Positions 1 through 57,546 of a DNA stretch of 57,546 bases are shown here, piece by piece. The stretch is taken from positions 1 to 57,546 of the forward strand of contig JAZQHJ010000078.1 in the NCBI GenBank assembly GCA_045540515.1, given 5' to 3'. Both the position numbers and the translations under genes were made by a program. The notes beneath the pieces were generated by a model, which had not been told where the DNA came from, made no database searches, and saw nothing but the letters and a program-made list of their open reading frames with translations. Numbering within the stretch: position 1 is the stretch's first letter; each line of letters opens with the position of its first letter. Origin of the DNA: Eubacteriales bacterium (GTDB lineage Bacteria > Bacillota > Clostridia > Oscillospirales > CAG-272).

Positions 1-133
1 CACCGCCAACATCTATATCAGCTATAGCCTGTGGCATCTGTGACACCTTATATTTATCTGTTGTGCCTGTCTTTGCTCTGATAGCGTCAGCGATAGCTTG
101 AATATCTGTTTCTTCATATCGTTTTAATGACAT
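1..133 (-). CDS. Virion-region hypothetical protein, N-terminal 44 aa only (gene runs off the window)
   Basis: ATG at 133-131 overlaps the stop of the fibre gene (ATGA). My translation is MSLKRYEETDIQAIADAIRAKTGTTDKYKVSQMPQAIADIDVGG, with no stop before position 1. Confidence 0.5.
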   Translation of the reverse strand, partial: MSLKRYEETDIQAIADAIRAKTGTTDKYKVSQMPQAIADIDVGG

Positions 134-2151
134 CAGTACTCAACCTCGCTTCCGTCAGGTATCATATCAACTACAAGGTCAGCGATTTCTTGCTTGTCGG
201 TGTCGGTTAGGGTATACTCAGTAGATAGCTTTTTCCACTCATATGTACTTGGAACGCCAGTTTCTGGACTATTGTGTTGGATTTTTGTGCACACATATAA
301 ACTGTCAAATTTTCCGTGTGGAAAGTGTGCTATAACCTCACTTGCTTTGCCAAACGTTAATTCTGTAATTTCATCATCATAAACAGGTCTTGCACGATGG
401 ATTTCATTATAAAACAACTTAGCACTTGGGACTTGTTCGTCATAACCACCTGCGTCTACATATGTGACAATATTAGATGTATCGACTTTTGCGTTTAACG
501 ATGTTTGTATTGCGTCAAATTTTCTATATAACACATTATTTTGGACTGCGTTATAAGAATATGGGGCTAAATAACTGTCATATTTATATTTCTGGCTACT
601 TGTTTTATCCACTAAATCATAGAACAATTCTTGTTTTGAATATACCGCATACAAAGTTAGATGTTTATGCTCTGTATGAGCAACATCTAAATATTCTTCG
701 TATTTAGCAAAAAAAACGAAATCACCGTTATACCCCTCGCTCAATACAATCATATAAGGGAAATTTACTTTAAAATCATCATACTCGTAAATTTCATCTT
801 CAGTCGAAAATTCTAAAACTTCAAAACCTAAAGCATTTGAAAGTTCCTCAGCTGTAATATCTTCCGATAGTTCTTTATCTGCGATTTTTCGTGTTATTGG
901 TACATAACCGCTTAAATCAACATCACCATTACCAGACGGTGCTATCTCCACCCATTTATAAGTGCCATCGGTTTGTTTGCCCAGACACAAATATAGACCT
1001 GTAAACTTAGTGTTATCTCCGACACAAACTAACTGTCTGTATTCGCCAACATTATTAGATGTAGGTGGATTAAAAAGAGTCCCTATAGTGCTGACTTCCA
1101 AAGCACCTTTTAATTCATCTGCTGTTATGTTGTTTTTCAACTTTAATTCCGCAAGCGTGGTATTGTCTTTGAGATAATCAGTTAAGCAAAGCCAAAAGTA
1201 ATTCGCATAGCCGTTTTCAGTTACTTGTTTTCCATAACAAACATAGAGTGCTTTGTCTTTAGAAATAAGCCAAAAGTCACCCACTTCTGCCAAAGTTTCT
1301 AAATCGTTAGTTGGCGGTAAGGTCGAGTGTATAACGATTTTTCCTTTAACATCAAGTGCGGTTTTGAGCTTCTCTGCCGTAACGTCATCAGCCAAACTAA
1401 TGCCTGCTATGGTTCTTATCGTTGGTACATAATTTGATAAATCTATGTCACTACCAGTAACAATCGGTATCCACTTATATGTGCCATTAGACTGTTTTCC
1501 TAAACATAAATATAACGCCGTTATCTGTGACCCATCACTAACACCCAAAAGCTGTCTATAGTCTCCTATTGTGCTTGGTGTCGGAGCTTTAGGAAGCAAC
1601 CCTATACCATAAACTTGTAAAGCACCTCTAAGCTCCTCTGCCGTAATGTTGTCAGTTAAATCAACACCTGCAATATTTCGTGATACGGGTACATAATATT
1701 GAGCTAACGCCCCCAGCGCTACGTCTGAGTTTAAAATATCCTCTTCGTTGTATATTGTTTTCATTACAAGAATATTAAACTCAGCTGAAGCAATTTTATG
1801 ATCTACAGTTTCGCCGTCAACAACCTCAACAGACGAAATAACAAACTGACACTCGACCTTACCTTCCACTGCTGTTGTCTGTTTGTGATTGTCGCTATCG
1901 CCATTATCTTTGTCTAAATCATATATAGCTATGTTTTTGTTCTCGTCCACGTCACAGGTACAATTCAAAAAAGTACCATCGGGCTTTGTTGCGGTAAAAG
2001 CAACATTACACTCAGACAAAATATAAGGCACACCATTTTGTGTAAATGACACTTGAATTATTCTCTTTGTATCACCACGAAACATTGGTATTTGAATTTG
2101 AGATCCGTGTTTGTTTAAATCTAAACTAATTTTTATAATTGATGGGTTCAA
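133..2151 (-). CDS. Tail fibre / receptor-binding protein with a BppU-like N-terminal domain and internal ~88-aa repeats
   Basis: 672-aa ORF at the end of the late operon, TTG start with GGGGG 9 nt upstream. The N-terminus (MNPSIIKISLDLNKHGSQIQIPMFRGDTKR...) resembles baseplate upper protein N-domains. It contains repeated YVPxxRxIAGxxLxxxITAEELxxAL fibre-type motifs. Confidence 0.65.
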   Translation of the reverse strand: MNPSIIKISLDLNKHGSQIQIPMFRGDTKRIIQVSFTQNGVPYILSECNVAFTATKPDGTFLNCTCDVDENKNIAIYDLDKDNGDSDNHKQTTAVEGKVECQFVISSVEVVDGETVDHKIASAEFNILVMKTIYNEEDILNSDVALGALAQYYVPVSRNIAGVDLTDNITAEELRGALQVYGIGLLPKAPTPSTIGDYRQLLGVSDGSQITALYLCLGKQSNGTYKWIPIVTGSDIDLSNYVPTIRTIAGISLADDVTAEKLKTALDVKGKIVIHSTLPPTNDLETLAEVGDFWLISKDKALYVCYGKQVTENGYANYFWLCLTDYLKDNTTLAELKLKNNITADELKGALEVSTIGTLFNPPTSNNVGEYRQLVCVGDNTKFTGLYLCLGKQTDGTYKWVEIAPSGNGDVDLSGYVPITRKIADKELSEDITAEELSNALGFEVLEFSTEDEIYEYDDFKVNFPYMIVLSEGYNGDFVFFAKYEEYLDVAHTEHKHLTLYAVYSKQELFYDLVDKTSSQKYKYDSYLAPYSYNAVQNNVLYRKFDAIQTSLNAKVDTSNIVTYVDAGGYDEQVPSAKLFYNEIHRARPVYDDEITELTFGKASEVIAHFPHGKFDSLYVCTKIQHNSPETGVPSTYEWKKLSTEYTLTDTDKQEIADLVVDMIPDGSEVEY
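826..1695 (-). repeat. Three and a third tandem ~88-aa protein repeats inside the fibre gene
   Basis: Residues 153-240, 241-330, 331-415 and 416-442 each start with YVP(V/T/I)xR..IA...L..(D/N)(I/V)TA(E/D)(E/K)L..AL. The first and third also share Y(R)QL..V.D....T.LYLCLGKQ..GTYKW. Confidence 0.75.
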
Positions 2152-2176
2152 AAAAACGCCCCCTTGTTAGCTTTTA

Positions 2177-2220
2177 ATTTAATGGTAGCACACCTTTTTA
2201 GATATCCACACCCACCCCAA
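2177..2220 (-). promoter_or_regulatory. Copy A of a 44-nt bipartite element TTGGGGTGGGTGTGGA-N11-GTGTKCTACMATTAAAT (minus-strand reading)
   Basis: The 16-mer is identical to 23208-23223 and the second box matches 15/17 at identical spacing. It lies just downstream of a minus-strand terminator and 25 nt upstream of the fibre start. Confidence 0.5.
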
Positions 2221-2227
2221 AAAGACA

Positions 2228-2262
2228 TAAAAAAACAGCGCACACTCCGTAGAATGTACGCT
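2228..2262 (-). terminator. Putative intrinsic terminator on the minus strand
   Basis: Minus-strand RNA reads AGCGTACA-ttctacggag-TGTGCGCT (8 bp, one G-U) followed by GTTTTTTTAT. Confidence 0.45.
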
Positions 2263-2313
2263 ATCAATACGTTATTTACTTGTATTTGCTTCCAGTAGGT
2301 TTTTAATATTTTA

Positions 2314-2342
2314 TTGACAAAAATTTTTAATAAAAGTAGAAT
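2314..2342 (+). promoter_or_regulatory. SigA-type promoter for the plus-strand moron
   Basis: TTGACA (2314-2319), 17-nt spacer, TAGAAT (2337-2342); RBS GAGGTGG at 2349-2355. Confidence 0.6.
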
Positions 2343-2359
2343 GTTGTTGAGGTGGTTGT

Positions 2360-2653
2360 ATGAAATTTTTTAAAGAACATAAATTTGACTTTATATTTAA
2401 TATATGTTTTATTGTCTTTTTATTTCTTAACTGGTTTGCTGGCGATATCGTTAAGAAAATTATTAGTTTTTTAATAAGCTTTATTGGAGCTATAATAATA
2501 GTTGCAATTCTTGCTTATACTTTACATAATTTGACCAAAAGCAAAACCTTCAATAAAATATTCGAAAAATTAAACATCTCATATATAACTCGTGTTACAG
2601 TGTTTTTCTCTATAGCTATAGCGATATACACTTGTTTAAATGTTTTTATATAA
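2360..2653 (+). CDS. Small membrane protein (about 3 TM segments), moron inside the late operon
   Basis: 97-aa hydrophobic ORF on the opposite strand to all neighbours, with its own promoter, RBS and terminator. Confidence 0.65.
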   Translation: MKFFKEHKFDFIFNICFIVFLFLNWFAGDIVKKIISFLISFIGAIIIVAILAYTLHNLTKSKTFNKIFEKLNISYITRVTVFFSIAIAIYTCLNVFI

Positions 2654-2660
2654 ACAATTA

Positions 2661-2697
2661 CCCCTACGGAACAATTATGAACCGTAGGGGTTTTTTT
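2661..2697. terminator. Bidirectional intrinsic terminator shared by the moron (+) and the giant gene (-)
   Basis: CCCCTACGG (2661-2669) pairs with CCGTAGGGG (2682-2690), followed by T7 on the plus strand. It sits directly after both stop codons. Confidence 0.75.
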
Positions 2698-5600
2698 ATT
2701 TGCGAGACTCTGCCTGCTTTTCTCTATCTTGCTTTTCTAAATAGCCTTCTCGCCAACCTTGACAAAGTTTATCTATATCAGCAAGTTTGCTCCACAAGCC
2801 TGTTGAATATAATACTCTTTTGATTTGATTTGCCTTGTTAGCGTTTTTCTCAACAAATAGATAGTTAAGGTACACATCTTTATAATAGTTACCAAAAGAG
2901 CTCTTGACAGAAGAAATCGCTTTTTTCTTAGCTTCTTCCTTTGTATAACCTTGTATATAATACTCATCGTATTTTTCCTGCACTATTTCATCAACTATAA
3001 GCTGAGTTTCTGTAGTGTTACCCTTCTCATACGCTGTATTATATCTATTAATATTTTGAGAAATTGAACGATTTGTTCCTGCTTCAAACTTCAGAAAGTC
3101 ACCGTTAGCAATATCAACATACCAATAGTACAAGCCTGTAGCAATTTTTTCGACATTAGTAAGAGGAATACCCGTAAGCTGACATACCGATTTTGCTAAA
3201 TTATTAAAATTCTCTAAATTAGGTTCTCCTGAAAAATCAACTATGCTATCTGCTATTTCGGCGAACGTCTCTACTCCGTTTAATGACATACCATAATAGT
3301 AATCTTTACCATCGCCAAACCACTTGTTCCATAATACTTTGCTCAGAGAATACATATCAGAACCTAAGAACACACAGCCAACTATAGTATCTATAAGGTT
3401 ATCGAGTAATGTTAAAGATACGCTTTCTGCTGTTAGCTCATCATCATCGTCTCTGTATCCATTAAGACTGTGCATTAGGATGTCAGATAAAGCTTTCATA
3501 GCAACGATAGTAACCGCTGCTACCGCCTGACTGCTAACGGCTCTGTTAAGATCTATTTTGGCATCTTTGACATCTTGCACTGTTACTTCGTTCTTGCCTG
3601 ATTTATAGTCTTTCAACATTTTATTATATTTACCTACAGAACGATAAACTATGTTGAAATTCTGCAAACGCTGTGTCATAAACATAGTCATAGTCTTTAA
3701 TAATGAGTTTGGATTTCTTAACAAATCAGGTCTTTGCATAGTGGCGTAATTAGGCTGAGTGCGTTCAACTATATTGTTAAACACCTTTGCAACTTCCTCA
3801 TAATATGTGTCTGTTCCTTTTTTAAGGTCAGTCTTGTTATCTTGCACATAATATTCAGCAGCATACCAGAGCCTGCCGACAGTTGCACCATCAACAGCCT
3901 GTATCCAGCCAAGCAACCAACGCATTTTCTTTTCTGCTACAATACGCTTACTGCGCTCGCTTTTGAGGTCGCCAATCTCAGTTGTTGAATATCCCTGCAT
4001 ACGCTTATATAACAGTGGACTCCACTTTGCTATAAGTTCCTTATCTGCACGACTAATAACGCTACCGTTTTTTCCGCCCTTAGCAAGGGCCTTAATTAGT
4101 GGTTTCCAACCTATCTCTGCTGCTGCTGTTGGATATGATGCTGCCTGAGCGATAGCAACTCTAAGGTTTACCGACAAAGTTGCATGTGCCAAGCTTCCAC
4201 GTGCTTTATCCAATGTTTTGGATATAAAATCTGTAGAGCCTTTACGGCCTGCTGTCAAATCAGTTAAAAGATCATCAATATAGTTAGTAGCAATTTTTGA
4301 AAACTTCAAACTTAACTCTCGCTGTACAGAGGTTTCAAAACCTGCTTTTGTTGTTCCGTATACTTTTTGGAAGTTTTTGATCGGGATAGTCATACCACAA
4401 TATGTTGACACTCTATCAATATAAGTGGTAATTACATCTGTGATATCCTCAAGTAAAATAGGGTTACTTGCTCCCATGGTACGACTCTTCATCATTCCAG
4501 AATTTTCAAGCGACAAATCTCTAACTATATTTTCGAAACTTGCAGCCCTATAGTTCGAATCGGTATGAATTGGATAATAGTTTTTAACTGTTGCTTTTGC
4601 GTAGCCATACAATTTGTATGTTGTATCGTTGAGTTCTCTTTTAGTTACTGTATCAAAGAAATAATGTGCAGTAGAAAGCCACTGCTTTTCATACTCTGTC
4701 AGCTGAGATTCTATAGCGCCTCTCAAACCCGATATATACTGTTCGCCCTGAGATTTTGCATTTTCAAGCTTAGTTTTTACATCATCTATTTTATTTTGAA
4801 TATCTTTTGTTTTCTTAGGATCATCCTTAGCCTCTTCTAATTCATCCTCTAACTCAGAAAGCTGATGATTCAACTTTGAGGTTAAAAGTGAAATGCCACG
4901 TGCCGACTCCTGCTTAGTGCCAAATGCCTTATCCATATCGCCCTTGTAATAAGAAGCAATATCAGGAACAGTCAAACCGCCTCTTTGAATATGATTAGCA
5001 TTCTGCTGATTAGTCAAGTGCATATACAGCGACAACATCATACCTCTTGTTATCTGTATTTTATTGCCCTCATCATCTGACAAACCTATGTCTACCAACT
5101 CTTTTGTATTTATGAGTGTTTTTAAGCTTTTTCTGTCTGCAAGCAACTCATCAAACAACTGATAAAATTCCATTTCCATTCTTGTGGTCTTGAGCTGACC
5201 ATCGTTTAGCATACGATACAATTTAGAAGAATTAGAGTCTTTTTTGAAACCAGCAATCGTATCAAAAAACGACTCCGGACTCGTCATCATAGTTAGATAC
5301 TTGTCCAATAAAGAATCATGAGATTTTGGAATATCTCTTATTTCTTGTATTAGAGTACGACCAAACTCGTGTGTTGACTGCTTATACTCAGTATCAGTTA
5401 ATTTTACTGACTCACACACAACTGTATCAAGAGCCTTGAGTGTATCATAAGTATACTGCAACTGTCTAAATGACATATTAGTTATAGATGTGTTACCAAG
5501 TATGTCTGTCAAATGCAACATCATATTTGAAACAGTATCATCATACGCTGCATAATAAGAGGCATCGTTTTTCATAGCATCATAAACTGTACGCAATGAA

Positions 5601-8600
5601 GCAATTTTTTCTGTGAGTTTTTCACTTCTTCCAGAATCGAGATTAATAGCATTAAGCACATCTATAGTCTGACTCACAAGCTCTCTTGGTACATATTTAT
5701 TCTGAGTAGGGTGCAACAAACGAGACTTAAAAGAATCGGTAAGCTTTCTGATCTTACCTCTGAGCTCGGTCTTGTTTCTACGCTCGGTGAGATTTTTTCG
5801 CTCTTGCTTATGCTTTTCTACAAGCTTGTCGTACTTTTTCTTTTCAGCCTCTTGAACCTTGCGTCTTGTCTCTGCCTTTGCTTTCTTGACTTTTTCGTTG
5901 TGCTCTCTATGCAGTTTTCTGACAAGAGTATCTACATATCCGTTTTTACGATTATTGTACTTTTTCTCAACTACATCAGCTATCAAACGGCCAGTTAACT
6001 CTCCTGCCAGGTTGTTTTGCGATTTGCCAAACGCATACTCCACACCAGCATCCTGTGGATGATAAATTCTGTCAACCTTTTCTAAGAAAGTCTCCCAATT
6101 ATCTACAGCATCAGAATCTTCCGCACTAAACACCTGTGGAAACTCTTGAGCTAAATCGTAATAAAAAGTAGCAAAATCAACCTTGCGAGATTTGGTATCG
6201 CTGTTCTTTTTGACAACGTTAAGTTTGCCAAACAACTGATTTTTCAGCCACCCAACAGAACGACCTTGAAACTCAAGCGAGGACACCTGATCATCAGTCA
6301 GATAAACAGAATTTTTCTTTCTAAAGTCATTCAAATACTCTGATAAATCTTCTTTGAGTGCAATATCATCCTCAGTAGCAAAGGTAGTGTTTTTAATTAC
6401 CTTTTCAAATGTAGAACTGATAAGCTCCATATTTGCTTTTACATCTGATATATTTTTGCTATCAAGTAAAGACAACAGAGCAATAGAGATATCCTTGTTG
6501 TTTGAACTATCGAGATTATACGACTTGACAAGTTTTGATACAATGCGATTCAAGGCACTATCTGATAATTCTGTTTTACGTGTGTTATTAATCAGATGGT
6601 TAACAGTCAAGGCATCGCCTGTTATGTACTGACCGATAAGATATGCGTCATTGTCTGTCAACTCGCTGTACTCGTCATCAAACAGAAAATCATCTATACT
6701 CGGACGAGGTTGGTATTTTGTTTCACCATCAAAGTCCAGGCGAGTTTGGTAGAGCTTTTCACCTATTTGATTATATGCGGATAAGTATGTTTCAGTTTCT
6801 GTATTACTTCCTGTTCGTTCTGTGAACTGTTTAGTATATCCGTAAGATTTGAAAGAGTCTGGTAATAATGCTCTTTCCCCTGTGTCTTTGCGTCCCTTGT
6901 GATAGCTAAAATCTGCCGACTCGTAGTTTCTAACAAATTGGCTTCCGATAATATTCTCAGAAAGTTGTAAGCCGTATGAGTACTCGGATTTATTTCTCTT
7001 GTGGTCTTCTTGCTCATAGTAAATAATCTCCTTATATATTTCCGCTTCTGTTTCATTATTGGCGTTTATTACCAACACATTATGTATGATTGGAGCCTCG
7101 AATGGTCCGCTAATTAAAACCAACTTATTGTTAACTTCAACCACTCGTGTTCCATCGCCTAAAACATTATCTGTTTTCTGACGAGTTCTTGTATTAAGCT
7201 CGTTAAACTTTTCTTGTAACAGCTTATGCTCTTCATCAGTAAACAATCCGCTTGCCCATCCACGATTATTATACACCTTAAGCTCATTATCATCAAGGGT
7301 ATTTAGGTCAATATCAGTATATCTGCGAGAATATCGGAACTCCTGTATGCTAGAAACATAAGGCTCTGTACCATCAGCAAAATACTGTCTTATATCATTT
7401 ATGATTTTGCTTGTTTTTGTGCCTGACGGATATTCGACACTAACTTTCGTGTTACCTTGCAAATCATCTATATCAAGTAATATTTCTCCGTTAGCACGAG
7501 TAATATAGTCACTCAAAGCTGATTCCTGTGCTTTTGTTGGTGCAACAGAAAGATTTATACCATCTGATTCAGGCATAATTCTGATATTGCCCTGTTGCAT
7601 AAAGTGTACCATTGCCTCAGAACCACTTTCAAACTGTTCTTGGTCTTCTTCAGAAAAGCCGTCCCATATTTCTCTATGGTCTATTGTGCGATATCTTGCA
7701 TTAGAGCCAAACTTTCTGCCTGAAAAATCGAGTTTTCTGCCATCCGTCAATAGATATCCTGTTTCTTTCCAACTATATGTAGTTCCAAAGTGTTCTACCG
7801 TATCAGCAATAAGTCTTTGAGAAGATTTTTTTGAATTACTGTTGCTTTTTTCGGTGGAATCGGGTATAATACTTGTAGAGACATCATCTGTTGGCGACAA
7901 GCCTGAGTTTTCATTAACTCCGCCCGCCCTTTCAGTGGTGTCTTCTTTTTTTATATCAAAAACAAACTGCGTACCATCAGGCAATACTAACCTGTGCATT
8001 TTGTAATAATTATTATCTGCCATCCTCACTACAACAGCAACATTACCTCGTGTACCATTTATTGACACAGGTCCAGCAAAAGTCACAGTATTATATAGTC
8101 TATTTTTGTGGTTACTATGCTCGCCAATTTTTATACCTTTCATAATAATTTGCGGAACAGTAGCAAATGCAATTATTTCATTTTCGTTCTTAAGATATCT
8201 AAATCCATTTTTAATACGCTTAGAATCAAGTATCACATTACCAAACCCACTACGATTAATAATATCACCGTATTCTTCAAGTTGTTCAACAGCCCAGTCT
8301 CTCGCCTCTTGTTTAGTAGTGAATTCAAAATCCGAATTCACCCAGGCTACTATGTCCATATTATTTAGTAAATCTATATTTTCAATAATTTGCTCTCTAA
8401 GAGAACTGCTGTTTTCTCTTGAAAAATGCTTCACACCGTCCTCTGTGGCGGTGTTTTTTGTTTGTGATTTACCTGTAACTGTATCAGCGTTTTTACTTGC
8501 GTTTATGATACCCTGTGACCACTTGTCCATAATATCACTTAGTGTATCTGACATCTGGCTTACTATCTTGCTTTCTTCTGAATCTGCCGATAGTCTGCTA

Positions 8601-11600
8601 TATATCTCTTTTACCTTTGCTAAAAGGTCAGACAATAACTTCTTTATCTTCTGAGCAAGGCTTTTGTTTGTTTCAGACAGCTTTTCTACCTGCTGTGTCA
8701 GATTACCGTCAGCTAAGAAGCGTTCACAACTATCTGCTATAACTTCCTCAAACGCTTCGTTATAACTGAGTTTCTGTGACTGCATCCTGTCTTTAACAAG
8801 CTCATCCACATCAACGCCATGCTTTATGTACTCAGATACAAGAAAATCTGAAAAAGCTTTAAAATCTTCAGGTGAGTTCTTTGCGAAATAATGTGTTAGC
8901 TCGTGTGCCGCAGTAAACAGAATTGTACCCTTGCCGTTCATACCAGCATTAACGTCTATGTACATTGTGTTGGTATCTCGGTCAAACTGACCGTTTACTT
9001 CACCATATTTTGATGTAAAGCCACTCTTGGTCTTTGCTGAACGCTTAGATTCAAAGAATACAACATTATACCCAAGTTTATCCGCAAGATATGTAACAAC
9101 AGCTACACCCACTTGCTGACGTGCTGTGAGCTGTGATTTATCAAAGCCCTCAAACTTAACCTTGCTCTTTGTCTTGTAGTTGCTGTTATTAAGCTTTGAT
9201 TTTGCTTTTTGTACCTCTGCTTCGCGCAATGCCTGACCCACATCATAGTAGCTCTGCATTACACTTTGTGGCAACCCGTATGCTGTTAATTTACTATTAT
9301 CAGAAATATAGCCTTTTGCTAACGCTGACTTAACGTCAGATATATACTCTCCTGCTGTACCAAAGCTCTCGTGATATCCATTAAAAATAGAATTAGCTAT
9401 ATATGGACTTAGTTCTACCCCCATATAATTTTGAATATCTACTACGCCCTGATACAACACAGCAGAGTCTTTGTTACCAAGACTAAGCTCTTTTACAGAT
9501 TTAGTGCTACCGTCTGCCAGTTCTACAACAACATCATTTTTAGTAACACTTTTTATATCACCAACCTCAACAGCCTGTGCCGTGTCTGCTATATAGGTTT
9601 TGCCGTCATCGGACTGTGTGTAGTCTTCTATATCAATTTCTGTATCAGATGATTTCTCGACATTAGTGTTGTCAAGATATCTTTTGGTCTTATAAGTGTT
9701 ATGTATTCCCTCGAGCTGCTTTTCTGCCGCTCTGTTTAATATCACATCTGAACTATTGCGTATTGTTTTAAGCACCGCCTGAGCTTGTTCGGTATTTATT
9801 AGAGCGTTTTCTTTTTTGCTCAGCTTATCACCATTAAGTTCAGAATATACAGCGTCTACAGTTGCGTCTAAACTCTCGGTAACACCTAACCCGACTAACT
9901 CTTCTCGTATTGCTTCCTTTGTAGCTATGCTCTCTGCTCCAAAAACGAGGTCTGCGTTTCTTTCTTGTAATAATGAATACAGTTTGCCGACCTGTTTATT
10001 AAATCGCTTAGAAGCTAAATCTGAGGACTTTGTAGCCCCCGTGCTTTTTATCTTTTTAGCAAGTCCTATAATTTCTGCGTTTTCAGAGGTATTTGGCAAA
10101 CTCAATGCACTATCTACCAAAGCGTTAACGTTATTTGCCTCTGTTATATTCGCACCATATTTTTTGTTTTGTCGGTTTTGCTTTATTTCTGCGGATAAAG
10201 AAGGTGCATTAACAACAGCAGCTGAGCCACTACCTGCTACTAATCCTCCCATACCAGCTTCATATATTCGTGAAACCACCGCAAGAGCTAAAGCTACATT
10301 AGCAGACCACCCTTTTTCTAACATATAGACTTGAGCTTGTTGTGCTACATCAGATTTATCGCCTCTTAAAACCACATCAGCTGAGATGTTTACTATTTCT
10401 GTGCATATTTCTTCATAACCTTCTACACGTGCTTGTTTTAATACTCTCGCCAAAAATTTAGAGCCTTTTTTTGTGAATAATTTTTCTAAACTAATTTGTT
10501 CAAACACATACTCTGCAGCAGCTGCAATAGTTGCCTCAGTTGCTATTGTGCCGATATTTTCACCCTGCTCATAAAGTTCTCTCGCTCTTGCACTACCAGC
10601 AGCCATACTCAATGCTCCTGCCGCAAAACGCGAACCGCTTTTAACATCTTTTGTTACAGCAACACCAAGCGCACCAGCAAACATAGAATCAGCACCAGAC
10701 ATTAACGCTTGATAAGTGTCACCAACACTAAACCCCAACAAGTTTGCTCCATCTGTTTTTTTATCTATGTTGGAAGCTGTTTTTTCTCTTACTTTTTGGC
10801 TATCTGCCAACATAATATTAGAATTATCATATGGGCTATAATCATCTGTTAACATCTCATAACCATCAGAAACTCCTGATACAACACCGCCAACTACACC
10901 TGTTGGAACCGAAGCTAAATTTGCCAATATTGGTTGTTCTATAGCCCTCTTTTCTGCTTTTTTCATGCGATTATCAAAATTTTTCTTGTTAGTAATAATC
11001 GACATGTTCTCTAAGTATGAATCTGCCGCCTCTTTGCCCTCAGTGTTCAGAACGTAATAATACTTTGATACTTCTTCAGGTTCTAATAATGACCAGTTAT
11101 TTTTATCACCACTCAGTATTATGTTTTTATATGTATCTACGTTTTCACCCGAAATATATGTATTGGTTAATAAGTGTTCTTTTTCTTCATCTGTTAATCC
11201 GGTATAAAACGCATAAGAGTCAGTTACAACAGGTTGTGTATGTCTCTGATAATAAGTATCATCTAAAACATCGCCAAACGCATCTACATAATAAACGTTA
11301 CCATTACTATCATATTTTTCAGTAAATCCGTTGTCTATTCGTGTAGAGTAATCATTTATTTCCTGAAAACTTGGATTCACAAACTTTCTTTGCTTAGAAA
11401 CAACATCATAATCATCATTAGTTTCAATATTATAGTAATCATCGTATGTTTTTAAGCCACTTCGTTCATATAAATTTCTTATGGTTTCAAGTTCGTTTAT
11501 TCTGTTGTCTAAGCCGCTTGTTCCTGATGCACGTTTGTTTTTTAGCCCTTCGATTTCAGTAACTATTGCACTATAAGCATCTTTTCTGTTATCAACATTT

Positions 11601-12373
11601 CTTTTGTCAGTCCCATTATCGTTAAGAAAATTATACTTATAGTCTGACAGTTTAGTAATAGTTGCATCATATCTGTCAATGTTCTCAGTTTTTCCTCTAC
11701 GATTTGCACCGGCTTTATAACTTTCCAGACGTTTGATATCATCATCTATCTGCTTTGAGGTAACTGTTTTTGCATCATAGTTAGAAATATGCTTATATGC
11801 TTCAAGCTCACCAAAAGTACTGCTGTTTTTAGAAACTTTCAAAGGATTATTTAGCGTTGCACCTGGTACACTTAATGTTTTACCTTTTAATGTCTGAGTT
11901 TTGTGTAATTCTTTTTCATCTACATACTCAACGTATGGTGTACCAAAATCTTTTAATCCCTTTGAAGCTAATTCTATATAAGCATTTGCTACCTTGTTTG
12001 AACTGTCATCATAAGAATCAAGATACGACATCATTTGTGTATAAGGCTCTTTGCCAATATTGTTCTTATTAGCATTATAGTAAGCCTTTATCAAATTACA
12101 TCTGTTGTCTAAGTCACTTTTTTCTGCTAAAACACTTTTCTTTGCAACATCTTTGCCACTATAGCCAACATTACTATATTCACGCGATGCATTATTCAAA
12201 AACTGCTGAGAATCTGTAACAAAGCGTTTTATATAATTATCGCTTACATTAACGGTATATTTCTCTGCATTTTTCTTTATATCACTTGCAGATTTTTTAG
12301 ATTTATTGTTGTTACTAAAAATATATTTTCCGTTTCTTGCTTCTTGTAATATTTCTTCTGCAGTTTTAGCCAT
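2696..12373 (-). CDS. Giant 3225-aa composite virion-module protein (candidate ejected polyvalent / tape-measure-like protein) with an HExxH metallopeptidase-like module
   Basis: Uninterrupted 9678-nt ORF with ATG at 12373 and AAGGAG 9 nt upstream, in the late operon. It contains a Gly/Ala-rich hydrophobic segment (residues ~483-735), AAHELTHY at residues 1155-1162, and Lys/Glu coiled coils (~2150-2215 and ~2495-2555). Confidence 0.85.
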   Translation of the reverse strand: MAKTAEEILQEARNGKYIFSNNNKSKKSASDIKKNAEKYTVNVSDNYIKRFVTDSQQFLNNASREYSNVGYSGKDVAKKSVLAEKSDLDNRCNLIKAYYNANKNNIGKEPYTQMMSYLDSYDDSSNKVANAYIELASKGLKDFGTPYVEYVDEKELHKTQTLKGKTLSVPGATLNNPLKVSKNSSTFGELEAYKHISNYDAKTVTSKQIDDDIKRLESYKAGANRRGKTENIDRYDATITKLSDYKYNFLNDNGTDKRNVDNRKDAYSAIVTEIEGLKNKRASGTSGLDNRINELETIRNLYERSGLKTYDDYYNIETNDDYDVVSKQRKFVNPSFQEINDYSTRIDNGFTEKYDSNGNVYYVDAFGDVLDDTYYQRHTQPVVTDSYAFYTGLTDEEKEHLLTNTYISGENVDTYKNIILSGDKNNWSLLEPEEVSKYYYVLNTEGKEAADSYLENMSIITNKKNFDNRMKKAEKRAIEQPILANLASVPTGVVGGVVSGVSDGYEMLTDDYSPYDNSNIMLADSQKVREKTASNIDKKTDGANLLGFSVGDTYQALMSGADSMFAGALGVAVTKDVKSGSRFAAGALSMAAGSARARELYEQGENIGTIATEATIAAAAEYVFEQISLEKLFTKKGSKFLARVLKQARVEGYEEICTEIVNISADVVLRGDKSDVAQQAQVYMLEKGWSANVALALAVVSRIYEAGMGGLVAGSGSAAVVNAPSLSAEIKQNRQNKKYGANITEANNVNALVDSALSLPNTSENAEIIGLAKKIKSTGATKSSDLASKRFNKQVGKLYSLLQERNADLVFGAESIATKEAIREELVGLGVTESLDATVDAVYSELNGDKLSKKENALINTEQAQAVLKTIRNSSDVILNRAAEKQLEGIHNTYKTKRYLDNTNVEKSSDTEIDIEDYTQSDDGKTYIADTAQAVEVGDIKSVTKNDVVVELADGSTKSVKELSLGNKDSAVLYQGVVDIQNYMGVELSPYIANSIFNGYHESFGTAGEYISDVKSALAKGYISDNSKLTAYGLPQSVMQSYYDVGQALREAEVQKAKSKLNNSNYKTKSKVKFEGFDKSQLTARQQVGVAVVTYLADKLGYNVVFFESKRSAKTKSGFTSKYGEVNGQFDRDTNTMYIDVNAGMNGKGTILFTAAHELTHYFAKNSPEDFKAFSDFLVSEYIKHGVDVDELVKDRMQSQKLSYNEAFEEVIADSCERFLADGNLTQQVEKLSETNKSLAQKIKKLLSDLLAKVKEIYSRLSADSEESKIVSQMSDTLSDIMDKWSQGIINASKNADTVTGKSQTKNTATEDGVKHFSRENSSSLREQIIENIDLLNNMDIVAWVNSDFEFTTKQEARDWAVEQLEEYGDIINRSGFGNVILDSKRIKNGFRYLKNENEIIAFATVPQIIMKGIKIGEHSNHKNRLYNTVTFAGPVSINGTRGNVAVVVRMADNNYYKMHRLVLPDGTQFVFDIKKEDTTERAGGVNENSGLSPTDDVSTSIIPDSTEKSNSNSKKSSQRLIADTVEHFGTTYSWKETGYLLTDGRKLDFSGRKFGSNARYRTIDHREIWDGFSEEDQEQFESGSEAMVHFMQQGNIRIMPESDGINLSVAPTKAQESALSDYITRANGEILLDIDDLQGNTKVSVEYPSGTKTSKIINDIRQYFADGTEPYVSSIQEFRYSRRYTDIDLNTLDDNELKVYNNRGWASGLFTDEEHKLLQEKFNELNTRTRQKTDNVLGDGTRVVEVNNKLVLISGPFEAPIIHNVLVINANNETEAEIYKEIIYYEQEDHKRNKSEYSYGLQLSENIIGSQFVRNYESADFSYHKGRKDTGERALLPDSFKSYGYTKQFTERTGSNTETETYLSAYNQIGEKLYQTRLDFDGETKYQPRPSIDDFLFDDEYSELTDNDAYLIGQYITGDALTVNHLINNTRKTELSDSALNRIVSKLVKSYNLDSSNNKDISIALLSLLDSKNISDVKANMELISSTFEKVIKNTTFATEDDIALKEDLSEYLNDFRKKNSVYLTDDQVSSLEFQGRSVGWLKNQLFGKLNVVKKNSDTKSRKVDFATFYYDLAQEFPQVFSAEDSDAVDNWETFLEKVDRIYHPQDAGVEYAFGKSQNNLAGELTGRLIADVVEKKYNNRKNGYVDTLVRKLHREHNEKVKKAKAETRRKVQEAEKKKYDKLVEKHKQERKNLTERRNKTELRGKIRKLTDSFKSRLLHPTQNKYVPRELVSQTIDVLNAINLDSGRSEKLTEKIASLRTVYDAMKNDASYYAAYDDTVSNMMLHLTDILGNTSITNMSFRQLQYTYDTLKALDTVVCESVKLTDTEYKQSTHEFGRTLIQEIRDIPKSHDSLLDKYLTMMTSPESFFDTIAGFKKDSNSSKLYRMLNDGQLKTTRMEMEFYQLFDELLADRKSLKTLINTKELVDIGLSDDEGNKIQITRGMMLSLYMHLTNQQNANHIQRGGLTVPDIASYYKGDMDKAFGTKQESARGISLLTSKLNHQLSELEDELEEAKDDPKKTKDIQNKIDDVKTKLENAKSQGEQYISGLRGAIESQLTEYEKQWLSTAHYFFDTVTKRELNDTTYKLYGYAKATVKNYYPIHTDSNYRAASFENIVRDLSLENSGMMKSRTMGASNPILLEDITDVITTYIDRVSTYCGMTIPIKNFQKVYGTTKAGFETSVQRELSLKFSKIATNYIDDLLTDLTAGRKGSTDFISKTLDKARGSLAHATLSVNLRVAIAQAASYPTAAAEIGWKPLIKALAKGGKNGSVISRADKELIAKWSPLLYKRMQGYSTTEIGDLKSERSKRIVAEKKMRWLLGWIQAVDGATVGRLWYAAEYYVQDNKTDLKKGTDTYYEEVAKVFNNIVERTQPNYATMQRPDLLRNPNSLLKTMTMFMTQRLQNFNIVYRSVGKYNKMLKDYKSGKNEVTVQDVKDAKIDLNRAVSSQAVAAVTIVAMKALSDILMHSLNGYRDDDDELTAESVSLTLLDNLIDTIVGCVFLGSDMYSLSKVLWNKWFGDGKDYYYGMSLNGVETFAEIADSIVDFSGEPNLENFNNLAKSVCQLTGIPLTNVEKIATGLYYWYVDIANGDFLKFEAGTNRSISQNINRYNTAYEKGNTTETQLIVDEIVQEKYDEYYIQGYTKEEAKKKAISSVKSSFGNYYKDVYLNYLFVEKNANKANQIKRVLYSTGLWSKLADIDKLCQGWREGYLEKQDREKQAESRK
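8891..8905 (-). other. HExxH motif (H1157-E-L-T-H1161) of the giant protein
   Basis: The reverse complement of atgtgttagctcgtg is CAC GAG CTA ACA CAT. Protein context: GKGTILFTAAHELTHYFAKNSPEDF ... EEVIADSCERF. Confidence 0.7.
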
Positions 12374-12386
12374 ACATTAACTCTCC

Positions 12387-13337
12387 TTATATTAATCCTT
12401 TTGCCCACATAACATATGCCTTTTGTCCCTCAGACAAGTTTGATTTGTCTAAATGTGTCATTATGCTATTTTTATCGTCTGTTCGTATACTCGCTAAAAA
12501 ACGTCTTACCGCTTCATCATCGGCATATTGCGACACATCTGTTCTATCTGATGAACCCGATGCATCCGATGAGCCTGATGAGCTCTTATTGTTCAGTGCC
12601 GCATAATTATAGGCCATTTGTGAATTAAACTGGTCTTCCGCTACTGCTTGTTCGTATGCAGCCTGATTAAAGTTTTGTGCATTATAATAATTGTTCCAGT
12701 CAAGAGAATTAGCATTATATCTATTGCTCTCGTTTTGTGCCCAAACATCCTGATTAAGACCACGTAAAGTAGTGAGGTCATTGTATGCATAATCTCTGTC
12801 ACTCTGCCAATCTGAAACCTTGTCTCTGTACTTGCTATAATCAAGTGCGTCCTGATTCTGATACATACCAAGCTGATTATATAACTCTGCACCCTCGTCC
12901 TTATATTTTGAGTATGCATTTTGATATAGCTCAGGCACAACATTATTAAGTTCAGATAAATAATTCTGATACGCCTGATTACCAACCGCTGTAGCGTAAC
13001 TGTTTCCATAGCCGCCAGTAAGTGCCGAAGCTTGTCCTATTGTGTCCTGCATAGCCATTTTTCCCAATCCTGTATATTGGTCTTTATACTGCTGATACAA
13101 AGCGTCTGCGTTAACATCGTAAGAAAAAGGCTTTCTGTTAGCTATAGAATTTATTGTATTGTCTATCTGACTTTGATAAGCCGACTGATACGCAGAAGGT
13201 TTACTTGCCAACTGTTGCTTTAAAGTGTTTTGAGCTTGTGCTATCTGAGACGCATATGCTCCTTGTTTTTCGTCATATTCTTTTGGCTTATATACAGTTG
13301 ACGGCATATTATAATTTATTGTTTTATATGTAGCCAT
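12387..13337 (-). CDS. Q/N/Y-rich 316-aa virion-region protein of unknown function
   Basis: ORF in the late operon with TAATG coupling upstream. Low-complexity composition (AYQSAYQSQ, YNANSLDWNNYYNAQNFNQAAYEQ) and a Ser-rich tract. Confidence 0.6.
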   Translation of the reverse strand: MATYKTINYNMPSTVYKPKEYDEKQGAYASQIAQAQNTLKQQLASKPSAYQSAYQSQIDNTINSIANRKPFSYDVNADALYQQYKDQYTGLGKMAMQDTIGQASALTGGYGNSYATAVGNQAYQNYLSELNNVVPELYQNAYSKYKDEGAELYNQLGMYQNQDALDYSKYRDKVSDWQSDRDYAYNDLTTLRGLNQDVWAQNESNRYNANSLDWNNYYNAQNFNQAAYEQAVAEDQFNSQMAYNYAALNNKSSSGSSDASGSSDRTDVSQYADDEAVRRFLASIRTDDKNSIMTHLDKSNLSEGQKAYVMWAKGLI

Positions 13338-13471
13338 TATTTTCGGTCTCCTTTATCTAAAATAGAAACGATATAGTTAAGTTGTTGTGATAATTGAAAC
13401 AGATAATCGTTAATCTGTTTAATCTGTTCTTTTATTGTTAACCCTTTAATATTTGGTGGTTTAATAAGCAT
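13337..13471 (-). CDS. 44-aa ORF translationally coupled to both neighbours (below the 60-aa cutoff of the ORF track)
   Basis: My translation is MLIKPPNIKGLTIKEQIKQINDYLFQLSQQLNYIVSILDKGDRK. Its ATG overlaps the stop of the 781-aa gene (TAATG) and its TAA overlaps the ATG of the 316-aa gene (TAATG). Confidence 0.45.
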   Translation of the reverse strand: MLIKPPNIKGLTIKEQIKQINDYLFQLSQQLNYIVSILDKGDRK

Positions 13472-15816
13472 TAAATGTCGCTCCCTTGCTCTAAAGTCTT
13501 AGATATCGAATATATCTTCACATCTCCTACACCCTCTATGCGTAGTTTGAAGTGATCACAGCGTTTAGGTCTAATAGACTGAGTTATAGTTTTCAACTTT
13601 TCACCCATTAAAGTAACCTTGTGCTCCCATATACCATTAGAATCGTACTGAATATATATTGACACTTTAGCTCCAAGTTCCATGCTGAGTCGTACTGAAA
13701 TACGAGTAATATACTTCTTATCAGCATACGAAAGCCCCATCTCGCCAGTCTCTATATACCACTCAACATTCTTCTCTTTAACCCCGCCTGTACCAAACAA
13801 AGAATATAATGTGCCATCTTCTATATAATAAATATCATTATCCACAGAGCACATCTGAGCAATATTTAATTCATCCTCTTTGTGCCACAAGCTATACTGT
13901 GTATCAAGCACAAACAATTTTCTTTTTGCCGTTTCTACATTTATCATTGAAATGTAATATTTGTTCTTATATGCGCATGCTATAGCATCTGTGTACATCT
14001 TATTTCCAAGAGCATGTGATACACAGTTTGGCAATGAACCTGAATACGCCATGACTCCCGCACGAGATTTATAATATAAAACCTCGTTTATAAGAGCCAA
14101 ACTGTTTTCGCTACCTTTTTGTACTCCTCTGCACGCAGTATCATTAATTTGATACTGTGCCGGATAATTACCATAAACCATATGCATATAGTTTTCCTTA
14201 AAAAATAGCGGATAACCTTGATATGATATTGCGCCGGTAAAAACTCCATCAGTACCGAGTGACGCGACATAGCTGTCTGTAGATACTCCCTCAAAACAAT
14301 TCCAGTTCTTAAAATCTCCCAGTTTGCTCGCATATATCTCGTTGACTGTTTCTCCGTTTGCGTTTGTGCCGTATCTACAACCCCACAGCCTATTTTTGCT
14401 TTCTATTACAAAATCCATCTCTGGCATTGTTCTACTTAAAGTGATAGCCTCATCTTGCATATATTGTGATTCTATTGTCGGACAGATTTTATCTCCCTCT
14501 TTTACGGTTAACCCCCAACTTAAAGTTAAGTTTGTATAATATCTATCTGTTAAATATTCTTCAGCCTTATATATCATCAATCCAGGGGTATAATTAACTT
14601 CTTTTGATAAAATTACGTAGTAATTATTTTCATCAACACCAATGCTTTCAATTCTGTTTACTTCCCCATTAATCAAAACTAAAGTAGCAGCATTAATATA
14701 GTTTCTAATGTCTGCGTAAGACCCTGTTCCACCAACAAATAGTTTTTTAGTTGTTACATTAACACCGTTGGCAGTCGTAGCATATAAACTGCTGAAAGCA
14801 TCACAAAAACCTGTACTGCTGTTTCTATACTCTATACTTTGATTAGGTGCTGTGTTAGCTATTGCATAAGCCACTTGATTTCCAATATGTATATACTTGC
14901 CTGCAAGCGCATTTTCTTCAAAATCAGAGTCACAATAAGCGGGCAAATTTCCACCATCTTCAACCGTTCTACTATCTACAGCTTCAAGCACAAAATTACT
15001 TTCCATAGTACTTATCAGTCCTGTAACTATAATCGAATCATCGTCTGGTATGCTCTTTATAACAGTAGTAGCATTTAGATCCTGTATGTTTATATTTACA
15101 ACACCGCTTATCTTGATTCCGTCTCCTTCTTTAAAACATGTACCAATACCCTTAGCACCTATTTTTACCAACGTCGAAGTAAAACCATACCACGAAGAAT
15201 TAGAAGCAATATAATATTTGAGCGAAGCTGGAGAAACTGACGTGTCTAACCATACATAATCATCAGCAACATTCACAGGTTCTTTATCTCCTACATAATT
15301 TATTGAATACACTTCACCGTTTGAGCGACACGCTTGTAACGTTACTTTTTCTTCTGACGTGAAATTTTGCTCTATATATCCATAATCGTTCCAATTGTCG
15401 TCAGTATCGTTTATGATACTCATAGTATTAACATACTGTTTATCTGGCAAAATAATCAAATATGCGCCCATAGGGATAATTTGTCTTTTTACCTTACTGT
15501 CATATTCAGTTGTTTTTAAACTCTTATTAAAACCTATACCTGTAAGCGTATCGTAAGCATATATATGTAAGTAGTTATCAGTCACTGTCACATAATAAAA
15601 CACAGACTTATATATCATACCTTGTACATTGCTTGATCGTATCGGTGCTACGCCTCGTTTTGCTCGTGGTGATAATACTGGGTACAAAGATGAAGACATG
15701 TTTTTCATGTCATAAAATTCATTATCTTTAATCCTCAAGTTATGATTATATCCACCAAAAATATCTATCATATCTCGAGAAGAATTGTTTTTTGCGTTAA
15801 CTGTTGGGTAAATCAT
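13471..15816 (-). CDS. 781-aa virion protein (tail/adaptor candidate), function unknown
   Basis: Large ORF between the head genes and the giant gene. It has beta-rich repeated Y/G patterns and no motif I can name. Confidence 0.6.
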   Translation of the reverse strand: MIYPTVNAKNNSSRDMIDIFGGYNHNLRIKDNEFYDMKNMSSSLYPVLSPRAKRGVAPIRSSNVQGMIYKSVFYYVTVTDNYLHIYAYDTLTGIGFNKSLKTTEYDSKVKRQIIPMGAYLIILPDKQYVNTMSIINDTDDNWNDYGYIEQNFTSEEKVTLQACRSNGEVYSINYVGDKEPVNVADDYVWLDTSVSPASLKYYIASNSSWYGFTSTLVKIGAKGIGTCFKEGDGIKISGVVNINIQDLNATTVIKSIPDDDSIIVTGLISTMESNFVLEAVDSRTVEDGGNLPAYCDSDFEENALAGKYIHIGNQVAYAIANTAPNQSIEYRNSSTGFCDAFSSLYATTANGVNVTTKKLFVGGTGSYADIRNYINAATLVLINGEVNRIESIGVDENNYYVILSKEVNYTPGLMIYKAEEYLTDRYYTNLTLSWGLTVKEGDKICPTIESQYMQDEAITLSRTMPEMDFVIESKNRLWGCRYGTNANGETVNEIYASKLGDFKNWNCFEGVSTDSYVASLGTDGVFTGAISYQGYPLFFKENYMHMVYGNYPAQYQINDTACRGVQKGSENSLALINEVLYYKSRAGVMAYSGSLPNCVSHALGNKMYTDAIACAYKNKYYISMINVETAKRKLFVLDTQYSLWHKEDELNIAQMCSVDNDIYYIEDGTLYSLFGTGGVKEKNVEWYIETGEMGLSYADKKYITRISVRLSMELGAKVSIYIQYDSNGIWEHKVTLMGEKLKTITQSIRPKRCDHFKLRIEGVGDVKIYSISKTLEQGSDI

Positions 15817-15827
15817 TAAACTACCCC

Positions 15828-16199
15828 CTAAAAATATGTTATATGTGAAAAGCCATTTGGCTTGTGTGTTCGTATGTAATATCGCCTATAATTATCAAAC
15901 AAAGCATCAAATGTTGTTATGTTTATGTCGTATTTATCAAATTCATTATTGTGATAATCTATTTTGGCGAGTAAATAGTATATATACATTTCGTCAAACG
16001 GCGCCGGAACAAGTAGTTCTGTTTCTGTTGATACATCCTGATCATATCCATCAAACTCTAAATTTTCGTTTCCTTCATAACCGTCTAATATTTCTGTTTT
16101 TATCTGCATATCAAGAGTTGAAAGCCAATTTATCTTTTCTTTTTCATAATCGTTTGGCTTTAGCTCATTTACTGTTGCTATAACTTGACTTATTTTCAT
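15828..16199 (-). CDS. 123-aa head-proximal structural protein (possible connector/adaptor)
   Basis: ORF in the late operon downstream of the capsid gene; acidic; assigned by position only. Confidence 0.5.
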   Translation of the reverse strand: MKISQVIATVNELKPNDYEKEKINWLSTLDMQIKTEILDGYEGNENLEFDGYDQDVSTETELLVPAPFDEMYIYYLLAKIDYHNNEFDKYDINITTFDALFDNYRRYYIRTHKPNGFSHITYF

Positions 16200-16256
16200 T
16201 GTTTCTACTCCTTAATATTCAAAACAAGGGGAGCTGTGATAGCCCCCCTATTCATA

Positions 16257-16487
16257 TTATTCCTTTGATTTTGAAGCGTTAATAAACTGTATGCTTCTCA
16301 TGTTCTGTTCCTGACTGTCAATTATCATATCAGCAACATAACGTGGTACAGTTACATCTTCACCCTTTTTTATTGCGATAGTCTTTTCGTTAACTGAAAC
16401 AAAAACTGTATCAGGTTCATTCTTAGACAAAAGAGGAATTTTTATAGTAACGTCTTCCATCAAATAGTTTTTCTTTGTTTTAGCCAT
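16257..16487 (-). CDS. 76-aa hypothetical late protein
   Basis: ORF with an AGGAG-type RBS directly after the capsid gene hairpin. Confidence 0.5.
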   Translation of the reverse strand: MAKTKKNYLMEDVTIKIPLLSKNEPDTVFVSVNEKTIAIKKGEDVTVPRYVADMIIDSQEQNMRSIQFINASKSKE

Positions 16488-16505
16488 ATTGTTCTCCTAT
16501 TCACA

Positions 16506-16530
16506 GCAGAGGGTAGTTATTACCCCCTGC
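16506..16530 (-). terminator. GC-rich hairpin after the capsid gene (attenuator/stabiliser; no clear U-tract)
   Basis: GCAGAGGGTA-gttat-TACCCCCTGC, a 10-bp stem with one G-U in the RNA, lies 17 nt after the capsid stop. Confidence 0.35.
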
Positions 16531-16546
16531 TATATCATAAATATTA

Positions 16547-17800
16547 TTAGTTAGCCTCTTCCTCGTTATAAGTAGAACCAACTTCAAGTCTTACCATCCA
16601 GTTTTCACGAAGAATCTCGGAAACCTTAGATGCCTTCCAACCAGCAGAACCTCTCTGGTCAAGTGGGTCAGCTGTACCGGAAGAACCAAGCTGCTTGACA
16701 AATGTCTTAAGACCGCCGTTAGTAAGCTTTGTGGTTGCATATGCACCCTTACCAACAAATAAGCAAGAGAATACCGAACAACCCTCTGCGCCACCTTCAC
16801 CAGGATAAATAACTGTGTTGTCTGCACAGCTTATTGTACCAGCAAGCTGTAAAGTTGTTGCTGTGTTGCTTGTAACCTGAAGCCTCTTGCCATCGATAAT
16901 AACATATCTGCCCTTAAGAGAGTTAGGTTCAACTGTACCACCATCAAAAGTAACTGATGTTGTAAGTGAAGCAATTGCGCCGTTTACTGTAAGTGTTCTT
17001 GAATCAGATGCAAGGTCAGCGCCTGAGAAAATTTTAGCTTCTGTAGACTCACAAAAACGAACACCGCCAATTTTACCGATTTCGCCCTCTTTGAGATTAT
17101 CAGGGTCAGCATACTTGCTGATATCGATAAACAGTGGGTCGTTCTGAAGGTCTTCTGATACGCAAGGATGTATGATACAGAAATATGAACCATCTATCTT
17201 TGGTGCATTCTGCTTCTTCAACTTTGTAACAGCTTTCTTGATTTCCTTTACATTTAGCTTGTTTTCTGGTGTAAGAGAATAACGAGTATAAGCCTTTGTG
17301 TTTTCTACACCACTCTCGCTATATGTAGATGCATAAGATACATTTGTACCAGCGTTGATACAATTACGTGTGACAGTATCAAGTGTAACACCAGCCTGAG
17401 CACCAAGAAGTTCAAGAGCCTCAGCAACGTTGTTGTCGATAGTAGTCATCTGGACCATATCAGTAAGTGGTACGAAATCGCCATACTGATCAACAGTAGC
17501 TGTGATAGTTGTTACTACAAGCTTACTGCCCTCTGGTGTAACACCTTCAACAAGTGGTGTGTCTGCTTTCATTAGCGGTGCGTACTTTCTAAACTCAATA
17601 CTCTTACCGCTACCAGCTGGGATATCCTTCTGAATGGCAAACTGATCATGTACAAGGTTAGGTGATGCTTCTTTAAGCGCTACCTTATCATAAAATGTCT
17701 TCATCTCCGCTGAAAGTCCATCGGAGCCGGTGTTGTTTACAGGCTGTGCCTGTGGGTCATATGCAAATAACTGCAATAGATTAAGAAGTAGTTTCTTCAT
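16547..17800 (-). CDS. Major capsid protein (HK97-fold; resembles the N4-gp56-type family from memory)
   Basis: Follows the scaffold gene. Contains KTFYDKVALKEASPNLVHDQFAIQKDIPAGSGKSIEFRKYAPL. I place the start at ATG 17800 (MKKLLLNLLQLFA...) with GGAG 10 nt upstream, rather than the track start at 17836. Confidence 0.8.
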   Translation of the reverse strand: MKKLLLNLLQLFAYDPQAQPVNNTGSDGLSAEMKTFYDKVALKEASPNLVHDQFAIQKDIPAGSGKSIEFRKYAPLMKADTPLVEGVTPEGSKLVVTTITATVDQYGDFVPLTDMVQMTTIDNNVAEALELLGAQAGVTLDTVTRNCINAGTNVSYASTYSESGVENTKAYTRYSLTPENKLNVKEIKKAVTKLKKQNAPKIDGSYFCIIHPCVSEDLQNDPLFIDISKYADPDNLKEGEIGKIGGVRFCESTEAKIFSGADLASDSRTLTVNGAIASLTTSVTFDGGTVEPNSLKGRYVIIDGKRLQVTSNTATTLQLAGTISCADNTVIYPGEGGAEGCSVFSCLFVGKGAYATTKLTNGGLKTFVKQLGSSGTADPLDQRGSAGWKASKVSEILRENWMVRLEVGSTYNEEEAN

Positions 17801-17852
17801 TTTGTTTTTTCTCCTTTGTTTTTTAATTGTGTTCAAGGAGAAAAAGTAACCT

Positions 17853-18797
17853 TTAGAACTTGTTTACTAAGTCTATGTCTTTCTCTCCCGAACGGACTCT
17901 GTCGAGAATTTTTTCGACATCCGCATTACTGAGTGAGGACACATCACTCTTGGTTACAACTGCCGCAGAAGACATAGCAGCTCCCTCGTTTGGTCTACCC
18001 TGATTAGCTCTAATGTTATCTGTTACCTTTTTTGTAGCAGATTGAGCAGCTGCTTCCATCGCAGCCGGAATAGCTTCTCGAGCATTTAACGCAGTCACAG
18101 CCGACAAAGCATCAATACCCAGATGCATCATCTTTATAAACTGTTCATTCTGCATAGCATCATCAAAAGTGATGTTTGGATATACAGATTTGACGTTTGT
18201 TTCAAAGTCTTTATACCATCTTGAGACTTCCTCTCGTCTCTGCTGGTCTTGTATCTGAGCATCTCTCTGTGCTATTGCTACATCGCGTTCTCTCTCAGCT
18301 GATTTCATACGTCTTAAAACATTAACATCTAAACCCTGTTTCATCGCTTCTTCTTCAAGATACCTGTCATCGTTCTGAATAGCTTTCACAAGACCTGATA
18401 TATCATCTGTGTTAACGTTGTAATACTCAGCCAAAAGCTGTAACGCTGGCTGTGTAGCCTGTAGCTTAGCCTCTGTCTCTTTAAGCTTTGTTTCTGTCTC
18501 CTTTGAGTTTTTTAACCTTTTTTTAACGGTGTTTTCCACCCTCTTGTTAAACTGTTCTTTGTAATCGCCCTTAATAAGCTTTTCAAATTCAGCATCCAAA
18601 TCTGGTGTATTTCCGTCTGTTGCCTGTGAGGAAGGCTCGGCAGTTACTTTATTTGAACTACCATCACTCACTTGTGACATGGCGTCTGTCGCTGTTGCGC
18701 CCATTGTGCCGTTTCCTGCTGTGCCACCTCCTGCAGCCGCTGAACCCTCAGCAAATATCTGCAGATTAACAGGAATCAAGCTAATTATTTTTGACAT
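17853..18797 (-). CDS. Scaffolding protein
   Basis: 314 aa, acidic and coiled-coil rich, located between Prp/portal and the capsid gene. Its N-terminal sequence MSKIISLIPVNLQIFAEGS carries a Prp-type motif. Confidence 0.75.
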   Translation of the reverse strand: MSKIISLIPVNLQIFAEGSAAAGGGTAGNGTMGATATDAMSQVSDGSSNKVTAEPSSQATDGNTPDLDAEFEKLIKGDYKEQFNKRVENTVKKRLKNSKETETKLKETEAKLQATQPALQLLAEYYNVNTDDISGLVKAIQNDDRYLEEEAMKQGLDVNVLRRMKSAERERDVAIAQRDAQIQDQQRREEVSRWYKDFETNVKSVYPNITFDDAMQNEQFIKMMHLGIDALSAVTALNAREAIPAAMEAAAQSATKKVTDNIRANQGRPNEGAAMSSAAVVTKSDVSSLSNADVEKILDRVRSGEKDIDLVNKF

Positions 18798-18856
18798 AAA
18801 ATTATCCTTTCTCTGTAGGTTAAGCCTACGACTCTAAATTTTGGTTTATTTTTACG

Positions 18857-19204
18857 CTATTGTGCGCTACCAACATCAATAAGATTTACATAATCAGAAA
18901 AAGTCTCTGATAAGAGGTAATATCCTGTCTTTATGGTCATTAACGAGTTATACACAAGCGTGTAATACTCTTTTTTAGGTTTGCACGAAACCGATGCAAA
19001 GCCGTCACGAAGCTTTATTTTTGGTTTATTCACTAAAAAGCCTTGTTCTGACATACTCTTAATTGTCTGTACAAGCGTCAGAGCAAGAATAGATGCCGAT
19101 GCGCATATAATATCCTCGCCTTTTTTTGCTGATTTAGCATGTCCGGTTACAGTCACGCTGAGTGTGTCTTTTAATTGATTTTCGTTATATTTTACCGTTA
19201 TCAT
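18857..19204 (-). CDS. prp: Prp-family cysteine protease (ribosomal-processing protease homologue)
   Basis: 115 aa with VTGHAKSAKKGEDIICASASIL, matching the conserved GHA...G.D.(V/I)CA.(V/A)S His/Cys signature of Prp/YsxB. Confidence 0.8.
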   Translation of the reverse strand: MITVKYNENQLKDTLSVTVTGHAKSAKKGEDIICASASILALTLVQTIKSMSEQGFLVNKPKIKLRDGFASVSCKPKKEYYTLVYNSLMTIKTGYYLLSETFSDYVNLIDVGSAQ

Positions 19205-19215
19205 ATAATCTCCTA

Positions 19216-21186
19216 TTAAGTTGGACTCGTTGATTCTGCAACACGCTGTCTTGCGTCTTTTGTGTTTTTTGCTTCTGACGTTCTCGAGCTTCCGCCAAGT
19301 GATTCTTTGTTTTCTGCGTTAGGTACTGGTCCCGAGACAAATGGTGGAACCGTTCCGCCATTAATTTCAGCAGCTACTTGCTGTGCAAGATTTGTATCTG
19401 TATATTGATCCAACTGTGTCGCAACCTGTAATAACTGCATCTGAGTATGTAAAAGTTTCTGATACAATGTGCCGTTTTGCTGTATCTTTGCCTCAACAAA
19501 GCTTTTTCTATCAAAATCCATCATATCGAGACACGCCAACGCCTGATCGGTAAGCTGTGGATTAAACAAACCAGCTTTATAAAACTGTAATGCCATTTCG
19601 TTTTGTGACAACTTGCTATATGGGCTCTGTTTCTGTGCTGAAATTTCAACATCAAACAGTGGACATCTCAAGGTAGATGTACCGCCAAAAACTGCCTCAA
19701 CAGTCTGTGTTTTTAGTCCTGCATTTGTATAATTTGTAATGTACTTATATTCGCCATTCTCTCCCATAACCCTAAAGCTTCTTGGCAAAGTATAAAACTG
19801 TCTTATAAGCTCAATTACCATAAGCACTATGTTTCGATACGCTCTATATGTAGCCTTAGTAGAGTCTCTCGAAAGTTTACTGCCCGCTTCTTGCATTGCA
19901 GCAATAGCGGAGGCTGCTGTAACGCCTGATGTAGTACCGCCGGTAGAGATATCTCTGTTGCCAGTTGTTTCTTTTAGCTCGTTAATTTTGTTGTCACGAA
20001 CAGAAACATAAGTACCGCTCAACCCTGTTTTTGCTATTGGTACGAAAGAGTTAGAGTCAACAGGGCCTTCCGCTACTATTAACTCTTTGTCCCAGTCAGC
20101 AAACTCTTCTGGATTAATATTTGCAGACCTTGAAACTACATATCTTGGCTTAACATTAACAAGTAGGTTTTCGAGAATCGCTTTATCTGTTCGGTCTATA
20201 TATTCTTGATCTGCTTTTCCAATGTCGATATAACCAAAGCCTGCCGGCGAACCCTTGATTTTAAATAATGGGTCAAACTCAAAAGGATAAAGGCCATGTG
20301 CATATATACCTTCTTGTGCAGTTTGTTCGTTATTTTCGCTTGCGTATAATACAACTCCACAACAATATGTACACAACTGCACGGTCATTCTGTTGTTAAT
20401 TATTTTTTTGTAATAGCAGTCAAAGACAAGAGATTTATTTGATGTATCAACATTGTCATCAAACTGATATTCCGTTATCTGTTCAGTATATCCACTAAAC
20501 TTGTCTTTTAACTGTGGATATATGCTTTCTAAGACATCGTTGTTTTCAAGTCTTACATAAAACAAATATGGTGATTTTTGAATATCTTCAACTCCAGACT
20601 CCCAAAACAAATTCATAACATCTACATAAGTAATAGAAATATCGCCTATGCCATTGTGTTTGTTTTTATCCCAAAAAACACCATAAACACCAGTGCCAGA
20701 TTTTATCTTCTCGTCATTTGCTTTAGAAAAAGTTTCTTCAAAATTGCACTGTTCAAAGATAACTGGAATTATCGAGCTTAATATATCAGCCTGTTCTTTG
20801 TCTGCTTCTTCTCTCGGCAATATATTAGGAGCTGGATAATTATCCATTACATCAGCGTGTTTATTCATACATGTATTAAACAAATGAGCTGATTTAGGCT
20901 CTATATGATTTTTCTTTTTGCCTTTACTTTTTGATTTGTCCTTCTGGTGCAATACAGCCCAGTGTCTGCCTCTATACCACTCCTCGTTTTCTCTGAGTCT
21001 ATCGGTTAAATTTTGTTTATCAGAACGATAGCGAGTGAATATATCGTTAAATTTTTTTACTTTTGCTTCATCAATAACAATTTTTTTAACATTTCGTCCT
21101 TGTTCTATAGGCTGTACTGATGCATATTGTCCTTTGTTTTGAAAAGCACCTTTGTTCTGTTTTGATTTTTTGTTAAAAAGCGCCAT
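19216..21186 (-). CDS. Portal protein
   Basis: 656-aa ORF immediately downstream of terL, with an acidic/basic C-terminal tail. Assigned by synteny and size. Confidence 0.75.
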   Translation of the reverse strand: MALFNKKSKQNKGAFQNKGQYASVQPIEQGRNVKKIVIDEAKVKKFNDIFTRYRSDKQNLTDRLRENEEWYRGRHWAVLHQKDKSKSKGKKKNHIEPKSAHLFNTCMNKHADVMDNYPAPNILPREEADKEQADILSSIIPVIFEQCNFEETFSKANDEKIKSGTGVYGVFWDKNKHNGIGDISITYVDVMNLFWESGVEDIQKSPYLFYVRLENNDVLESIYPQLKDKFSGYTEQITEYQFDDNVDTSNKSLVFDCYYKKIINNRMTVQLCTYCCGVVLYASENNEQTAQEGIYAHGLYPFEFDPLFKIKGSPAGFGYIDIGKADQEYIDRTDKAILENLLVNVKPRYVVSRSANINPEEFADWDKELIVAEGPVDSNSFVPIAKTGLSGTYVSVRDNKINELKETTGNRDISTGGTTSGVTAASAIAAMQEAGSKLSRDSTKATYRAYRNIVLMVIELIRQFYTLPRSFRVMGENGEYKYITNYTNAGLKTQTVEAVFGGTSTLRCPLFDVEISAQKQSPYSKLSQNEMALQFYKAGLFNPQLTDQALACLDMMDFDRKSFVEAKIQQNGTLYQKLLHTQMQLLQVATQLDQYTDTNLAQQVAAEINGGTVPPFVSGPVPNAENKESLGGSSRTSEAKNTKDARQRVAESTSPT

Positions 21187-21189
21187 ATA

Positions 21190-22653
21190 TTAACTCCTTA
21201 CTATGATTTGTGGCCTATATAATTTAGGACTAAGGTCTGATTTTTCAAAATCAAACACCGTGTGTAGTGTGCTCTGATAAAATCTGTCTATCTCTGCCGG
21301 TGCACGTGCCTCTATCGGTCTACTCATACAGAAATATCTTGTTTCATCCGCAATATGATCCTCTAACTTAGTGTTGCAATCTTCTATTTTTGTATCGTCA
21401 AACTGCATTAGCGGTATTGTGCGGATAAAGTTTTTGCATGTATTAAACACATACATCATCGGAAAACCTTTATCATCAAACGCTAAACGATATCTAACCT
21501 GCAACCAACCGGGTATGCGAGAGTTATCACCCGGCGTAAAATACACCCCACATAGAGTCGCTACCTCTGCTATCGATTCACCAGTCTGTGAATTGAATAT
21601 TGCAGGGTCAGCAACACCTTGAATGTGTTTACCTTTCAGATATGGATGTTCTGACTCTATCTTTCGAATCTCTTTAAAAACATCGTGAGGTATCATCTTA
21701 ACGCCCTCATCAGCTGTTCCTGTGCATCCATACCACTCAAGAATCCTGTACGCTACACCATCTGTGTCTACAGCCCACCAACCACAAGAGAACGGCTTGT
21801 TGAAACCCCAGTCAAAAGAACGTGTTATGTTCCAATGGCTTGGTATGTCAAAAGGTTCAATAACGTGCGTATATCTTCTGTCCTGATAATGTGTAGGGTC
21901 GTTGCGCCATTCGGTAAAGAACTGCCCTGAGTAGCTGTCCCAGTCTCCATATAAAAGAGCTTTTCGTTCTGCCTCTGGCATTGATGCAAGTTTGATAAGA
22001 TAATTAGGGTCGTTTTGCAACAAAATTTGATTATCAAACACCGAACTCGGCACAAATATCCTTGATTTCTGTTGCTTAACAACTCGTCCGTCTGGAAACG
22101 GTACACTTACCGTCTCCCATATAGTTGACATTGGCGTAGCAGCTGTTATAAACCTTTCTTTTACCCAACCATGTCCAACACCACCAGGGTTAGCTGTAGC
22201 TCTGATATAACATCTTGTTCCCGGTCCATTAGCTCGGTTTCGGGACGACAAGTATATGTACTCGTCATACGCAAAGTGCGTTAACTCATCAAACGCAATA
22301 AAGTCATAAGCCTTACCCTGATAATCAAGCTTGTTTTTGCTATGTTGCAATGAACCAAACACGATTTTAGCGCCACTCGGAAAAAACCATGTGTGTGTTT
22401 CTGCGTTATACCTTGCGCCAGGATATATGCGTGGGTAATATAACAGTGACTTATCTATGAGATCTGTAAGCTGCGGGAAAGTCTTTCTCAATATCAAGCC
22501 TTTGTAATGCGGTATATCAACCTGTCTGAGCGCCTCAATAACAAGTGCGTCAGATTTTCCGCCACCTGCAGCTCCACCATATAATGCTTCGTCTTCAGCT
22601 CTGCTCATAAATAACGCTTGTTTCGGCTGTGGCGACCAGATAATGTTATTCAC
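21190..22653 (-). CDS. terL: Terminase large subunit
   Basis: Walker A GGAAGGGKSDA, Walker B-like YDFIAFDELTHF, and a C-terminal nuclease-like half. It overlaps terS by 8 nt. Confidence 0.9.
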   Translation of the reverse strand: MNNIIWSPQPKQALFMSRAEDEALYGGAAGGGKSDALVIEALRQVDIPHYKGLILRKTFPQLTDLIDKSLLYYPRIYPGARYNAETHTWFFPSGAKIVFGSLQHSKNKLDYQGKAYDFIAFDELTHFAYDEYIYLSSRNRANGPGTRCYIRATANPGGVGHGWVKERFITAATPMSTIWETVSVPFPDGRVVKQQKSRIFVPSSVFDNQILLQNDPNYLIKLASMPEAERKALLYGDWDSYSGQFFTEWRNDPTHYQDRRYTHVIEPFDIPSHWNITRSFDWGFNKPFSCGWWAVDTDGVAYRILEWYGCTGTADEGVKMIPHDVFKEIRKIESEHPYLKGKHIQGVADPAIFNSQTGESIAEVATLCGVYFTPGDNSRIPGWLQVRYRLAFDDKGFPMMYVFNTCKNFIRTIPLMQFDDTKIEDCNTKLEDHIADETRYFCMSRPIEARAPAEIDRFYQSTLHTVFDFEKSDLSPKLYRPQIIVRS

Positions 22654-23218
22654 CTGAGCTCACCTCTATCTGTGGTGGAGTTAACGGAACAACGGCTGGT
22701 ATCTTAACCACACCATATGTTTTTTCATTATCGTCATTACCTTTTTTGTTTTGATTCTCAAGGTTCTTAATACGAGCTTCTTGCTCTTTAATATCAAGGT
22801 CAGATTTAACCCCTTTAACATCTTTCAAATACCGTAACGATGCCGACATTTCTTTAATCATTGACACTGTTACAAACTCTTGTTGTGCCAACTCATCTAA
22901 TCGACTAAGCAGTTTATCAGCAACATCGTTTATTTTTACTGCCTTATCCGCCTCAACATCAGAAATTATTTCTATTGTCTTCGCCACAGTTTTGCCACGC
23001 ACCGCTTGTTTTTGTTTAAACCATTGTTCTTGCTTTGCCTTATCTTCAATAGTCCTGCGTGATATTCCGTATTTTTCAGCAAGCTTTCTGTAAGATGTTC
23101 CGCCTGCTATGTACTCTGCTCTTATAGCATTCCAGTCTACTATGCAACTTACAGTAAACCCACCTTTCTTTTGTTCTATATTTAATTGTAGAACACAAAA
23201 CTCAAATTCCACACCCAC
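22646..23218 (-). CDS. terS: Terminase small subunit (HTH type); start uncertain
   Basis: DWNAIRAEYIAGGTSYRKLAEKYGISRRTIEDKAKQEQW is typical of small-terminase HTH N-domains. The only in-frame starts upstream are GTG 23218 and GTG 23212, preceded by GAAGG. Confidence 0.75.
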   Translation of the reverse strand: MGVEFEFCVLQLNIEQKKGGFTVSCIVDWNAIRAEYIAGGTSYRKLAEKYGISRRTIEDKAKQEQWFKQKQAVRGKTVAKTIEIISDVEADKAVKINDVADKLLSRLDELAQQEFVTVSMIKEMSASLRYLKDVKGVKSDLDIKEQEARIKNLENQNKKGNDDNEKTYGVVKIPAVVPLTPPQIEVSSGE

Positions 23219-23223
23219 CCCAA
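23180..23223 (-). promoter_or_regulatory. Copy B of the 44-nt bipartite element (see 2177-2220)
   Basis: Same 16-mer, same 11-nt spacing, second box GTGTTCTACAATTAAAT. It lies 18 nt downstream of the 23241-23280 terminator and overlaps the predicted terS GTG start. Confidence 0.5.
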
Positions 23224-23240
23224 CCTTCGCTTATTTAAGC

Positions 23241-23280
23241 CAAAAACAAAAAAAGAGAGAGGAGATTATCTCTCCCCTCT
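23241..23280 (-). terminator. Intrinsic terminator separating the early region from terS
   Basis: Minus-strand RNA reads AGAGGGGAGA-gataa-TCTCCTCTCT followed by CTTTTTTTGTTTTTG. Confidence 0.7.
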
Positions 23281-23499
23281 CTGATGATTTTGTGAACTCA
23301 ACATCTGATACAACGGACACATCTGATATCTGCGCTCACAATATGATTTTTTATGCTCTTTTTTATTATTCATATTCGCATATGAGATATGTACCGTATT
23401 ACCATCACTTATTCCGCTACAGCATATACTTTCCCGTGTTTCTCTTTGGTAAAACGGACACAGCGGCTTAACTGATGTGTACCAATTGTTGTTTTTCAA
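23266..23499 (-). CDS. 77-aa Cys-rich protein, last gene before terS (position typical of late-gene regulators)
   Basis: The ORF has 6 Cys (CPFY...CCSG...C...C). The regulatory role is inferred from position only. Confidence 0.5.
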   Translation of the reverse strand: MKNNNWYTSVKPLCPFYQRETRESICCSGISDGNTVHISYANMNNKKEHKKSYCERRYQMCPLYQMLSSQNHQRGER

Positions 23500-23508
23500 A
23501 ATCTCACC

Positions 23509-23826
23509 TTATTTAGTCAATAGTTCTTTTTTCAGTTGTTTGCATTTATCAACAACCTCTTTTATAGTCTCATGCAGATTTTCAGCATCACAGTAAGCGT
23601 AGTCACCATACTGCTGTGGAATATTTTTCTCTTCGTCAATAATGGTAAATTTACAGCCAACTGTGTACTCCTTTCCATTATTCAAACTTCTGATAATAAG
23701 AGTGTAATCTTCCTTTGCTGTTTCCTCCTTGATTGTTTCTATCGCTTCGTCAGATGGTCTTGTGTGAACAGTGATTGATTCCACAACGTTGTTACCGATT
23801 TTTGAGCCTACTTCTAATGATTTCAT
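23509..23826 (-). CDS. 105-aa hypothetical early protein
   Basis: ORF with GGAG-type RBS; no recognisable motif. Confidence 0.5.
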   Translation of the reverse strand: MKSLEVGSKIGNNVVESITVHTRPSDEAIETIKEETAKEDYTLIIRSLNNGKEYTVGCKFTIIDEEKNIPQQYGDYAYCDAENLHETIKEVVDKCKQLKKELLTK

Positions 23827-23915
23827 TTTTAAATCTCCTTTTTGTCTATTTTATTTATGTAAAGGGTTAAATGCCCCTTTTACCTTAACGCTTTTTCTGC
23901 TCCGACCTTGATTGG

Positions 23916-24386
23916 TCATTCGGTATCACTCCAATCTAATGCTTGTCCGCAATGTTTACAATAATAATCTTTATCGTTTGGCGGTCTTAAATCTTTATAC
24001 CTCATAACCCATTCTTCACAATTAGGACAAAGGTTTATAATTCCGTGATTATCTTTTGTTAAAACATCATCTTTTGTTGCAAGTCGCACATCACCTTTAT
24101 GCTTTTCATCATCAACCCAAATTTGTTTTATTGGCTTTTTCGGTATCTGTTTTTCGAGCGCTTCTTTTACAAATTTCTTATCCAACAAATAGACATCACA
24201 AATTTTGTTTTCCTTTGCATAGTTAATTATTTCTTGCAGTATTGCATTATCTGTCATATCAACAATCTGCACCATCATTTGAGCTGTTATAGAATTAAAA
24301 TCTCTTAGTTCTTCTAACTCATACGGAAGGTTAAGGTGTACTGCGACTTTATCTGCAAGTGTGTTCGACATATCATTTAGTGTCAT
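23916..24386 (-). CDS. 156-aa hypothetical protein with a C-terminal zinc ribbon
   Basis: CPNCEEW...CKHCGQ at the C-terminus; ATGA overlap with the upstream gene. Confidence 0.55.
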   Translation of the reverse strand: MTLNDMSNTLADKVAVHLNLPYELEELRDFNSITAQMMVQIVDMTDNAILQEIINYAKENKICDVYLLDKKFVKEALEKQIPKKPIKQIWVDDEKHKGDVRLATKDDVLTKDNHGIINLCPNCEEWVMRYKDLRPPNDKDYYCKHCGQALDWSDTE

Positions 24387-24772
24387 TTCTCATCACCCAC
24401 CCTTTCTTTTACAAGGTTGTCGATATCAAGACTTTTTATCCTGCCAAATTTAAAACGACCTTCTGGACTCATTCCGTCATTAGGTAATAATGCTTTCAAC
24501 CTCTCCGCAAACTCTTTGATTGCTTCGTTTCTCTTACGCAAAACTATTTTATGAATATCATTAGATGTGTATAGTTCACTTATTTGATTGATTAGTCTGT
24601 TGTTTTCAACTTCAAGTTGGTTTATGTAAGCAAGGGTGTTCCTCGCTAATATAGTTGAACAATCTTCAAAAGGTTTCAGCGGACAATCAGCTGTTTCGTT
24701 ATCGCTACACCCCAACCTTGTACAACACTCCAAAGCCTTTTTAATCTCGTTAGGGTTCATACTATTCATCAT
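24383..24772 (-). CDS. 129-aa hypothetical protein, N-terminal Cys cluster plus coiled coil
   Basis: ALECCTRLGCSDNETADCPLKPFEDC followed by a heptad-like region. Confidence 0.55.
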   Translation of the reverse strand: MMNSMNPNEIKKALECCTRLGCSDNETADCPLKPFEDCSTILARNTLAYINQLEVENNRLINQISELYTSNDIHKIVLRKRNEAIKEFAERLKALLPNDGMSPEGRFKFGRIKSLDIDNLVKERVGDEK

Positions 24773-24974
24773 AAAGACCCACTTCCCAGTCTTCTTTTTT
24801 CTCTAACCACTTGCCATTAACAGTTCGCATAGTGTTGCTTATAGTAAATGGTTTTTCGACAGTCGTTACCTCAATCCCCTCACGATTAACAAAAATACTT
24901 ATTTGTATACAATCACCATAGTGTTCTTTTATGAGGTCATATATCTTACTTAATGCTTTTTTACGGTCATTCAT
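24762..24974 (-). CDS. 70-aa hypothetical protein
   Basis: Tightly packed ORF overlapping both neighbours. Confidence 0.45.
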   Translation of the reverse strand: MNDRKKALSKIYDLIKEHYGDCIQISIFVNREGIEVTTVEKPFTISNTMRTVNGKWLEKKEDWEVGLYDE

Positions 24975-25176
24975 CTTCCTGTACCTCGCTTTCTATAAAT
25001 CTTACAAATCTTTCATAGCATCTCATACACAAATCTATGCGTTGTCCTGGTCCAGCTCGGTACTCGCCAGGACTCCATAATTTAATCAGTGCAGACTCCC
25101 CACTTATCGCTTGTGCTGAGTGTCCGATTATTTCTGCCCCACAAATGTCGCATATATATGACATTGTTTTGCTCAT
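24967..25176 (-). CDS. 69-aa zinc-ribbon protein
   Basis: CDICGAE ... CMRCYERF. Confidence 0.5.
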   Translation of the reverse strand: MSKTMSYICDICGAEIIGHSAQAISGESALIKLWSPGEYRAGPGQRIDLCMRCYERFVRFIESEVQEDE

Positions 25177-25442
25177 TCCGTTACCTCGCTTTCTATGATA
25201 CTCATTTGCTCAAAGTCTGAATTTTCAATAGCCTTATACTTAAAACTCTCTGTATTCCTTGCTTTTCTATTTCTCGGCTTATATCCCTTTGTTTCTGCAA
25301 AAGCGTCAATTTCATTAAACTCAAACTCTTTACAATGATTTATCGACTTTGCTGTACTATCGGCAATCTCTTTGTTTTTGGCTGTGCAGTATGTTCCGTT
25401 ACCTGTAACAAGATTATTGCAATATCTGCAATACTGTTTCAC
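25173..25442 (-). CDS. 89-aa Cys-containing hypothetical protein
   Basis: The GTG start overlaps the upstream stop (TAGTG). Contains CRYCNN...C...HC. Confidence 0.5.
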   Translation of the reverse strand: MKQYCRYCNNLVTGNGTYCTAKNKEIADSTAKSINHCKEFEFNEIDAFAETKGYKPRNRKARNTESFKYKAIENSDFEQMSIIESEVTE

Positions 25443-25633
25443 TACTCCGACACCTCTCTTGCTCCTAAATAGTCATAAATTGTTGGTACGCAATCATCAC
25501 AAACTGAGCATATCAATTTTGGTGTTGGTACTGAGTGATGACTTTTTGATATATAAATCTTATTCATCGAGCGTTTAGGTAACTCTTTACCGCATACTAT
25601 ACAGTAACCTCTATAATGCTGATAACCACTCAC
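25442..25633 (-). CDS. 63-aa zinc-ribbon protein
   Basis: CIVCGKEL ... CSVCDDC. Confidence 0.5.
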   Translation of the reverse strand: MSGYQHYRGYCIVCGKELPKRSMNKIYISKSHHSVPTPKLICSVCDDCVPTIYDYLGAREVSE

Positions 25634-26040
25634 TACTCCGCACCGCCTTTCTGATTTAACAGTTTAATAAAATTTTCGTAGTAGTTTAAATCTTCCGAAT
25701 TACCATAAAATTCATTTCGCATAAATACAGGCTCAAACTTTTTGTGAAAATCTAATTTCCAAGCCTTAATATCTTCTATTGTATGATTGCACATAAACTG
25801 TCGGCAAATTGCAGGACGGATAGAATATATAAGACATTTTTCGTTTGCTTCATCACGAAAAGGACAGGTCATATCTACACCATTCATATAATTATGTCTT
25901 TGTTCCTTTATATTGTGTTTTTTAATATATGATTTAATTCGTATAATTTCTCCGCTTGATAAAGGCAATAAATTACTGCAACATTGACCACAATTTGAGC
26001 ATTTTTCGTTTTCAGTAAAGTCTTTAATTTCAAACATCAT
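25633..26040 (-). CDS. YkgJ-type cysteine-cluster protein (CxxCxxCC family)
   Basis: CSNCGQCCSNLLPLS near the N-terminus plus downstream Cys residues, as in the UPF0153/YkgJ family. Confidence 0.6.
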   Translation of the reverse strand: MMFEIKDFTENEKCSNCGQCCSNLLPLSSGEIIRIKSYIKKHNIKEQRHNYMNGVDMTCPFRDEANEKCLIYSIRPAICRQFMCNHTIEDIKAWKLDFHKKFEPVFMRNEFYGNSEDLNYYENFIKLLNQKGGAE

Positions 26041-26420
26041 TCACTACCGCCTTTCTCGGTTGGGTTTAAACTTGACAGAGTCTCCCATCCACAGCTATAA
26101 TCAACACCATTTGCGTGTGCTTGGTTTATGGTTAATGCTGTTATCTGTTTGAATGGCAATTCTTTATATTTCGGCATCTGCTTAAATTCCCACCATTCCG
26201 AACCGTCATATTCGTGCCGTTCAAGCCAAAAATCAACACCGATTATAAGCAAATCCTCAGCAACTTCAGAAGCACCATATCCACTATCATATTCTGTATT
26301 AGAATACTTAATAAAATCGTCCTTTGTGATTTGAAACTCATTACCACAAATAGCAACAACATCTTCAAAGGTTTTTTTGTTGTCGGTTAGTACCTCAATG
26401 GTTTCTTTGTATAAATTCAT
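26037..26420 (-). CDS. 127-aa hypothetical protein
   Basis: ORF with ATGA-type overlaps at both ends. Confidence 0.5.
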   Translation of the reverse strand: MNLYKETIEVLTDNKKTFEDVVAICGNEFQITKDDFIKYSNTEYDSGYGASEVAEDLLIIGVDFWLERHEYDGSEWWEFKQMPKYKELPFKQITALTINQAHANGVDYSCGWETLSSLNPTEKGGSE

Positions 26421-26695
26421 TTTCCCTCATCTTCCTTTCTCATATCAGCTTTACATACCTCACAAAAATCTTGTTCTGACCAGTATGCAGTCCCACATCT
26501 TGAGCAAATAAAAATAGGTTTCGCACACCAACCATAGTTAGTTGAAAATCTTCTATGCTCCTTAATCCACTCCCCACGCTCACGCTTTACATAGTCGGAT
26601 TTATTTTTGAACACAATACAATGTTTTGCTGTATTGGTTAAAACATAAAGCATTTTACACACATCATAATGTAAACACTCTCTACAAGTAGCCAT
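26417..26695 (-). CDS. 92-aa Cys-rich protein (start moved to MATCRECLHY)
   Basis: ATG 26695 has GAAAGGA upstream and avoids a 43-nt overlap with the PAPS-reductase-like gene. Contains CREC...C...CSRCG...CEVC. Confidence 0.5.
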   Translation of the reverse strand: MATCRECLHYDVCKMLYVLTNTAKHCIVFKNKSDYVKRERGEWIKEHRRFSTNYGWCAKPIFICSRCGTAYWSEQDFCEVCKADMRKEDEGK

Positions 26696-26709
26696 ATTAT
26701 TTGTCCTTT

Positions 26710-27549
26710 CTAAAACAATCGAATTTGTAACGGTCTGTTCAACATATCCCATCTAAAGGAAGCGTTTGGGTCAATACACATTTCGTCTTCAAGACGGAAT
26801 CTTTTATCAAAATCGTGTACTGTGTGACCATCAGGTTTAAATGTAACTGGGCTGTCTTTATCCCACTTCAACAGTAACTTCCAGTATTCAGAATAATTTC
26901 TTCTCAACAATCGCAACTGTTGAACACTTTGATTATGGCAGAACCAACAACCACCTCTTGTCGCTGTGTTATAAATCGGCGATAGTAAGTCGTTATCCTC
27001 ACACCACTTTCGGCACATTTCTTCCGTCCAACCAATTTCAACTAAAGGAAGAATGGTGTTTTCTTTTTTTATATGTCTTTCTATCCTTTTGGTTTCATCT
27101 GCCGCTATTCCGAGGATAAAAATATTCTCTTCACCGCTTGTAACCTTAATTTTCTTTACTGCTGCCATTTTAAGTTTACTATTACACCAAGGTCCCATTA
27201 CAATAGGAAATCCCCAGATATCACGCTCATCGTCATACTGTCTATATTTAGATATTTGCTTACCTTTTTCTTTTCGTTTAGCAATCGTTTCTGGTCGGAT
27301 TTTATGATAAAACCCTTTTTCGTATGTCAGGTCTGCTCTAAAATGTTCAACCTCAATTCCCCATCGTTCCTTAATGATGGCATCTGCTTTTTTCTTAAAC
27401 TCCACCATAGGTGGTAAGTCAGCAGGAATTGTGTCTGTCGCCCAAACTTCTGCGTGTACTATTCTATTAAGTGGAAGCCCTAACTGTTCAATAGCGCCCA
27501 AACAAGCCAGACTGTCTTTTCCATATGATAAAGAAAGAATATGCTCCAT
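26710..27549 (-). CDS. PAPS-reductase-family PP-loop protein
   Basis: N-terminal SLSYGKDS (SGGxDS-type PP-loop) and C-terminal RGGCWFCHNQ, as in phage phosphoadenosine-phosphosulfate-reductase-like proteins. Confidence 0.75.
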   Translation of the reverse strand: MEHILSLSYGKDSLACLGAIEQLGLPLNRIVHAEVWATDTIPADLPPMVEFKKKADAIIKERWGIEVEHFRADLTYEKGFYHKIRPETIAKRKEKGKQISKYRQYDDERDIWGFPIVMGPWCNSKLKMAAVKKIKVTSGEENIFILGIAADETKRIERHIKKENTILPLVEIGWTEEMCRKWCEDNDLLSPIYNTATRGGCWFCHNQSVQQLRLLRRNYSEYWKLLLKWDKDSPVTFKPDGHTVHDFDKRFRLEDEMCIDPNASFRWDMLNRPLQIRLF

Positions 27550-27550
27550 A

Positions 27551-27871
27551 TTAAAGTTCCTTTCTTACTCCGTAACTGCAAAAATCGGTAGGTCGTGTAT
27601 ATTGAAGTAGCTTAACATTCTCAACATTGTGAGAATAACGACTACATAAACCACTTTTTTCGTTCCATTTCTCACAATCCTTACATCTCACAACCTCTAC
27701 CACATCGGCGGTGGGTGTTTGTTCAATAGCTTTTCGTACTTGTTCGCCCTGTCTTAACATCGCACTTTCTACTTCATTTTTTGATACAATTCCGTCTTTA
27801 AAAACTATTGCGACTTTATACTTTTTAATATTCTCAATCAACGCTTCACGCTCTATGTATTCTTTTGGCAT
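27551..27871 (-). CDS. 106-aa hypothetical protein (start moved to MPKEYIER)
   Basis: ATG 27871 has AAGGAG 6 nt upstream and abuts the upstream stop. C-terminal CKDCEKW...C. Confidence 0.5.
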   Translation of the reverse strand: MPKEYIEREALIENIKKYKVAIVFKDGIVSKNEVESAMLRQGEQVRKAIEQTPTADVVEVVRCKDCEKWNEKSGLCSRYSHNVENVKLLQYTRPTDFCSYGVRKEL

Positions 27872-27872
27872 A

Positions 27873-28085
27873 TTAATCTCCTTTATTGCCTCTTTCATTA
27901 AGATGCTTCGTTGTTAATTTCAACTCATGCAAACGATTCACGTAATAGATTCTTTTATCTATCAAAACTTGTTTGTCATATGTGTTATTGCACTCTGCAA
28001 TATCCTTTTCAAGCTTATGTATAAACTCAGCGAGGCTTTTAACCTCTGCCAAGTATTCCTCTGACCACGCTATATAATCTATCAT
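27873..28085 (-). CDS. 70-aa hypothetical protein
   Basis: Tightly packed ORF, helical/charged. Confidence 0.45.
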   Translation of the reverse strand: MIDYIAWSEEYLAEVKSLAEFIHKLEKDIAECNNTYDKQVLIDKRIYYVNRLHELKLTTKHLNERGNKGD

Positions 28086-28264
28086 TGCTTTTCACCATAC
28101 CCGCACTTGAGCCCTATTCCGTGTTTTTTCGAATACTTACAACCTCTGCAACAAAACACGCACATATGCGTACCAAGCTTTGCATTGACGGCAGGATTAG
28201 GACATTTTTGAATTGAGCATTTTTCGTAACTGTGTTTACATTTTCCACATTGGTATTTTTCCAT
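28082..28264 (-). CDS. 60-aa Cys-rich protein
   Basis: 10 Cys in 60 aa (CGKCKH...CSIQKC...CVFCCRGC...C). Confidence 0.45.
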   Translation of the reverse strand: MEKYQCGKCKHSYEKCSIQKCPNPAVNAKLGTHMCVFCCRGCKYSKKHGIGLKCGYGEKQ

Positions 28265-28273
28265 AATTGGCTC

Positions 28274-28789
28274 CTAATCATTAAACAAAGATTTACTTTT
28301 AAAATCTTCAGAAGAAAAAGATGAGTTCCTCGCGCGCGCACGCGCGTTAATATTCTTATCTTTCTTATTATTCTTTATATTCTTATTAAGTGTTCGGTCG
28401 TTGTTCGGTCGTTGTTCACTCGTTGTTCGGTCGTTGTTCGGTTTGTTGTTCACTTTTTGAAATTTACCCCAATTTATTAAGGTAATAAGCCTTCCGTTAG
28501 GTGTTTTTTGTTGTTCAATTTGTTGTTCGTTTTCGAGGTCATTTAAAATTCTTTCTACCTTAGATTCGCTAAAACCGTTGTTCAGCCTATTACAAAGGTC
28601 TTTTCTTCCAGTGATTAACTGACCCGGTTGAAGTTCTATTTTTTTACCATTGAAAATTGCAAGGTTCGGTGAGTTGTTAGCCAACAAGAGCAACAAACAC
28701 CACACAGCGAAATGCGCAGCACTTTTCATTACTACTGGATTATCTAAAGTGCTTCTATGTAGTTTTATCCATCCTTTGTTATTTCTCAT
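28274..28789 (-). CDS. Replication organiser-like winged-helix protein carrying iterons in its own gene
   Basis: N-terminal GWIKLHRSTLDNPV...QPGQLITGRKDL pattern, typical of phage replication-initiator N-domains. The C-terminal PNNDRT repeats are encoded by the 11-nt DNA repeats. Confidence 0.55.
   Translation of the reverse strand: MRNNKGWIKLHRSTLDNPVVMKSAAHFAVWCLLLLLANNSPNLAIFNGKKIELQPGQLITGRKDLCNRLNNGFSESKVERILNDLENEQQIEQQKTPNGRLITLINWGKFQKVNNKPNNDRTTSEQRPNNDRTLNKNIKNNKKDKNINARARARNSSFSSEDFKSKSLFND
28331..28346. repeat. Alternating CG tract CGCGCGCGCACGCGCG
   Basis: A 16-nt near-perfect (CG)n tract in otherwise AT-rich DNA, 44 nt from the iterons; it encodes ARARAR. Confidence 0.8.
28390..28530. 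repeat. Iteron array (candidate phage origin)
   Basis: Five and a half tandem 11-nt units TTGTTCGGTCG / TTGTTCACTCG (28390-28453), an AT-rich spacer, then TTGTTGTTCAATTTGTTGTTCG (28509-28530). Confidence 0.6.
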
Positions 28790-29250
28790 TCACTCACCGC
28801 CTTTAAAAGTTTAATAATACCTCGCCCAGTCTGATGCTTTGCACAAAAGTAGAACTTAGTGTTGTAGGTTGTTTCAAGTACAGATAATATCTTGTACAAG
28901 CGTTCGCCTGATACCGCTAATGGAGAGTTTTTGAGCCTTGGATTTACCCAATTTCTCACATCCTCTAAACAGCGTATATCAGGACCATGCTCAACTAAAA
29001 ACACGAGTTTGATACCTAGCTTATTAGCGCGCTCAAGTTCTGCTACGAAGCGCTCGTGGTCCTGACAAACATTATTACAAACCTCAAGTAAGTTTTGTTT
29101 TCTGTCTACTACCAAACGAGCATTATCAAGACTCATATAATCACCACAAGGTAAACCAAAGCTAAAGTGCTTAATACCTTGTTCATCAAACTCTTTAATA
29201 ATTTTCTTAATCGCTCTTTGCTTTTCTCGGGTATCAACCTGTATAGTCAT
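28786..29250 (-). CDS. ERCC4/Mus81-type nuclease-like protein
   Basis: VDTREK ... GDY ... VVDRKQNLLEV pattern resembling the ERCC4 GDxn(E/D)RK signature. Confidence 0.55.
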   Translation of the reverse strand: MTIQVDTREKQRAIKKIIKEFDEQGIKHFSFGLPCGDYMSLDNARLVVDRKQNLLEVCNNVCQDHERFVAELERANKLGIKLVFLVEHGPDIRCLEDVRNWVNPRLKNSPLAVSGERLYKILSVLETTYNTKFYFCAKHQTGRGIIKLLKAVSE

Positions 29251-29260
29251 TTGCTACCTC

Positions 29261-29722
29261 TTAAAACGGCAAATCATCATCATTTGATGTCGGAGGCTCA
29301 TCGGTCATACTATTGAGTTCATCCAATTTTGATGCCGTATTGTTATCTTGTGGTATTGTCGTATGCTGATTCTCATTTTGAGCAGCTACGTCAGAGGTTT
29401 GAGTTTTTTTGCCCGAAGGAAACTCTACTTTATCTGCTACTATTTCAAATACATATCTATCTTCGCCGCCGTCGGTCTTATATGTACGAGTTTGAATTCT
29501 ACCAACGAGAGCGATGCCATCACCTTTTTTAAAATATTGACAGATAAAAGCTGCTGTTTTTCTCCAAGCTACAATATTGATAAAATCAGCTTGCCTCTCT
29601 TCTCCCGGCTTAACATAATCTTTATTTACTGCTATCCTAAAATTAACAACTTCTACTCCTGTATCGGTTGTCTTCAATTCAGGGTTAGCAACTAATCTAC
29701 CTTCTAAAACTACATTATTCAA
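29261..29722 (-). CDS. ssb: Single-stranded DNA-binding protein
   Basis: OB-fold N-domain (NNVVLEGRLVANPELK...FINIVAWRKTAAF), a disordered tail, and the canonical acidic C-terminus DDDLPF. Confidence 0.9.
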   Translation of the reverse strand: MNNVVLEGRLVANPELKTTDTGVEVVNFRIAVNKDYVKPGEERQADFINIVAWRKTAAFICQYFKKGDGIALVGRIQTRTYKTDGGEDRYVFEIVADKVEFPSGKKTQTSDVAAQNENQHTTIPQDNNTASKLDELNSMTDEPPTSNDDDLPF

Positions 29723-30485
29723 AATCTAACACTCCTAACATTCTTGGTTCTTTTAATATCTTGGTTTTTTTGCAGTAGTCACAATGACCACAACGCTCTG
29801 GTTCAATCAATCCACGCTTGATTGCATCATATAACTGTACGCTTTCTTTAAAGCGTGAGAGTTCAATATCCAAATACTCTTGTGGAACCTGGATAATATC
29901 TATGTCTGTTTCGTTTTCTTTGGTAGCAGCGGCAAGATAAAAAGGAAGCTGTTTACCTGTATTTTGTCTTACTATCTCTTGATATACAGCACCCTGTAAG
30001 TCATACTGCCAATACTCTACCCAGTTAAGACGCCCTTTTTCCTCTTCATATTTAGGCTTGAAGTCCGCCATGATTTTTAAGTCGACAATCTTATCAGGAT
30101 GTAAGCTATCAACCTTGATTTTCACAGGCACGCCCTCAATATTACCGGTCATTATTACCTGTTTTTCTCCGCTTATGTACTCCATAAAAAGATTATCAGA
30201 CTTAATGCGTTCTATAACACTTGTGGCTTTGAGGTACTCACTTTTAAGCGTTCCGTCTTTTTTAAAGAGCTCTGGGTGGTTAATCACAAAATCATCAATA
30301 GCACCCTCGAAATAAGCATCCACGTAAGAGCCAACTAACAAAGCTGTAGTTGGCGTCTTAACATAGTCGCCTGTGACTTCTGCTAACGCAGATGCCTGAC
30401 ATTTCTCAAATGCTTTGAACTGAGAAACCCCCATATACTTCATCTGGTTTTCAAGACTAAAATAGTTATTGCTATTCAGCTCCAT
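29715..30485 (-). CDS. PD-(D/E)XK exonuclease (DUF3799/RecE-like)
   Basis: MGVSQFKAFEKCQASALAE at the N-terminus, D..VDLK core, QGAVYQ, and a C-terminal CGHCDYC cluster. Confidence 0.7.
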   Translation of the reverse strand: MELNSNNYFSLENQMKYMGVSQFKAFEKCQASALAEVTGDYVKTPTTALLVGSYVDAYFEGAIDDFVINHPELFKKDGTLKSEYLKATSVIERIKSDNLFMEYISGEKQVIMTGNIEGVPVKIKVDSLHPDKIVDLKIMADFKPKYEEEKGRLNWVEYWQYDLQGAVYQEIVRQNTGKQLPFYLAAATKENETDIDIIQVPQEYLDIELSRFKESVQLYDAIKRGLIEPERCGHCDYCKKTKILKEPRMLGVLDFE

Positions 30486-30981
30486 TTTTCTTCTCCTTAT
30501 TTGCTTCAGATATCTTCATAGCACATTCATAACAAACCGCCTTACCACAATTAGCTTTGGTATACTCAGCAAACTGTTGTGATGTCATACCGCTACGAGG
30601 CTGTATATCCTTTCCGCAGTCTTCACACTTGGCACAAATTTCTTTAGCCTTAACTAATTTCTCTCTGATTTTTAACCCGCCTGTGGTTTCACCTGCAAAT
30701 TTAACTTTAGGGTCTCCATAGATTTGAATTTTATATCCAACCCATTGTTCAATATCCCAGGTACCAGTTATACGAGTTAACACTTTACAGTGACTGCTAT
30801 TAAGAATCATAGGTTTAATATTTTCTTCAAAATGACAAACTCTACACATTTTTTTTGTACCGCCCACGCCAACAACTTTTTCTTTTACGATACTTTTTAT
30901 TGTAGCAACAATTTCTTTTCCGTCAGCAACACTATAAAAGCCTATATACGGTAGGTCTTCAAACTCTTTCCAGTGTGTCAT
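30472..30981 (-). CDS. 169-aa hypothetical protein with a C-terminal zinc ribbon (start moved to MTHWKEF)
   Basis: ATG 30981 has a GGGGA RBS and abuts the upstream stop. Contains CAKCEDCG ... CYEC. Confidence 0.5.
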   Translation of the reverse strand: MTHWKEFEDLPYIGFYSVADGKEIVATIKSIVKEKVVGVGGTKKMCRVCHFEENIKPMILNSSHCKVLTRITGTWDIEQWVGYKIQIYGDPKVKFAGETTGGLKIREKLVKAKEICAKCEDCGKDIQPRSGMTSQQFAEYTKANCGKAVCYECAMKISEANKEKKNGAE

Positions 30982-30982
30982 A

Positions 30983-31213
30983 TTACTTTCCCCTTTCAAT
31001 TTGCATACCAAGCATCTCGGCTATCTCTTCGCCATTCATATCTGTCAAACAGTCGGCGTGATAGTATTTGCCGTGATAATAGCTCAGATATTCATCGTCT
31101 TTTGTGATATCAAGTCCACAATGTTCACATTTTGCGATTGTTTGAACTACTCGATATGGACACAAATTACTACAATATGAGCTACCACCATTACATCCTA
31201 AACATCTGGACAT
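30983..31213 (-). CDS. 76-aa zinc-ribbon protein
   Basis: CLGCNGGSSYCSNLC ... CEHCG ... HADC. Confidence 0.5.
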   Translation of the reverse strand: MSRCLGCNGGSSYCSNLCPYRVVQTIAKCEHCGLDITKDDEYLSYYHGKYYHADCLTDMNGEEIAEMLGMQIERGK

Positions 31214-31215
31214 GA

Positions 31216-31278
31216 TTACACCTCAAAAAATTTCTTGAATGTATCAGCGTTATACTGACCTTTTGTTAATGCTTTCAT
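31216..31278 (-). CDS. Possible 20-aa micro-ORF (MKALTKGQYNADTFKKFFEV)
   Basis: AAGGAG lies 8 nt upstream of the ATG, and the stop is 2 nt before the next gene's ATG. No other support. Confidence 0.2.
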   Translation of the reverse strand: MKALTKGQYNADTFKKFFEV

Positions 31279-31348
31279 TTATTTACTCCTTGATTTTAAA
31301 TTTCAATATGCTATAATATAGATAAGATATTTTTACATCTTGCCGATG

Positions 31349-31552
31349 TTAGCTTTGCAGAGCTGCATCGGCTTTTTTCTTTGCTCTTTCATTTTCTTTG
31401 TCAAATTGTTCCTTTGTCTTAAAGAACGGACACTTAGTCTGATACTCTCGTGTATCTGTCAAACAGGTACACTCTTTTTTTGAGTTTTCGTTAGCAAAAC
31501 ACGCCACTCTGTTGCATTTAACTTTGTGATACGGATAACTTGTCCTACTCAT
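31349..31552 (-). CDS. 67-aa Cys-containing hypothetical protein
   Basis: ORF overlapping the upstream gene by 4 nt; 5 Cys. Confidence 0.45.
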   Translation of the reverse strand: MSRTSYPYHKVKCNRVACFANENSKKECTCLTDTREYQTKCPFFKTKEQFDKENERAKKKADAALQS

Positions 31553-31743
31553 TTTCTGTGCTTCCCCCTTTCATCTACAAATAAATAAATTGCATCCAAG
31601 ATAATTGAAAAACCAATAGCCATTGCTAATATAGATATAAATATCTGTATTAGCCTGTCGGCATTTAAATTGACAATTAAGCACAACAACCCGAATATTG
31701 TTACGATTACACCTATAATCAAATACAAGACTTTTTTGAACAT
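31549..31743 (-). CDS. 64-aa two-TM membrane protein
   Basis: Two long hydrophobic segments; tightly packed in the operon. Confidence 0.5.
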   Translation of the reverse strand: MFKKVLYLIIGVIVTIFGLLCLIVNLNADRLIQIFISILAMAIGFSIILDAIYLFVDERGKHRK

Positions 31744-31747
31744 TTAA

Positions 31748-32245
31748 TCACCCCTTTGTCTCAATTAGCCAATATGTAGGCTCTGCGTTATAACTTTGCT
31801 CTTCGACAACTATTCGACTATCAGCAACCGTCTCTGACATCTGAGCCGAGCCAAACAGCACACCGGCACTAAACACAAGCACGGCAAGGAAAACAGCTAT
31901 CACAAGATAGATAAGTCCAAAATATTTATTTAAAAAACCTTTGATGCCTTTTTTAGTCTTTTCTTTAGCAACCGTAACCATCGTCTTTTTGGGTTCTATG
32001 TAATCAGCCATGTCAGACGGAAGAAACAGGCTATTCCAGTTGCATATTTTGTTTTCGCAATGATGTCTTAATATGCAGTTGTCACAACTGCTGTGAGTTG
32101 CTCTATAAGCTTTGCAGTGGTTTGATAAGCTTCTAACATAGGCGTGAACTCCTGTGCTACTACCAACTCTTTTTAAACAATGTCCGCAGACCTATATACC
32201 CTCTGGTATTTCTGTTCCGCAGCTTGTACATTTGTTTGTGTTCAT
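31748..32245 (-). pseudogene. Zinc-ribbon / single-TM protein gene interrupted by one in-frame TAG (codon 18); the distal 87-aa part (31748-32011) remains an ORF
   Basis: ATG 32245 overlaps the upstream stop (ATGA). My translation is MNTNKCTSCGTEIPEGI*VCGHCLKRVG...SD-MADYIEPKK in a single frame, with the TAG at 32192-32194 (plus strand cta). Confidence 0.5.
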
Positions 32246-32490
32246 GCTATAAAATTCCTTTCTGTAAGTAATTGATTAACAGTAACATTCAAACGCTTAG
32301 CAAGTAGCTCTAACTCACCAAGCTTGAAGGTCTCCGGCTTAGCTCTACGACTACAATATGTAGCTTGTGACATTCTCAAAATAATTCTTTGTTCTTCAAG
32401 ACTTACGCCATACAAATTACAAAGAGACTCGATGTTATCAACAAGTATTCTGTATATTTGATTATCTGGTGGCTTTATTATTCTTGGCAT
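32242..32490 (-). CDS. 82-aa HTH protein, first gene of the leftward early operon
   Basis: AAGGAG RBS; an XRE-like helix-turn-helix segment (LRMSQATYCSRRAKPETFKLGELELLAKRLNVTVNQLL). Confidence 0.6.
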   Translation of the reverse strand: MPRIIKPPDNQIYRILVDNIESLCNLYGVSLEEQRIILRMSQATYCSRRAKPETFKLGELELLAKRLNVTVNQLLTERNFIA

Positions 32491-32755
32491 TATATACTCT
32501 CCTTATATAGATTTGTTTATCTCTTGCAGCATCACAGCAGCCGACAGACAACTGCTGGTATTTTTAGTGGTTTTGGTTTCGCGACTACTAAAGTTTTCTT
32601 ACGGTTCGTCTGACAACAACCGTGAAAATTGTGTGCTTATCTTTAGGACGGTTTTTTAATGCTTAAGTTTTTGCTGTCTGTTCCTTTCGGAAACTTACTG
32701 CCCCCAGTAAACTCGGCTACTCTGATACTGCAAGAAACGGTATGTATTAATAATC

Positions 32756-32784
32756 TTGAAACTTTTACCAATATCACCTATAAT
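32756..32784 (+). promoter_or_regulatory. SigA-type promoter followed by a 13-bp imperfect inverted repeat
   Basis: TTGAAA (32756-32761), 17 nt, TATAAT (32779-32784), then TGAGTTgTCGGTA ... TACCGAtaAACTCA (32785-32818). Confidence 0.6.
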
Positions 32785-32838
32785 TGAGTTGTCGGTATTT
32801 GCGGTACCGATAAACTCAAATGAATGGAGGTGTTATTA

Positions 32839-33006
32839 TTGGTTAAACCAGAAAAGATTGCGTTTGAAGCAACAAAAGAAATCGTTATTGCTAAGATGAC
32901 AAGTTCATCTATCTCACCATCGGCAGATGGTGGTGAAAAAGTTGGGGATTTTTTCAAAGAAATTTATGATAAAATCCTCGAGATCACCATGGAATTAGAA
33001 AACTAA
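32839..33006 (+). CDS. 55-aa hypothetical protein on the plus strand within the early region
   Basis: GGAGG at 32826-32830 lies 8 nt before TTG 32839; the track's ATG 32824 sits inside that RBS. Own promoter and terminator. Confidence 0.5.
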   Translation: MVKPEKIAFEATKEIVIAKMTSSSISPSADGGEKVGDFFKEIYDKILEITMELEN

Positions 33007-33024
33007 ATCTTATTATCCATAAAG

Positions 33025-33058
33025 GCCTTTGCAATCAGCAACATTGCAAGGGCTTTTG
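33025..33058. terminator. Terminator between convergent genes
   Basis: GCCTTTGCAAT-cagcaac-ATTGCAAGGGC followed by TTTT. Confidence 0.65.
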
Positions 33059-33089
33059 TATTCTCAGCTATATACTGACTATCTTTAAC

Positions 33090-33272
33090 TCAATTTTTGG
33101 TTAATGGGTTTTCTATAGATACTTCACCTGTATCTATACGTTGCTCATCACGAGCAAGCAATTTACCATCTGTCGTCCAATACTCGACAATTTTCATTTG
33201 GCGACCTGTTAATGGGTCACACTCACGTAATCTAATTGTTTCTATAACAGTAATCAATTTTGCACTTAGCAT
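33090..33272 (-). CDS. 60-aa hypothetical protein
   Basis: Strong AAGGAG RBS 8 nt upstream of the ATG. Confidence 0.55.
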   Translation of the reverse strand: MLSAKLITVIETIRLRECDPLTGRQMKIVEYWTTDGKLLARDEQRIDTGEVSIENPLTKN

Positions 33273-33315
33273 AATTTCAACTCCTTAGTTAAAAATTGGG
33301 TTTTACTAAAAATAA

Positions 33316-33344
33316 TTGACTTAATACAAGAAAACTTGTAAAAT
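33316..33344 (+). promoter_or_regulatory. SigA-type promoter of the non-coding unit
   Basis: TTGACT (33316-33321), 17 nt, TAAAAT (33339-33344) preceded by TG. Confidence 0.55.
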
Positions 33345-33350
33345 AATATT

Positions 33351-33700
33351 GTGCCTATGTGGCAATGAAAGGAGCTGGTCGCATTGACCAAACTTTTGAA
33401 TTTGCCTGCTCTCTTATTTTAGGTCGCCATCGTGCTCGCATCACGTTTAATCTGCAGAGGCAACCCACTGATACGGCGAGGGCTTGCGGTTACCTACAAG
33501 CTCCAGAAATGGAAACCCACCGTATTTAGTGTTCCTAAAAGTTGTCAGCGATTAGGCTCTCGCAGAACTAAAACTGCAAAAGTGACAACATTTCTAATAG
33601 AAACATATTGTGCGATGATATGTGGCGAAAGCCTGCAAGAAATATAGGGTAAAAAAATTTAGGCAAATTCTGAAAGAAATCGCACTTCTTTCAGTTTTTT
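33351..33700 (+). ncRNA. Candidate ~350-nt structured non-coding RNA of unknown class
   Basis: Bounded by a promoter and an intrinsic terminator. By my count it is about 51% G+C over 33421-33540, versus roughly 37% for the surrounding phage DNA. Multiple helices, including GTTGTCA/TGACAAC (33541-47/33583-89), GCTTG/CAAGC (33482-86/33497-501) and a GGC-GAAA-GCC tetraloop hairpin (33624-33633). The only ORF is a GTG-initiated, RBS-less 71-aa frame. Confidence 0.5.
33670..33700 (+). terminator. Intrinsic terminator of the non-coding unit
   Basis: CTGAAAGAA-atcgcac-TTCTTTCAG followed by T6. Confidence 0.75.
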
Positions 33701-33712
33701 GTTGGCTAACTT

Positions 33713-33727
33713 GTTGCGTTTCGCAAC
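33713..33727. promoter_or_regulatory. Operator-like palindrome GTTGCGTTTCGCAAC (distal copy)
   Basis: A 15-bp GTTGC-N5-GCAAC palindrome abutting the stop of the cro-like gene; near-identical to 33952-33966. Confidence 0.55.
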
Positions 33728-33934
33728 TTATTTGGCATAAAAAAAGCTTCTATATTCATCATCAGAAATAGAAAGTATATTTTGAAGTTGGTCAGCTTCA
33801 CCCAATGTCATAGGGGATTTACCTAAGATTTTCTGCCCAAGTATGTATGCGGATATTCCCATTTCGTTAGCGATTTTACCAATTGTTAAACCTTTTTCAA
33901 CTATACGTGCTTTAATCTTATTTGTATTTGGCAT
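33728..33934 (-). CDS. Cro-like XRE-family HTH regulator (68 aa)
   Basis: MPNTNKIKARIVEKGLTIGKIANEMGISAYILGQKILGKSPMTLGEADQL; GAGGTG RBS 7 nt upstream of ATG 33934; divergent from the repressor. Confidence 0.7.
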   Translation of the reverse strand: MPNTNKIKARIVEKGLTIGKIANEMGISAYILGQKILGKSPMTLGEADQLQNILSISDDEYRSFFYAK

Positions 33935-33951
33935 ATTATTCACCTCTTTTC

Positions 33952-33966
33952 GTTGCGTTTTGCAAC
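33952..33966. promoter_or_regulatory. Operator-like palindrome GTTGCGTTTTGCAAC in the divergent control region
   Basis: Perfect GTTGC-N5-GCAAC between the cro-like and repressor genes. Further half-sites at TTGCAAC 34006-34012 and the tandem TTGTTGCAT x2 at 34037-34054. Confidence 0.6.
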
Positions 33967-34036
33967 TAAATAATAACATCTCTCTTTTAAGGTGTCAATA
34001 GCATTTTGCAACTTTTTTTATTTTTTTTACAAATAT

Positions 34037-34054
34037 TGTTGCATTTGTTGCATT
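34037..34054. repeat. Tandem 9-nt direct repeat TTGTTGCAT x2 (operator half-sites)
   Basis: Directly visible; each unit contains the GTTGC half-site. Lies 30 nt upstream of the repressor ATG. Confidence 0.6.
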
Positions 34055-34083
34055 ATTATGTTATTCTTTATTGGGTGATATTT

Positions 34084-34749
34084 ATGAGTATTAGAAGTAA
34101 TTTAATAGGAATTCGTCTCAAGTATTGTAGAGAATACAACAACAAAACACTTGAAGATATCGGCAAAATGTTTGGCGTTCATAAATCTACAGTTTCGCGT
34201 TGGGAAAAAGGAGAAACAGATAGAATCAACTTAATGGTTATAGCTGCATTAGCAAACTATTACGGTGTCTCTGAAGCATGGTTATCTGGTAAAGATGTAC
34301 CTATGGATAGAAACAATACTTCTGACATTGATTTATCTGAAGTTGATAACGTTGTACCTTTCCCTAATATGAAAAAGGTACCGCTACTTGGTTCTATCGC
34401 CTGTGGTGAACCTATCACTGCTGAAGAAAACATTGAGACGTATTTGAATATGCCAGAAAACACCAAAGGCACTTTTGCTCTTCGATGCAAGGGCGACAGT
34501 ATGATAACCGCACGTATCTTTGACGGAGATATAGTTTTCATCAGAGAACAACCTGATGTAGAGAACGGAGAGATTGCAGCGGTTCTGATTGATAACGAGG
34601 CCACTCTCAAGCGTGTATATAAATACGACAACAGAATTGAACTACGCGCCGAGAATCCAACATTTCAACCATTGAGCTATGAGGGCGAAAAACTTGCAGA
34701 TATCCGTATCCTCGGTAAAGCTGTCGGATTTTTGAGTACGATTATTTGA
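34084..34749 (+). CDS. CI/LexA-type repressor (N-terminal XRE HTH plus C-terminal S24 peptidase domain)
   Basis: The HTH is LEDIGKMFGVHKSTVSRWEKGE. The S24 Ser/Lys dyad context is RCKGDSM ... EATLKRV. Start taken at ATG 34084, not the TTG at 34006. Confidence 0.85.
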   Translation: MSIRSNLIGIRLKYCREYNNKTLEDIGKMFGVHKSTVSRWEKGETDRINLMVIAALANYYGVSEAWLSGKDVPMDRNNTSDIDLSEVDNVVPFPNMKKVPLLGSIACGEPITAEENIETYLNMPENTKGTFALRCKGDSMITARIFDGDIVFIREQPDVENGEIAAVLIDNEATLKRVYKYDNRIELRAENPTFQPLSYEGEKLADIRILGKAVGFLSTII

Positions 34750-34758
34750 GGTAATGTT

Positions 34759-35133
34759 ATGTTAGATTTTTTTATCAAATTTATATCGTATATTTCTACA
34801 TTATGTTTCATGTTTTTATTTGTCTTTCTGTGGTTTAAAATTGGCACTTGGCTTGCCTATCACATAAATAAAAAAGGTCCAAAATACCTGTATACATATT
34901 CATGTTTTTTAGACGACTTCGTAAACAGATTACCAAAGTTGATTCAACACATAATAACTATCGTTTTATTAATTAGTATTTCTTTAACTGTTGTCCGCCT
35001 TTTCTACACTAATAAAACACTATTCTTTATCATATCGACTTTAATACAACTTTTCGCACTAATCTCATTCTGTTGCGGCGACAATTCTCTATTTAATCTT
35101 ATTAAATCAAAATTTATCAATAAATCAAAATAA
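34759..35133 (+). CDS. 124-aa multi-TM membrane protein between repressor and integrase (superinfection-exclusion-type position)
   Basis: Three to four hydrophobic segments; co-oriented with the repressor, so likely expressed in the lysogen. Confidence 0.55.
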   Translation: MLDFFIKFISYISTLCFMFLFVFLWFKIGTWLAYHINKKGPKYLYTYSCFLDDFVNRLPKLIQHIITIVLLISISLTVVRLFYTNKTLFFIISTLIQLFALISFCCGDNSLFNLIKSKFINKSK

Positions 35134-35267
35134 AAAAACCGCCCTACCTGACTGGTCCTCAGATAGAGCGGCACATCACCACAGGGGGCAATGACACGAT
35201 ATTAGTGCAAGAAGATTGTATCATAAATCCCTGTGCCTTGCAATACAAAAAACAGGGGGGTATTTTT

Positions 35268-36314
35268 ATGGCAAAAGCTAAAAAGCTACCGAGCGGTAAT
35301 TGGCGAGTGCAGGTGTATAGTTTTACCGATACCGAAGGCAAACGCCACTACCATTCAATAACCGCCACAACTAAAAAGCAAGCTGAGTATGAAGCGGCAC
35401 AATATGCTCTAAATCGTCAGAAAGATATTACATATTCTAATTTAACCTTATCTGAAGCATATGCTCGATATATTGATAGCAAATCCAACGTGTTGTCACC
35501 ATCAACGGTAAGAGAATATACTCAAGCTATGCACAGAGACTTTCAACATCTAATGCCAATAAAATTATCAAAACTTACAGCTGAAATTATTCAAACAGCC
35601 ACAAACGAAGCCGCCGCTAAATATGCTCCTAAAACGGTTAGAAACAAGCACGGTTTACTTCATTCAGTATTAAAAGCATACAGACCCGACTTAGTTCTTA
35701 CAACTCACCTACCACAAAAGAAAAGACCAGAATACACCATTCCTACAACATCAGAAATACAACTTCTTTTAGACAACGCTAACGATAGAATTAAAGTTCC
35801 TATACTGCTCGCAAGCTCAGGGGGATTAAGGCGCTCAGAAATATGCGCTCTTACGCCCAACGACTTTAACGACTTCGGCGTAACCATAAATAAAGCTATG
35901 GTTAAAAATAAAGATGGTAAATTTGTTATTAAGCAACCAAAAACAAGTGCTGGATATAGATTTGTGCCGCTACCCAAAAACGTTATCAAAGAAGCACTCA
36001 ACTGGGAACTATTTGGTGAAAAGCCATACACAATACAAAAGCATTTTTCGATCCTTGTGAAAAAACTCAATATACCGCACACAACTTTTCATAAACTCCG
36101 TCATTATTTTGCATCAGAACTTCACGCTCAAGGTATACCGGATAAATATATTGCACAAATAGGCGGATGGGAATCCGTTGAAATATTACACCAAATATAC
36201 CAGCATACACTAAGAGATAAAGAAACCGAAATATCAAACAAAATTATAAATATTTTTGCAAATAACTTCAGTTCTAAAAATGATATCATTATATCAAAAA
36301 AGACCATTGTTTGA
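35268..36314 (+). CDS. int: Tyrosine integrase
   Basis: MAKAKKLPSGNWRVQVY N-terminus (SAM-like arm domain). The catalytic region contains SGGLRRSE, HKLRHYFAS and GGWESVEILHQIYQH. GGGGGG RBS before ATG 35268. Confidence 0.85.
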   Translation: MAKAKKLPSGNWRVQVYSFTDTEGKRHYHSITATTKKQAEYEAAQYALNRQKDITYSNLTLSEAYARYIDSKSNVLSPSTVREYTQAMHRDFQHLMPIKLSKLTAEIIQTATNEAAAKYAPKTVRNKHGLLHSVLKAYRPDLVLTTHLPQKKRPEYTIPTTSEIQLLLDNANDRIKVPILLASSGGLRRSEICALTPNDFNDFGVTINKAMVKNKDGKFVIKQPKTSAGYRFVPLPKNVIKEALNWELFGEKPYTIQKHFSILVKKLNIPHTTFHKLRHYFASELHAQGIPDKYIAQIGGWESVEILHQIYQHTLRDKETEISNKIINIFANNFSSKNDIIISKKTIV

Positions 36315-36315
36315 T

Positions 36316-36339
36316 AAAATATCACACAAAATATCACAC
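36316..36339 (+). repeat. Tandem 12-nt direct repeat AAAATATCACAC x2 (candidate integrase arm-type sites)
   Basis: Exact duplication immediately after the int stop and 45 nt before the tRNA fragment. Confidence 0.55.
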
Positions 36340-36384
36340 GACTTTTAAAAAACATAGTGTTTATGCGGGTTCAGGTCAATAAAC

Positions 36385-36414
36385 GTGCAGGTTCAAGTCC
36401 TGTCACCCGCACCA
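36385..36414 (+). other. tRNA 3'-end fragment (T-arm, acceptor 3' strand, discriminator A, CCA); not a complete tRNA
   Basis: GCAGG-TTCAAGT-CCTGT then CACCCGC-A-CCA. Sequence to the left does not fold into D or anticodon arms. Confidence 0.7.
36399..36414 (+). repeat. att core copy 1 (CCTGTCACCCGCACCA)
   Basis: Exact 16-nt direct repeat of 36591-36606. Confidence 0.8.
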
Positions 36415-36420
36415 AAATTT

Positions 36421-36457
36421 AAGGGTACATCATTGGTGTACCCTTTTAATTTTTTTA
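36421..36457 (+). terminator. Hairpin plus T-tract after the first tRNA fragment
   Basis: AAGGGTACA-tcattgg-TGTACCCTT followed by TTAATTTTTTT. Confidence 0.6.
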
Positions 36458-36590
36458 CACAAAATATACAGGACTTGAAGGCGAGCGTTAATAAATTGTC
36501 ATAGTATGACAATTTTAGAGAGAGCGATGATGAAACTTTTCTAAACTTCAATGAGGGTAAGACGAGGTAGCTTTTAATAAATATTAAGCA

Positions 36591-36606
36591 CCTGTCACCC
36601 GCACCA
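36591..36606 (+). repeat. att core copy 2 (CCTGTCACCCGCACCA)
   Basis: Exact repeat, followed directly by a strong terminator, as expected for the original 3' end of the host tRNA gene. Confidence 0.8.
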
Positions 36607-36641
36607 TCGTCGCAGACTCAAAAGGTCTGCGACGATTTTTT
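36607..36641 (+). terminator. Intrinsic terminator (likely the original tRNA terminator)
   Basis: TCGTCGCAGAC-tcaaaag-GTCTGCGACGA followed by T6. Confidence 0.8.
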
Positions 36642-36803
36642 ATTTTAAAAAAGTCGCACGACCTTAATGTCGCTCCTCCTCTCCCCAAAAATCAGGTTTT
36701 TCGAGGACTTTCTTTAGACATACCTCTTGATTTTTATATATAAATATACAAATCATAAACTCTTTTAGTAAAATAAAAAGCACAAATAAACGTACAAAAA
36801 ACC

Positions 36804-36830
36804 GACTCTGTATATACAGAGTCGTTTTTT
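36804..36830. terminator. Palindromic terminator downstream of the lipoprotein gene
   Basis: GACTCTGTATATACAGAGTC flanked by an A-run and a T-run. Confidence 0.7.
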
Positions 36831-36886
36831 TGCTTATACGATTAGGTGAATCCAATCATTTTCTTATTTGTTGTAACTTTGTCTTA

Positions 36887-38293
36887 TCAGAAGCCGTCTA
36901 CTGTAAACACAACAAGCTCTGTTGCAGATTTGTCTTCACGCTCTTCTGTCATAATTGTAATGATTCTACCATCAGATAGTAATGCAGAGTTACAGAACCA
37001 TGGATAATATGCACCAAACAGATCTTCGCCAGAAACCTCTGCAACAAACTTACCATCATTGTCCCATAGAATTACATCTCTCATATTTCCATCAAAGCCA
37101 ATGTAGCCATTGTCGCTTTGAGCGACAAATGTAATGCTACCCAGGCTTTCACCTTCAGCATCACTCAGAGTTTTCTGGAGCTTACCGTCTGCATCATATA
37201 CAAATACCTTGTGATTGCTGTCAGCGTCAGAGCCGCATACATATATATTGTTCTCATCAACATTGAGATGCATTATAGTCTCAACATCAGAGAAAACCAT
37301 CTCGGTTGATGTGTATGTGCTACCATTAAATGTAGTTTTCTTGCATTCTTTTGATGTGAAATAATCAATACCCCACTTGCCTGATGGATGCATAGCAAGG
37401 TCATAAATGTCCTCGTGTGTTGCAGATACAGTCTCGTTCTTAAGACAAATGATATCGTTCATTGAGCCGCTAAGCCACAGAGCACCATCGTCTGTTGCTT
37501 CAACACTTGTATAATCGTCTTCAGGTAACTCGATTGTATCAACAAATGTCAACTTGTTGTCAGAGAGTGTATACTTTCTGAGCTCGCCTTCAACGAGCAA
37601 ATATACTGTATCATCAACTGCAGCTACTGAGTGGTCAAATGTCTCAAAAGTTGAGATATACTCGTCAAGCTCAATCCATTTTGACTTTATAGTAAGAGAG
37701 CCAGCCTGAACGCTTGCATCGCTCGCTGAGAAAGGTGTGCCTTCCCACTCCCATGGACCGTCTTCGTTGCCTGTGTCCTCTACATTAATTTTAAGTCCTT
37801 TTAAGAGCTCTTCGATTCTGCTGTCTGCTGTATCCTGTGCATCAAAATCAAGGTTGACAGTTGCACCGGCGTTTTCTATACGATTGAAGTATAACAGTGT
37901 TTCTCCATCATCATATTTGAGCAAATTGACTCCACCAATAGAGGTTACTTCGTAAGCTTTGTTCTCGGCGTACTCGTACTGGTCAAATCCGTAATAAACC
38001 AAATCCTCACGGAAATCATACGGCTCATTTATTGATACTGAGATTTCTGCATTAATAAGGTAATATTCAGGGTCGTCAGGATCAGGTATCTGAAGAACTA
38101 CAGAACAATAATCTTCTTCGTTTTGTGTATCTTCTTCATAATATGTCCAAACACTTTCGTCATAATCAAGAGAGAACAATAATGTCTCAATAGATGCACC
38201 AGCGTTTGATGGGGCATCAGTATCGTTACCTCCACAAGCTACAAGTGACAGTAGCATAACAAAGGCAAGAATTATAGCAAAACACTTTTTCAT
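36887..38293 (-). CDS. Lipoprotein, 468 aa, function unknown
   Basis: Signal peptide with lipobox (MKKCFAIILAFVMLLSLVACGG); beta-rich acidic mature part. Confidence 0.7.
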   Translation of the reverse strand: MKKCFAIILAFVMLLSLVACGGNDTDAPSNAGASIETLLFSLDYDESVWTYYEEDTQNEEDYCSVVLQIPDPDDPEYYLINAEISVSINEPYDFREDLVYYGFDQYEYAENKAYEVTSIGGVNLLKYDDGETLLYFNRIENAGATVNLDFDAQDTADSRIEELLKGLKINVEDTGNEDGPWEWEGTPFSASDASVQAGSLTIKSKWIELDEYISTFETFDHSVAAVDDTVYLLVEGELRKYTLSDNKLTFVDTIELPEDDYTSVEATDDGALWLSGSMNDIICLKNETVSATHEDIYDLAMHPSGKWGIDYFTSKECKKTTFNGSTYTSTEMVFSDVETIMHLNVDENNIYVCGSDADSNHKVFVYDADGKLQKTLSDAEGESLGSITFVAQSDNGYIGFDGNMRDVILWDNDGKFVAEVSGEDLFGAYYPWFCNSALLSDGRIITIMTEEREDKSATELVVFTVDGF

Positions 38294-38313
38294 AATAACA
38301 TTCTCCTATCTTT

Positions 38314-38508
38314 TTATTTTGATTTTGGTGTTTTATCAACATTTTTGTAAAGAAAGGTGTCATAACTTCCCGTGACACCAAAACTTCCGGGACGGGTATA
38401 AACTGTGGCATTTTTCTGTTTTCTGACGGATTTGTTTTTTGAAGCGACAGAAAACATAACAATAAAACCTATCGCCATACCGATAATAATACAAATTGCA
38501 ATTCCCAC
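38314..38508 (-). CDS. 64-aa single-TM protein, last gene of the SPFH operon
   Basis: N-terminal TM (GIAICIIIGMAIGFIVMFSVA); 13-nt gap to the upstream gene. Confidence 0.5.
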   Translation of the reverse strand: MGIAICIIIGMAIGFIVMFSVASKNKSVRKQKNATVYTRPGSFGVTGSYDTFLYKNVDKTPKSK

Positions 38509-38521
38509 TTATGACACCTCC

Positions 38522-39592
38522 TTAAATTAAGCCAAACAGGAAGGCTAAGCCACACAAAACTGCAGACACTCCCACACCAAGCAACAATGAAGCTAAGACA
38601 ACAGCCTTATAATTTGTTGGTATGTTACCGACAAATTTGCCTGTCTGTCCGTTCATAGCAAAGGTGTATTTATTGCCGTTCCAGGTAGAGTTAAGTATCC
38701 AAACAGGATATAGTGCATATTTATAAAATCCGTTAGCTATATTTATGTTCACAATTCGGGAACTGATTGAGTTGTAGCCTTTGACTGTATTTTGCAGAGC
38801 ATCGCCTGCGCTTTCTCTGATACGCTCATTGGCTCTGTTCATACTCATTTCAGCTGTGACATCATATTTGTCTGCAAGGTAGCCTGCAAGGTAAGCGGTG
38901 TTGAAATCAACAGCCTGTGATAAATCAAAAGGTTCTACTGATTCCATAAGGTCATCAGGCATCTTTGTTGAACCATCAACAGGAACATTGTCAAAACTTA
39001 TGTTACCGCTTCTGAAAACATCATAATGAGATGTTTCTTTATAATCAAAGTTGTTATCAGACCATCGTCTTTCTTTTGTAGCTTTAAAACTTGCATTCGC
39101 AAAAGTGTCGCAAGTAAAAAGCCAATGCGGTACATATACACCCTTGATTTCCTCAATACGGTTATTATCAAGAAACGACTTAGGAACAAACTTTTTACTG
39201 GAGATGTGCTTTTTCAGCGCCTCTTTTGCAGCCTTTTTATCAAGCTTGAATGGTATAACCAAGTCCGGACGCAAATCACCTGAAAACTTAGATTTCATTA
39301 CAACAGGATTGTCACAGTAAGGGCATGTGGAAGCACCTGTAGTGCTATCTGCTATTATCTCACCACCGCAGGATTGGCACGAATAAACGTTCATAGAATC
39401 TGTTTCTCCTGCTCCCCACTCGTTTTCTTGTGAATTCCAATTTATAGAATCAGTCTCCTCAACGCTATCCTGTTGAAACTGATTAATCTCAAATTCCGTA
39501 TCGCAGTATGGGCATTTGAGCTTTTGTGCACCTGTATCAAACTGTACCCCGCCGCCACAGCAAGGACATTTTTGTTCTGAAATTGTTGGCAT
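38522..39592 (-). CDS. Double zinc-ribbon protein with a C-terminal TM anchor (YdjG-like architecture)
   Basis: CPCCGG...CPYCDTEF and CQSCGG...CPYCDN at the N-terminus; C-terminal hydrophobic helix VLASLLLGVGVSAVLCGLAFLFGLI. Confidence 0.65.
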   Translation of the reverse strand: MPTISEQKCPCCGGGVQFDTGAQKLKCPYCDTEFEINQFQQDSVEETDSINWNSQENEWGAGETDSMNVYSCQSCGGEIIADSTTGASTCPYCDNPVVMKSKFSGDLRPDLVIPFKLDKKAAKEALKKHISSKKFVPKSFLDNNRIEEIKGVYVPHWLFTCDTFANASFKATKERRWSDNNFDYKETSHYDVFRSGNISFDNVPVDGSTKMPDDLMESVEPFDLSQAVDFNTAYLAGYLADKYDVTAEMSMNRANERIRESAGDALQNTVKGYNSISSRIVNINIANGFYKYALYPVWILNSTWNGNKYTFAMNGQTGKFVGNIPTNYKAVVLASLLLGVGVSAVLCGLAFLFGLI

Positions 39593-39649
39593 AACTAATC
39601 ATCTCCTTTTTTAGAAATGTTTATATTATTCTTATTTTTCAGTTGCTTT

Positions 39650-40510
39650 TTATCCTCGTGGTGCACCGCAGGACTCACAGAATTTTCCTGCTTCATTTTT
39701 TGTGCCACAAGAGGTACAAAACCACGCCGGTGATACAGGAGCCTGCTGATTCATTGGCTGTCCATATGCAGGTTGCTGAGTATATCCCTGATTCATAGGC
39801 TGTGCATATCCCTGATTTATTGGCTGGTTATAGCCGTTATTCATCTGCTGATTATAACCATTTGCAGGCGCATAGCCATTGTTCATTGGCATACCGTTAT
39901 TCATACCCATATTGGCATTTTGCATAAGGTTGTTAGTAAGCTGCATAGCCATTTGCTGATATCTGTTGTACTCCATAGTACCCATACCATCAACACGGGA
40001 ACTATTCAATTTAACTTCGATTTCATCAAAGTAAGGATTGTTGACGTGGATTTCAACAATAAAATCATAATAGAAGTTATATCTTGGCGGATTGTAGCTT
40101 CTTCTCTCTCCATCACTGCCCTCCATATAAATTTCATCTCTGTCCTCATCAACCCTTAAATTACAACTGACAACACTTGAAATCGGAATAACATCAGGAT
40201 TTTCGTCTGACCAGCTACCAGGTGTGCGATACGATACAACAAAGTTGCCTTTCATTACATCGATATATACTTTTTCGTTGTCGCCGAAAGTCATAGTCGG
40301 TGCAAACATAGCAAGAACGCTTTTGTTCTGCTCTCTATATTCAAGTTGATTTTTTATATCTGAAATTGTTGATCTTCTTCTATCACTAAAATGAGGTGAG
40401 AGTTTCTTTGCACAATTCTTGCACATATTACCGTCTTCAAGTTTTCTATTACCTAAAAGACCGATTTTATCACCACAGATGTCACAAAATTTCTTATCAA
40501 AAAGTCCCAT
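39650..40510 (-). CDS. Zinc-ribbon protein with an internal Q/N-rich low-complexity region
   Basis: N-terminal CDICGDK...CKNC, a Q/N/G/Y/M repeat region (residues ~185-257), and C-terminal CTSCGT...CESCG. Confidence 0.65.
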   Translation of the reverse strand: MGLFDKKFCDICGDKIGLLGNRKLEDGNMCKNCAKKLSPHFSDRRRSTISDIKNQLEYREQNKSVLAMFAPTMTFGDNEKVYIDVMKGNFVVSYRTPGSWSDENPDVIPISSVVSCNLRVDEDRDEIYMEGSDGERRSYNPPRYNFYYDFIVEIHVNNPYFDEIEVKLNSSRVDGMGTMEYNRYQQMAMQLTNNLMQNANMGMNNGMPMNNGYAPANGYNQQMNNGYNQPINQGYAQPMNQGYTQQPAYGQPMNQQAPVSPAWFCTSCGTKNEAGKFCESCGAPRG

Positions 40511-40529
40511 TATATTTACCTCCTAAGAC

Positions 40530-41921
40530 TTATTTAGCATCGTTTTCATCAAAAATGTCACCACATTCAGGGCAGAATTTAGGTGGGTTGTGTGGGTCTG
40601 TAGGTTTCCAACCACATTTATCACACTGATAAAGTGGTGCACCTGCAGGTTTCTGACTGCCACAATTCTGACAGAACTTGCCCTTATTGACAGCGCCACA
40701 GGAGCAAGTCCAACCGTCTGCAGCAGGCTTTTGTGTGCCGCATTCAGGACAGAATTTTCCATTAGCTATTGCACCGCAAGAGCATCTCCAGGAGTCAGCC
40801 TCTGGCTTTGGCTGAGGTTTTTTTGAGCCACAATTAGGACAGAAGTTTCCTGAAACAACGTTTCCACAAGAACATTTCCAGCCATTTTGTGGTGCTTGTT
40901 GCTGTGGTGCTTGTTGCTGACCCATTGCATAAAGATTTTGTGCGTTCATCCCACCTGCGTTCATAGCCATACCAACGCCCATAAAGCCCGTCATAGCACC
41001 GGCTTCGTTTTTAGCGGCATCTTGCATAGCTTGTGCCTGTGCGCCAACAAGTGTTGCAGCAGCCATTGTAGGGTCACGCATAACAGCGTTTCTCTGTAGC
41101 TGTTTAATCATATCTTCGTCTTCTTTTGGCGCTGTGATAGAGTTAATTGCAACTGATACAACAGACAAGCCACGAAGATTGCCCCATTTTTCAGTGAGCA
41201 CTTCGTTCATTGCATCTGACAGCTCCATTGTGTGACCAGGCAAAGCACTGTAACGAATGCCCATATCAGAAATCTTAGCAAATGCAGGTTGTAAAGCATT
41301 CAAAAACTCAGATTTCAACTGAGTGTCGATTTCTTCTCTTGAATACTCAAACTCAACGTTTCCGCATACATTTGTGTAAAACAGCACAGGATCGCTAATT
41401 CTGTAGGAATATGTACCATTACAACGAACAGAAATATCAATATCGAGACCGATATTTTTATCAACTACTCTAAATGGTACAGGATTAGGTGTGCCGAACA
41501 TATTGCCGACAAGCTCTTTTGTATTGAAGTAATAAACTCTTTGGTCCTTGCCTGTATCTCCGCCATATGTAAAACGTTTGCCAAGTGTTTTGAATGATTC
41601 TTTTATACTGTCAGCGAGATTGCCTGAGAAAATGCTTGGCTCAGTAGATGCGTCATATGTAAACTCGCCCGCCTCAGCACAAACCTCAACGATTTTTCCC
41701 TGCTCAACAATAATCATACACTGACCATCAGCTACGGCGATACCCGAACCGTTTGAAATAATGTTGTCACTGCCCTTGGTATTTGAGGAACGTGAGCCAA
41801 CACGCTTTGTTCCCTTTACGACCATTACATCTTTTTCTATAGCATCACAATAGAAAAATTCTTTCCATTGGTCAGCAAGAACACCAGATAGTGCCCCCAC
41901 ACCTGCTCTAATAAGTCCCAT
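40530..41921 (-). CDS. SPFH/band-7-family protein (YdjI/COG4260-like) with four C-terminal zinc ribbons
   Basis: The N-terminal MGLIRAGVGALSGVLADQWKEFFYCD...SNGSGIAVADGQ pattern is typical of this family. Four ribbons span residues 348-455: three W(K/R/T)CSCG...FC(P/Q)(N/E)CG units plus one divergent YQCDKCG...FCPECG unit. Confidence 0.7.
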   Translation of the reverse strand: MGLIRAGVGALSGVLADQWKEFFYCDAIEKDVMVVKGTKRVGSRSSNTKGSDNIISNGSGIAVADGQCMIIVEQGKIVEVCAEAGEFTYDASTEPSIFSGNLADSIKESFKTLGKRFTYGGDTGKDQRVYYFNTKELVGNMFGTPNPVPFRVVDKNIGLDIDISVRCNGTYSYRISDPVLFYTNVCGNVEFEYSREEIDTQLKSEFLNALQPAFAKISDMGIRYSALPGHTMELSDAMNEVLTEKWGNLRGLSVVSVAINSITAPKEDEDMIKQLQRNAVMRDPTMAAATLVGAQAQAMQDAAKNEAGAMTGFMGVGMAMNAGGMNAQNLYAMGQQQAPQQQAPQNGWKCSCGNVVSGNFCPNCGSKKPQPKPEADSWRCSCGAIANGKFCPECGTQKPAADGWTCSCGAVNKGKFCQNCGSQKPAGAPLYQCDKCGWKPTDPHNPPKFCPECGDIFDENDAK

Positions 41922-42025
41922 AATAATATCACCTTTCCTAAAAAAATATATGAATTTTTACAGTTTCCTGTATTGTAACCGTTATGTATTTATAAAAATT
42001 TTTTAAATTTATTGATTATTTTAAA

Positions 42026-43939
42026 TTAAAGTTCCGGTATAAGCTGTGCAAGGAACAGCTGAATCTGTGTTGCATCAAGTATGCTTAGCTTGCCGTCTCT
42101 GTCAGTATCTGCAAGAGCTAACTGCTCACTTGTCAAAGTGATAAGCTTTGCAAGGTGCATCTGAATATGTGTAGCATCTAAAATGCTGACTTTGCCATCC
42201 AGGTCTACATCACCAAGAATGCCAGCTTGTTGTCCGTTTAATGTATAACTGACAGTAAGTATTGCTGCAATACTTGAACCAACAGCCTCTGCCTCTTTTC
42301 CACCAATAGTAGCACTGATGTCAATCCAGTCGTATGCGTCTGTCTGGAATTTGTAGCCCTCGTTTGCTCTAAGCCACACCTCAAGCTCATATTCGTGTCC
42401 TGTTTCGAAAACATCTGTTTCTTTAAGATTTACATGTGATGAGGTTGTAACATCTGTCCAATAAACACCGTTTATGTAAAAAGCATCAGAAGAAGGTGTT
42501 ACAGTAAAGTCAGGGTGAGCACCAACGCTTGGAGCGTCTACTCCTGTGATAGAAACTGAGGCTACTGGTGGATTTAGCTTTAGCTCTTCATAATGAATTG
42601 CTATTACATCCTCTATCTGTTGACCATCATCCATCGTAATAAGTGCACGGAAATACATAGTTGTCTCTGACTTTGGTCTGAAGTCAAAACGGAAAGGTAA
42701 AACATTACCCGCAAAATTGCCAAGCTCTGACCAAGGAGTGTTTTCGCCATCATAATGAGCCTCATCGCTCATATACCACGATATTGTTTTTACATTATCT
42801 CTGTTTTCTATCCACAAAAGAGGTGATTCTTCTATTGCGGCTGGAACCTCGATTGTGTCAACATAACTGAAAACAGCATCAAATACATCTTTATGTGTCT
42901 GATATACAGTACCGTTTTTACTGTAGATAGAGAATTCTTTTTTCATAAATTGATTGCTCAGTCGCTCAGAGATAGTCAATTTATCACTGCCTATCATCGT
43001 AGGAGGGGTAACCTCATAGTAATAACCTGTTTTGCCCTCGTACTCGGCTGAAACGAGATTTCTGCTGACATTATCAAGATAGCGCTGGTCACTACCATTG
43101 AGACACTTGAAGAAGGTTGTGCCACCTGCAACTATAACCTGACCCCAACCGTTGTTACAATATGCAAAACCTGCATATTCATCGTCAGGCTTTGCTATGT
43201 AAAACTCACCATCATAGACATAAACACTCGGATAAAGACATCCGTGCTTTGTATAATTATCAAAAGCTGAAACCTCAAAGTTAGAAATTTTACCGTAGAA
43301 TGTGCCACCGTAAATATTACAATGCGGTACATCATAAAGATATGCATTGTGACGCAGTTCAATAGTATCTCCGCCAAAGGCTGTGTGAGAATCAAACACA
43401 CCATCATGGATTTCAAGGCAACCCTGCTCTGATAAGAAGACAACACCGTCGCCTACCTCATACGGAGTTTTTATCTCATAATTACCACCGTAGATATCTA
43501 CATTGCCGTTAGCAAGGATAACAGAACTTGTGCCTGCATAGTTACCGCTTGAAAAAATCATACTACCGCTTTTATCATCTGATGTATCCTGAACAACAAA
43601 GCGTGCATTTGGCAATACCTGTATAAGACAGTTATCAATACCACGTGTAGAACGGCTCAGGGTGTAACCGTTCAAATCAAGCACACAATCAGAGAGAGCG
43701 CTTAATTTAAGAACGTTATCATTCTTATTATCATCAACGATAATATCATTTTGTAAAACTAATGTTTCATCGTTTTGTGAATTGTTAAGCAAATTTTTGA
43801 GCTGGTCATAATCGGTAATGTTTATCTGATAGCCTGTTTCTGCCACATCAAGCTCTTTTGCTGATGCTAAAACTGTCTGCGAGCAAACTGCACCCACAAC
43901 AACTAAAAGGCATAAGATTATTGATAGCAATTTTTTCAT
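42026..43939 (-). CDS. Secreted dockerin-containing protein (637 aa)
   Basis: Signal peptide MKKLLSIILCLLVVVGAVCSQTVLASA. The C-terminal duplicated Ca-binding dockerin repeats are GDVDLDGKVSILDATHIQ and ADTDRDGKLSILDATQIQ (about 42029-42230). Confidence 0.8.
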   Translation of the reverse strand: MKKLLSIILCLLVVVGAVCSQTVLASAKELDVAETGYQINITDYDQLKNLLNNSQNDETLVLQNDIIVDDNKNDNVLKLSALSDCVLDLNGYTLSRSTRGIDNCLIQVLPNARFVVQDTSDDKSGSMIFSSGNYAGTSSVILANGNVDIYGGNYEIKTPYEVGDGVVFLSEQGCLEIHDGVFDSHTAFGGDTIELRHNAYLYDVPHCNIYGGTFYGKISNFEVSAFDNYTKHGCLYPSVYVYDGEFYIAKPDDEYAGFAYCNNGWGQVIVAGGTTFFKCLNGSDQRYLDNVSRNLVSAEYEGKTGYYYEVTPPTMIGSDKLTISERLSNQFMKKEFSIYSKNGTVYQTHKDVFDAVFSYVDTIEVPAAIEESPLLWIENRDNVKTISWYMSDEAHYDGENTPWSELGNFAGNVLPFRFDFRPKSETTMYFRALITMDDGQQIEDVIAIHYEELKLNPPVASVSITGVDAPSVGAHPDFTVTPSSDAFYINGVYWTDVTTSSHVNLKETDVFETGHEYELEVWLRANEGYKFQTDAYDWIDISATIGGKEAEAVGSSIAAILTVSYTLNGQQAGILGDVDLDGKVSILDATHIQMHLAKLITLTSEQLALADTDRDGKLSILDATQIQLFLAQLIPEL

Positions 43940-44212
43940 AAAAAATCCTCCTCGTTATACAAAAATCAGATATCTATTTAAGCGATAGCAATATTGACTG
44001 AAAAGTCAAAATAGACTATAATAAATAAATACCCTTTGCAAATTAAGGGTTCGGAATACACCTATCCCTTATATTATTACATTATAATTATACTAATTTG
44101 CGTACTTATTGTCCCCACACTAAAAGTGTGGGTTTGAGCTTTTTCAAAACAAGTATGAAAAATAAAGCTCGGACTATAATGCTATATACATTCATATTCA
44201 AAGGAGTGCATT

Positions 44213-45316
44213 ATGAAGAAGTTACTTGCAAGTATACCTGTCTTGCTGTTTTCTATATTAAGCTTATCGGGTTGCAGTACTATCGGTGAAAAAAGTGCCA
44301 GCTTGTCGCTTATTTACGGCATTGCTGCTATACTGTCATTTTTGCTGCTTATAGGATGTTGCTTTTCGGTACGAAAAAAGAAGGCTTGGTTTATACTTCT
44401 GTTTTCATCGGTGCTTGTAGTTAATATCGGCTACACGTTTTTGTCGGTTTCCAAAAATCTGAATATGGCGCTACTTGCGAACCGTATCTCCTATCTTGGC
44501 TCGGTATTTTTGCCGCTTGCTATGCTGATGATAATATTAAATGTGACTAACACGAAATACAAAAAGCAACTACCTATTATTTTGTTTGGTATTGCTACGC
44601 TTGTGTTTCTTGTAGCTGCAAGTCCGGGTGTTTTGGATATATACTACAAGGAGGTTTCCTTTGAGATAGTAAACGGTGTATCTACTCTGAACAAAGTATA
44701 CGGACCACTTCACCCGCTGTATCTTTTCTATCTGCTCGGGTATTTTGCTACTATGGTTACTGTCATTATCCGTGCAGCTGTTAAGAAAACAATAGACACA
44801 ACCACACACGCTGTCATTCTTGCAATAGCGGTATTTGTAAATATCGGTGTCTGGTTTATCGAACAGCTTGTGAACGTTGACTTTGAGATGCTATCTATTT
44901 CGTACATAATCAGCGAATTGTTCCTGCTTGGCGTACATCTTATTATGAACGAAAACCAACGACTCAAGGAAATTGTCAAACAAGTTCAGACCGTACAAAA
45001 CTATACCGAAAACGAAAAAGCAGAAGCTGACGCTATGCTTGATAACACTCAAGCACCTGAAACTGTAGATACTGCACGTTTGGAGGTCTTTGTAAACGGT
45101 ATCGAAAAGTTAACAGCTACAGAGAAATCTATCTATCAGGCATATATCGCCCGTCTTACCACAAAGGAGATTTTAATAAAGCTCAACATAAAAGAAAACA
45201 CCCTGAAATATCACAACAAAAACCTATACGGAAAATTGGGTGTTACATCACGAAAAGAATTGCTTGAGATATACAAACAATTAAAAGCAGTAAAAACAAA
45301 GCTTGATAACAACTAA
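44213..45316 (+). CDS. Membrane-anchored LuxR/GerE-type transcriptional regulator
   Basis: N-terminal lipobox-like LSGC, about 6 TM segments, and a C-terminal HTH (TEKSIYQAYIARLTTKEILIKLNIKENTLKYHNKNLYGKLGV). Confidence 0.7.
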   Translation: MKKLLASIPVLLFSILSLSGCSTIGEKSASLSLIYGIAAILSFLLLIGCCFSVRKKKAWFILLFSSVLVVNIGYTFLSVSKNLNMALLANRISYLGSVFLPLAMLMIILNVTNTKYKKQLPIILFGIATLVFLVAASPGVLDIYYKEVSFEIVNGVSTLNKVYGPLHPLYLFYLLGYFATMVTVIIRAAVKKTIDTTTHAVILAIAVFVNIGVWFIEQLVNVDFEMLSISYIISELFLLGVHLIMNENQRLKEIVKQVQTVQNYTENEKAEADAMLDNTQAPETVDTARLEVFVNGIEKLTATEKSIYQAYIARLTTKEILIKLNIKENTLKYHNKNLYGKLGVTSRKELLEIYKQLKAVKTKLDNN

Positions 45317-45366
45317 TAAGCAAAAAAGGGATACCAAAGCGGTATCCCTTTCCTTTATATATAATC

Positions 45367-46092
45367 TTAAATTTTAGGGTCAAATGATGGCATAAGCTCG
45401 AGTTTGAACTGATTTATCCTGTGCAGGCGGTCTATTCTCTCTTTCTTCTCCTTATCCTCGATAACACCCTCACGGATATATCGGTCAAGCTCGTCATAAG
45501 TGAAGCCTAAATTCTCCTCGTCAGTCTTGCCACACAAGCCGTCTATCGGAACCTTGTCAACGAGCTCAAAAGGAAGCCCTAAGAGCCTGCCTATCTGTTT
45601 GACCTCATTGACTGTCAGATTTGAGCAAGGGCTGAAATCGCCCACAGAATCGCCATATCGGGTAGAATAACCGACCCAGTCCTCTGACAAGTTGCAAGTG
45701 TTTGCAACTCTGCCATTATGACTCTGTGACACCGCATACAGCGTAGCCATACGAATTCTCGGTGCGAGGTTGGTCATACTCATAGTGCTAAGCTCAAAAG
45801 GTATATTGTCAATAACACCCTTCATAGCGTCTTCGATATTGACAACATAATGTCTGATACCCAGAGTATCAACAAGTAGCTGAGCCATATCTATGTCGTG
45901 TTGCTTGCCGTTTGGCATAAGCACGCCTATGACTCTGTCCTTGCCCAGAGCTTCGACACAGAGTGCCGCAACTATGGAGCTGTCCTTGCCACCTGAGATA
46001 CCGACTACAGCGTTGCAGTCCTTGCCGTTTTCTTCAAAGAAATTCTGTATCCATTTTACACATTCGTTCTTGACTTTTAATGCATCAAACAT
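45367..46092 (-). CDS. nadE: NH3-dependent NAD+ synthetase
   Basis: PP-loop GISGGKDSSIVAAL; length 241 aa; adjacent to a nicotinamidase-like gene. Confidence 0.85.
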   Translation of the reverse strand: MFDALKVKNECVKWIQNFFEENGKDCNAVVGISGGKDSSIVAALCVEALGKDRVIGVLMPNGKQHDIDMAQLLVDTLGIRHYVVNIEDAMKGVIDNIPFELSTMSMTNLAPRIRMATLYAVSQSHNGRVANTCNLSEDWVGYSTRYGDSVGDFSPCSNLTVNEVKQIGRLLGLPFELVDKVPIDGLCGKTDEENLGFTYDELDRYIREGVIEDKEKKERIDRLHRINQFKLELMPSFDPKI

Positions 46093-46112
46093 AAATATAC
46101 CATCCTTTTTTG

Positions 46113-46637
46113 TCAGTTAATCTGAATCTGGCAACATCTCATTGTATCAAGTGCTGCATTGTGTGTAGCTACAGTAACACCCGCACAGCACTGAGAATCA
46201 ACCTTTATGAGCATCTGAGGAAAATGTGCCTTTAAAATCAGCGCATTGCTGACTACGCAGATATCTGTGCACAGACCCACAAGCTCTACTGTAAAGTCCT
46301 CACCCTTAGATGCTTCTTTGATGATATCGGGTAAATCAACGCTACCAAAGGTAATCTTCTCTACAGGGGTAAAGCCCTTTGCACTAAGTGCAGACTTAAC
46401 TTTGTCGTTAAGCTGCCAACCGTCTGTACCCTTGATGCAGTGAGGCACCGGAAGATTTCTGCCCTCTGCTGTGTCCATATAATCCTCAAAATGTGTATCA
46501 TATGTAGCAAAAATCTGTCCGTCAAAGCTGTTGATCTTATCTACTACATTGTCAACTATAGCGACAGCCTCCTGTGTGCCAAGAGCCCCGTCTACAAAGT
46601 CATTTTGCATATCAACGACTACTAAGAAATTTTTCAT
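46113..46637 (-). CDS. pncA: Isochorismatase-family hydrolase, nicotinamidase-like
   Basis: VVVDMQNDFVDGALG, VPHCIKGTDGW and LVGLCTDICV motifs. Confidence 0.7.
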   Translation of the reverse strand: MKNFLVVVDMQNDFVDGALGTQEAVAIVDNVVDKINSFDGQIFATYDTHFEDYMDTAEGRNLPVPHCIKGTDGWQLNDKVKSALSAKGFTPVEKITFGSVDLPDIIKEASKGEDFTVELVGLCTDICVVSNALILKAHFPQMLIKVDSQCCAGVTVATHNAALDTMRCCQIQIN

Positions 46638-46721
46638 AGAAATACCTCTTTTATCATTTGTACAAGTAAAACTTAGCCCTGTATATCTTCTGCGTTAAGC
46701 TTAGTTTTATGTCTTAGTATA

Positions 46722-47348
46722 TTAATCAAAATTATACCAATACTCACAGCTATCTGTGCTTGTGATAGCAGGTGTCATAGTCATCATTTCTTTTTCATCA
46801 TCAAACTCTATTGTGACTTCTTTGCCGTTGCTATGGTTACCGTCATAATAGAAGATAACTGTATCATAAGATACTATTTCATAATCAAAGGTAGAGAGCG
46901 TCTCATCAAAGAAATAAGACTCAAATTTGTACTCACACTCATCTTCTGAAAAATCAAGCTCCAAAGTAAAGTATGAGTCATTGTCTACCTCGGTGCGTGA
47001 CCAATCACGCATAAGCTCGTCGTGCAGGCTATTTTTGCCTACTGAGTTGGTAATAAAAATTGCCGCAACTACAGCTACAGCCAAAAATATTACAATAGGG
47101 ATAACTACTGCAAAGGGAAATTTCTTCTTAGTCTGTACAGTAGGTACTACAGGCGATGGATAAGGCACCTGATTCTCTGTACCTATACCTACGGGCGCTG
47201 TAAAAGGCACAGCCTCATCAACGTTTGCTACAGGTGTGCTCTGTTTATTTGCACTTTGTTCTACAGTTTCGCCCTCAATCTTAGTGCCACAGACAGAACA
47301 GAACATATCGGTATCATTTAATAATGCTCCACATTTACTACAATACAT
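46722..47348 (-). CDS. Zinc-ribbon single-TM protein, 208 aa
   Basis: MYCSKCGALLNDTDMFCSVCGTKI, then a TM helix (FPFAVVIPIVIFLAVAVVAAIFI). Confidence 0.65.
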   Translation of the reverse strand: MYCSKCGALLNDTDMFCSVCGTKIEGETVEQSANKQSTPVANVDEAVPFTAPVGIGTENQVPYPSPVVPTVQTKKKFPFAVVIPIVIFLAVAVVAAIFITNSVGKNSLHDELMRDWSRTEVDNDSYFTLELDFSEDECEYKFESYFFDETLSTFDYEIVSYDTVIFYYDGNHSNGKEVTIEFDDEKEMMTMTPAITSTDSCEYWYNFD

Positions 47349-47410
47349 ATAAACCCTCCTTACAGGATAACTAAAGTATATAACACAAGTTTACCACAGA
47401 AATTTCCTGT

Positions 47411-47438
47411 TGACAAGTTAACATATTTTGATATAATA
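47411..47438 (+). promoter_or_regulatory. Strong SigA promoter with extended -10
   Basis: TTGACA (47411-47416), 16 nt, TGaTATAAT (47430-47438). Confidence 0.75.
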
Positions 47439-47444
47439 ACTAGT

Positions 47445-47656
47445 GGAGACTCGGCTTTTGTGGAAAGCCTTAAAGGGAGGATGCGTCACCGACTGAAAGC
47501 GCATCTAAGGTGAGTAGTAAGTGCGGGAACACTCCCATAGTTCACAAAACTATATAAAAAGCGGATGCTTTTGTTTGCATCAACACGGGTGGCACCGCGG
47601 GTTTTTTTGATGACTCGTCCCGAGAATAGCACAAGCTATTCTCGGGGCTTTTTGTT
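47445..47656 (+). promoter_or_regulatory. T-box riboswitch leader with terminator; candidate specifier AAC (Asn)
   Basis: T-box core GGGTGGCACCGCG (47587-47599). Terminator CCCGAGAATAGC-acaa-GCTATTCTCGGG plus a T-run (47619-47656). Stem-I-like elements: a ...TGAAAG loop hairpin at 47481-47506 and GAGTAGTAA. AAC-A (47528-47531) directly precedes the CTCCC strand that pairs with GGGAG (47475-47479). Confidence 0.75.
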
Positions 47657-47701
47657 TTTGTGATTATTACTTTGTATATTACCTAAGGAGGTATTTTGAA
47701 A

Positions 47702-49774
47702 ATGTATAGAACACATTTTTGTAACGACATCCGTGAATCAGATGTAGGCATTAAGGTTGAGCTTGCAGGCTGGGTCGATGTTATTCGTGACCACGGTGGC
47801 GTTATCTTCGTTGATTTGCGTGACTACACAGGTATTACTCAGGTAGTTGTTCATAACGAAGAATTGCTCGAAAAAGTTGGCAGAGAGACAGTTATCTCTG
47901 TAAGCGGTATTGTCAGAAAGCGTGACGAAGATACCGTTAACGATAAGATTGCAACAGGTAAGGTTGAGCTTGTGGCTGATACTCTGACGGTACTCGGCAG
48001 ATGCACCAATATGCTACCGTTTGAGGTATCTAACTCTCGTGCATCAAAGGACGAACTGAGACTTAAGTATCGCTATCTTGACCTTAGAAATCCTAAGAAC
48101 CACAACAACCTTGTTATGCGTTCTAAGATTATCCGTCACCTGCGTAATCTTATGGAGAGCAAAAACTTCCTTGATATGCAGACTCCGATTCTTACTGCAT
48201 CATCACCTGAGGGTGCCAGAGACTTTTTGGTGCCATCACGTAAGCATCCGGGTAAGTTCTACGCTTTGCCACAGGCTCCACAGCAGTTCAAACAGCTACT
48301 GATGGTATCAGGCTTTGACAGATATTTTCAGGTTGCTCCGTGTTTTAGAGATGAAGACGCCCGTGCTGACCGCTCACCGGGTGAGTTCTATCAGCTTGAC
48401 TTTGAGATGGCATTTGCTACTCAGGAGGAAGTGCTCGATGTCTGCGAAGATGTAATCTACGATACATTCAAGACCTTCTCTGACAAGAAAATCACACCAA
48501 AGCCATTCAGACGCATCACCTACGCTGATGCTATGATGACCTATGGCTCTGACAAACCTGACCTGAGAAACCCGCTTGTTATCTGCGATTTGACAGACTT
48601 CTTTATGGATGTCAACTTCCCTGCATTCAAGGGCAAGCCTGTTCGTGGTATTGTCGCTGACTGTCAGGGCAAGTCAAAGAAGTTCTTTGAAGATTCTCTC
48701 AAATACGCTACCTCTATGGAGGTAGGACTCGGCGGTTTGGGATATATCACTCTCAAAGAGGGTGTGTTTGCAGGCCCTATCGCTAAATTCTTAAGTGACG
48801 AGAAAAAGGCAGAAATCGTAACACTCACAGGTGTTAAAGAAGGTCAGACTCTGTTCTTTATCTGTGATGATAAAAAATCAGACACAGAGAAAAAGGCAGG
48901 TATGATACGCACATGGCTCGCTGATAAAAACCAGCTTGACCTGATAAGAGACGATGCGTTTGAATTCTGCTTTGTTGTTGACTTCCCTATGTTTGAAGAA
49001 GACGAAGAAACAGGCGAGACAATATTTACTCACAACCCGTTCTCTATGCCACAAGGTGGTATGGATGCTCTGCTCAACAAAGACCCAGAAAGCGTACTTG
49101 CATACCAATATGACCTTGTATGTAATGGTATTGAGCTTGCATCCGGTGCTGTGCGTAACCACGATATCGAAATAATGAAAAAAGCCTTTGAAATTGCAGG
49201 CTATGAAGAATCTGAACTCAAGAAACGCTTCAACGCACTATATACAGCGTTTCAGTATGGTGCACCGCCTCACGCAGGTATGGCACCGGGTATTGACCGT
49301 ATGGTGATGCTGCTGACTGATGAGGAGAAGATTCTTGATGTTATTGCATTCCCATTAAACGGTAATGCTCAGGACTTATTGCTTGGTGCTCCGGGTGAGG
49401 TCACTGACCAGCAGCTTGAGGATGTTCATCTGCTCGGCAACGGCAGTGCACTTGCTCACCGCTCTACAAAGGCAGGAGCTAAAAGCTCTATGGGCAAACG
49501 CTCAACATTCTCAAATGCACAACAGCTTAATCAGCTCTCTCTGACAGAGGACGAAGAGGCTGTTATGCAGGGCATTTTTGATGCTATGAAAACAAGCGAA
49601 GAAAGCCTGAAATCAAGCGATACAACAGATATAGAGCCTATGGTACACGTGATGCCTATGACTAACGTACTAAGAGATGACAAGAGAGTTCAGAACTTCA
49701 GCAGAGATGATTTGCTCAAGAGCTCTCCACAGCACTCTGACGATAGCTGGCAAGTGCCACGACTTGTAAAGTGA
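47702..49774 (+). CDS. aspS: Aspartyl-tRNA synthetase fused in frame to a GatC-like C-terminal domain
   Basis: Class II AspRS motifs (FYALPQAPQQFKQLLM, FRDEDARADRSPEF, GGMDALLN...APPHAGMAPGIDR) up to about residue 580 of the track ORF. A ~30-aa linker follows, then LSLTEDEE...DIEPMVHVMPMTNVLRDDK...WQVPRLV (49526-49771), which matches GatC. The start is ATG 47702 or TTG 47696. Confidence 0.85.
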   Translation: MYRTHFCNDIRESDVGIKVELAGWVDVIRDHGGVIFVDLRDYTGITQVVVHNEELLEKVGRETVISVSGIVRKRDEDTVNDKIATGKVELVADTLTVLGRCTNMLPFEVSNSRASKDELRLKYRYLDLRNPKNHNNLVMRSKIIRHLRNLMESKNFLDMQTPILTASSPEGARDFLVPSRKHPGKFYALPQAPQQFKQLLMVSGFDRYFQVAPCFRDEDARADRSPGEFYQLDFEMAFATQEEVLDVCEDVIYDTFKTFSDKKITPKPFRRITYADAMMTYGSDKPDLRNPLVICDLTDFFMDVNFPAFKGKPVRGIVADCQGKSKKFFEDSLKYATSMEVGLGGLGYITLKEGVFAGPIAKFLSDEKKAEIVTLTGVKEGQTLFFICDDKKSDTEKKAGMIRTWLADKNQLDLIRDDAFEFCFVVDFPMFEEDEETGETIFTHNPFSMPQGGMDALLNKDPESVLAYQYDLVCNGIELASGAVRNHDIEIMKKAFEIAGYEESELKKRFNALYTAFQYGAPPHAGMAPGIDRMVMLLTDEEKILDVIAFPLNGNAQDLLLGAPGEVTDQQLEDVHLLGNGSALAHRSTKAGAKSSMGKRSTFSNAQQLNQLSLTEDEEAVMQGIFDAMKTSEESLKSSDTTDIEPMVHVMPMTNVLRDDKRVQNFSRDDLLKSSPQHSDDSWQVPRLVK

Positions 49775-49784
49775 GGTGTGCAAA

Positions 49785-50975
49785 ATGAATTATTACGCAA
49801 CTAATATTAACGAAAACGGTAATATTGCAGTAGACGATAACATCCTCGTAAAAGATGTACCGTCTACAGCAGGCTCTCATATATTGGAGGGCTACAAGCC
49901 TCTGTTCTCTGCACATGTTGTTACTAAGCTTATTGATAAAGGCTACACAATAAAAGGCAAGACAAATGTTGGTGAGTTCTCACTTGACTTAGTCGGTGAA
50001 TTCTCATACTACAATAATTATGACAAAGACGAAGCTCTTAAAGGTGCTACTGCTCAGGCTGTAAAAGATAATACAGTCAAGGCGGCTTTGGGTGTGGATA
50101 TGAACGGCTCTTGCAGACGCTCGGCTGCGCTGTCTGATGTGGCATTTCTGAAGCCTACCTATGGTACTGTGTCACGATACGGCATCATCTCATGTGCTGC
50201 ATCAGGCGAGCAGGTAGGTGTATACGCAAACTGCTGTAAAGATGTAGCTGAGATTATGACAGTAATCGCAGGACACGACAAGAATGACGGCACCTCACTA
50301 CCAGAAAGCTCATACTCTTACGACACCAACAAAGATGTCAAGGGCATGAAAGTATGCATAGTAAAAGAACTACTTGACAAAGCAGACGACAAAACAAAGG
50401 CAAAGCTTACTACCTATGCTGAAAATCTGAAATCACAGGGAGTTGTGGTTGAAGAGATAAGCCTTGACCTGTTTGATAACGCTAACACCGCATGGCAGAT
50501 ACTGATGTGTGCAGAAACCTGTAACAATGTATCACGCTATGATGGCGTAAAATATGGTCACCGTAGCGAAAACTACAGAAACATCGATGAGCTGTATGTA
50601 AACTCACGCACAGAGGGATTTAACTTCTTGACAAAGGCTACTATCCTCTACGGCTCTGATGTTCTGTCAAAGAACCGCTATGCTGACTGCTATGACAAGG
50701 CTCTGCGTATACGCAGAATGGTCGCTGATAAAATGAGTAAAATCTTTGAAACTTATGATGCTGTGCTCACCCCTGCTTGTTCAAAATCTGAGTACTACGC
50801 ATATGATATCAAAGACGCATTTGTAAAAGTATTTGAAGAGAGTGTATTCACAGCAGTACCAAACCTGATAGGCACGCCTGCGCTTGTGTCTCAGGGTGTA
50901 CAGCTTATGTCAAAACACTTTGGCGAATCCACCCTACTCTCGCTTGCTGAATCTGTGGAAAGGATAGGTGAATAA
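49785..50975 (+). CDS. gatA: GatA-like amidase-family protein, short (396 aa) and apparently lacking the GGSSGG loop
   Basis: Clear GatA-like blocks (KGKTNVGEF, FLKPTYGTVSRYG, VIAGHDKNDGTS, SRYDGVKYGHRS, SRTEGF). Where GGSSGGSAAAVA is expected the sequence reads EALKGATAQAVKD. ATG 49785 with GAGG 8 nt upstream. Confidence 0.7.
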   Translation: MNYYATNINENGNIAVDDNILVKDVPSTAGSHILEGYKPLFSAHVVTKLIDKGYTIKGKTNVGEFSLDLVGEFSYYNNYDKDEALKGATAQAVKDNTVKAALGVDMNGSCRRSAALSDVAFLKPTYGTVSRYGIISCAASGEQVGVYANCCKDVAEIMTVIAGHDKNDGTSLPESSYSYDTNKDVKGMKVCIVKELLDKADDKTKAKLTTYAENLKSQGVVVEEISLDLFDNANTAWQILMCAETCNNVSRYDGVKYGHRSENYRNIDELYVNSRTEGFNFLTKATILYGSDVLSKNRYADCYDKALRIRRMVADKMSKIFETYDAVLTPACSKSEYYAYDIKDAFVKVFEESVFTAVPNLIGTPALVSQGVQLMSKHFGESTLLSLAESVERIGE

Positions 50976-50977
50976 CT

Positions 50978-52399
50978 ATGGCATATGAATTAGTAATCGG
51001 CCTTGAAACTCACGTTGAACTTAACACAGAATCTAAGATTTTCTGCTCTTGTGGCGGACACTCAAGTCCAAAAGAGCCTAACGACTGTGTGTGCCCTGCG
51101 TGCTGTGGTATGCCGGGTATGCTACCTGTTATGAACAAGCGTGTTGTTGAGCTTGCAGCTACAGCAGGACTTATGCTAAACTGCGAGATTAACCGCTACA
51201 CTACATTTGATAAGAAAAACTACTACTATCCTGACCTGCCTTGTGCTTATCAGATTACTCAGCTAAACCACCCTATATGCACAAACGGCTGTGTGTCTGT
51301 AAAAACATCAAACGGTGTGCGTGATATTCGCATCAAGCAGATTCATATGGAAGAAGACGCAGGCAAGCTTGTACACGGTGGTAACTCATCATATGTTGAC
51401 TTTAACCGTACAAGTGTACCGCTTATCGAAATCGTAACTCAGCCTGATTTCCGAAGTGCTGAGGAGGTTGTAACCTATCTCTCAAAGCTCAAGTCTATGT
51501 TTGTATCAAGCGGTATCTCTGAGTGTGAAGAAGGCGCTATGCGCTGTGATGTCAACATCTCTGTAAGAGAAGAAGGCTCTGAGGAGTTTGGTGTACGTAC
51601 TGAGATTAAGAACATGAGCTCGTTTGAGGCTATTGAGCGTGCTATCAAGTACGAGTCACAAAGACATATGGATGCTATCGAGTTTCAGACAGAGGAGCTT
51701 GTGCAGGAGACTCGCCGTTTTGATGATGTATCAGGCAAGACCTTTGCTATGCGCAACAAAGAGACCGAGGCAGACTACAGATACTTCCCTGACCCTAACC
51801 TGATGCCTATCATCATTGATGACGAATGGTTAGAGCAGATTAAGGCTAACAAGCCTGTGGCTCTCGATGAAAAAGCAGAGGAATACTCAAACGCAGGCAT
51901 TTCTGACAAAGAAATCGCTATGCTCATGAGCGAGCACAAGATTTCAAAGCTACTTGATGATGTAGTAGCTCTTGGTTGCAATGCAAAGGACGCTGCTGCG
52001 TGGATACTGACAGACTGTGCAGGCATACTAAGAAAAGCAGGGCTCAAGCTAAAAGACCTGAGCATATCTGCAGACGGACTTGCATATCTCATCAAAAAGG
52101 TTGAACAGGGCAAGCTAAACCGTGGTGCTGCTAAGAAGACACTTATTGCAGTTATCGAGCAGGGTGCTGACCCAGAGAAGTTTGTTGAAGAAAACGGTTT
52201 TCTCGCAGAAATTGATGACAGTATAATTATGTCTGTCATCGATAAGGCTATAGAGAGCAACCCTCAGGCTGTAGAAGACTACAAAGCAGGCAAAGAAAAA
52301 GCCCTGATGGCGATATTCGGTGCTTGTATGAAAGAGCTAAAAGGCAGCGGTGACCCACAGACTATCCGCACAATGCTCATAGAAAAATTAAAAGGCTAA
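50978..52399 (+). CDS. gatB: Asp/Glu-tRNA amidotransferase subunit B
   Basis: MAYELVIGLETHVELNTESKIFCSC at the N-terminus, full length 473 aa, with a C-terminal YqeY-like tail. Confidence 0.9.
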   Translation: MAYELVIGLETHVELNTESKIFCSCGGHSSPKEPNDCVCPACCGMPGMLPVMNKRVVELAATAGLMLNCEINRYTTFDKKNYYYPDLPCAYQITQLNHPICTNGCVSVKTSNGVRDIRIKQIHMEEDAGKLVHGGNSSYVDFNRTSVPLIEIVTQPDFRSAEEVVTYLSKLKSMFVSSGISECEEGAMRCDVNISVREEGSEEFGVRTEIKNMSSFEAIERAIKYESQRHMDAIEFQTEELVQETRRFDDVSGKTFAMRNKETEADYRYFPDPNLMPIIIDDEWLEQIKANKPVALDEKAEEYSNAGISDKEIAMLMSEHKISKLLDDVVALGCNAKDAAAWILTDCAGILRKAGLKLKDLSISADGLAYLIKKVEQGKLNRGAAKKTLIAVIEQGADPEKFVEENGFLAEIDDSIIMSVIDKAIESNPQAVEDYKAGKEKALMAIFGACMKELKGSGDPQTIRTMLIEKLKG

Positions 52400-52424
52400 T
52401 CAGTTATTGCTGATAAAAACTAAA

Positions 52425-52456
52425 CCGTCACGGGTAGAACACCTGTGACGGTTTTT
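52425..52456. terminator. Terminator between convergent gatB and the ACT gene
   Basis: CCGTCACGGGT-agaac-ACCTGTGACGG followed by TTTTT. Confidence 0.75.
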
Positions 52457-52478
52457 GTATATCTCTGTCAATATTCAA

Positions 52479-52910
52479 TTACAGTTTGTTGATATCTGCA
52501 TCTGTAATCATATGGAAGCCTGCTCTCTCAAGCTCGCACTCTGCCTGTGCGTTATCTGCAACTCTAAGCACTACATATGCGTGCTTCTCAGTACGAGCCA
52601 TAAACGCGTACAGATACTCCATATTAATATGAGCATTATCAAGCACCTTCAGAGCAGTTGAGAGTTTGCCCGGCTGGTCGCCGATTTTGACACCGACTAC
52701 ATCTGTTACTTTGATGAGATAACCCTCGTCTGCAAGTATCTTGCAGGCTGTATCATTATCATTGACAATAAGTCTTAGGATACCGAACTCCTCTGTATCT
52801 GCTATAGAAAGAGCTCGCATATTTATGTTGTGAGCTGCAAGTGTCTCTGTAATAGATACGAGTGCGCCCTGCTTATTCTCTACAAATATATTAAGCTGTT
52901 TTATTGACAT
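52479..52910 (-). CDS. ACT-domain protein
   Basis: 143 aa with two ACT-like beta-alpha-beta-beta-alpha-beta halves (LNIFVENKQGALVSITETLA...). This is the usual partner of paaK/iorAB clusters. Confidence 0.7.
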   Translation of the reverse strand: MSIKQLNIFVENKQGALVSITETLAAHNINMRALSIADTEEFGILRLIVNDNDTACKILADEGYLIKVTDVVGVKIGDQPGKLSTALKVLDNAHINMEYLYAFMARTEKHAYVVLRVADNAQAECELERAGFHMITDADINKL

Positions 52911-52927
52911 AGTAACTCTCCTCTCTC

Positions 52928-54238
52928 TTAGTCGTGTAGCTTACGCTTGTCGATAACACGTACAGCCTTGCCCTCGCTTCTGACAATACTCTTAGGAGCG
53001 ACAAGGTGAACTGCAGGATTAATGCCAAGCATAGTCTTCATAGCGTTAGCGAGTGACTTCTCCTGAGCTGTCACACCGCTGACGGTATCACTAAACTGCT
53101 CAGGTGACATCTCGACATTGACATCAAAGGTGTCGGTGTTGCCCTTGCGGTCAACAATAATCTGATAGTTAGGCTGATAGCCCTCCTGCAAGAGTACAGT
53201 CTCTATTTGACTTGGGAATACGTTGACACCACGGATAATCATCATATCGTCACTTCTGCCCATAGGCTTGCTCATCTTGATATGAGTACGGCCACATGAG
53301 CAAGGCTTGCGTGTAAGCACGCAGATGTCACGAGTACGATAACGAAGTAGTGGAAACGCCTCTTTGTCAAGAGAAGTGAACACAAGTTCACCCTTGCTAC
53401 CCTCCGGCAAAACCTCGCCAGTCTCAGGGTCAATAATCTCTGCAAGGAAGTGGTCTTCATTGATGTGCATACCTGTCTGCTCACAGCACTCAAAGGATAC
53501 ACCCGGACCTGTAGTCTCAGTAAGTCCATAGATATCATACGCTTTGATACCGAGTGTCTTCTCGATACCTCTGCGCATCTCCTCTGTCCATGGCTCTGCA
53601 CCAAAGATACCAGCCTTGAGCGGAATAGTATCAGGAGTATAGCCTTTCTCCTGCAGAGTCTCGCCGATATATGCGGCATAAGAAGGAGTACAACAAAGTA
53701 TAGTAGCGTTTAAGTCCATCATAAACTGAATCTGACGCTCTGTGTTACCTGAACTCATAGGAAGTGTCAGACAGCCTACCTTGTGCGAACCGCCGTTGAG
53801 ACCCGGTCCACCAGTAAAAAGTCCATAGCCATATGCTACCTGACATACATCCTCGTTTGTACCACCTGCAGCCATAATAGCACGAGCACAGCAGTCCTCC
53901 CACAGATTTATGTCATTCTGAGTATAGAATGCTACAACTCGTCTGCCTGTAGTACCAGAGGTTGACTGAATACGTACACAGTCAGACAGTGGCTTTGCGA
54001 GCAGGCCGTACGGATATGCATCACGCAAATCCGCCTTAGTCAAAAACGGTAGCTTGTGCAAATCTTCGATACCCTTGATGTCATCAGGCGTAACGCCCTT
54101 TTTGTCCATCAGGTCACGGTAGTATGGTACGTTGTCGTACACGTGTCTGACCTGTTTGACAAGCTTCTCTGACTGCAGAGCCTTTAACTGCTCGACAGGC
54201 ATAGTCTCGATTTCTTTTTGATAATAACGCTGTTCCAT
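52928..54238 (-). CDS. paaK: Phenylacetate-CoA ligase family protein
   Basis: STSGTTGRRV AMP-binding motif, YGLTE, and a 436-aa length typical of PaaK. Confidence 0.85.
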   Translation of the reverse strand: MEQRYYQKEIETMPVEQLKALQSEKLVKQVRHVYDNVPYYRDLMDKKGVTPDDIKGIEDLHKLPFLTKADLRDAYPYGLLAKPLSDCVRIQSTSGTTGRRVVAFYTQNDINLWEDCCARAIMAAGGTNEDVCQVAYGYGLFTGGPGLNGGSHKVGCLTLPMSSGNTERQIQFMMDLNATILCCTPSYAAYIGETLQEKGYTPDTIPLKAGIFGAEPWTEEMRRGIEKTLGIKAYDIYGLTETTGPGVSFECCEQTGMHINEDHFLAEIIDPETGEVLPEGSKGELVFTSLDKEAFPLLRYRTRDICVLTRKPCSCGRTHIKMSKPMGRSDDMMIIRGVNVFPSQIETVLLQEGYQPNYQIIVDRKGNTDTFDVNVEMSPEQFSDTVSGVTAQEKSLANAMKTMLGINPAVHLVAPKSIVRSEGKAVRVIDKRKLHD

Positions 54239-54275
54239 AAAATCGCCTTCTTGATATTAATTTTCCATAAAGGAA

Positions 54276-54851
54276 TTATTTGTGATTATAACCCAAGTCA
54301 AAAGCTACCTTGTTCATCTCAACAAATCTTGGTGCTACGGTGTTCTCGATAGCTCTTATCCATGACTCATAAGGAATAGAGAAATGCTTGGCAGCCATAC
54401 CCATAAGCACGATGTTGACAGCCTTTGGAGAGCCTGCCTGATTAGCAAGAGTGAGGGCATCGAGCGCCTCGATATTGACACCCTTACTTACAAGCTCTGA
54501 GAGCACGTCTGTCGGGTACTCTGCCGCACCGATAATAACAGGCATTGGGTCTATCTGCTGTGTGTTGACGACAATGAGTCCGTCTTTCTTGAGATATGGT
54601 GCATAGCGTGCAGCCTCTAACTTCTCGAAAGAAATGATTATATCAGCCTCACCCTCAGAGATAATCGGAGAGTAAACCTTTTCGCCATATCTTACATATG
54701 TAACAACAGAACCGCCACGCTGACTCATACCGTGAACTTCGCTTACCTTGACATCGTAGCCCTCGTCAAGCAGGAGTCTGCCCAGGAGTTTTGATGCAAG
54801 CAGACTACCCTGTCCGCCTACACCGACTATCATAATACTCTTAGTTTTCAT
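54276..54851 (-). CDS. iorB: Indolepyruvate:ferredoxin oxidoreductase beta subunit
   Basis: MKTKSIMIVGVGGQGSLLASK; GGAGG RBS before ATG 54851. The track's upstream start would overlap iorA. Confidence 0.8.
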   Translation of the reverse strand: MKTKSIMIVGVGGQGSLLASKLLGRLLLDEGYDVKVSEVHGMSQRGGSVVTYVRYGEKVYSPIISEGEADIIISFEKLEAARYAPYLKKDGLIVVNTQQIDPMPVIIGAAEYPTDVLSELVSKGVNIEALDALTLANQAGSPKAVNIVLMGMAAKHFSIPYESWIRAIENTVAPRFVEMNKVAFDLGYNHK

Positions 54852-54864
54852 AGTCTTGCCTCCC

Positions 54865-56589
54865 TTACACAATAGCATCGAATGCGCACAGCTGTTTGCA
54901 TACACCACAGCCTACACACAGAGTGTTGTCTATCTTAGCCTTGCCGTCTTTGAAGCTGAGTGCCGGACAACCTAAAGTCATACAACGCTTGCAGGACTTA
55001 CACTTGTCAGCATCTACGTTGAGTGACGGCTCGTGCTTGACGTACTTTAGAAGTACGCATGGTCTTCTTGAAATGATAACAGACGGTTCGTCTATTGAAA
55101 GCTCCTCTTTCACTGCATCATCACAAGCTTTCAAATCATATGGGTCTACAACACGCACACGATTAATACCGAGCGCCTTGCATAGCTGCTCAAGATCAAC
55201 CTTAGCGGCCACATCACCTTTGATGTTATAGCCTGTTGTAGGGTTTTGCTGATGGCCTGTCATACCTGTAATAGAGTTATCAAGGATAATGACAGTAGAG
55301 TTTGTTGCATTGTAAGCGACATTTACGAGACTTGTCATACCTGAATGCATAAAGGTAGAGTCACCGATAACTGCTACAGAGTGCTTTTCTGCCTCTTCTC
55401 CCCTTGCTAAGTTATGGCCGTGGAGTCCTGAGATAGATGCGCCCATACATAGAGTAGTATCAAGTGCAGAGAGCGGTGGTACAGCACCCAGAGTATAGCA
55501 ACCGATATCGCCGTATACTGTGCACTTGTTCTTTTTGAGTGTATAGAAAAGTCCACGATGAGGACAACCAGCACACATCATAGGCGGACGGTTTGGAATA
55601 ACAGAGTCAGCAGATACTGACTGTGGTAATTCTTTGTCAAAAGCGTCTTTGATAGTCTTCTGAGAGAACTCGCCTAAGATAGAGAATTTATCCTTGCCGA
55701 CAACCTCTATACCAAGTGAGCGGACATAGGTCTCGATAACAGGGTCGAGTTCTTCGATTACATATAATTTCTTGACTTTAGCTGCAAAATCTGTGATAAG
55801 CTTCTTTGGCAAAGGGTTAGGCATACCGATTTTCAGTATGCTTGCGCTATCGCCGAATACTTCCTTGACATACAGGTATGAACAGCCTGATGTAATGATA
55901 CCAATTTCGTCACTGTTGTACTCAACTGTGTTGTAGATACAGTCCTCTGCAAACTGTGCTATGTCTGCCATACGCTGTTCTACAAAAGGATGACGTTTTA
56001 TAGCATTGCCGGGCATCATAATATATTTTGCAGGGTTTTTCTCGTAATCTTTTAATACTGCAGAGGTTTTCTCTAAACACTCTACAACCGACTGGCTATG
56101 CGCAATACGAGTGCACATTCTAAGCAGTACAGGAGTATCAAATCTCTCTGACAGCTCAAACGCAGTTTTCGCAAAGGTGTATGCCTCCTGAGAGTCTGAC
56201 GGCTCAAGCATAGGCACCTTGGATGCAATAGCATAGTGGCGTGAATCCTGCTCATTCTGAGAGCTATGCATAGCAGGGTCGTCAGCTACACAGATGACCA
56301 TACCACCGTTGACACCTGTATAAGACAGAGTAAACAACGGGTCAGCAGCAACGTTGAGTCCTACGTGTTTCATAGCGCAAGCTGAGCGTGCACCTGCTAC
56401 AGATGCACCAAAAGCGACCTCACAAGCTACCTTCTCGTTAGGAGCCCACTCACTGTGTATATCGTCATATTTAGCTAAAAATTCTGTAATCTCTGTAGAC
56501 GGTGTGCCAGGATAACTCGAAACTACACCCAAGCCTCCATCATATAATCCGGCTGCTACAGCCTGATTACCTATCATAAGTTTCTTCAT
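54865..56589 (-). CDS. iorA: Indolepyruvate:ferredoxin oxidoreductase alpha subunit
   Basis: TPP-binding region (GDSTFMHSGMTSL) and C-terminal ferredoxin-type Cys clusters (CKSCKRC...C and CVGCGVC...C). Confidence 0.85.
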   Translation of the reverse strand: MKKLMIGNQAVAAGLYDGGLGVVSSYPGTPSTEITEFLAKYDDIHSEWAPNEKVACEVAFGASVAGARSACAMKHVGLNVAADPLFTLSYTGVNGGMVICVADDPAMHSSQNEQDSRHYAIASKVPMLEPSDSQEAYTFAKTAFELSERFDTPVLLRMCTRIAHSQSVVECLEKTSAVLKDYEKNPAKYIMMPGNAIKRHPFVEQRMADIAQFAEDCIYNTVEYNSDEIGIITSGCSYLYVKEVFGDSASILKIGMPNPLPKKLITDFAAKVKKLYVIEELDPVIETYVRSLGIEVVGKDKFSILGEFSQKTIKDAFDKELPQSVSADSVIPNRPPMMCAGCPHRGLFYTLKKNKCTVYGDIGCYTLGAVPPLSALDTTLCMGASISGLHGHNLARGEEAEKHSVAVIGDSTFMHSGMTSLVNVAYNATNSTVIILDNSITGMTGHQQNPTTGYNIKGDVAAKVDLEQLCKALGINRVRVVDPYDLKACDDAVKEELSIDEPSVIISRRPCVLLKYVKHEPSLNVDADKCKSCKRCMTLGCPALSFKDGKAKIDNTLCVGCGVCKQLCAFDAIV

Positions 56590-56606
56590 ATCTATAACCT
56601 CTCAAA

Positions 56607-57546
56607 TTAAGATTTGTTCTGTGAATCAACCAAACCCTCTGCTCCATAGATTTTTCTAAGCTTTGGCTTTTCGATTTTACCCGTAGGGTTACGAGGTACA
56701 TCTGCAAAAATAATACGTCTTGGACGCTTGTAGCGTGGTAGCTCAAGACAGAACTCGTTAATCTCGTCCTCTGTACAGGTCATATCCTGCTTGAGCTCAA
56801 TGATAGCTGTAGCTATCTCGCCAAGTCTTGAGTCAGGCAGACCAATAACAGCGACATCCTTTATCTTGTTGTGAGCTGAAAGGAAGTTTTCTATCTGTAC
56901 AGGATACAGGTTTTCACCGCCTGAGATGATAACATCCTTCTTTCTGTCAACAAGATAGATAAAACCGTCTTCGTCCTGCATAGCCATATCACCTGTGTAC
57001 AGCCAACCGTCTTTGAGTGTATCGGCAGTAGCCTGCTCGTCTCTGAAGTAGCAGGTCATAACACCGGGTCCTTTGAGACACAGCTCGCCTACTTCGCCTT
57101 GCTTAACCTCAACACCGTCAGGGGTTACTATCTTTACCTGCCAGCCATATCCTGGGATGCCAATAGCGCCGACCTTGTGGATATTCTCAACACCAAGGTG
57201 AACCGCACCCGGACCGATAGACTCGGACAGACCGTAGTTTGTATCGTACTGATGATCAGGAAAATACTCAAGCCATCGCTTGATAAGACTCTGTGGTACA
57301 GGCTGTGCACCTATATGCATAAGTCGCCAATTAGACAAATCATAGTCAGAAAGCTTAACCTCGCCTCTATCGAGAGCATTCAAAATATCCTGTGCCCAAG
57401 GCACTAACAACCAGACTATAGAGCATTTCTCTGTGCTTGCAGCCTCTAAGATGGTCTTTGCCTGTGTGCCCTTTAAGATAACCGCCTTGGAGCCTGACAA
57501 AAGACTACCGAACCAGTGCATCTTGGCACCTGTGTGATATAGTGGC
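56607..57546 (-). CDS. AMP-dependent acyl-CoA synthetase, C-terminal ~313 aa (partial; continues past the window end)
   Basis: The frame stays open upstream of the track's Met (...PLYHTGAKMHWFG). Motifs YGLSE, TGDMAMQDEDGFIYLVDRKKD and PRNPTGKIEK. Confidence 0.8.
   Translation of the reverse strand, partial: PLYHTGAKMHWFGSLLSGSKAVILKGTQAKTILEAASTEKCSIVWLLVPWAQDILNALDRGEVKLSDYDLSNWRLMHIGAQPVPQSLIKRWLEYFPDHQYDTNYGLSESIGPGAVHLGVENIHKVGAIGIPGYGWQVKIVTPDGVEVKQGEVGELCLKGPGVMTCYFRDEQATADTLKDGWLYTGDMAMQDEDGFIYLVDRKKDVIISGGENLYPVQIENFLSAHNKIKDVAVIGLPDSRLGEIATAIIELKQDMTCTEDEINEFCLELPRYKRPRRIIFADVPRNPTGKIEKPKLRKIYGAEGLVDSQNKS

Follow-up and report, generated by a model that had tools for sequence, protein, structure and literature searches.

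A giant polyvalent protein with a conserved helical C-terminal module and an exchangeable middle in a podovirus-like prophage of gut Clostridia

The window analyzed here, a stretch of 57,546 nucleotides from a genome of Eubacteriales, contains late phage genes ordered on one strand as terS, terL, P22-type portal, Prp protease, scaffold, capsid, three genes for proteins of 123 aa, 781 aa, and 316 aa, a giant gene, and a gene for a BppU_N tail protein. The portal is of the P22/SU10 type, and the 781-aa gene upstream of the 316-aa gene matches PHROG 511 (internal virion protein). Genes for an S24 repressor and a tyrosine integrase lie at 34–36.3 kb, with host genes beyond them, which indicates a prophage. 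Genes for tube, sheath, chaperone, or tape measure are absent from the window and from the loci of relatives. In one related locus (L001), the same gene order is followed by fibre, XkdX, endolysin, and holins, again with no tube, sheath, or tape measure. By its gene content, the element is a temperate, short-tailed, podovirus-like prophage integrated in the Ruminococcus-like genome of a gut Clostridia bacterium, with the giant gene in its late operon. The first-pass annotation had placed this gene in a siphovirus tail slot; because the neighborhood is podovirus-like, the portal is of P22/SU10 type, and tube, sheath, and tape measure are missing, the gene lies outside any such slot. A gene for a moron-like membrane protein is located immediately downstream of it.

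The giant gene is a single uninterrupted frame of 9.7 kb with an ATG start, coding for 3,225 aa and occupying 17% of the window, as originally described. An open frame of 3,225 codons in DNA of 37% G+C excludes a chance origin. Its Shine-Dalgarno sequence directly follows the stop codon of the 316-aa gene, and the two genes are translationally coupled. In at least 21 related loci, the gene that immediately precedes the giant encodes a homolog of the 316-aa protein; among them is L004, where the pair has been relocated between the portal and capsid genes. The 316-aa protein has a weak match to PHROG 4949, where function is unknown. A comparison rejected the possibility that it is a paralog of the N-terminus of the giant. 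The features of the locus are listed in Table 1.

Table 1. Features of the giant gene and its surroundings, in window coordinates
Feature	Residues	Coordinates	Strand	Basis or remark
316-aa Q/N/Y-rich protein, no TM segment		12387..13337	-	Conserved partner, encoded next to the giant gene on its upstream side
Shine-Dalgarno GGAGAG		12381..12386	-	7 nt upstream of ATG; abuts stop codon of upstream gene
Complete polyvalent-protein ORF	1-3225	2696..12373	-	Stop codon included; similar-sized relatives
N/D/Y/K-rich N-terminal region, unique to the window protein	1-429	11087..12373	-	No relative aligns; no Pfam or PHROG match; composition
Gly/Ala-rich helical region	430-830	9884..11086	-	BLAST; collinear with PHROG 22978 positions 242-665; hydropathy
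Zincin-like metallopeptidase module (putative)	1040-1261	8591..9256	-	Conserved HExxH and downstream acidic motif; weak Pfam matches
LPD3 (PF18798)	1353-1455	8009..8317	-	Pfam, above curated cutoff
Module X, compact alpha/beta domain	1523-1693	7295..7807	-	Homolog clusters; AF2 model
Module Y, second unnamed cassette domain	1690-1950	6524..7306	-	Homologs
C-terminal all-helical module, family-defining	2150-3130	2984..5926	-	Alignment A1; AF2 model; PHROG 22978 and 28077
Candidate hairpin: two hydrophobic helices on either side of a conserved YRDDDDELT loop (nt 3431-3457)	2945-3005	3359..3541	-	Hydropathy

The protein is compositionally heterogeneous. N, D, and Y make up 21–34% of every 100-aa block over residues 1–500, in agreement with the earlier description of residues 1–480 as N/D/Y/K-rich. 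The region at residues 430–830 is common to a minority of relatives (by BLAST, P0002-4, P0025, P0036, and about 12 loci). Residues around 483–735 are indeed Gly/Ala-rich (21–25% G+A over residues 501–800) with one hydrophobic segment (482–501), but their supposed resemblance to tape-measure proteins found no support. The two K/E coiled coils noticed previously correspond to K/E-rich stretches at 2101–2200 and 2501–2600, which are long helices in the predicted model.

The HELTH motif lies at residues 1157–1161 (H1157, E1158, and H1161; nt 8891–8905), and 115 of 120 relatives have an HExxH motif. In alignment A4, the first H and the E are invariant and the second H is found in 16 of 17 sequences. 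A conserved (D/E)(E/D)xxA motif follows HExxH after 45–65 residues; in the window protein it provides the candidate third ligand, E1209/E1210 (nt 8744–8749), within the EEVIADSCERF stretch (1209–1219) that had been pointed out as its possible source. The position and conservation of the zincin-like block thus agree with the first-pass annotation, but the region does not match the Pfam model of the polyvalent-protein metallopeptidase. The window protein has a subthreshold Pfam match to M78 (E = 0.0034), relatives have weak matches to the DUF6782 metallopeptidase (three members, best 3.6e-5), M13, and DUF6055, and a profile search of the region against PDB gives IrrE, weakly (E = 1.9). The conserved motifs and these weak profile matches point to a putative zincin.

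The accessory module suspected around residues 1330–1470, with its motifs NRSGF... (1373–1394) and HSNHKNR (1419–1425), is the LPD3 domain of Pfam (E = 5.1e-8, 33.5 bits for a cutoff of 27, model positions 6–110 of 114). It was found by scanning 450-aa pieces and was missed with the whole 3,225-aa protein; LPD3 is also the precomputed Pfam label of the window protein and of most relatives. The next suspected block (about 1525–1620), with motifs HFGTT... (1528–1556) and TIDHREIW (1563–1570), is a real and widespread domain, here named module X, but not a named LPD in Pfam. It is characterized by the motif FG.T..W.ETGY...LDFSG...R.VDHRDI...GNIRI.PE... and occurs in at least 1,805 protein clusters (E ≤ 1e-3), mostly inside proteins of 2,000–3,500 aa. 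Among 28 diverse sequences it has 22 invariant columns, mostly polar or charged. Its AF2 model is confident (pLDDT 92.3, pTM 0.84), and it has no match in Pfam or NCBIfam and no significant fold match in PDB. Within the same proteins, module X shows ~52% identity and the C-terminal carrier (see below) ~24%. Because it is more conserved than the carrier that it accompanies, module X fits a constrained functional cargo domain. Module Y, with 19 homologs at 47–82% identity and no Pfam match, is in several of them fused to ART-PolyVal, PBECR3, LPD3, or MuF_C. By association, LPD3 and modules X and Y may be effectors.

The C-terminal ~650 residues, left unassigned by the first-pass annotation, belong to the most conserved part of the protein. 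This module of ~1,000 aa is found at the C-terminus in all 119 database relatives and in 94 of the 94 complete giants, and includes the motifs NYYPI.TD, LEN.GF.KERV, N..V.I.QAAS.PTA, TQPNY..MQRPD, and YRDDD.E.T. Its AF2 model is nearly all helix (pLDDT 66.9, pTM 0.61). No match was found in PDB, either by profile search or by Foldseek of the model (best E 0.5), and each of the 57 matches in BFVD is to the C-terminal portion of another giant viral polyvalent protein. We propose that this module is the carrier part of the protein. Near its end lies a candidate membrane-active hairpin, with helices that are borderline for true transmembrane segments: their Kyte-Doolittle 19-residue means are 1.57 and 1.73 in the window protein, and the first helix scores 1.4–2.25 in 10 of 10 diverse family members.

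There are 93 complete relatives of 1,859–3,791 aa (median 3,286), from independent assemblies that include those of the isolates Faecalibacterium langellae CNCM I-4541, F. prausnitzii APC923/61-1, Pseudoflavonifractor phocaeensis, Papillibacter cinnamivorans DSM 12816, and Clostridium sp. AF37-5. A relative is also present in 281 IMG/VR viral contigs, many of them 38–43 kb long, and no homolog was detected by tblastn in the annotated cultured phages of the GenBank phage collection. Among phage proteins, the same family is represented by PHROG 22978, a profile of 3,513 positions of "unknown function" and an entry that carries no annotation. It matches residues 422–830 and 1934–2995 collinearly (E = 2e-67 for the whole protein), whereas the middle of the profile is unlike the cassette of the window protein.

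A comparison of relatives for domain shuffling, suggested with the first description, gives 30 architectures among the 94 complete giants, every one ending in the C-terminal module. The middle slot swaps LPD3, ART-PolyVal, PBECR3, PBECR5, and MuF_C (Pfam; e.g., P0003, P0025, and P0035). This, together with LPD3 and the conserved HExxH in the window protein, bears out the early view of a composite polyvalent protein. Some relatives hold only the MuF_C domain, without Phage_Mu_F. A MuF-type polymorphic toxin was considered and rejected, as Phage_Mu_F is not matched and the polarity is reversed, the conserved module being C-terminal. LPD3, the HExxH module, modules X and Y, and the C-terminal module each have an independent set of homologs, and in the window as in relatives the gene is flanked by the capsid/internal-protein genes on one side and the tail-protein gene on the other. 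By its domains, gene context, and domain shuffling, the giant is a phage-type polyvalent protein of the class of Iyer et al. 2017, and thus joins a kind of protein that is already known. The carrier module and modules X and Y appear not to have been described before, as judged against the domains of that work that are filed in Pfam.

The comparisons above show the anatomy of the protein, its family membership, the modular shuffling, the gene context, and the conservation of the motifs. We regard it as probable that this is a polyvalent protein of a podovirus-like prophage, made of a carrier and swappable cargo, which is packaged and injected with the DNA. There would be two types of parts: the conserved carrier, to which the C-terminal module and, for part of the family, the Gly/Ala-rich region belong, and a swappable middle, which in the window protein comprises the zincin-like metallopeptidase, LPD3, and modules X and Y. 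The protein would be synthesized late, together with the head genes and the conserved 316-aa partner, and a few copies would enter the capsid via the C-terminal module. At infection it would exit through the portal and the short tail, before or with the DNA, and the helical module, together with the conserved hydrophobic helix within it, may help to bridge or breach the Gram-positive envelope. The metallopeptidase would then cut the polyprotein, freeing cargo domains whose targets during the first minutes of infection might be nucleic acids, proteins, or defences of the host. Packaging and injection are suggested by the gene context and by analogy with phi24B gp47 and N4 gp50 (see below); proteolytic processing and effector activity are inferred. 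One can extend this reading, much more tentatively, to the point where the C-terminal module (including the hydrophobic hairpin and the invariant YRDDD loop) and the 316-aa partner form an unrecognized single-polypeptide "ejectosome" of Gram-positive podoviruses, unrelated to that of T7 and P22 and working as a universal carrier with plug-in cargo, and where module X is a new, widely used enzyme of early takeover or anti-defence; we consider this possible but doubtful.

The protein might instead be purely structural, an internal protein of the core or of ejection that forms an envelope channel and a capsid core, in which LPD3 and modules X and Y are structural or bind DNA, HExxH digests the wall or only matures the protein, and no effectors are delivered. 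The most conserved part is indeed large and helical and contains a hydrophobic helix, the cassette domains of the window protein itself have no recognizable toxin or enzyme fold, and the authors of the phi24B study propose for gp47 a conduit and a peptidoglycan-degrading metallopeptidase domain (bioRxiv 10.64898/2026.04.10.717836). However, relatives place clear enzymes (an ADP-ribosyltransferase and BECR-fold RNases) in the same slot, and the variation in architecture far exceeds structural needs. The predominance of polar and charged residues among the invariant columns of module X is typical of enzymes, and the zincin module has no recognizable cell-wall-binding domain. We consider a purely structural role rather unlikely.

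One might also suppose that the protein is not part of the virion. It would then be a late-expressed toxin or a competition factor that lysis sets free or that the cell displays, or else serve the lysogen in exclusion or immunity. Packaging is an inference, swappable toxin-type architectures are also typical of secreted bacterial toxins, and the downstream moron-like gene would suit such a role. Yet there is no signal peptide, no secretion-system context, and no promoter of its own was found. The gene is translationally coupled within the head–tail operon and, with its 316-aa partner, is kept there across about 140 loci, and an accessory gene of 10 kb would be hard to maintain in a phage genome of ~41 kb. 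This makes a non-virion protein improbable.

It is very improbable that the protein is a tape measure, or a fibre or needle on the outside of the tail. The position between the head genes and the receptor-binding protein, the Gly/Ala-rich segment, and the long coiled-coil-like helices would fit, but the neighborhood has the portal of a podovirus and none of the tail genes listed above, polyvalent-protein domains are present, and separate fibre proteins (BppU_N, Big_2/DUF6273, and Phage_fiber_rpt) are encoded downstream. The first-pass annotation had foreseen that profile searches might return only a conventional tape measure devoid of conserved catalytic residues; no tape-measure or fibre family is matched in Pfam or PHROGs, and the HExxH residues are conserved. 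An artefact of assembly or annotation fusing several genes, also raised at the outset and suggested by nothing beyond the unusual length, can be dismissed, since the 93 complete relatives of similar length come from independent assemblies, isolate genomes among them, and the modules are collinear with the 3,513-position PHROG profile.

Phages of this type, of ~40 kb, are common prophages in Faecalibacterium, Oscillospiraceae, Lachnospiraceae, and Ruminococcaceae, dominant gut bacteria, and a single protein takes up about one quarter of their genome. If this protein is injected, its exchangeable middle would be a catalog of early-acting effectors, some possibly anti-defence, and the C-terminal module would be useful both to find such proteins and to engineer the delivery of proteins. 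How short-tailed phages pass the thick Gram-positive wall and the membrane is poorly understood, and the giant family is a concrete and testable candidate for this crossing. Because of its confident fold, strong conservation, and wide spread, and because it has no family name and no structural relative, module X is a good target for biochemistry.

The concept of polyvalent proteins was introduced by Iyer, Burroughs, Anand, de Souza, and Aravind in 2017, who regarded the metallopeptidase as the likely processing enzyme (PMC5512222). The giant shares with them a multidomain polypeptide encoded among late virion genes, an LPD domain, an HExxH...E zincin-like module, the swapping of ART-PolyVal, PBECR, and MuF_C in relatives, and the predicted logic, in which the protein enters with the DNA and is processed by its metallopeptidase. 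It differs by the ~1,000-aa C-terminal module and modules X and Y, which are unmatched in Pfam, where a set of the domains of that class is filed. Prophages phi1 and phi4 of Clostridium clostridioforme LM41, a member of the gut Clostridia, are podovirus-like, about 41 kb long, and spontaneously release particles; each has an 8-kb ORF with LPD3 similarity, about 20% of the genome, reported in one annotation sentence with no domain map (PMC11318856). These ORFs resemble the giant in prophage type, size share, and LPD3, a likeness drawn from their description only.

The temperate podovirus Stx phage phi24B has a protein, gp47 (vb_24B_48; 2,811 aa), that virion proteomics detects in large amounts but that cryo-EM maps do not show; it has been proposed as an ejection protein carried inside the capsid (bioRxiv 10.64898/2026.04.10.717836). 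It resembles the window protein in being giant and polyvalent and in the place of its gene, among the virion genes of a temperate podovirus; its host is Gram-negative and that of the window phage Gram-positive. Upon re-checking, its domains are LPD5, LPD1, MuF_C, and LPD38, a set different from that of the window giant; its C-terminus shows no detectable homology to the carrier module (hhalign against alignment A1, probability 0.4%), and no Stx phage is among the tblastn matches in phage records. The virion RNA polymerase of N4, gp50 (3,500 aa), is a giant protein of a podovirus capsid that is injected; it is described as including a zincin-like module and as requiring its C-terminal region for encapsidation (PMC5512222). 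The window giant resembles it in size and in the putative zincin-like module, but shows no RNA polymerase module or similarity in Pfam, in PDB, or by Foldseek of the C-terminal model.

The internal proteins gp14, gp15, and gp16 of T7 and gp7, gp16, and gp20 of P22 are largely helical and are thought to form a conduit across the envelope. No similarity to them was found in PDB by phmmer, profile search, or Foldseek of the C-terminal model, though they may be functional analogs of the giant. The giant shares with these ejection proteins the position of its gene after the head genes of a podovirus and its helical nature; unlike them, it carries swappable domains and is associated with a Gram-positive envelope, and it is a single polypeptide, roughly three times as large as T7 gp16.

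The giant gene is a single minus-strand frame (2696-12373) that starts with ATG, runs without interruption, and encodes 3,225 aa. A ribosome-binding site (GGAGAG) lies 7 nt 5′ of the ATG and abuts the stop codon of the preceding gene, and there are no DNA tandem repeats within the gene. The frame is no assembly fusion, as 93 complete relatives (1,859-3,791 aa, median 3,286) were recovered from genomes and viral contigs of independent origin, among them cultured isolates of Faecalibacterium, Pseudoflavonifractor, Papillibacter, and Clostridium. The landmarks of the first-pass annotation are where it placed them: HELTH at residues 1157-1161 (nt 8891-8905), EEVIADSCERF at 1209-1219, the NRSGF...HSNHKNR block at 1373-1425, and the HFGTT...TIDHREIW block at 1528-1570. 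Its account of composition also holds: N, D, and Y are enriched in the first ~500 residues and Gly and Ala in residues 501-800, a single hydrophobic segment lies at 482-501, and the proposed K/E coiled coils correspond to K/E-rich stretches (2101-2200 and 2501-2600) and to long helices in the model.

The neighboring late genes all lie on one strand. The repressor and integrase, followed by host genes, indicate a prophage in the chromosome of a Ruminococcus-like member of the Clostridia. Because there is no tRNA gene in the window, no tRNA within it can be the attachment site. The host flank (36.4-57.5 kb) also holds an SPFH/Band-7 protein and a 7TM-LuxR regulator, and G+C climbs from about 0.36-0.40 to about 0.44 near 47 kb.

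Genes surrounding the giant gene, with their positions in the window
Feature	Position	Strand	Remark
Small terminase	22646-23218	same as giant	
Large terminase	21190-22653	same as giant	
P22-type portal	19216-21186	same as giant	
Prp cysteine protease	18857-19204	same as giant	
Scaffold	17853-18797	minus	
Major capsid protein	16547-17836	minus	
123-aa protein		same as giant	between major capsid and 781-aa genes
781-aa protein	13471-15816	same as giant	matches PHROG 511 'internal virion protein'
316-aa Q/N/Y-rich protein	12387-13337	same as giant	directly upstream of giant
672-aa BppU_N tail protein	133-2151	minus	
S24/HTH repressor	34006-34749	plus	lysogeny module
Tyrosine integrase	35205-36314	plus	lysogeny module
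Dockerin type I protein	42026-43939		host flank
Aspartyl-tRNA synthetase with C-terminal GatC domain (AspRS-GatC fusion)	47696-49774		host flank

The giant had been placed in the tail slot of a siphovirus, and this has to be corrected. A relative locus of the Faecalibacterium clade has the same gene order, followed by receptor-binding/fibre proteins, XkdX, an M15 endolysin, and holins; its portal is of the P22/SU10 type, and tube, sheath, chaperone, and tape-measure genes are absent from it, as they are from the window. Hence, the phage is podovirus-like, the siphovirus and tape-measure readings are rejected, and the giant gene occupies the place where podoviruses hold internal/ejection proteins. 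In at least 21 loci a conserved partner, the 316-aa gene, stands immediately upstream of the giant, and in one of them (L004) the pair has been relocated together and now lies between the portal and capsid genes. The partner and the N-terminus of the giant are not paralogues.

Other features of the prophage deserve mention. In the 545-nt gap between the giant and tail-protein genes there is an opposite-strand ORF (2360-2653, plus strand; 97 aa) with three hydrophobic helices. Ahead of it is a near-consensus promoter, TTGACA-17-TAGAAT (2314-2342, plus strand), and the minus strand has a terminator-like hairpin (2265-2234). This ORF looks like a moron that was inserted into the late operon, and its product may be a membrane or exclusion protein expressed by the lysogen. 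Within the BppU_N tail protein, a unit of ~90 aa is present at least three times (NITAEELRGALQV..., DVTAEKLKTALDV..., NITADELKGALEV..., then ...LYLCLGKQ..GTYKW), probably a repeated receptor-binding or carbohydrate-binding domain. In the early region, a DUF3799 PDDEXK-like protein (29715-30485, minus strand; E = 5e-73) is probably a recombination exonuclease.

Canonical Prp sites, NLQ(I/L)F/A (the slash marks cleavage), are found at the N-termini of the scaffold (MSKIISLIPVNLQIF/AEGS) and capsid (MKKLLLNLLQLF/AYDP) proteins, whose genes adjoin that of Prp. For the capsid ORF, the listed TTG start probably lies too far upstream, and an ATG 12 codons inward (MKKLLL...) fits better. The motif [LIMV]Q[ILFYM]F[AGS] occurs in 0 of 181 family members, against about 6.5 expected by chance. 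The idea that the phage Prp protease cleaves the giant was thus rejected, since, unlike scaffold and capsid, none of these giants has a canonical site.

A search of 5.8 billion proteins gave 1,050 relatives of the giant, most of 3,200-3,400 aa. When 119 relatives were mapped onto the query, a C-terminal module (aa ~2150-3130) was common to all, aa 1525-1683 to most, the stretch from HExxH to LPD3 to about a quarter, and the Gly/Ala-rich region (430-830) to a few, and aa 1-430 had no counterpart. Residues 422-830 and 1934-2995 are collinear with PHROG 22978, a profile of 3,513 positions and unknown function. The C-terminal module, hereafter the carrier module, shows in a 10-sequence alignment the motifs NYYPI.TD, LEN.GF.KERV, N..V.I.QAAS.PTA, W...D..T...W, TQPNY..MQRPD, and YRDDD.E.T. 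Its AlphaFold model is nearly all helix (mean pLDDT 66.9, pTM 0.61) and matches nothing in the PDB, neither by sequence nor by fold. Among predicted viral structures there are 57 matches at E ≤ 1e-3 (best E = 1e-51, TM 0.64), nearly all of them to the final segment of giant viral proteins; those with names are labeled PolyVal ADP-ribosyltransferase, nuclease, LPD-containing, MuF_C-containing, and the like. Hence, the C-terminus, which the first-pass annotation had left unassigned, is the family-defining part of the protein. A hydrophobic helix before the invariant YRDDD loop is kept in 10/10 diverse members (Kyte-Doolittle 1.4-2.25), and a second, weaker one follows the loop, which suggests a candidate membrane-active hairpin.

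The middle of the protein varies among relatives. A Pfam scan of the whole 3,225-aa sequence gave nothing significant and missed LPD3 (PF18798), which was found at aa 1353-1455 when 450-aa pieces were used (E = 5e-8, 33.5 bits versus a cutoff of 27); the first-pass reading of the block at ~1330-1470 as an accessory module was therefore correct. Precomputed Pfam labels on relatives include LPD3, ART-PolyVal, PBECR5, PBECR3, and MuF_C, and verification on three relatives placed these domains in the same middle slot. An N4-like RNA polymerase was unsupported by every search made.

The HExxH motif is present in 115 of 120 relatives; the main Faecalibacterium clade has it as HEDYH. When 17 diverse sequences are aligned, all share the first His and the Glu, 16/17 have the second His, and the next conserved segment, 45-65 residues further on, carries a (D/E)(E/D)xxA motif (E1209/E1210 in the giant). 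In polyvalent proteins, zincin-like metallopeptidases have the same HExxH...E layout, as described by Iyer et al. (PMC5512222). The proposed zincin-like block has its conserved motifs, but matches to metallopeptidase profiles are weak: Peptidase_M78 for the query (Pfam, E = 0.0034), and the putative metallopeptidase DUF6782 (three members, best 3.6e-5), M13, and DUF6055 for relatives. Neither query nor relatives match the Pfam model of polyvalent-protein metallopeptidases, and a PDB profile search with the region gave IrrE at no better than E = 1.9. The module may thus be called zincin-like by its catalytic motifs rather than by a shown fold.

Module X (aa 1523-1693) includes the ~1525-1620 block, whose reading as a module is upheld, but it belongs to no Pfam or NCBIfam family. 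An exhaustive HMMER search with aa 1500-1700 gave, at E ≤ 1e-3, 1,805 clusters built at 50% identity, with the majority of matches lying within proteins of 2,000-3,500 aa; ten short carriers have no Pfam domain, and NCBIfam gave nothing meaningful, module X included. There are 22 invariant columns in a 28-sequence alignment (FG.T, ETGY, LDFSG, R.VDHR, GNIR..PE, and others). Within the same proteins, identity to the query is about 52% for module X and about 24% for the C-terminal module, which fits a strongly constrained functional domain. The model is confident (pLDDT 92.3, pTM 0.84), and Foldseek finds no significant neighbor in the PDB (best E = 0.11). Several of the top matches are PD-(D/E)xK nucleases, which is a weak lead, as all of them have E ≥ 0.1 and TM ≤ 0.26. 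A T-fold/6-pyruvoyl-tetrahydropterin synthase was rejected: the borderline profile match to 1y13 (E = 0.0017) lacks Foldseek backing, and hhalign with E. coli QueD gave a probability of 0.3%. The giant of locus L008 carries two tandem copies of module X (aa ~1980-2445). Module Y (aa 1690-1950) has 19 homologues, several fused to ART-PolyVal, PBECR3, LPD3, or MuF_C.

Architectures were scored with local module profiles on 94 complete giants, so that module counts are lower bounds. The carrier module terminates 94/94, and in front of it are found the metallopeptidase module (at least 56), module X (at least 23), PBECR5 (at least 18), LPD3 (at least 16), MuF_C (at least 15), ART (at least 12), and PBECR3 (at least 5), in 30 distinct architectures. 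Within this set, the LPD3-X-Y combination is found only in the giant of the window, whose closest relative has at most 42% identity, C-terminal module included. Relatives occur in 58 species-representative genomes, mostly of Oscillospiraceae, Faecalibacterium, Lachnospiraceae, and Ruminococcaceae, although a few of the contigs fall in Bacteroidales bins. The loci L004, L008, L022, L043, and L058 are on contigs assigned to bins of Bacteroidales, Paludibacteraceae, Muribaculaceae, Prevotellaceae, or Barnesiella, and L004, the closest full-length relative, is on a phage-sized contig (43.6 kb); such bins reflect either mis-binning of phage contigs or a true spread beyond Firmicutes. IMG/VR adds 281 viral contigs with a relative, and lengths of 38-43 kb are common among them, so the giant gene makes up about a quarter of a typical genome. 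Three of these contigs, from different samples (L085, L095, L104), have the identical length of 42,414 bp, which suggests complete genomes with defined ends, in which the giant gene would account for about a quarter.

With this anatomy, class membership, shuffling, and gene context, the best-supported reading of the giant is a carrier-plus-cargo polyvalent protein, for which we infer packaging, ejection, processing, and activities. It would be produced together with the head genes, use its conserved C-terminal module to enter the capsid, perhaps in company with the 316-aa protein, and exit at infection via the portal and short tail. It might then aid passage across the Gram-positive envelope, and its own metallopeptidase would cut it, freeing cargo domains for early action on the host. 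The main alternative is a purely structural ejection or core protein, against which stand the enzyme-type cassettes in relatives. Translational coupling and the conserved place in the structural operon make a non-virion toxin or exclusion factor unlikely, and a tape measure, fibre, or assembly artefact is effectively excluded.

Three published sources lend outside support to this reading. The general concept of polyvalent proteins is laid out in PMC5512222, and the same feature has been remarked in a related gut Clostridia prophage: phi1 and phi4 of C. clostridioforme LM41 are podovirus-like prophages that make particles and have an 8-kb LPD3-like ORF (PMC11318856). In the podovirus phi24B, the 2,811-aa polyvalent gp47 proved abundant by virion proteomics, although unseen in cryo-EM maps (bioRxiv 10.64898/2026.04.10.717836). 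The domains of gp47 are LPD5, LPD1, MuF_C, and LPD38, and its C-terminus is unrelated to the carrier module; gp47 is thus an analogue of the giant, not a homologue. The invariably C-terminal carrier module, its linkage to a small partner gene, and two widespread unnamed domains, one with a confidently predicted fold that has no structural neighbor, appear to be described here for the first time.

What the first reader, a model, noticed from the sequence alone, without database searches (positions are those of the whole stretch)
33316..33700. Promoter-to-terminator ~350-nt GC-enriched structured unit with no credible ORF inside the immunity region
A good promoter (TTGACT-17-TAAAAT) and a clean intrinsic terminator (33670-33700) bracket about 350 nt on the plus strand. 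This is the strand of the repressor and integrase, opposite to the lytic early operon. By my count the central 120 nt is about 51% G+C, versus roughly 37% for the surrounding phage DNA. It contains nested complementary segments: TCGCC/GGCGA at 33424-28/33475-79; GCTTG/CAAGC; GTTGTCA/TGACAAC, which encloses small hairpins; and a GGC-GAAA-GCC tetraloop hairpin. The only ORF (33432-33647) starts at GTG without an RBS and is Arg-rich, as expected from translating a GC-rich RNA. The unit is convergent with and antisense to any leftward transcript leaving the cro-like gene. It could therefore be an immunity or antisense RNA, a lysogen-expressed defence-associated RNA, or a new structured RNA class. 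I cannot match it to a family I know; it is too short for ROOL/GOLLD, and there is no RT, TnpB/IscB or tandem repeat nearby.
Basis: seen in the sequence. Interest (0 to 1): 0.7.

Follow-up and report, generated by a model that had tools for sequence, protein, structure and literature searches.

The report
FuFi-1 prophage RNA with 5′ extension
This is a real non-coding RNA gene, running from its own promoter to its own terminator, in a prophage's lysis/lysogeny control region: its 3′ half is the FuFi-1 RNA, which is already catalogued but has no known function, and its 5′ half is a conserved extension that the catalogue model does not cover.

Summary
A promoter (33316-33344) and an intrinsic terminator (33670-33700) bracket a ~350-nt unit on the + strand. 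It is GC-enriched and has no credible protein gene.

It is not a new class. Bases 33541-33700 match Rfam RF02986 (FuFi-1 RNA) at 139.6 bits, against a threshold of 59.6. FuFi-1 was described in 2017 and its function is unknown. Covariation in 51 relatives supports its fold here, including two pseudoknots.

What looks new concerns the family. The Rfam model covers only the 3′ domain. In about 200 related loci the same promoter position, a 5′ hairpin, a GAAAGGAG box and a nearly invariant 40-nt core precede FuFi-1. An optional inserted domain lies between them (33420-37 here). The core reads as a 12-codon mini-ORF, but its variation shows no codon pattern.

The gene always sits in the immunity region. 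It points the same way as the CI-like repressor and integrase. It usually lies tail-to-tail with a cro-like gene and directly upstream of the first distal early gene on the opposite strand, which has no detectable promoter of its own.

Best guess (about 0.4, inferred): a convergent antisense brake on early lytic transcription. A trans-acting structured RNA is nearly as likely.

The parts
33316..33344 (+). Sigma-70-type promoter of the RNA (-35 TTGACT 33316-21, 17-nt spacer, -10 TAAAAT 33339-44). The inferred start is about 33351.
   Evidence: Position and quality are conserved in relatives: at least 10/12 in 96 of 140 loci, against 1 of 140 shuffles.
33353..33363 (+). 5′-terminal hairpin GCC-UAUGU-GGC at the very start of the transcript.
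   Evidence: It is present at the same place in relatives, with GCC/GGC, CCC/GGG and G-U variants. 80% of cells are paired and all 3 pairs show changes on both sides.
33367..33374 (+). Shine-Dalgarno-like box GAAAGGAG. It can pair with GCUCUCUU (33408-15).
   Evidence: It is more than 90% conserved. The pairing is compatible in 88% of cells, but only one-sided (G-U) changes occur, so it is neither proven nor refuted.
33384..33422 (+). Nearly invariant 5′ core UUGACCAAACUUUUGAAUUUGCCUGCUCUCUU. It reads as a 12-codon mini-ORF (M-T-K-L-L-N-L-P-A-L-L-F, stop UAG) that starts 9 nt after the SD-like box.
   Evidence: Relatives are 80-88% identical here. Invariant columns are shown. The start position is TTG/ATG/GTG in 58 of 59 genome hits. 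Variation shows no 3-nt periodicity. UGCCU (33403-07) covaries with AGGCU (33554-58) in the FuFi-1 domain.
33420..33537 (+). Optional middle domain. It is closed by UAGG (33420-23) with CCUA (33534-37). It holds the hairpin CGUG/CACG (33431-34/33442-45), the long stem 33470-78 with 33518-26, and window-specific hairpins.
   Evidence: RNAalifold on 39 relatives gives 12 of 16 pairs with compensatory changes. The domain is absent or shorter in other family members, where the core-to-hairpin distance clusters at roughly 50-90, 110-170 or 190-210 nt (~65-215 nt by the motif search).
33541..33700 (+). FuFi-1 domain (Rfam RF02986). P1 is 33541-47/33583-89. Hairpin 1 is 33562-77. P2 is 33590-95/33638-43. 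P3 is 33603-09/33617-23. P4 is 33624-33.
   Evidence: 139.6 bits against a gathering score of 59.6, model positions 1-175. 95.8% of cells are paired and 43 of 48 pairs change on both sides; 0 of 500 shuffles reach this.
33568..33662 (+). Pseudoknot 1: the hairpin-1 loop CUAAA (33568-72) pairs with UUUAG (33658-62).
   Evidence: 97.6% paired. The C-G to U-A switch occurs in 15 of 51 sequences.
33610..33685 (+). Pseudoknot 2 (kissing loops): the P3 loop GUGCGAU (33610-16) pairs with the terminator loop AUCGCAC (33679-85).
   Evidence: 98.6% paired, and all 7 pairs change on both sides.
33670..33700 (+). Intrinsic terminator (stem 33670-78/33686-94, then U run). It is an integral part of the fold.
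33713..33728 (.). Context: operator-like palindrome GTTGCGTTTCGCAACT between the RNA terminator and the stop codon of the cro-like gene. Two more copies lie at 33952-67 and 33998-34013, in the cro/CI promoter region.
33728..33979 (-). Context: cro-like HTH gene (83 aa), convergent and tail-to-tail with the RNA. Its promoter is at 33998-33970.
   Evidence: In 50 of 107 related loci a minus-strand HTH gene is the first ORF after the terminator, and its stop codon lies a median of 6.5 nt from the terminator.
34084..34749 (+). Context: CI/LexA-like repressor, on the same strand as the RNA. The integrase follows at 35265-36314 (+).
   Evidence: PHROG 4 at 7e-44 and PHROG 1 at 1e-55.
33090..33272 (-). 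Context: first distal early gene (60 aa, with SD AAGGAG). It starts about 80 nt upstream of the RNA start, and no minus-strand promoter is detectable for it.
   Evidence: The same arrangement is seen in relatives.

Best explanation
Identity (near certain):
- Bases 33351-33700 are one non-coding RNA gene of about 350 nt with its own promoter and terminator.
- Its 3′ 160 nt are a FuFi-1 RNA (Rfam RF02986).
- Its 5′ 190 nt are a conserved extension that belongs to the same RNA in nearly all relatives. It comprises a 5′ hairpin, an SD-like box, an invariant core and an optional inserted domain.

Mechanism (inferred, about 0.4):
- The gene is a strongly and constitutively transcribed unit that faces the early lytic transcript.
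- That transcript starts at the cro-side promoter. To reach the distal early genes it must run antisense through the whole RNA gene. In many relatives the first of these genes is an antirepressor; here it is a 60-aa gene at 33272-33090.
- Head-on transcription, plus a stable and fully complementary RNA, would abort, pair with or expose to cleavage any leaky lytic transcript beyond cro.
- The effect would be to hold the distal early genes off in the lysogen and to raise the threshold for induction.
- The 5′ hairpin with the SD-like box, and the doubly pseudoknotted 3′ domain with its built-in terminator, would make the RNA long-lived.

Shown: identity, fold, conserved promoter, conserved position and orientation, and the lack of a detectable promoter for the gene just upstream.
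Inferred: that both transcripts exist and interact.
For: Identity:
- Rfam match.
- Fold and two pseudoknots supported by covariation.
- 5′ region conserved upstream of FuFi-1 in 55 viral loci that were picked only by a FuFi-1 hairpin 16-mer.
- A covariance model of the 5′ module, trained without those loci, finds it in 45 of the first 100 of them.
- Conversely, 204 of 239 instances of the 5′ core have a FuFi-1 domain downstream.
- UGCCY in the core covaries with RGGCA in the FuFi-1 domain: T-A 47, C-G 26, T-G 8 of 105.
- The promoter is conserved.

Geometry:
- An HTH gene lies on the same strand within 2.5 kb downstream in 95 of 107 loci.
- A minus-strand HTH gene is the first ORF after the terminator in 50 of 107 loci, with its stop codon a median of 6.5 nt from the terminator.
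- A recombinase lies downstream on the + strand in 30 of 48 loci.
- A minus-strand gene with SD and ATG starts about 95 nt upstream of the RNA start in at least 71 of 143 loci, against 5 of 143 in the orientation control.
- In 40 loci the upstream minus-strand neighbour looks like an antirepressor (cluster C2; named from its sequence, no family search was run).
- Minus-strand promoter-like sites are not enriched, either in the gap or inside the RNA gene.
- In the window, no minus-strand promoter scoring at least 9/12 lies between 32491 and 33872.
- In the window, the terminator read in reverse is followed only by AAUUUG, so it should leak.

Precedents, from general knowledge: P22 sar RNA, which acts against the antirepressor gene ant; lambda OOP and the PRE antisense transcript of cro; and the convergent promoters of coliphage 186.
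Against: - No transcript data are available for either strand.
- A purely cis-antisense role does not explain the strong conservation of sequence and tertiary structure across unrelated phages. An antisense RNA is complementary to its target by construction.
- In many relatives the A-rich tract before the terminator stem would give 4-5 U on the other strand. The hairpin may therefore also terminate cro transcripts, in which case little lytic transcription would enter the RNA gene.
- Distal early genes could use promoters that a sigma-70 consensus scan misses.
- My simple ORF caller placed the first upstream ORF on the minus strand in only 82 of 153 loci. In the window it chose a spurious plus-strand ORF over the real minus-strand gene.
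Confidence: 0.4

Rival explanations
1. Trans-acting structured RNA expressed by the lysogen (a 'moron'). Its compact, pseudoknotted fold and invariant single-stranded core would bind a conserved host or phage partner, such as a protein, the ribosome or another RNA. Its place in the immunity region would only ensure expression during lysogeny.
For: - Sequence and fold are conserved across many unrelated prophages of Clostridia, a Paenibacillaceae genome and an AT-rich group, while the flanking genes are not.
- About 17 columns of the 5′ core are invariant and show no covarying partner. That is typical of a binding surface.
- Weinberg et al. judged the motif likely to have a 'sophisticated biochemical function' and found no self-cleavage (PMC5737381).
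- It is an independent promoter-to-terminator unit.
Against: - No partner protein family co-occurs with it. Only the HTH, integrase, ImmA and antirepressor genes of any immunity region recur.
- It does not by itself explain the strict placement between the cro side and the distal early genes, nor the strict orientation.
Confidence: 0.3
2. Dual-function RNA, or translation-coupled regulator. The SD-like box and the NTG codon load a ribosome onto a mini-ORF (M-T-K-L-L-x-L-P...). Either the short peptide, or the ribosome occupying the invariant core, would be the active principle, with the FuFi-1 domain docked to it.
For: - GAAAGGAG lies 8-10 nt before TTG/ATG/GTG in 58 of 59 genome hits.
- The ORF is open for at least 10 codons everywhere.
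- The AT-rich variants have different first codons, yet keep SD plus start in frame with L-L-x-(L/M)-P. They include a synonymous TTG-to-TTA change.
- The core is physically linked to the FuFi-1 domain through UGCCY:RGGCA.
Against: - Variation shows no 3-nt periodicity; the third positions of codons 2, 4, 5 and 7 are invariant.
- ORF length varies from 10 to about 30 codons, and is 12 in only 26 of 59.
- The 'stop' at codon 13 is the 5′ strand of a covarying helix (A-U to G-C), and is lost where that helix uses other bases.
- The start codon lies in a possible GGUC/GACC hairpin.
Confidence: 0.12
3. Leader of a PRE-like establishment transcript. The RNA would be a conditional terminator, and read-through would give an anti-cro RNA and the repressor/integrase mRNA.
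For: The unit is on the same strand as CI and integrase and upstream of them in 95 of 107 loci. The geometry resembles lambda PRE (general knowledge).
Against: - The terminator loop is locked into a strongly covarying kissing interaction, so the terminated RNA is the selected form.
- Where CI follows directly, an 11/12 promoter lies between the terminator and CI in 9 of 14 loci.
- The window has its own cro/CI divergent promoter region with operators.
- The RNA promoter is near consensus rather than activator-dependent.
Confidence: 0.05
4. The unit encodes the 71-aa (33432-33647) or 56-aa (33359-33529) protein.
For: Both ORFs exist in the window.
Against: - Neither has a ribosome-binding site.
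- Relatives differ by frequent indels that are not multiples of three, and by whole-domain insertions and deletions.
- ORFs that overlap the unit in relatives fall in different frames and on different strands.
- The region is explained by a covarying RNA fold.
Confidence: 0.01

Closest known systems
FuFi-1 RNA motif (Rfam RF02986; Weinberg et al. 2017, PMC5737381)
   Same: Bases 33541-33700 are a full-length, high-scoring member. They have the same helices, the same conserved junction nucleotides and the built-in terminator, and they sit in a prophage. The function is unknown in the literature held here: only one paper in the library names the motif.
   Different: The transcript here, and in nearly all relatives examined, starts about 65-215 nt upstream of the Rfam model. 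It carries a conserved 5′ module that no Rfam family matches, even at E up to 10. I could not read the 2017 supplement, so I cannot say whether its authors noted this.
Phage cis-antisense regulators of early or antirepressor genes: P22 sar, lambda OOP and the PRE antisense transcript of cro, and the convergent promoters of coliphage 186 (general knowledge)
   Same: A lysogeny-strand transcript lies opposite the lytic transcript just beyond cro, and in many relatives just before an antirepressor gene. This is what the unit most plausibly works like.
   Different: Those RNAs are short, specific to their phage and not conserved as a structured family. This one is 230-400 nt, has at least two pseudoknots, and is conserved across unrelated phages. 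There is no sequence relationship.
P4 CI / P1 c4 / N15 CA immunity RNAs (Rfam C4 antisense RNA family; general knowledge)
   Same: Each is an RNA, rather than or in addition to a protein, that contributes to phage immunity.
   Different: There is no Rfam match. Those RNAs are about 80 nt long, are processed from the sense transcript, and act on short complementary sites.
prgQ / Anti-Q convergent pair of plasmid pCF10 (general knowledge)
   Same: A short ORF sits at the 5′ end of a ~400-nt RNA that ends at a terminator and is convergent with an HTH regulator gene.
   Different: In pCF10 the transcripts overlap and the peptide is a 23-aa secreted pheromone precursor. Here the genes abut without overlapping, and the ORF varies in length and shows no coding signature.
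ROOL and GOLLD (large orphan RNAs associated with prophages)
   Same: Each is an elaborately structured RNA of unknown function carried by prophages of Firmicutes.
   Different: They are much larger and usually lie near tRNA genes. There is no Rfam match here and no tRNA in the window.

Membership tests
FuFi-1 RNA (RF02986) | Covariance-model score at or above the curated gathering score, over the full model | tested here: met
   139.6 bits against 59.6, model positions 1-175, E = 1e-30.
FuFi-1 RNA (RF02986) | Helices of the consensus fold (P1, hairpin 1, P2, P3, P4) are kept and covary | tested here: met
   95.8% of cells are paired and 43 of 48 pairs have compensatory changes. Slid controls give 36-40%.
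FuFi-1 RNA (RF02986) | Conserved unpaired nucleotides (GAACYAAAAC loop, AAGUGA, AUAGAA, CCUGCAA, AUAGGGUAAA.AAAUUU) | tested here: met
   All are present in the window (alignment; invariant columns).
FuFi-1 RNA (RF02986) | Rho-independent terminator as the 3′ element of the motif | tested here: met
   33670-33700. The terminator loop also forms a covarying kissing interaction.
FuFi-1 RNA (RF02986) | Found in Firmicutes and Fusobacteria, typically in prophage-like surroundings (family description, from memory) | tested here: inconclusive
   The prophage context is clear, and relatives lie almost entirely in Clostridia genomes. The window's own organism could not be identified: exact-protein look-ups found nothing.
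Cis-antisense regulator of a lytic transcript (sar/OOP type) | A transcript from the opposite strand overlaps the RNA gene | not testable with these tools
   Only the geometry is available: a minus-strand gene just upstream with no detectable promoter. No expression data.
C4/CI-type immunity RNA (Rfam C4 family) | Match to the family model | tested here: not met
   The C4 model gave no match on the + strand anywhere in the unit (33345-33700), even at E up to 10.
Riboswitch or attenuator leader (PRE-like) | A same-strand gene downstream that depends on read-through, and a terminator that alternates with another fold | tested here: not met
   The next gene is convergent. Strong promoters lie between the terminator and CI in 9 of 14 loci where CI follows directly. 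The terminator is part of the conserved tertiary fold.
Small protein gene or type I toxin | An ORF conserved in frame and length, with codon-pattern variation; for a type I toxin, also hydrophobic and about 19-60 aa | tested here: not met
   The 71-aa and 56-aa ORFs are not conserved. The mini-ORF varies from 10 to 30 codons and shows no periodicity.
tRNA / tmRNA | Detected by ARAGORN | tested here: not met
   0 genes in the window.

The most novel reading that the evidence does not exclude
FuFi-1 as catalogued would be only the 3′ domain of a bipartite RNA of about 230-400 nt. Its invariant 5′ module would be a ribosome-engaging mini-ORF (SD, then NTG, then M-T-K-L-L-x-L-P) docked to the doubly pseudoknotted domain through UGCCY:RGGCA. 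The whole would be a translation-coupled RNA device built into the lysis/lysogeny switch of many gut Clostridia phages. No regulator of that kind has been described for phage switches, as far as I know.
Probability: 0.12. Interest if true: 0.75.

Novelty: new member of a known kind. Interest (0 to 1): 0.42.

Why it matters
FuFi-1 is one of the widespread bacterial RNAs flagged in 2017 as likely to have a sophisticated function, and it still has none assigned. This window and about 200 relatives give three leads that can be tested.
- The RNA is about twice as long as the model used to annotate it. It has a conserved promoter, a 5′ hairpin, an SD-like box and an invariant core. Experiments done on the 175-nt motif alone may therefore have used an incomplete molecule.
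- It carries two strongly covarying pseudoknots, plus a likely third contact to the 5′ core.
- It occupies one fixed place in the genetic switch of temperate phages of gut Clostridia, facing the early lytic transcript beyond cro and often in front of an antirepressor gene.

Together these turn 'orphan RNA' into a concrete hypothesis about the stability of lysogeny. The hypothesis can be tested in any cultivable lysogen that carries the RNA.

Tried and rejected
- **blastn of 33280-33720 against 50,697 GenBank phage records:** no match. The family seems absent from cultured-phage records at that sensitivity.
- **Identifying the window's organism:** exact-protein look-ups for CI and for a host protein found nothing on record. 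I did not pursue this further.
- **Perfect 10-bp complement 33398-33407 / 33661-33670:** attractive as a closing helix, but not kept in relatives. In the scan of 88 representatives it gave no run of at least 4 columns with 78% pairing.
- **CCAAA (5′ core) pairing with UUUGG (3′ tail):** rejected. The tail pairs with the hairpin-1 loop instead.
rejected.
- **Search for any covarying partner of the variable core columns:** nothing above the thresholds, apart from one pair inside the 5′ module. The UGCCY:RGGCA contact was found only by a targeted count.
- **Minus-strand promoter in or next to the RNA gene:** not enriched.
- **Conserved partner protein:** none. The 60-aa neighbour is not conserved.
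- **Minimum-free-energy folding of the full RNA:** gives a fold that contradicts the covariation-supported one, so I did not use it for structure. The 5′ 90 nt alone fold no better than shuffles (z = 0.19).
- **Literature:** only the 2017 paper names FuFi-1. A search on antisense RNA, antirepressor and Clostridia phages found nothing relevant.
- **A full-length covariance model:** not possible within the tool's calibration limit, so only the 74-position 5′ module was modelled.

Full report
**Observation.** The + strand carries TTGACT-17-TAAAAT at 33316-33344 and a 9-bp hairpin with a T run at 33670-33700. G+C rises to 0.48-0.51 across 33360-33559, against 0.24-0.36 around it. The 350-nt transcript folds better than all 100 shuffles (z = -3.5). 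A cro-like HTH gene lies at 33728-33979 (-). A CI/LexA-like repressor lies at 34084-34749 (+) and an integrase at 35265-36314 (+). Early lytic genes, such as an exonuclease, lie on the minus strand to the left. There are no tandem repeats and no tRNA or tmRNA.

**What it is.** An Rfam scan of the whole window gives one hit: RF02986, FuFi-1 RNA, at 33541-33700 (+). It scores 139.6 bits against a gathering score of 59.6 and covers the full model (alignment). FuFi-1 was described by Weinberg et al. in 2017. [quoted passage not shown] It is rarely found in 5′ UTRs and showed no self-cleavage (PMC5737381). No other paper in the library names it.

**Fold of the 3′ domain.** I aligned the window with 50 diverse relatives and tested six nested helices and two pseudoknots. 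95.8% of cells are paired, against 36-40% when partners are slid. 43 of 48 pairs change on both sides, and no shuffle out of 500 reaches the observed values. The two pseudoknots are the best-supported elements.
- The hairpin-1 loop CUAAA (33568-72) pairs with UUUAG (33658-62).
- The P3 loop GUGCGAU (33610-16) pairs with the terminator loop AUCGCAC (33679-85).

Because the terminator loop is part of the tertiary fold, the terminated RNA is the form under selection.

**The 5′ half.** No Rfam family covers 33345-33540, even at E up to 10, and the same is true for a relative. I collected loci in three ways:
- with the FuFi-1 hairpin 16-mer in viral contigs;
- with a 5′-core pattern in genomes;
- with an SD-plus-core pattern in metagenomes.

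In the viral set, chosen without reference to the 5′ region, window bases about 33352-33435 recur at 80-88% identity, at a fixed side and distance, in 55 loci. That is higher identity than for FuFi-1 itself. A covariance model of the 5′ module was trained only on genome and metagenome sequences. It finds the module in 45 of the first 100 viral loci, always upstream on the same strand. An AT-rich subgroup has a diverged version, with FuFi-1 confirmed by Rfam in the two of its loci that were scanned (L004, L034). Two loci (L030, L097) lack the module and have a promoter directly before hairpin 1.

Conversely, 204 of 239 instances of the 5′ core are followed by a FuFi-1 domain. Most of the rest are cut by contig ends or carry a FuFi-1-like domain below Rfam's threshold. 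The promoter is conserved in quality and position. So the family's RNA has this order: promoter, 5′ hairpin, GAAAGGAG, invariant core, optional middle domain, FuFi-1 with terminator. The distance from core to hairpin 1 clusters at roughly 50-90, 110-170 or 190-210 nt.

In the window the middle domain is 33420-33537. It is closed by UAGG/CCUA and contains a covarying hairpin and a long stem. One contact ties the two halves together. The base after UGCC in the core (33407) covaries with the base before GGC in the P1 internal loop (33554): T-A 47, C-G 26, T-G 8 of 105 distinct units. Clade effects could inflate this count.

**Is the core a coding sequence?** It reads as SD (33367-74), then 9 nt, then a TTG start and 12 codons (33384-33422).
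- In favour: the start position is T/A/G-TG in 58 of 59 genome hits. The AT-rich variants keep SD and start in frame with L-L-x-(L/M)-P despite having different first codons.
- Against: variation shows no three-base periodicity, and the third positions of several codons are invariant. ORF length ranges from 10 to about 30 codons. The 'stop' is the 5′ strand of the covarying closing helix.
- The proposed SD/anti-SD and GGUC/GACC helices are compatible with the data, including G-U variants on the + strand, but they lack compensatory changes.
- The 5′ 90 nt alone are not unusually stable.

I conclude that the constraint acts on the RNA. Ribosome binding or translation is possible but unproven. 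The 71-aa and 56-aa ORFs are not conserved.

**Context in relatives.** I called ORFs around 204 units and clustered them.
- An HTH gene on the RNA's strand lies within 2.5 kb downstream in 95 of 107 loci.
- In 50 of 107 loci the first ORF after the terminator is a small minus-strand HTH gene. Its stop codon lies a median of 6.5 nt from the terminator.
- Recombinase genes follow on the same strand in 30 of 48 loci, and ImmA-like peptidase genes in 28 loci.
- Upstream, a minus-strand gene with SD and ATG begins about 95 nt before the RNA start in at least 71 of 143 loci, against 5 in the orientation control. In 40 loci the upstream neighbour looks like an antirepressor (cluster C2; named from its sequence, no family search was run).
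- Minus-strand promoter-like sites are no more frequent than in shuffles, either in that gap or inside the RNA gene. The window has none between 32491 and 33872.
- No other protein family travels with the RNA. The window's 60-aa neighbour is not conserved.

**Mechanism.** The conserved geometry says that lytic transcription from the cro side must cross the RNA gene head-on to reach the distal early genes. The RNA gene has a near-consensus promoter. My preferred reading (about 0.4) is therefore a convergent-transcription and antisense brake that keeps those genes silent in the lysogen, like P22 sar or the lambda OOP and PRE antisense transcripts. Stability would come from the 5′ hairpin with the SD-like box and from the pseudoknotted 3′ end.

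The weak point is that this role does not explain the conservation of sequence and tertiary fold across unrelated phages. For that reason a trans-acting RNA that binds a conserved partner is almost as likely (0.3). A translation-coupled or peptide role for the core gets 0.12.

A PRE-like leader is unlikely (0.05). The terminator is structurally locked, and CI has its own strong promoters where this could be checked. No evidence points to defence.

**Novelty and verdict.** The window holds a new member of a known orphan family. The added value concerns the family: the longer transcript, the three long-range contacts and the fixed place in the phage switch. I could not read the 2017 supplement, so some of this may already have been noted there.

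Noticed in passing
window 33713-33728, 33952-33967, 33998-34013: There are three copies of a 16-nt operator-like palindrome (GTTGCGTTTCGCAACT and variants). Two lie in the cro/CI divergent promoter region. The third lies 239 bp away, between the FuFi-1 terminator and the cro stop codon. This layout suggests repressor looping or a roadblock.
   Followed up: partly
window 32756-33058: A second unit in the lysogeny orientation. It has an 11/12 promoter (32756-32784), a 60-aa ORF (32824-33006, no PHROG match) and, by eye, a hairpin with a T run at about 33020-33058. Weak homologues of the ORF lie near FuFi-1 units in L296, L162, L109 and L226.
   Followed up: partly
window 32491-32755: A gap of about 265 nt without an ORF lies upstream of the 82-aa minus-strand HTH gene. 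Part of it is G+C-rich (GCAGCATCACAGCAGCCGACAGACAACTGCTG). It could be a long leader or another RNA.
   Followed up: no
L007, L044, L086, L272, L041, L251, L275, L283 (50-130 nt after the FuFi-1 terminator): Where a same-strand HTH gene follows the RNA directly, an 11/12 promoter lies 47-62 nt after the terminator as extracted (122 nt in L272). It is followed by a 60-80-nt segment ending in a hairpin and T run, for example ...CGCAGTCCGCTAAATGTAAGGGGGCTTGGGTTTTT. This may be a second small RNA gene.
   Followed up: no
L002/L007/L008/L041/L044 group and L011: Phage-specific inverted repeats of 16-21 nt flank the whole RNA gene. In the L002 group TTGACTGCGGCGGGGA overlaps the -35 box and recurs, inverted, right after the terminator. 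In L011 the repeat is CCTTATGTAAGCCGATAAAAC. They may be operator sites on both sides of the gene.
   Followed up: no
L179 (Allofournierella massiliensis), 3279-3826: Two units of the family lie in tandem, with their 5′ cores 526 nt apart.
   Followed up: no
L030 7560-7830 and L097: A FuFi-1 domain (138.8 bits) occurs without the 5′ module. A TTGATA-17-CATAAT promoter sits directly before hairpin 1. This is a minimal form of the RNA.
   Followed up: partly
L125, L134, L150, L154, L170: The 5′ module is joined to a 3′ domain that Rfam's FuFi-1 model does not recognise at its threshold. The order of motifs is similar in L125, L134 and L150 (hairpin, UAAG, AUAGAA, CUGCAA, GUAAACAA). The module is therefore more widespread than the catalogued motif.
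   Followed up: partly
window 2696-12373 (-): A single ORF of 3225 aa lies in the structural-gene part of the prophage.
   Followed up: no
window 47696-49774 (+): A host aspartate-tRNA ligase carries a C-terminal GatC domain (residues 604-691), giving a fused AspS-GatC.
   Followed up: no
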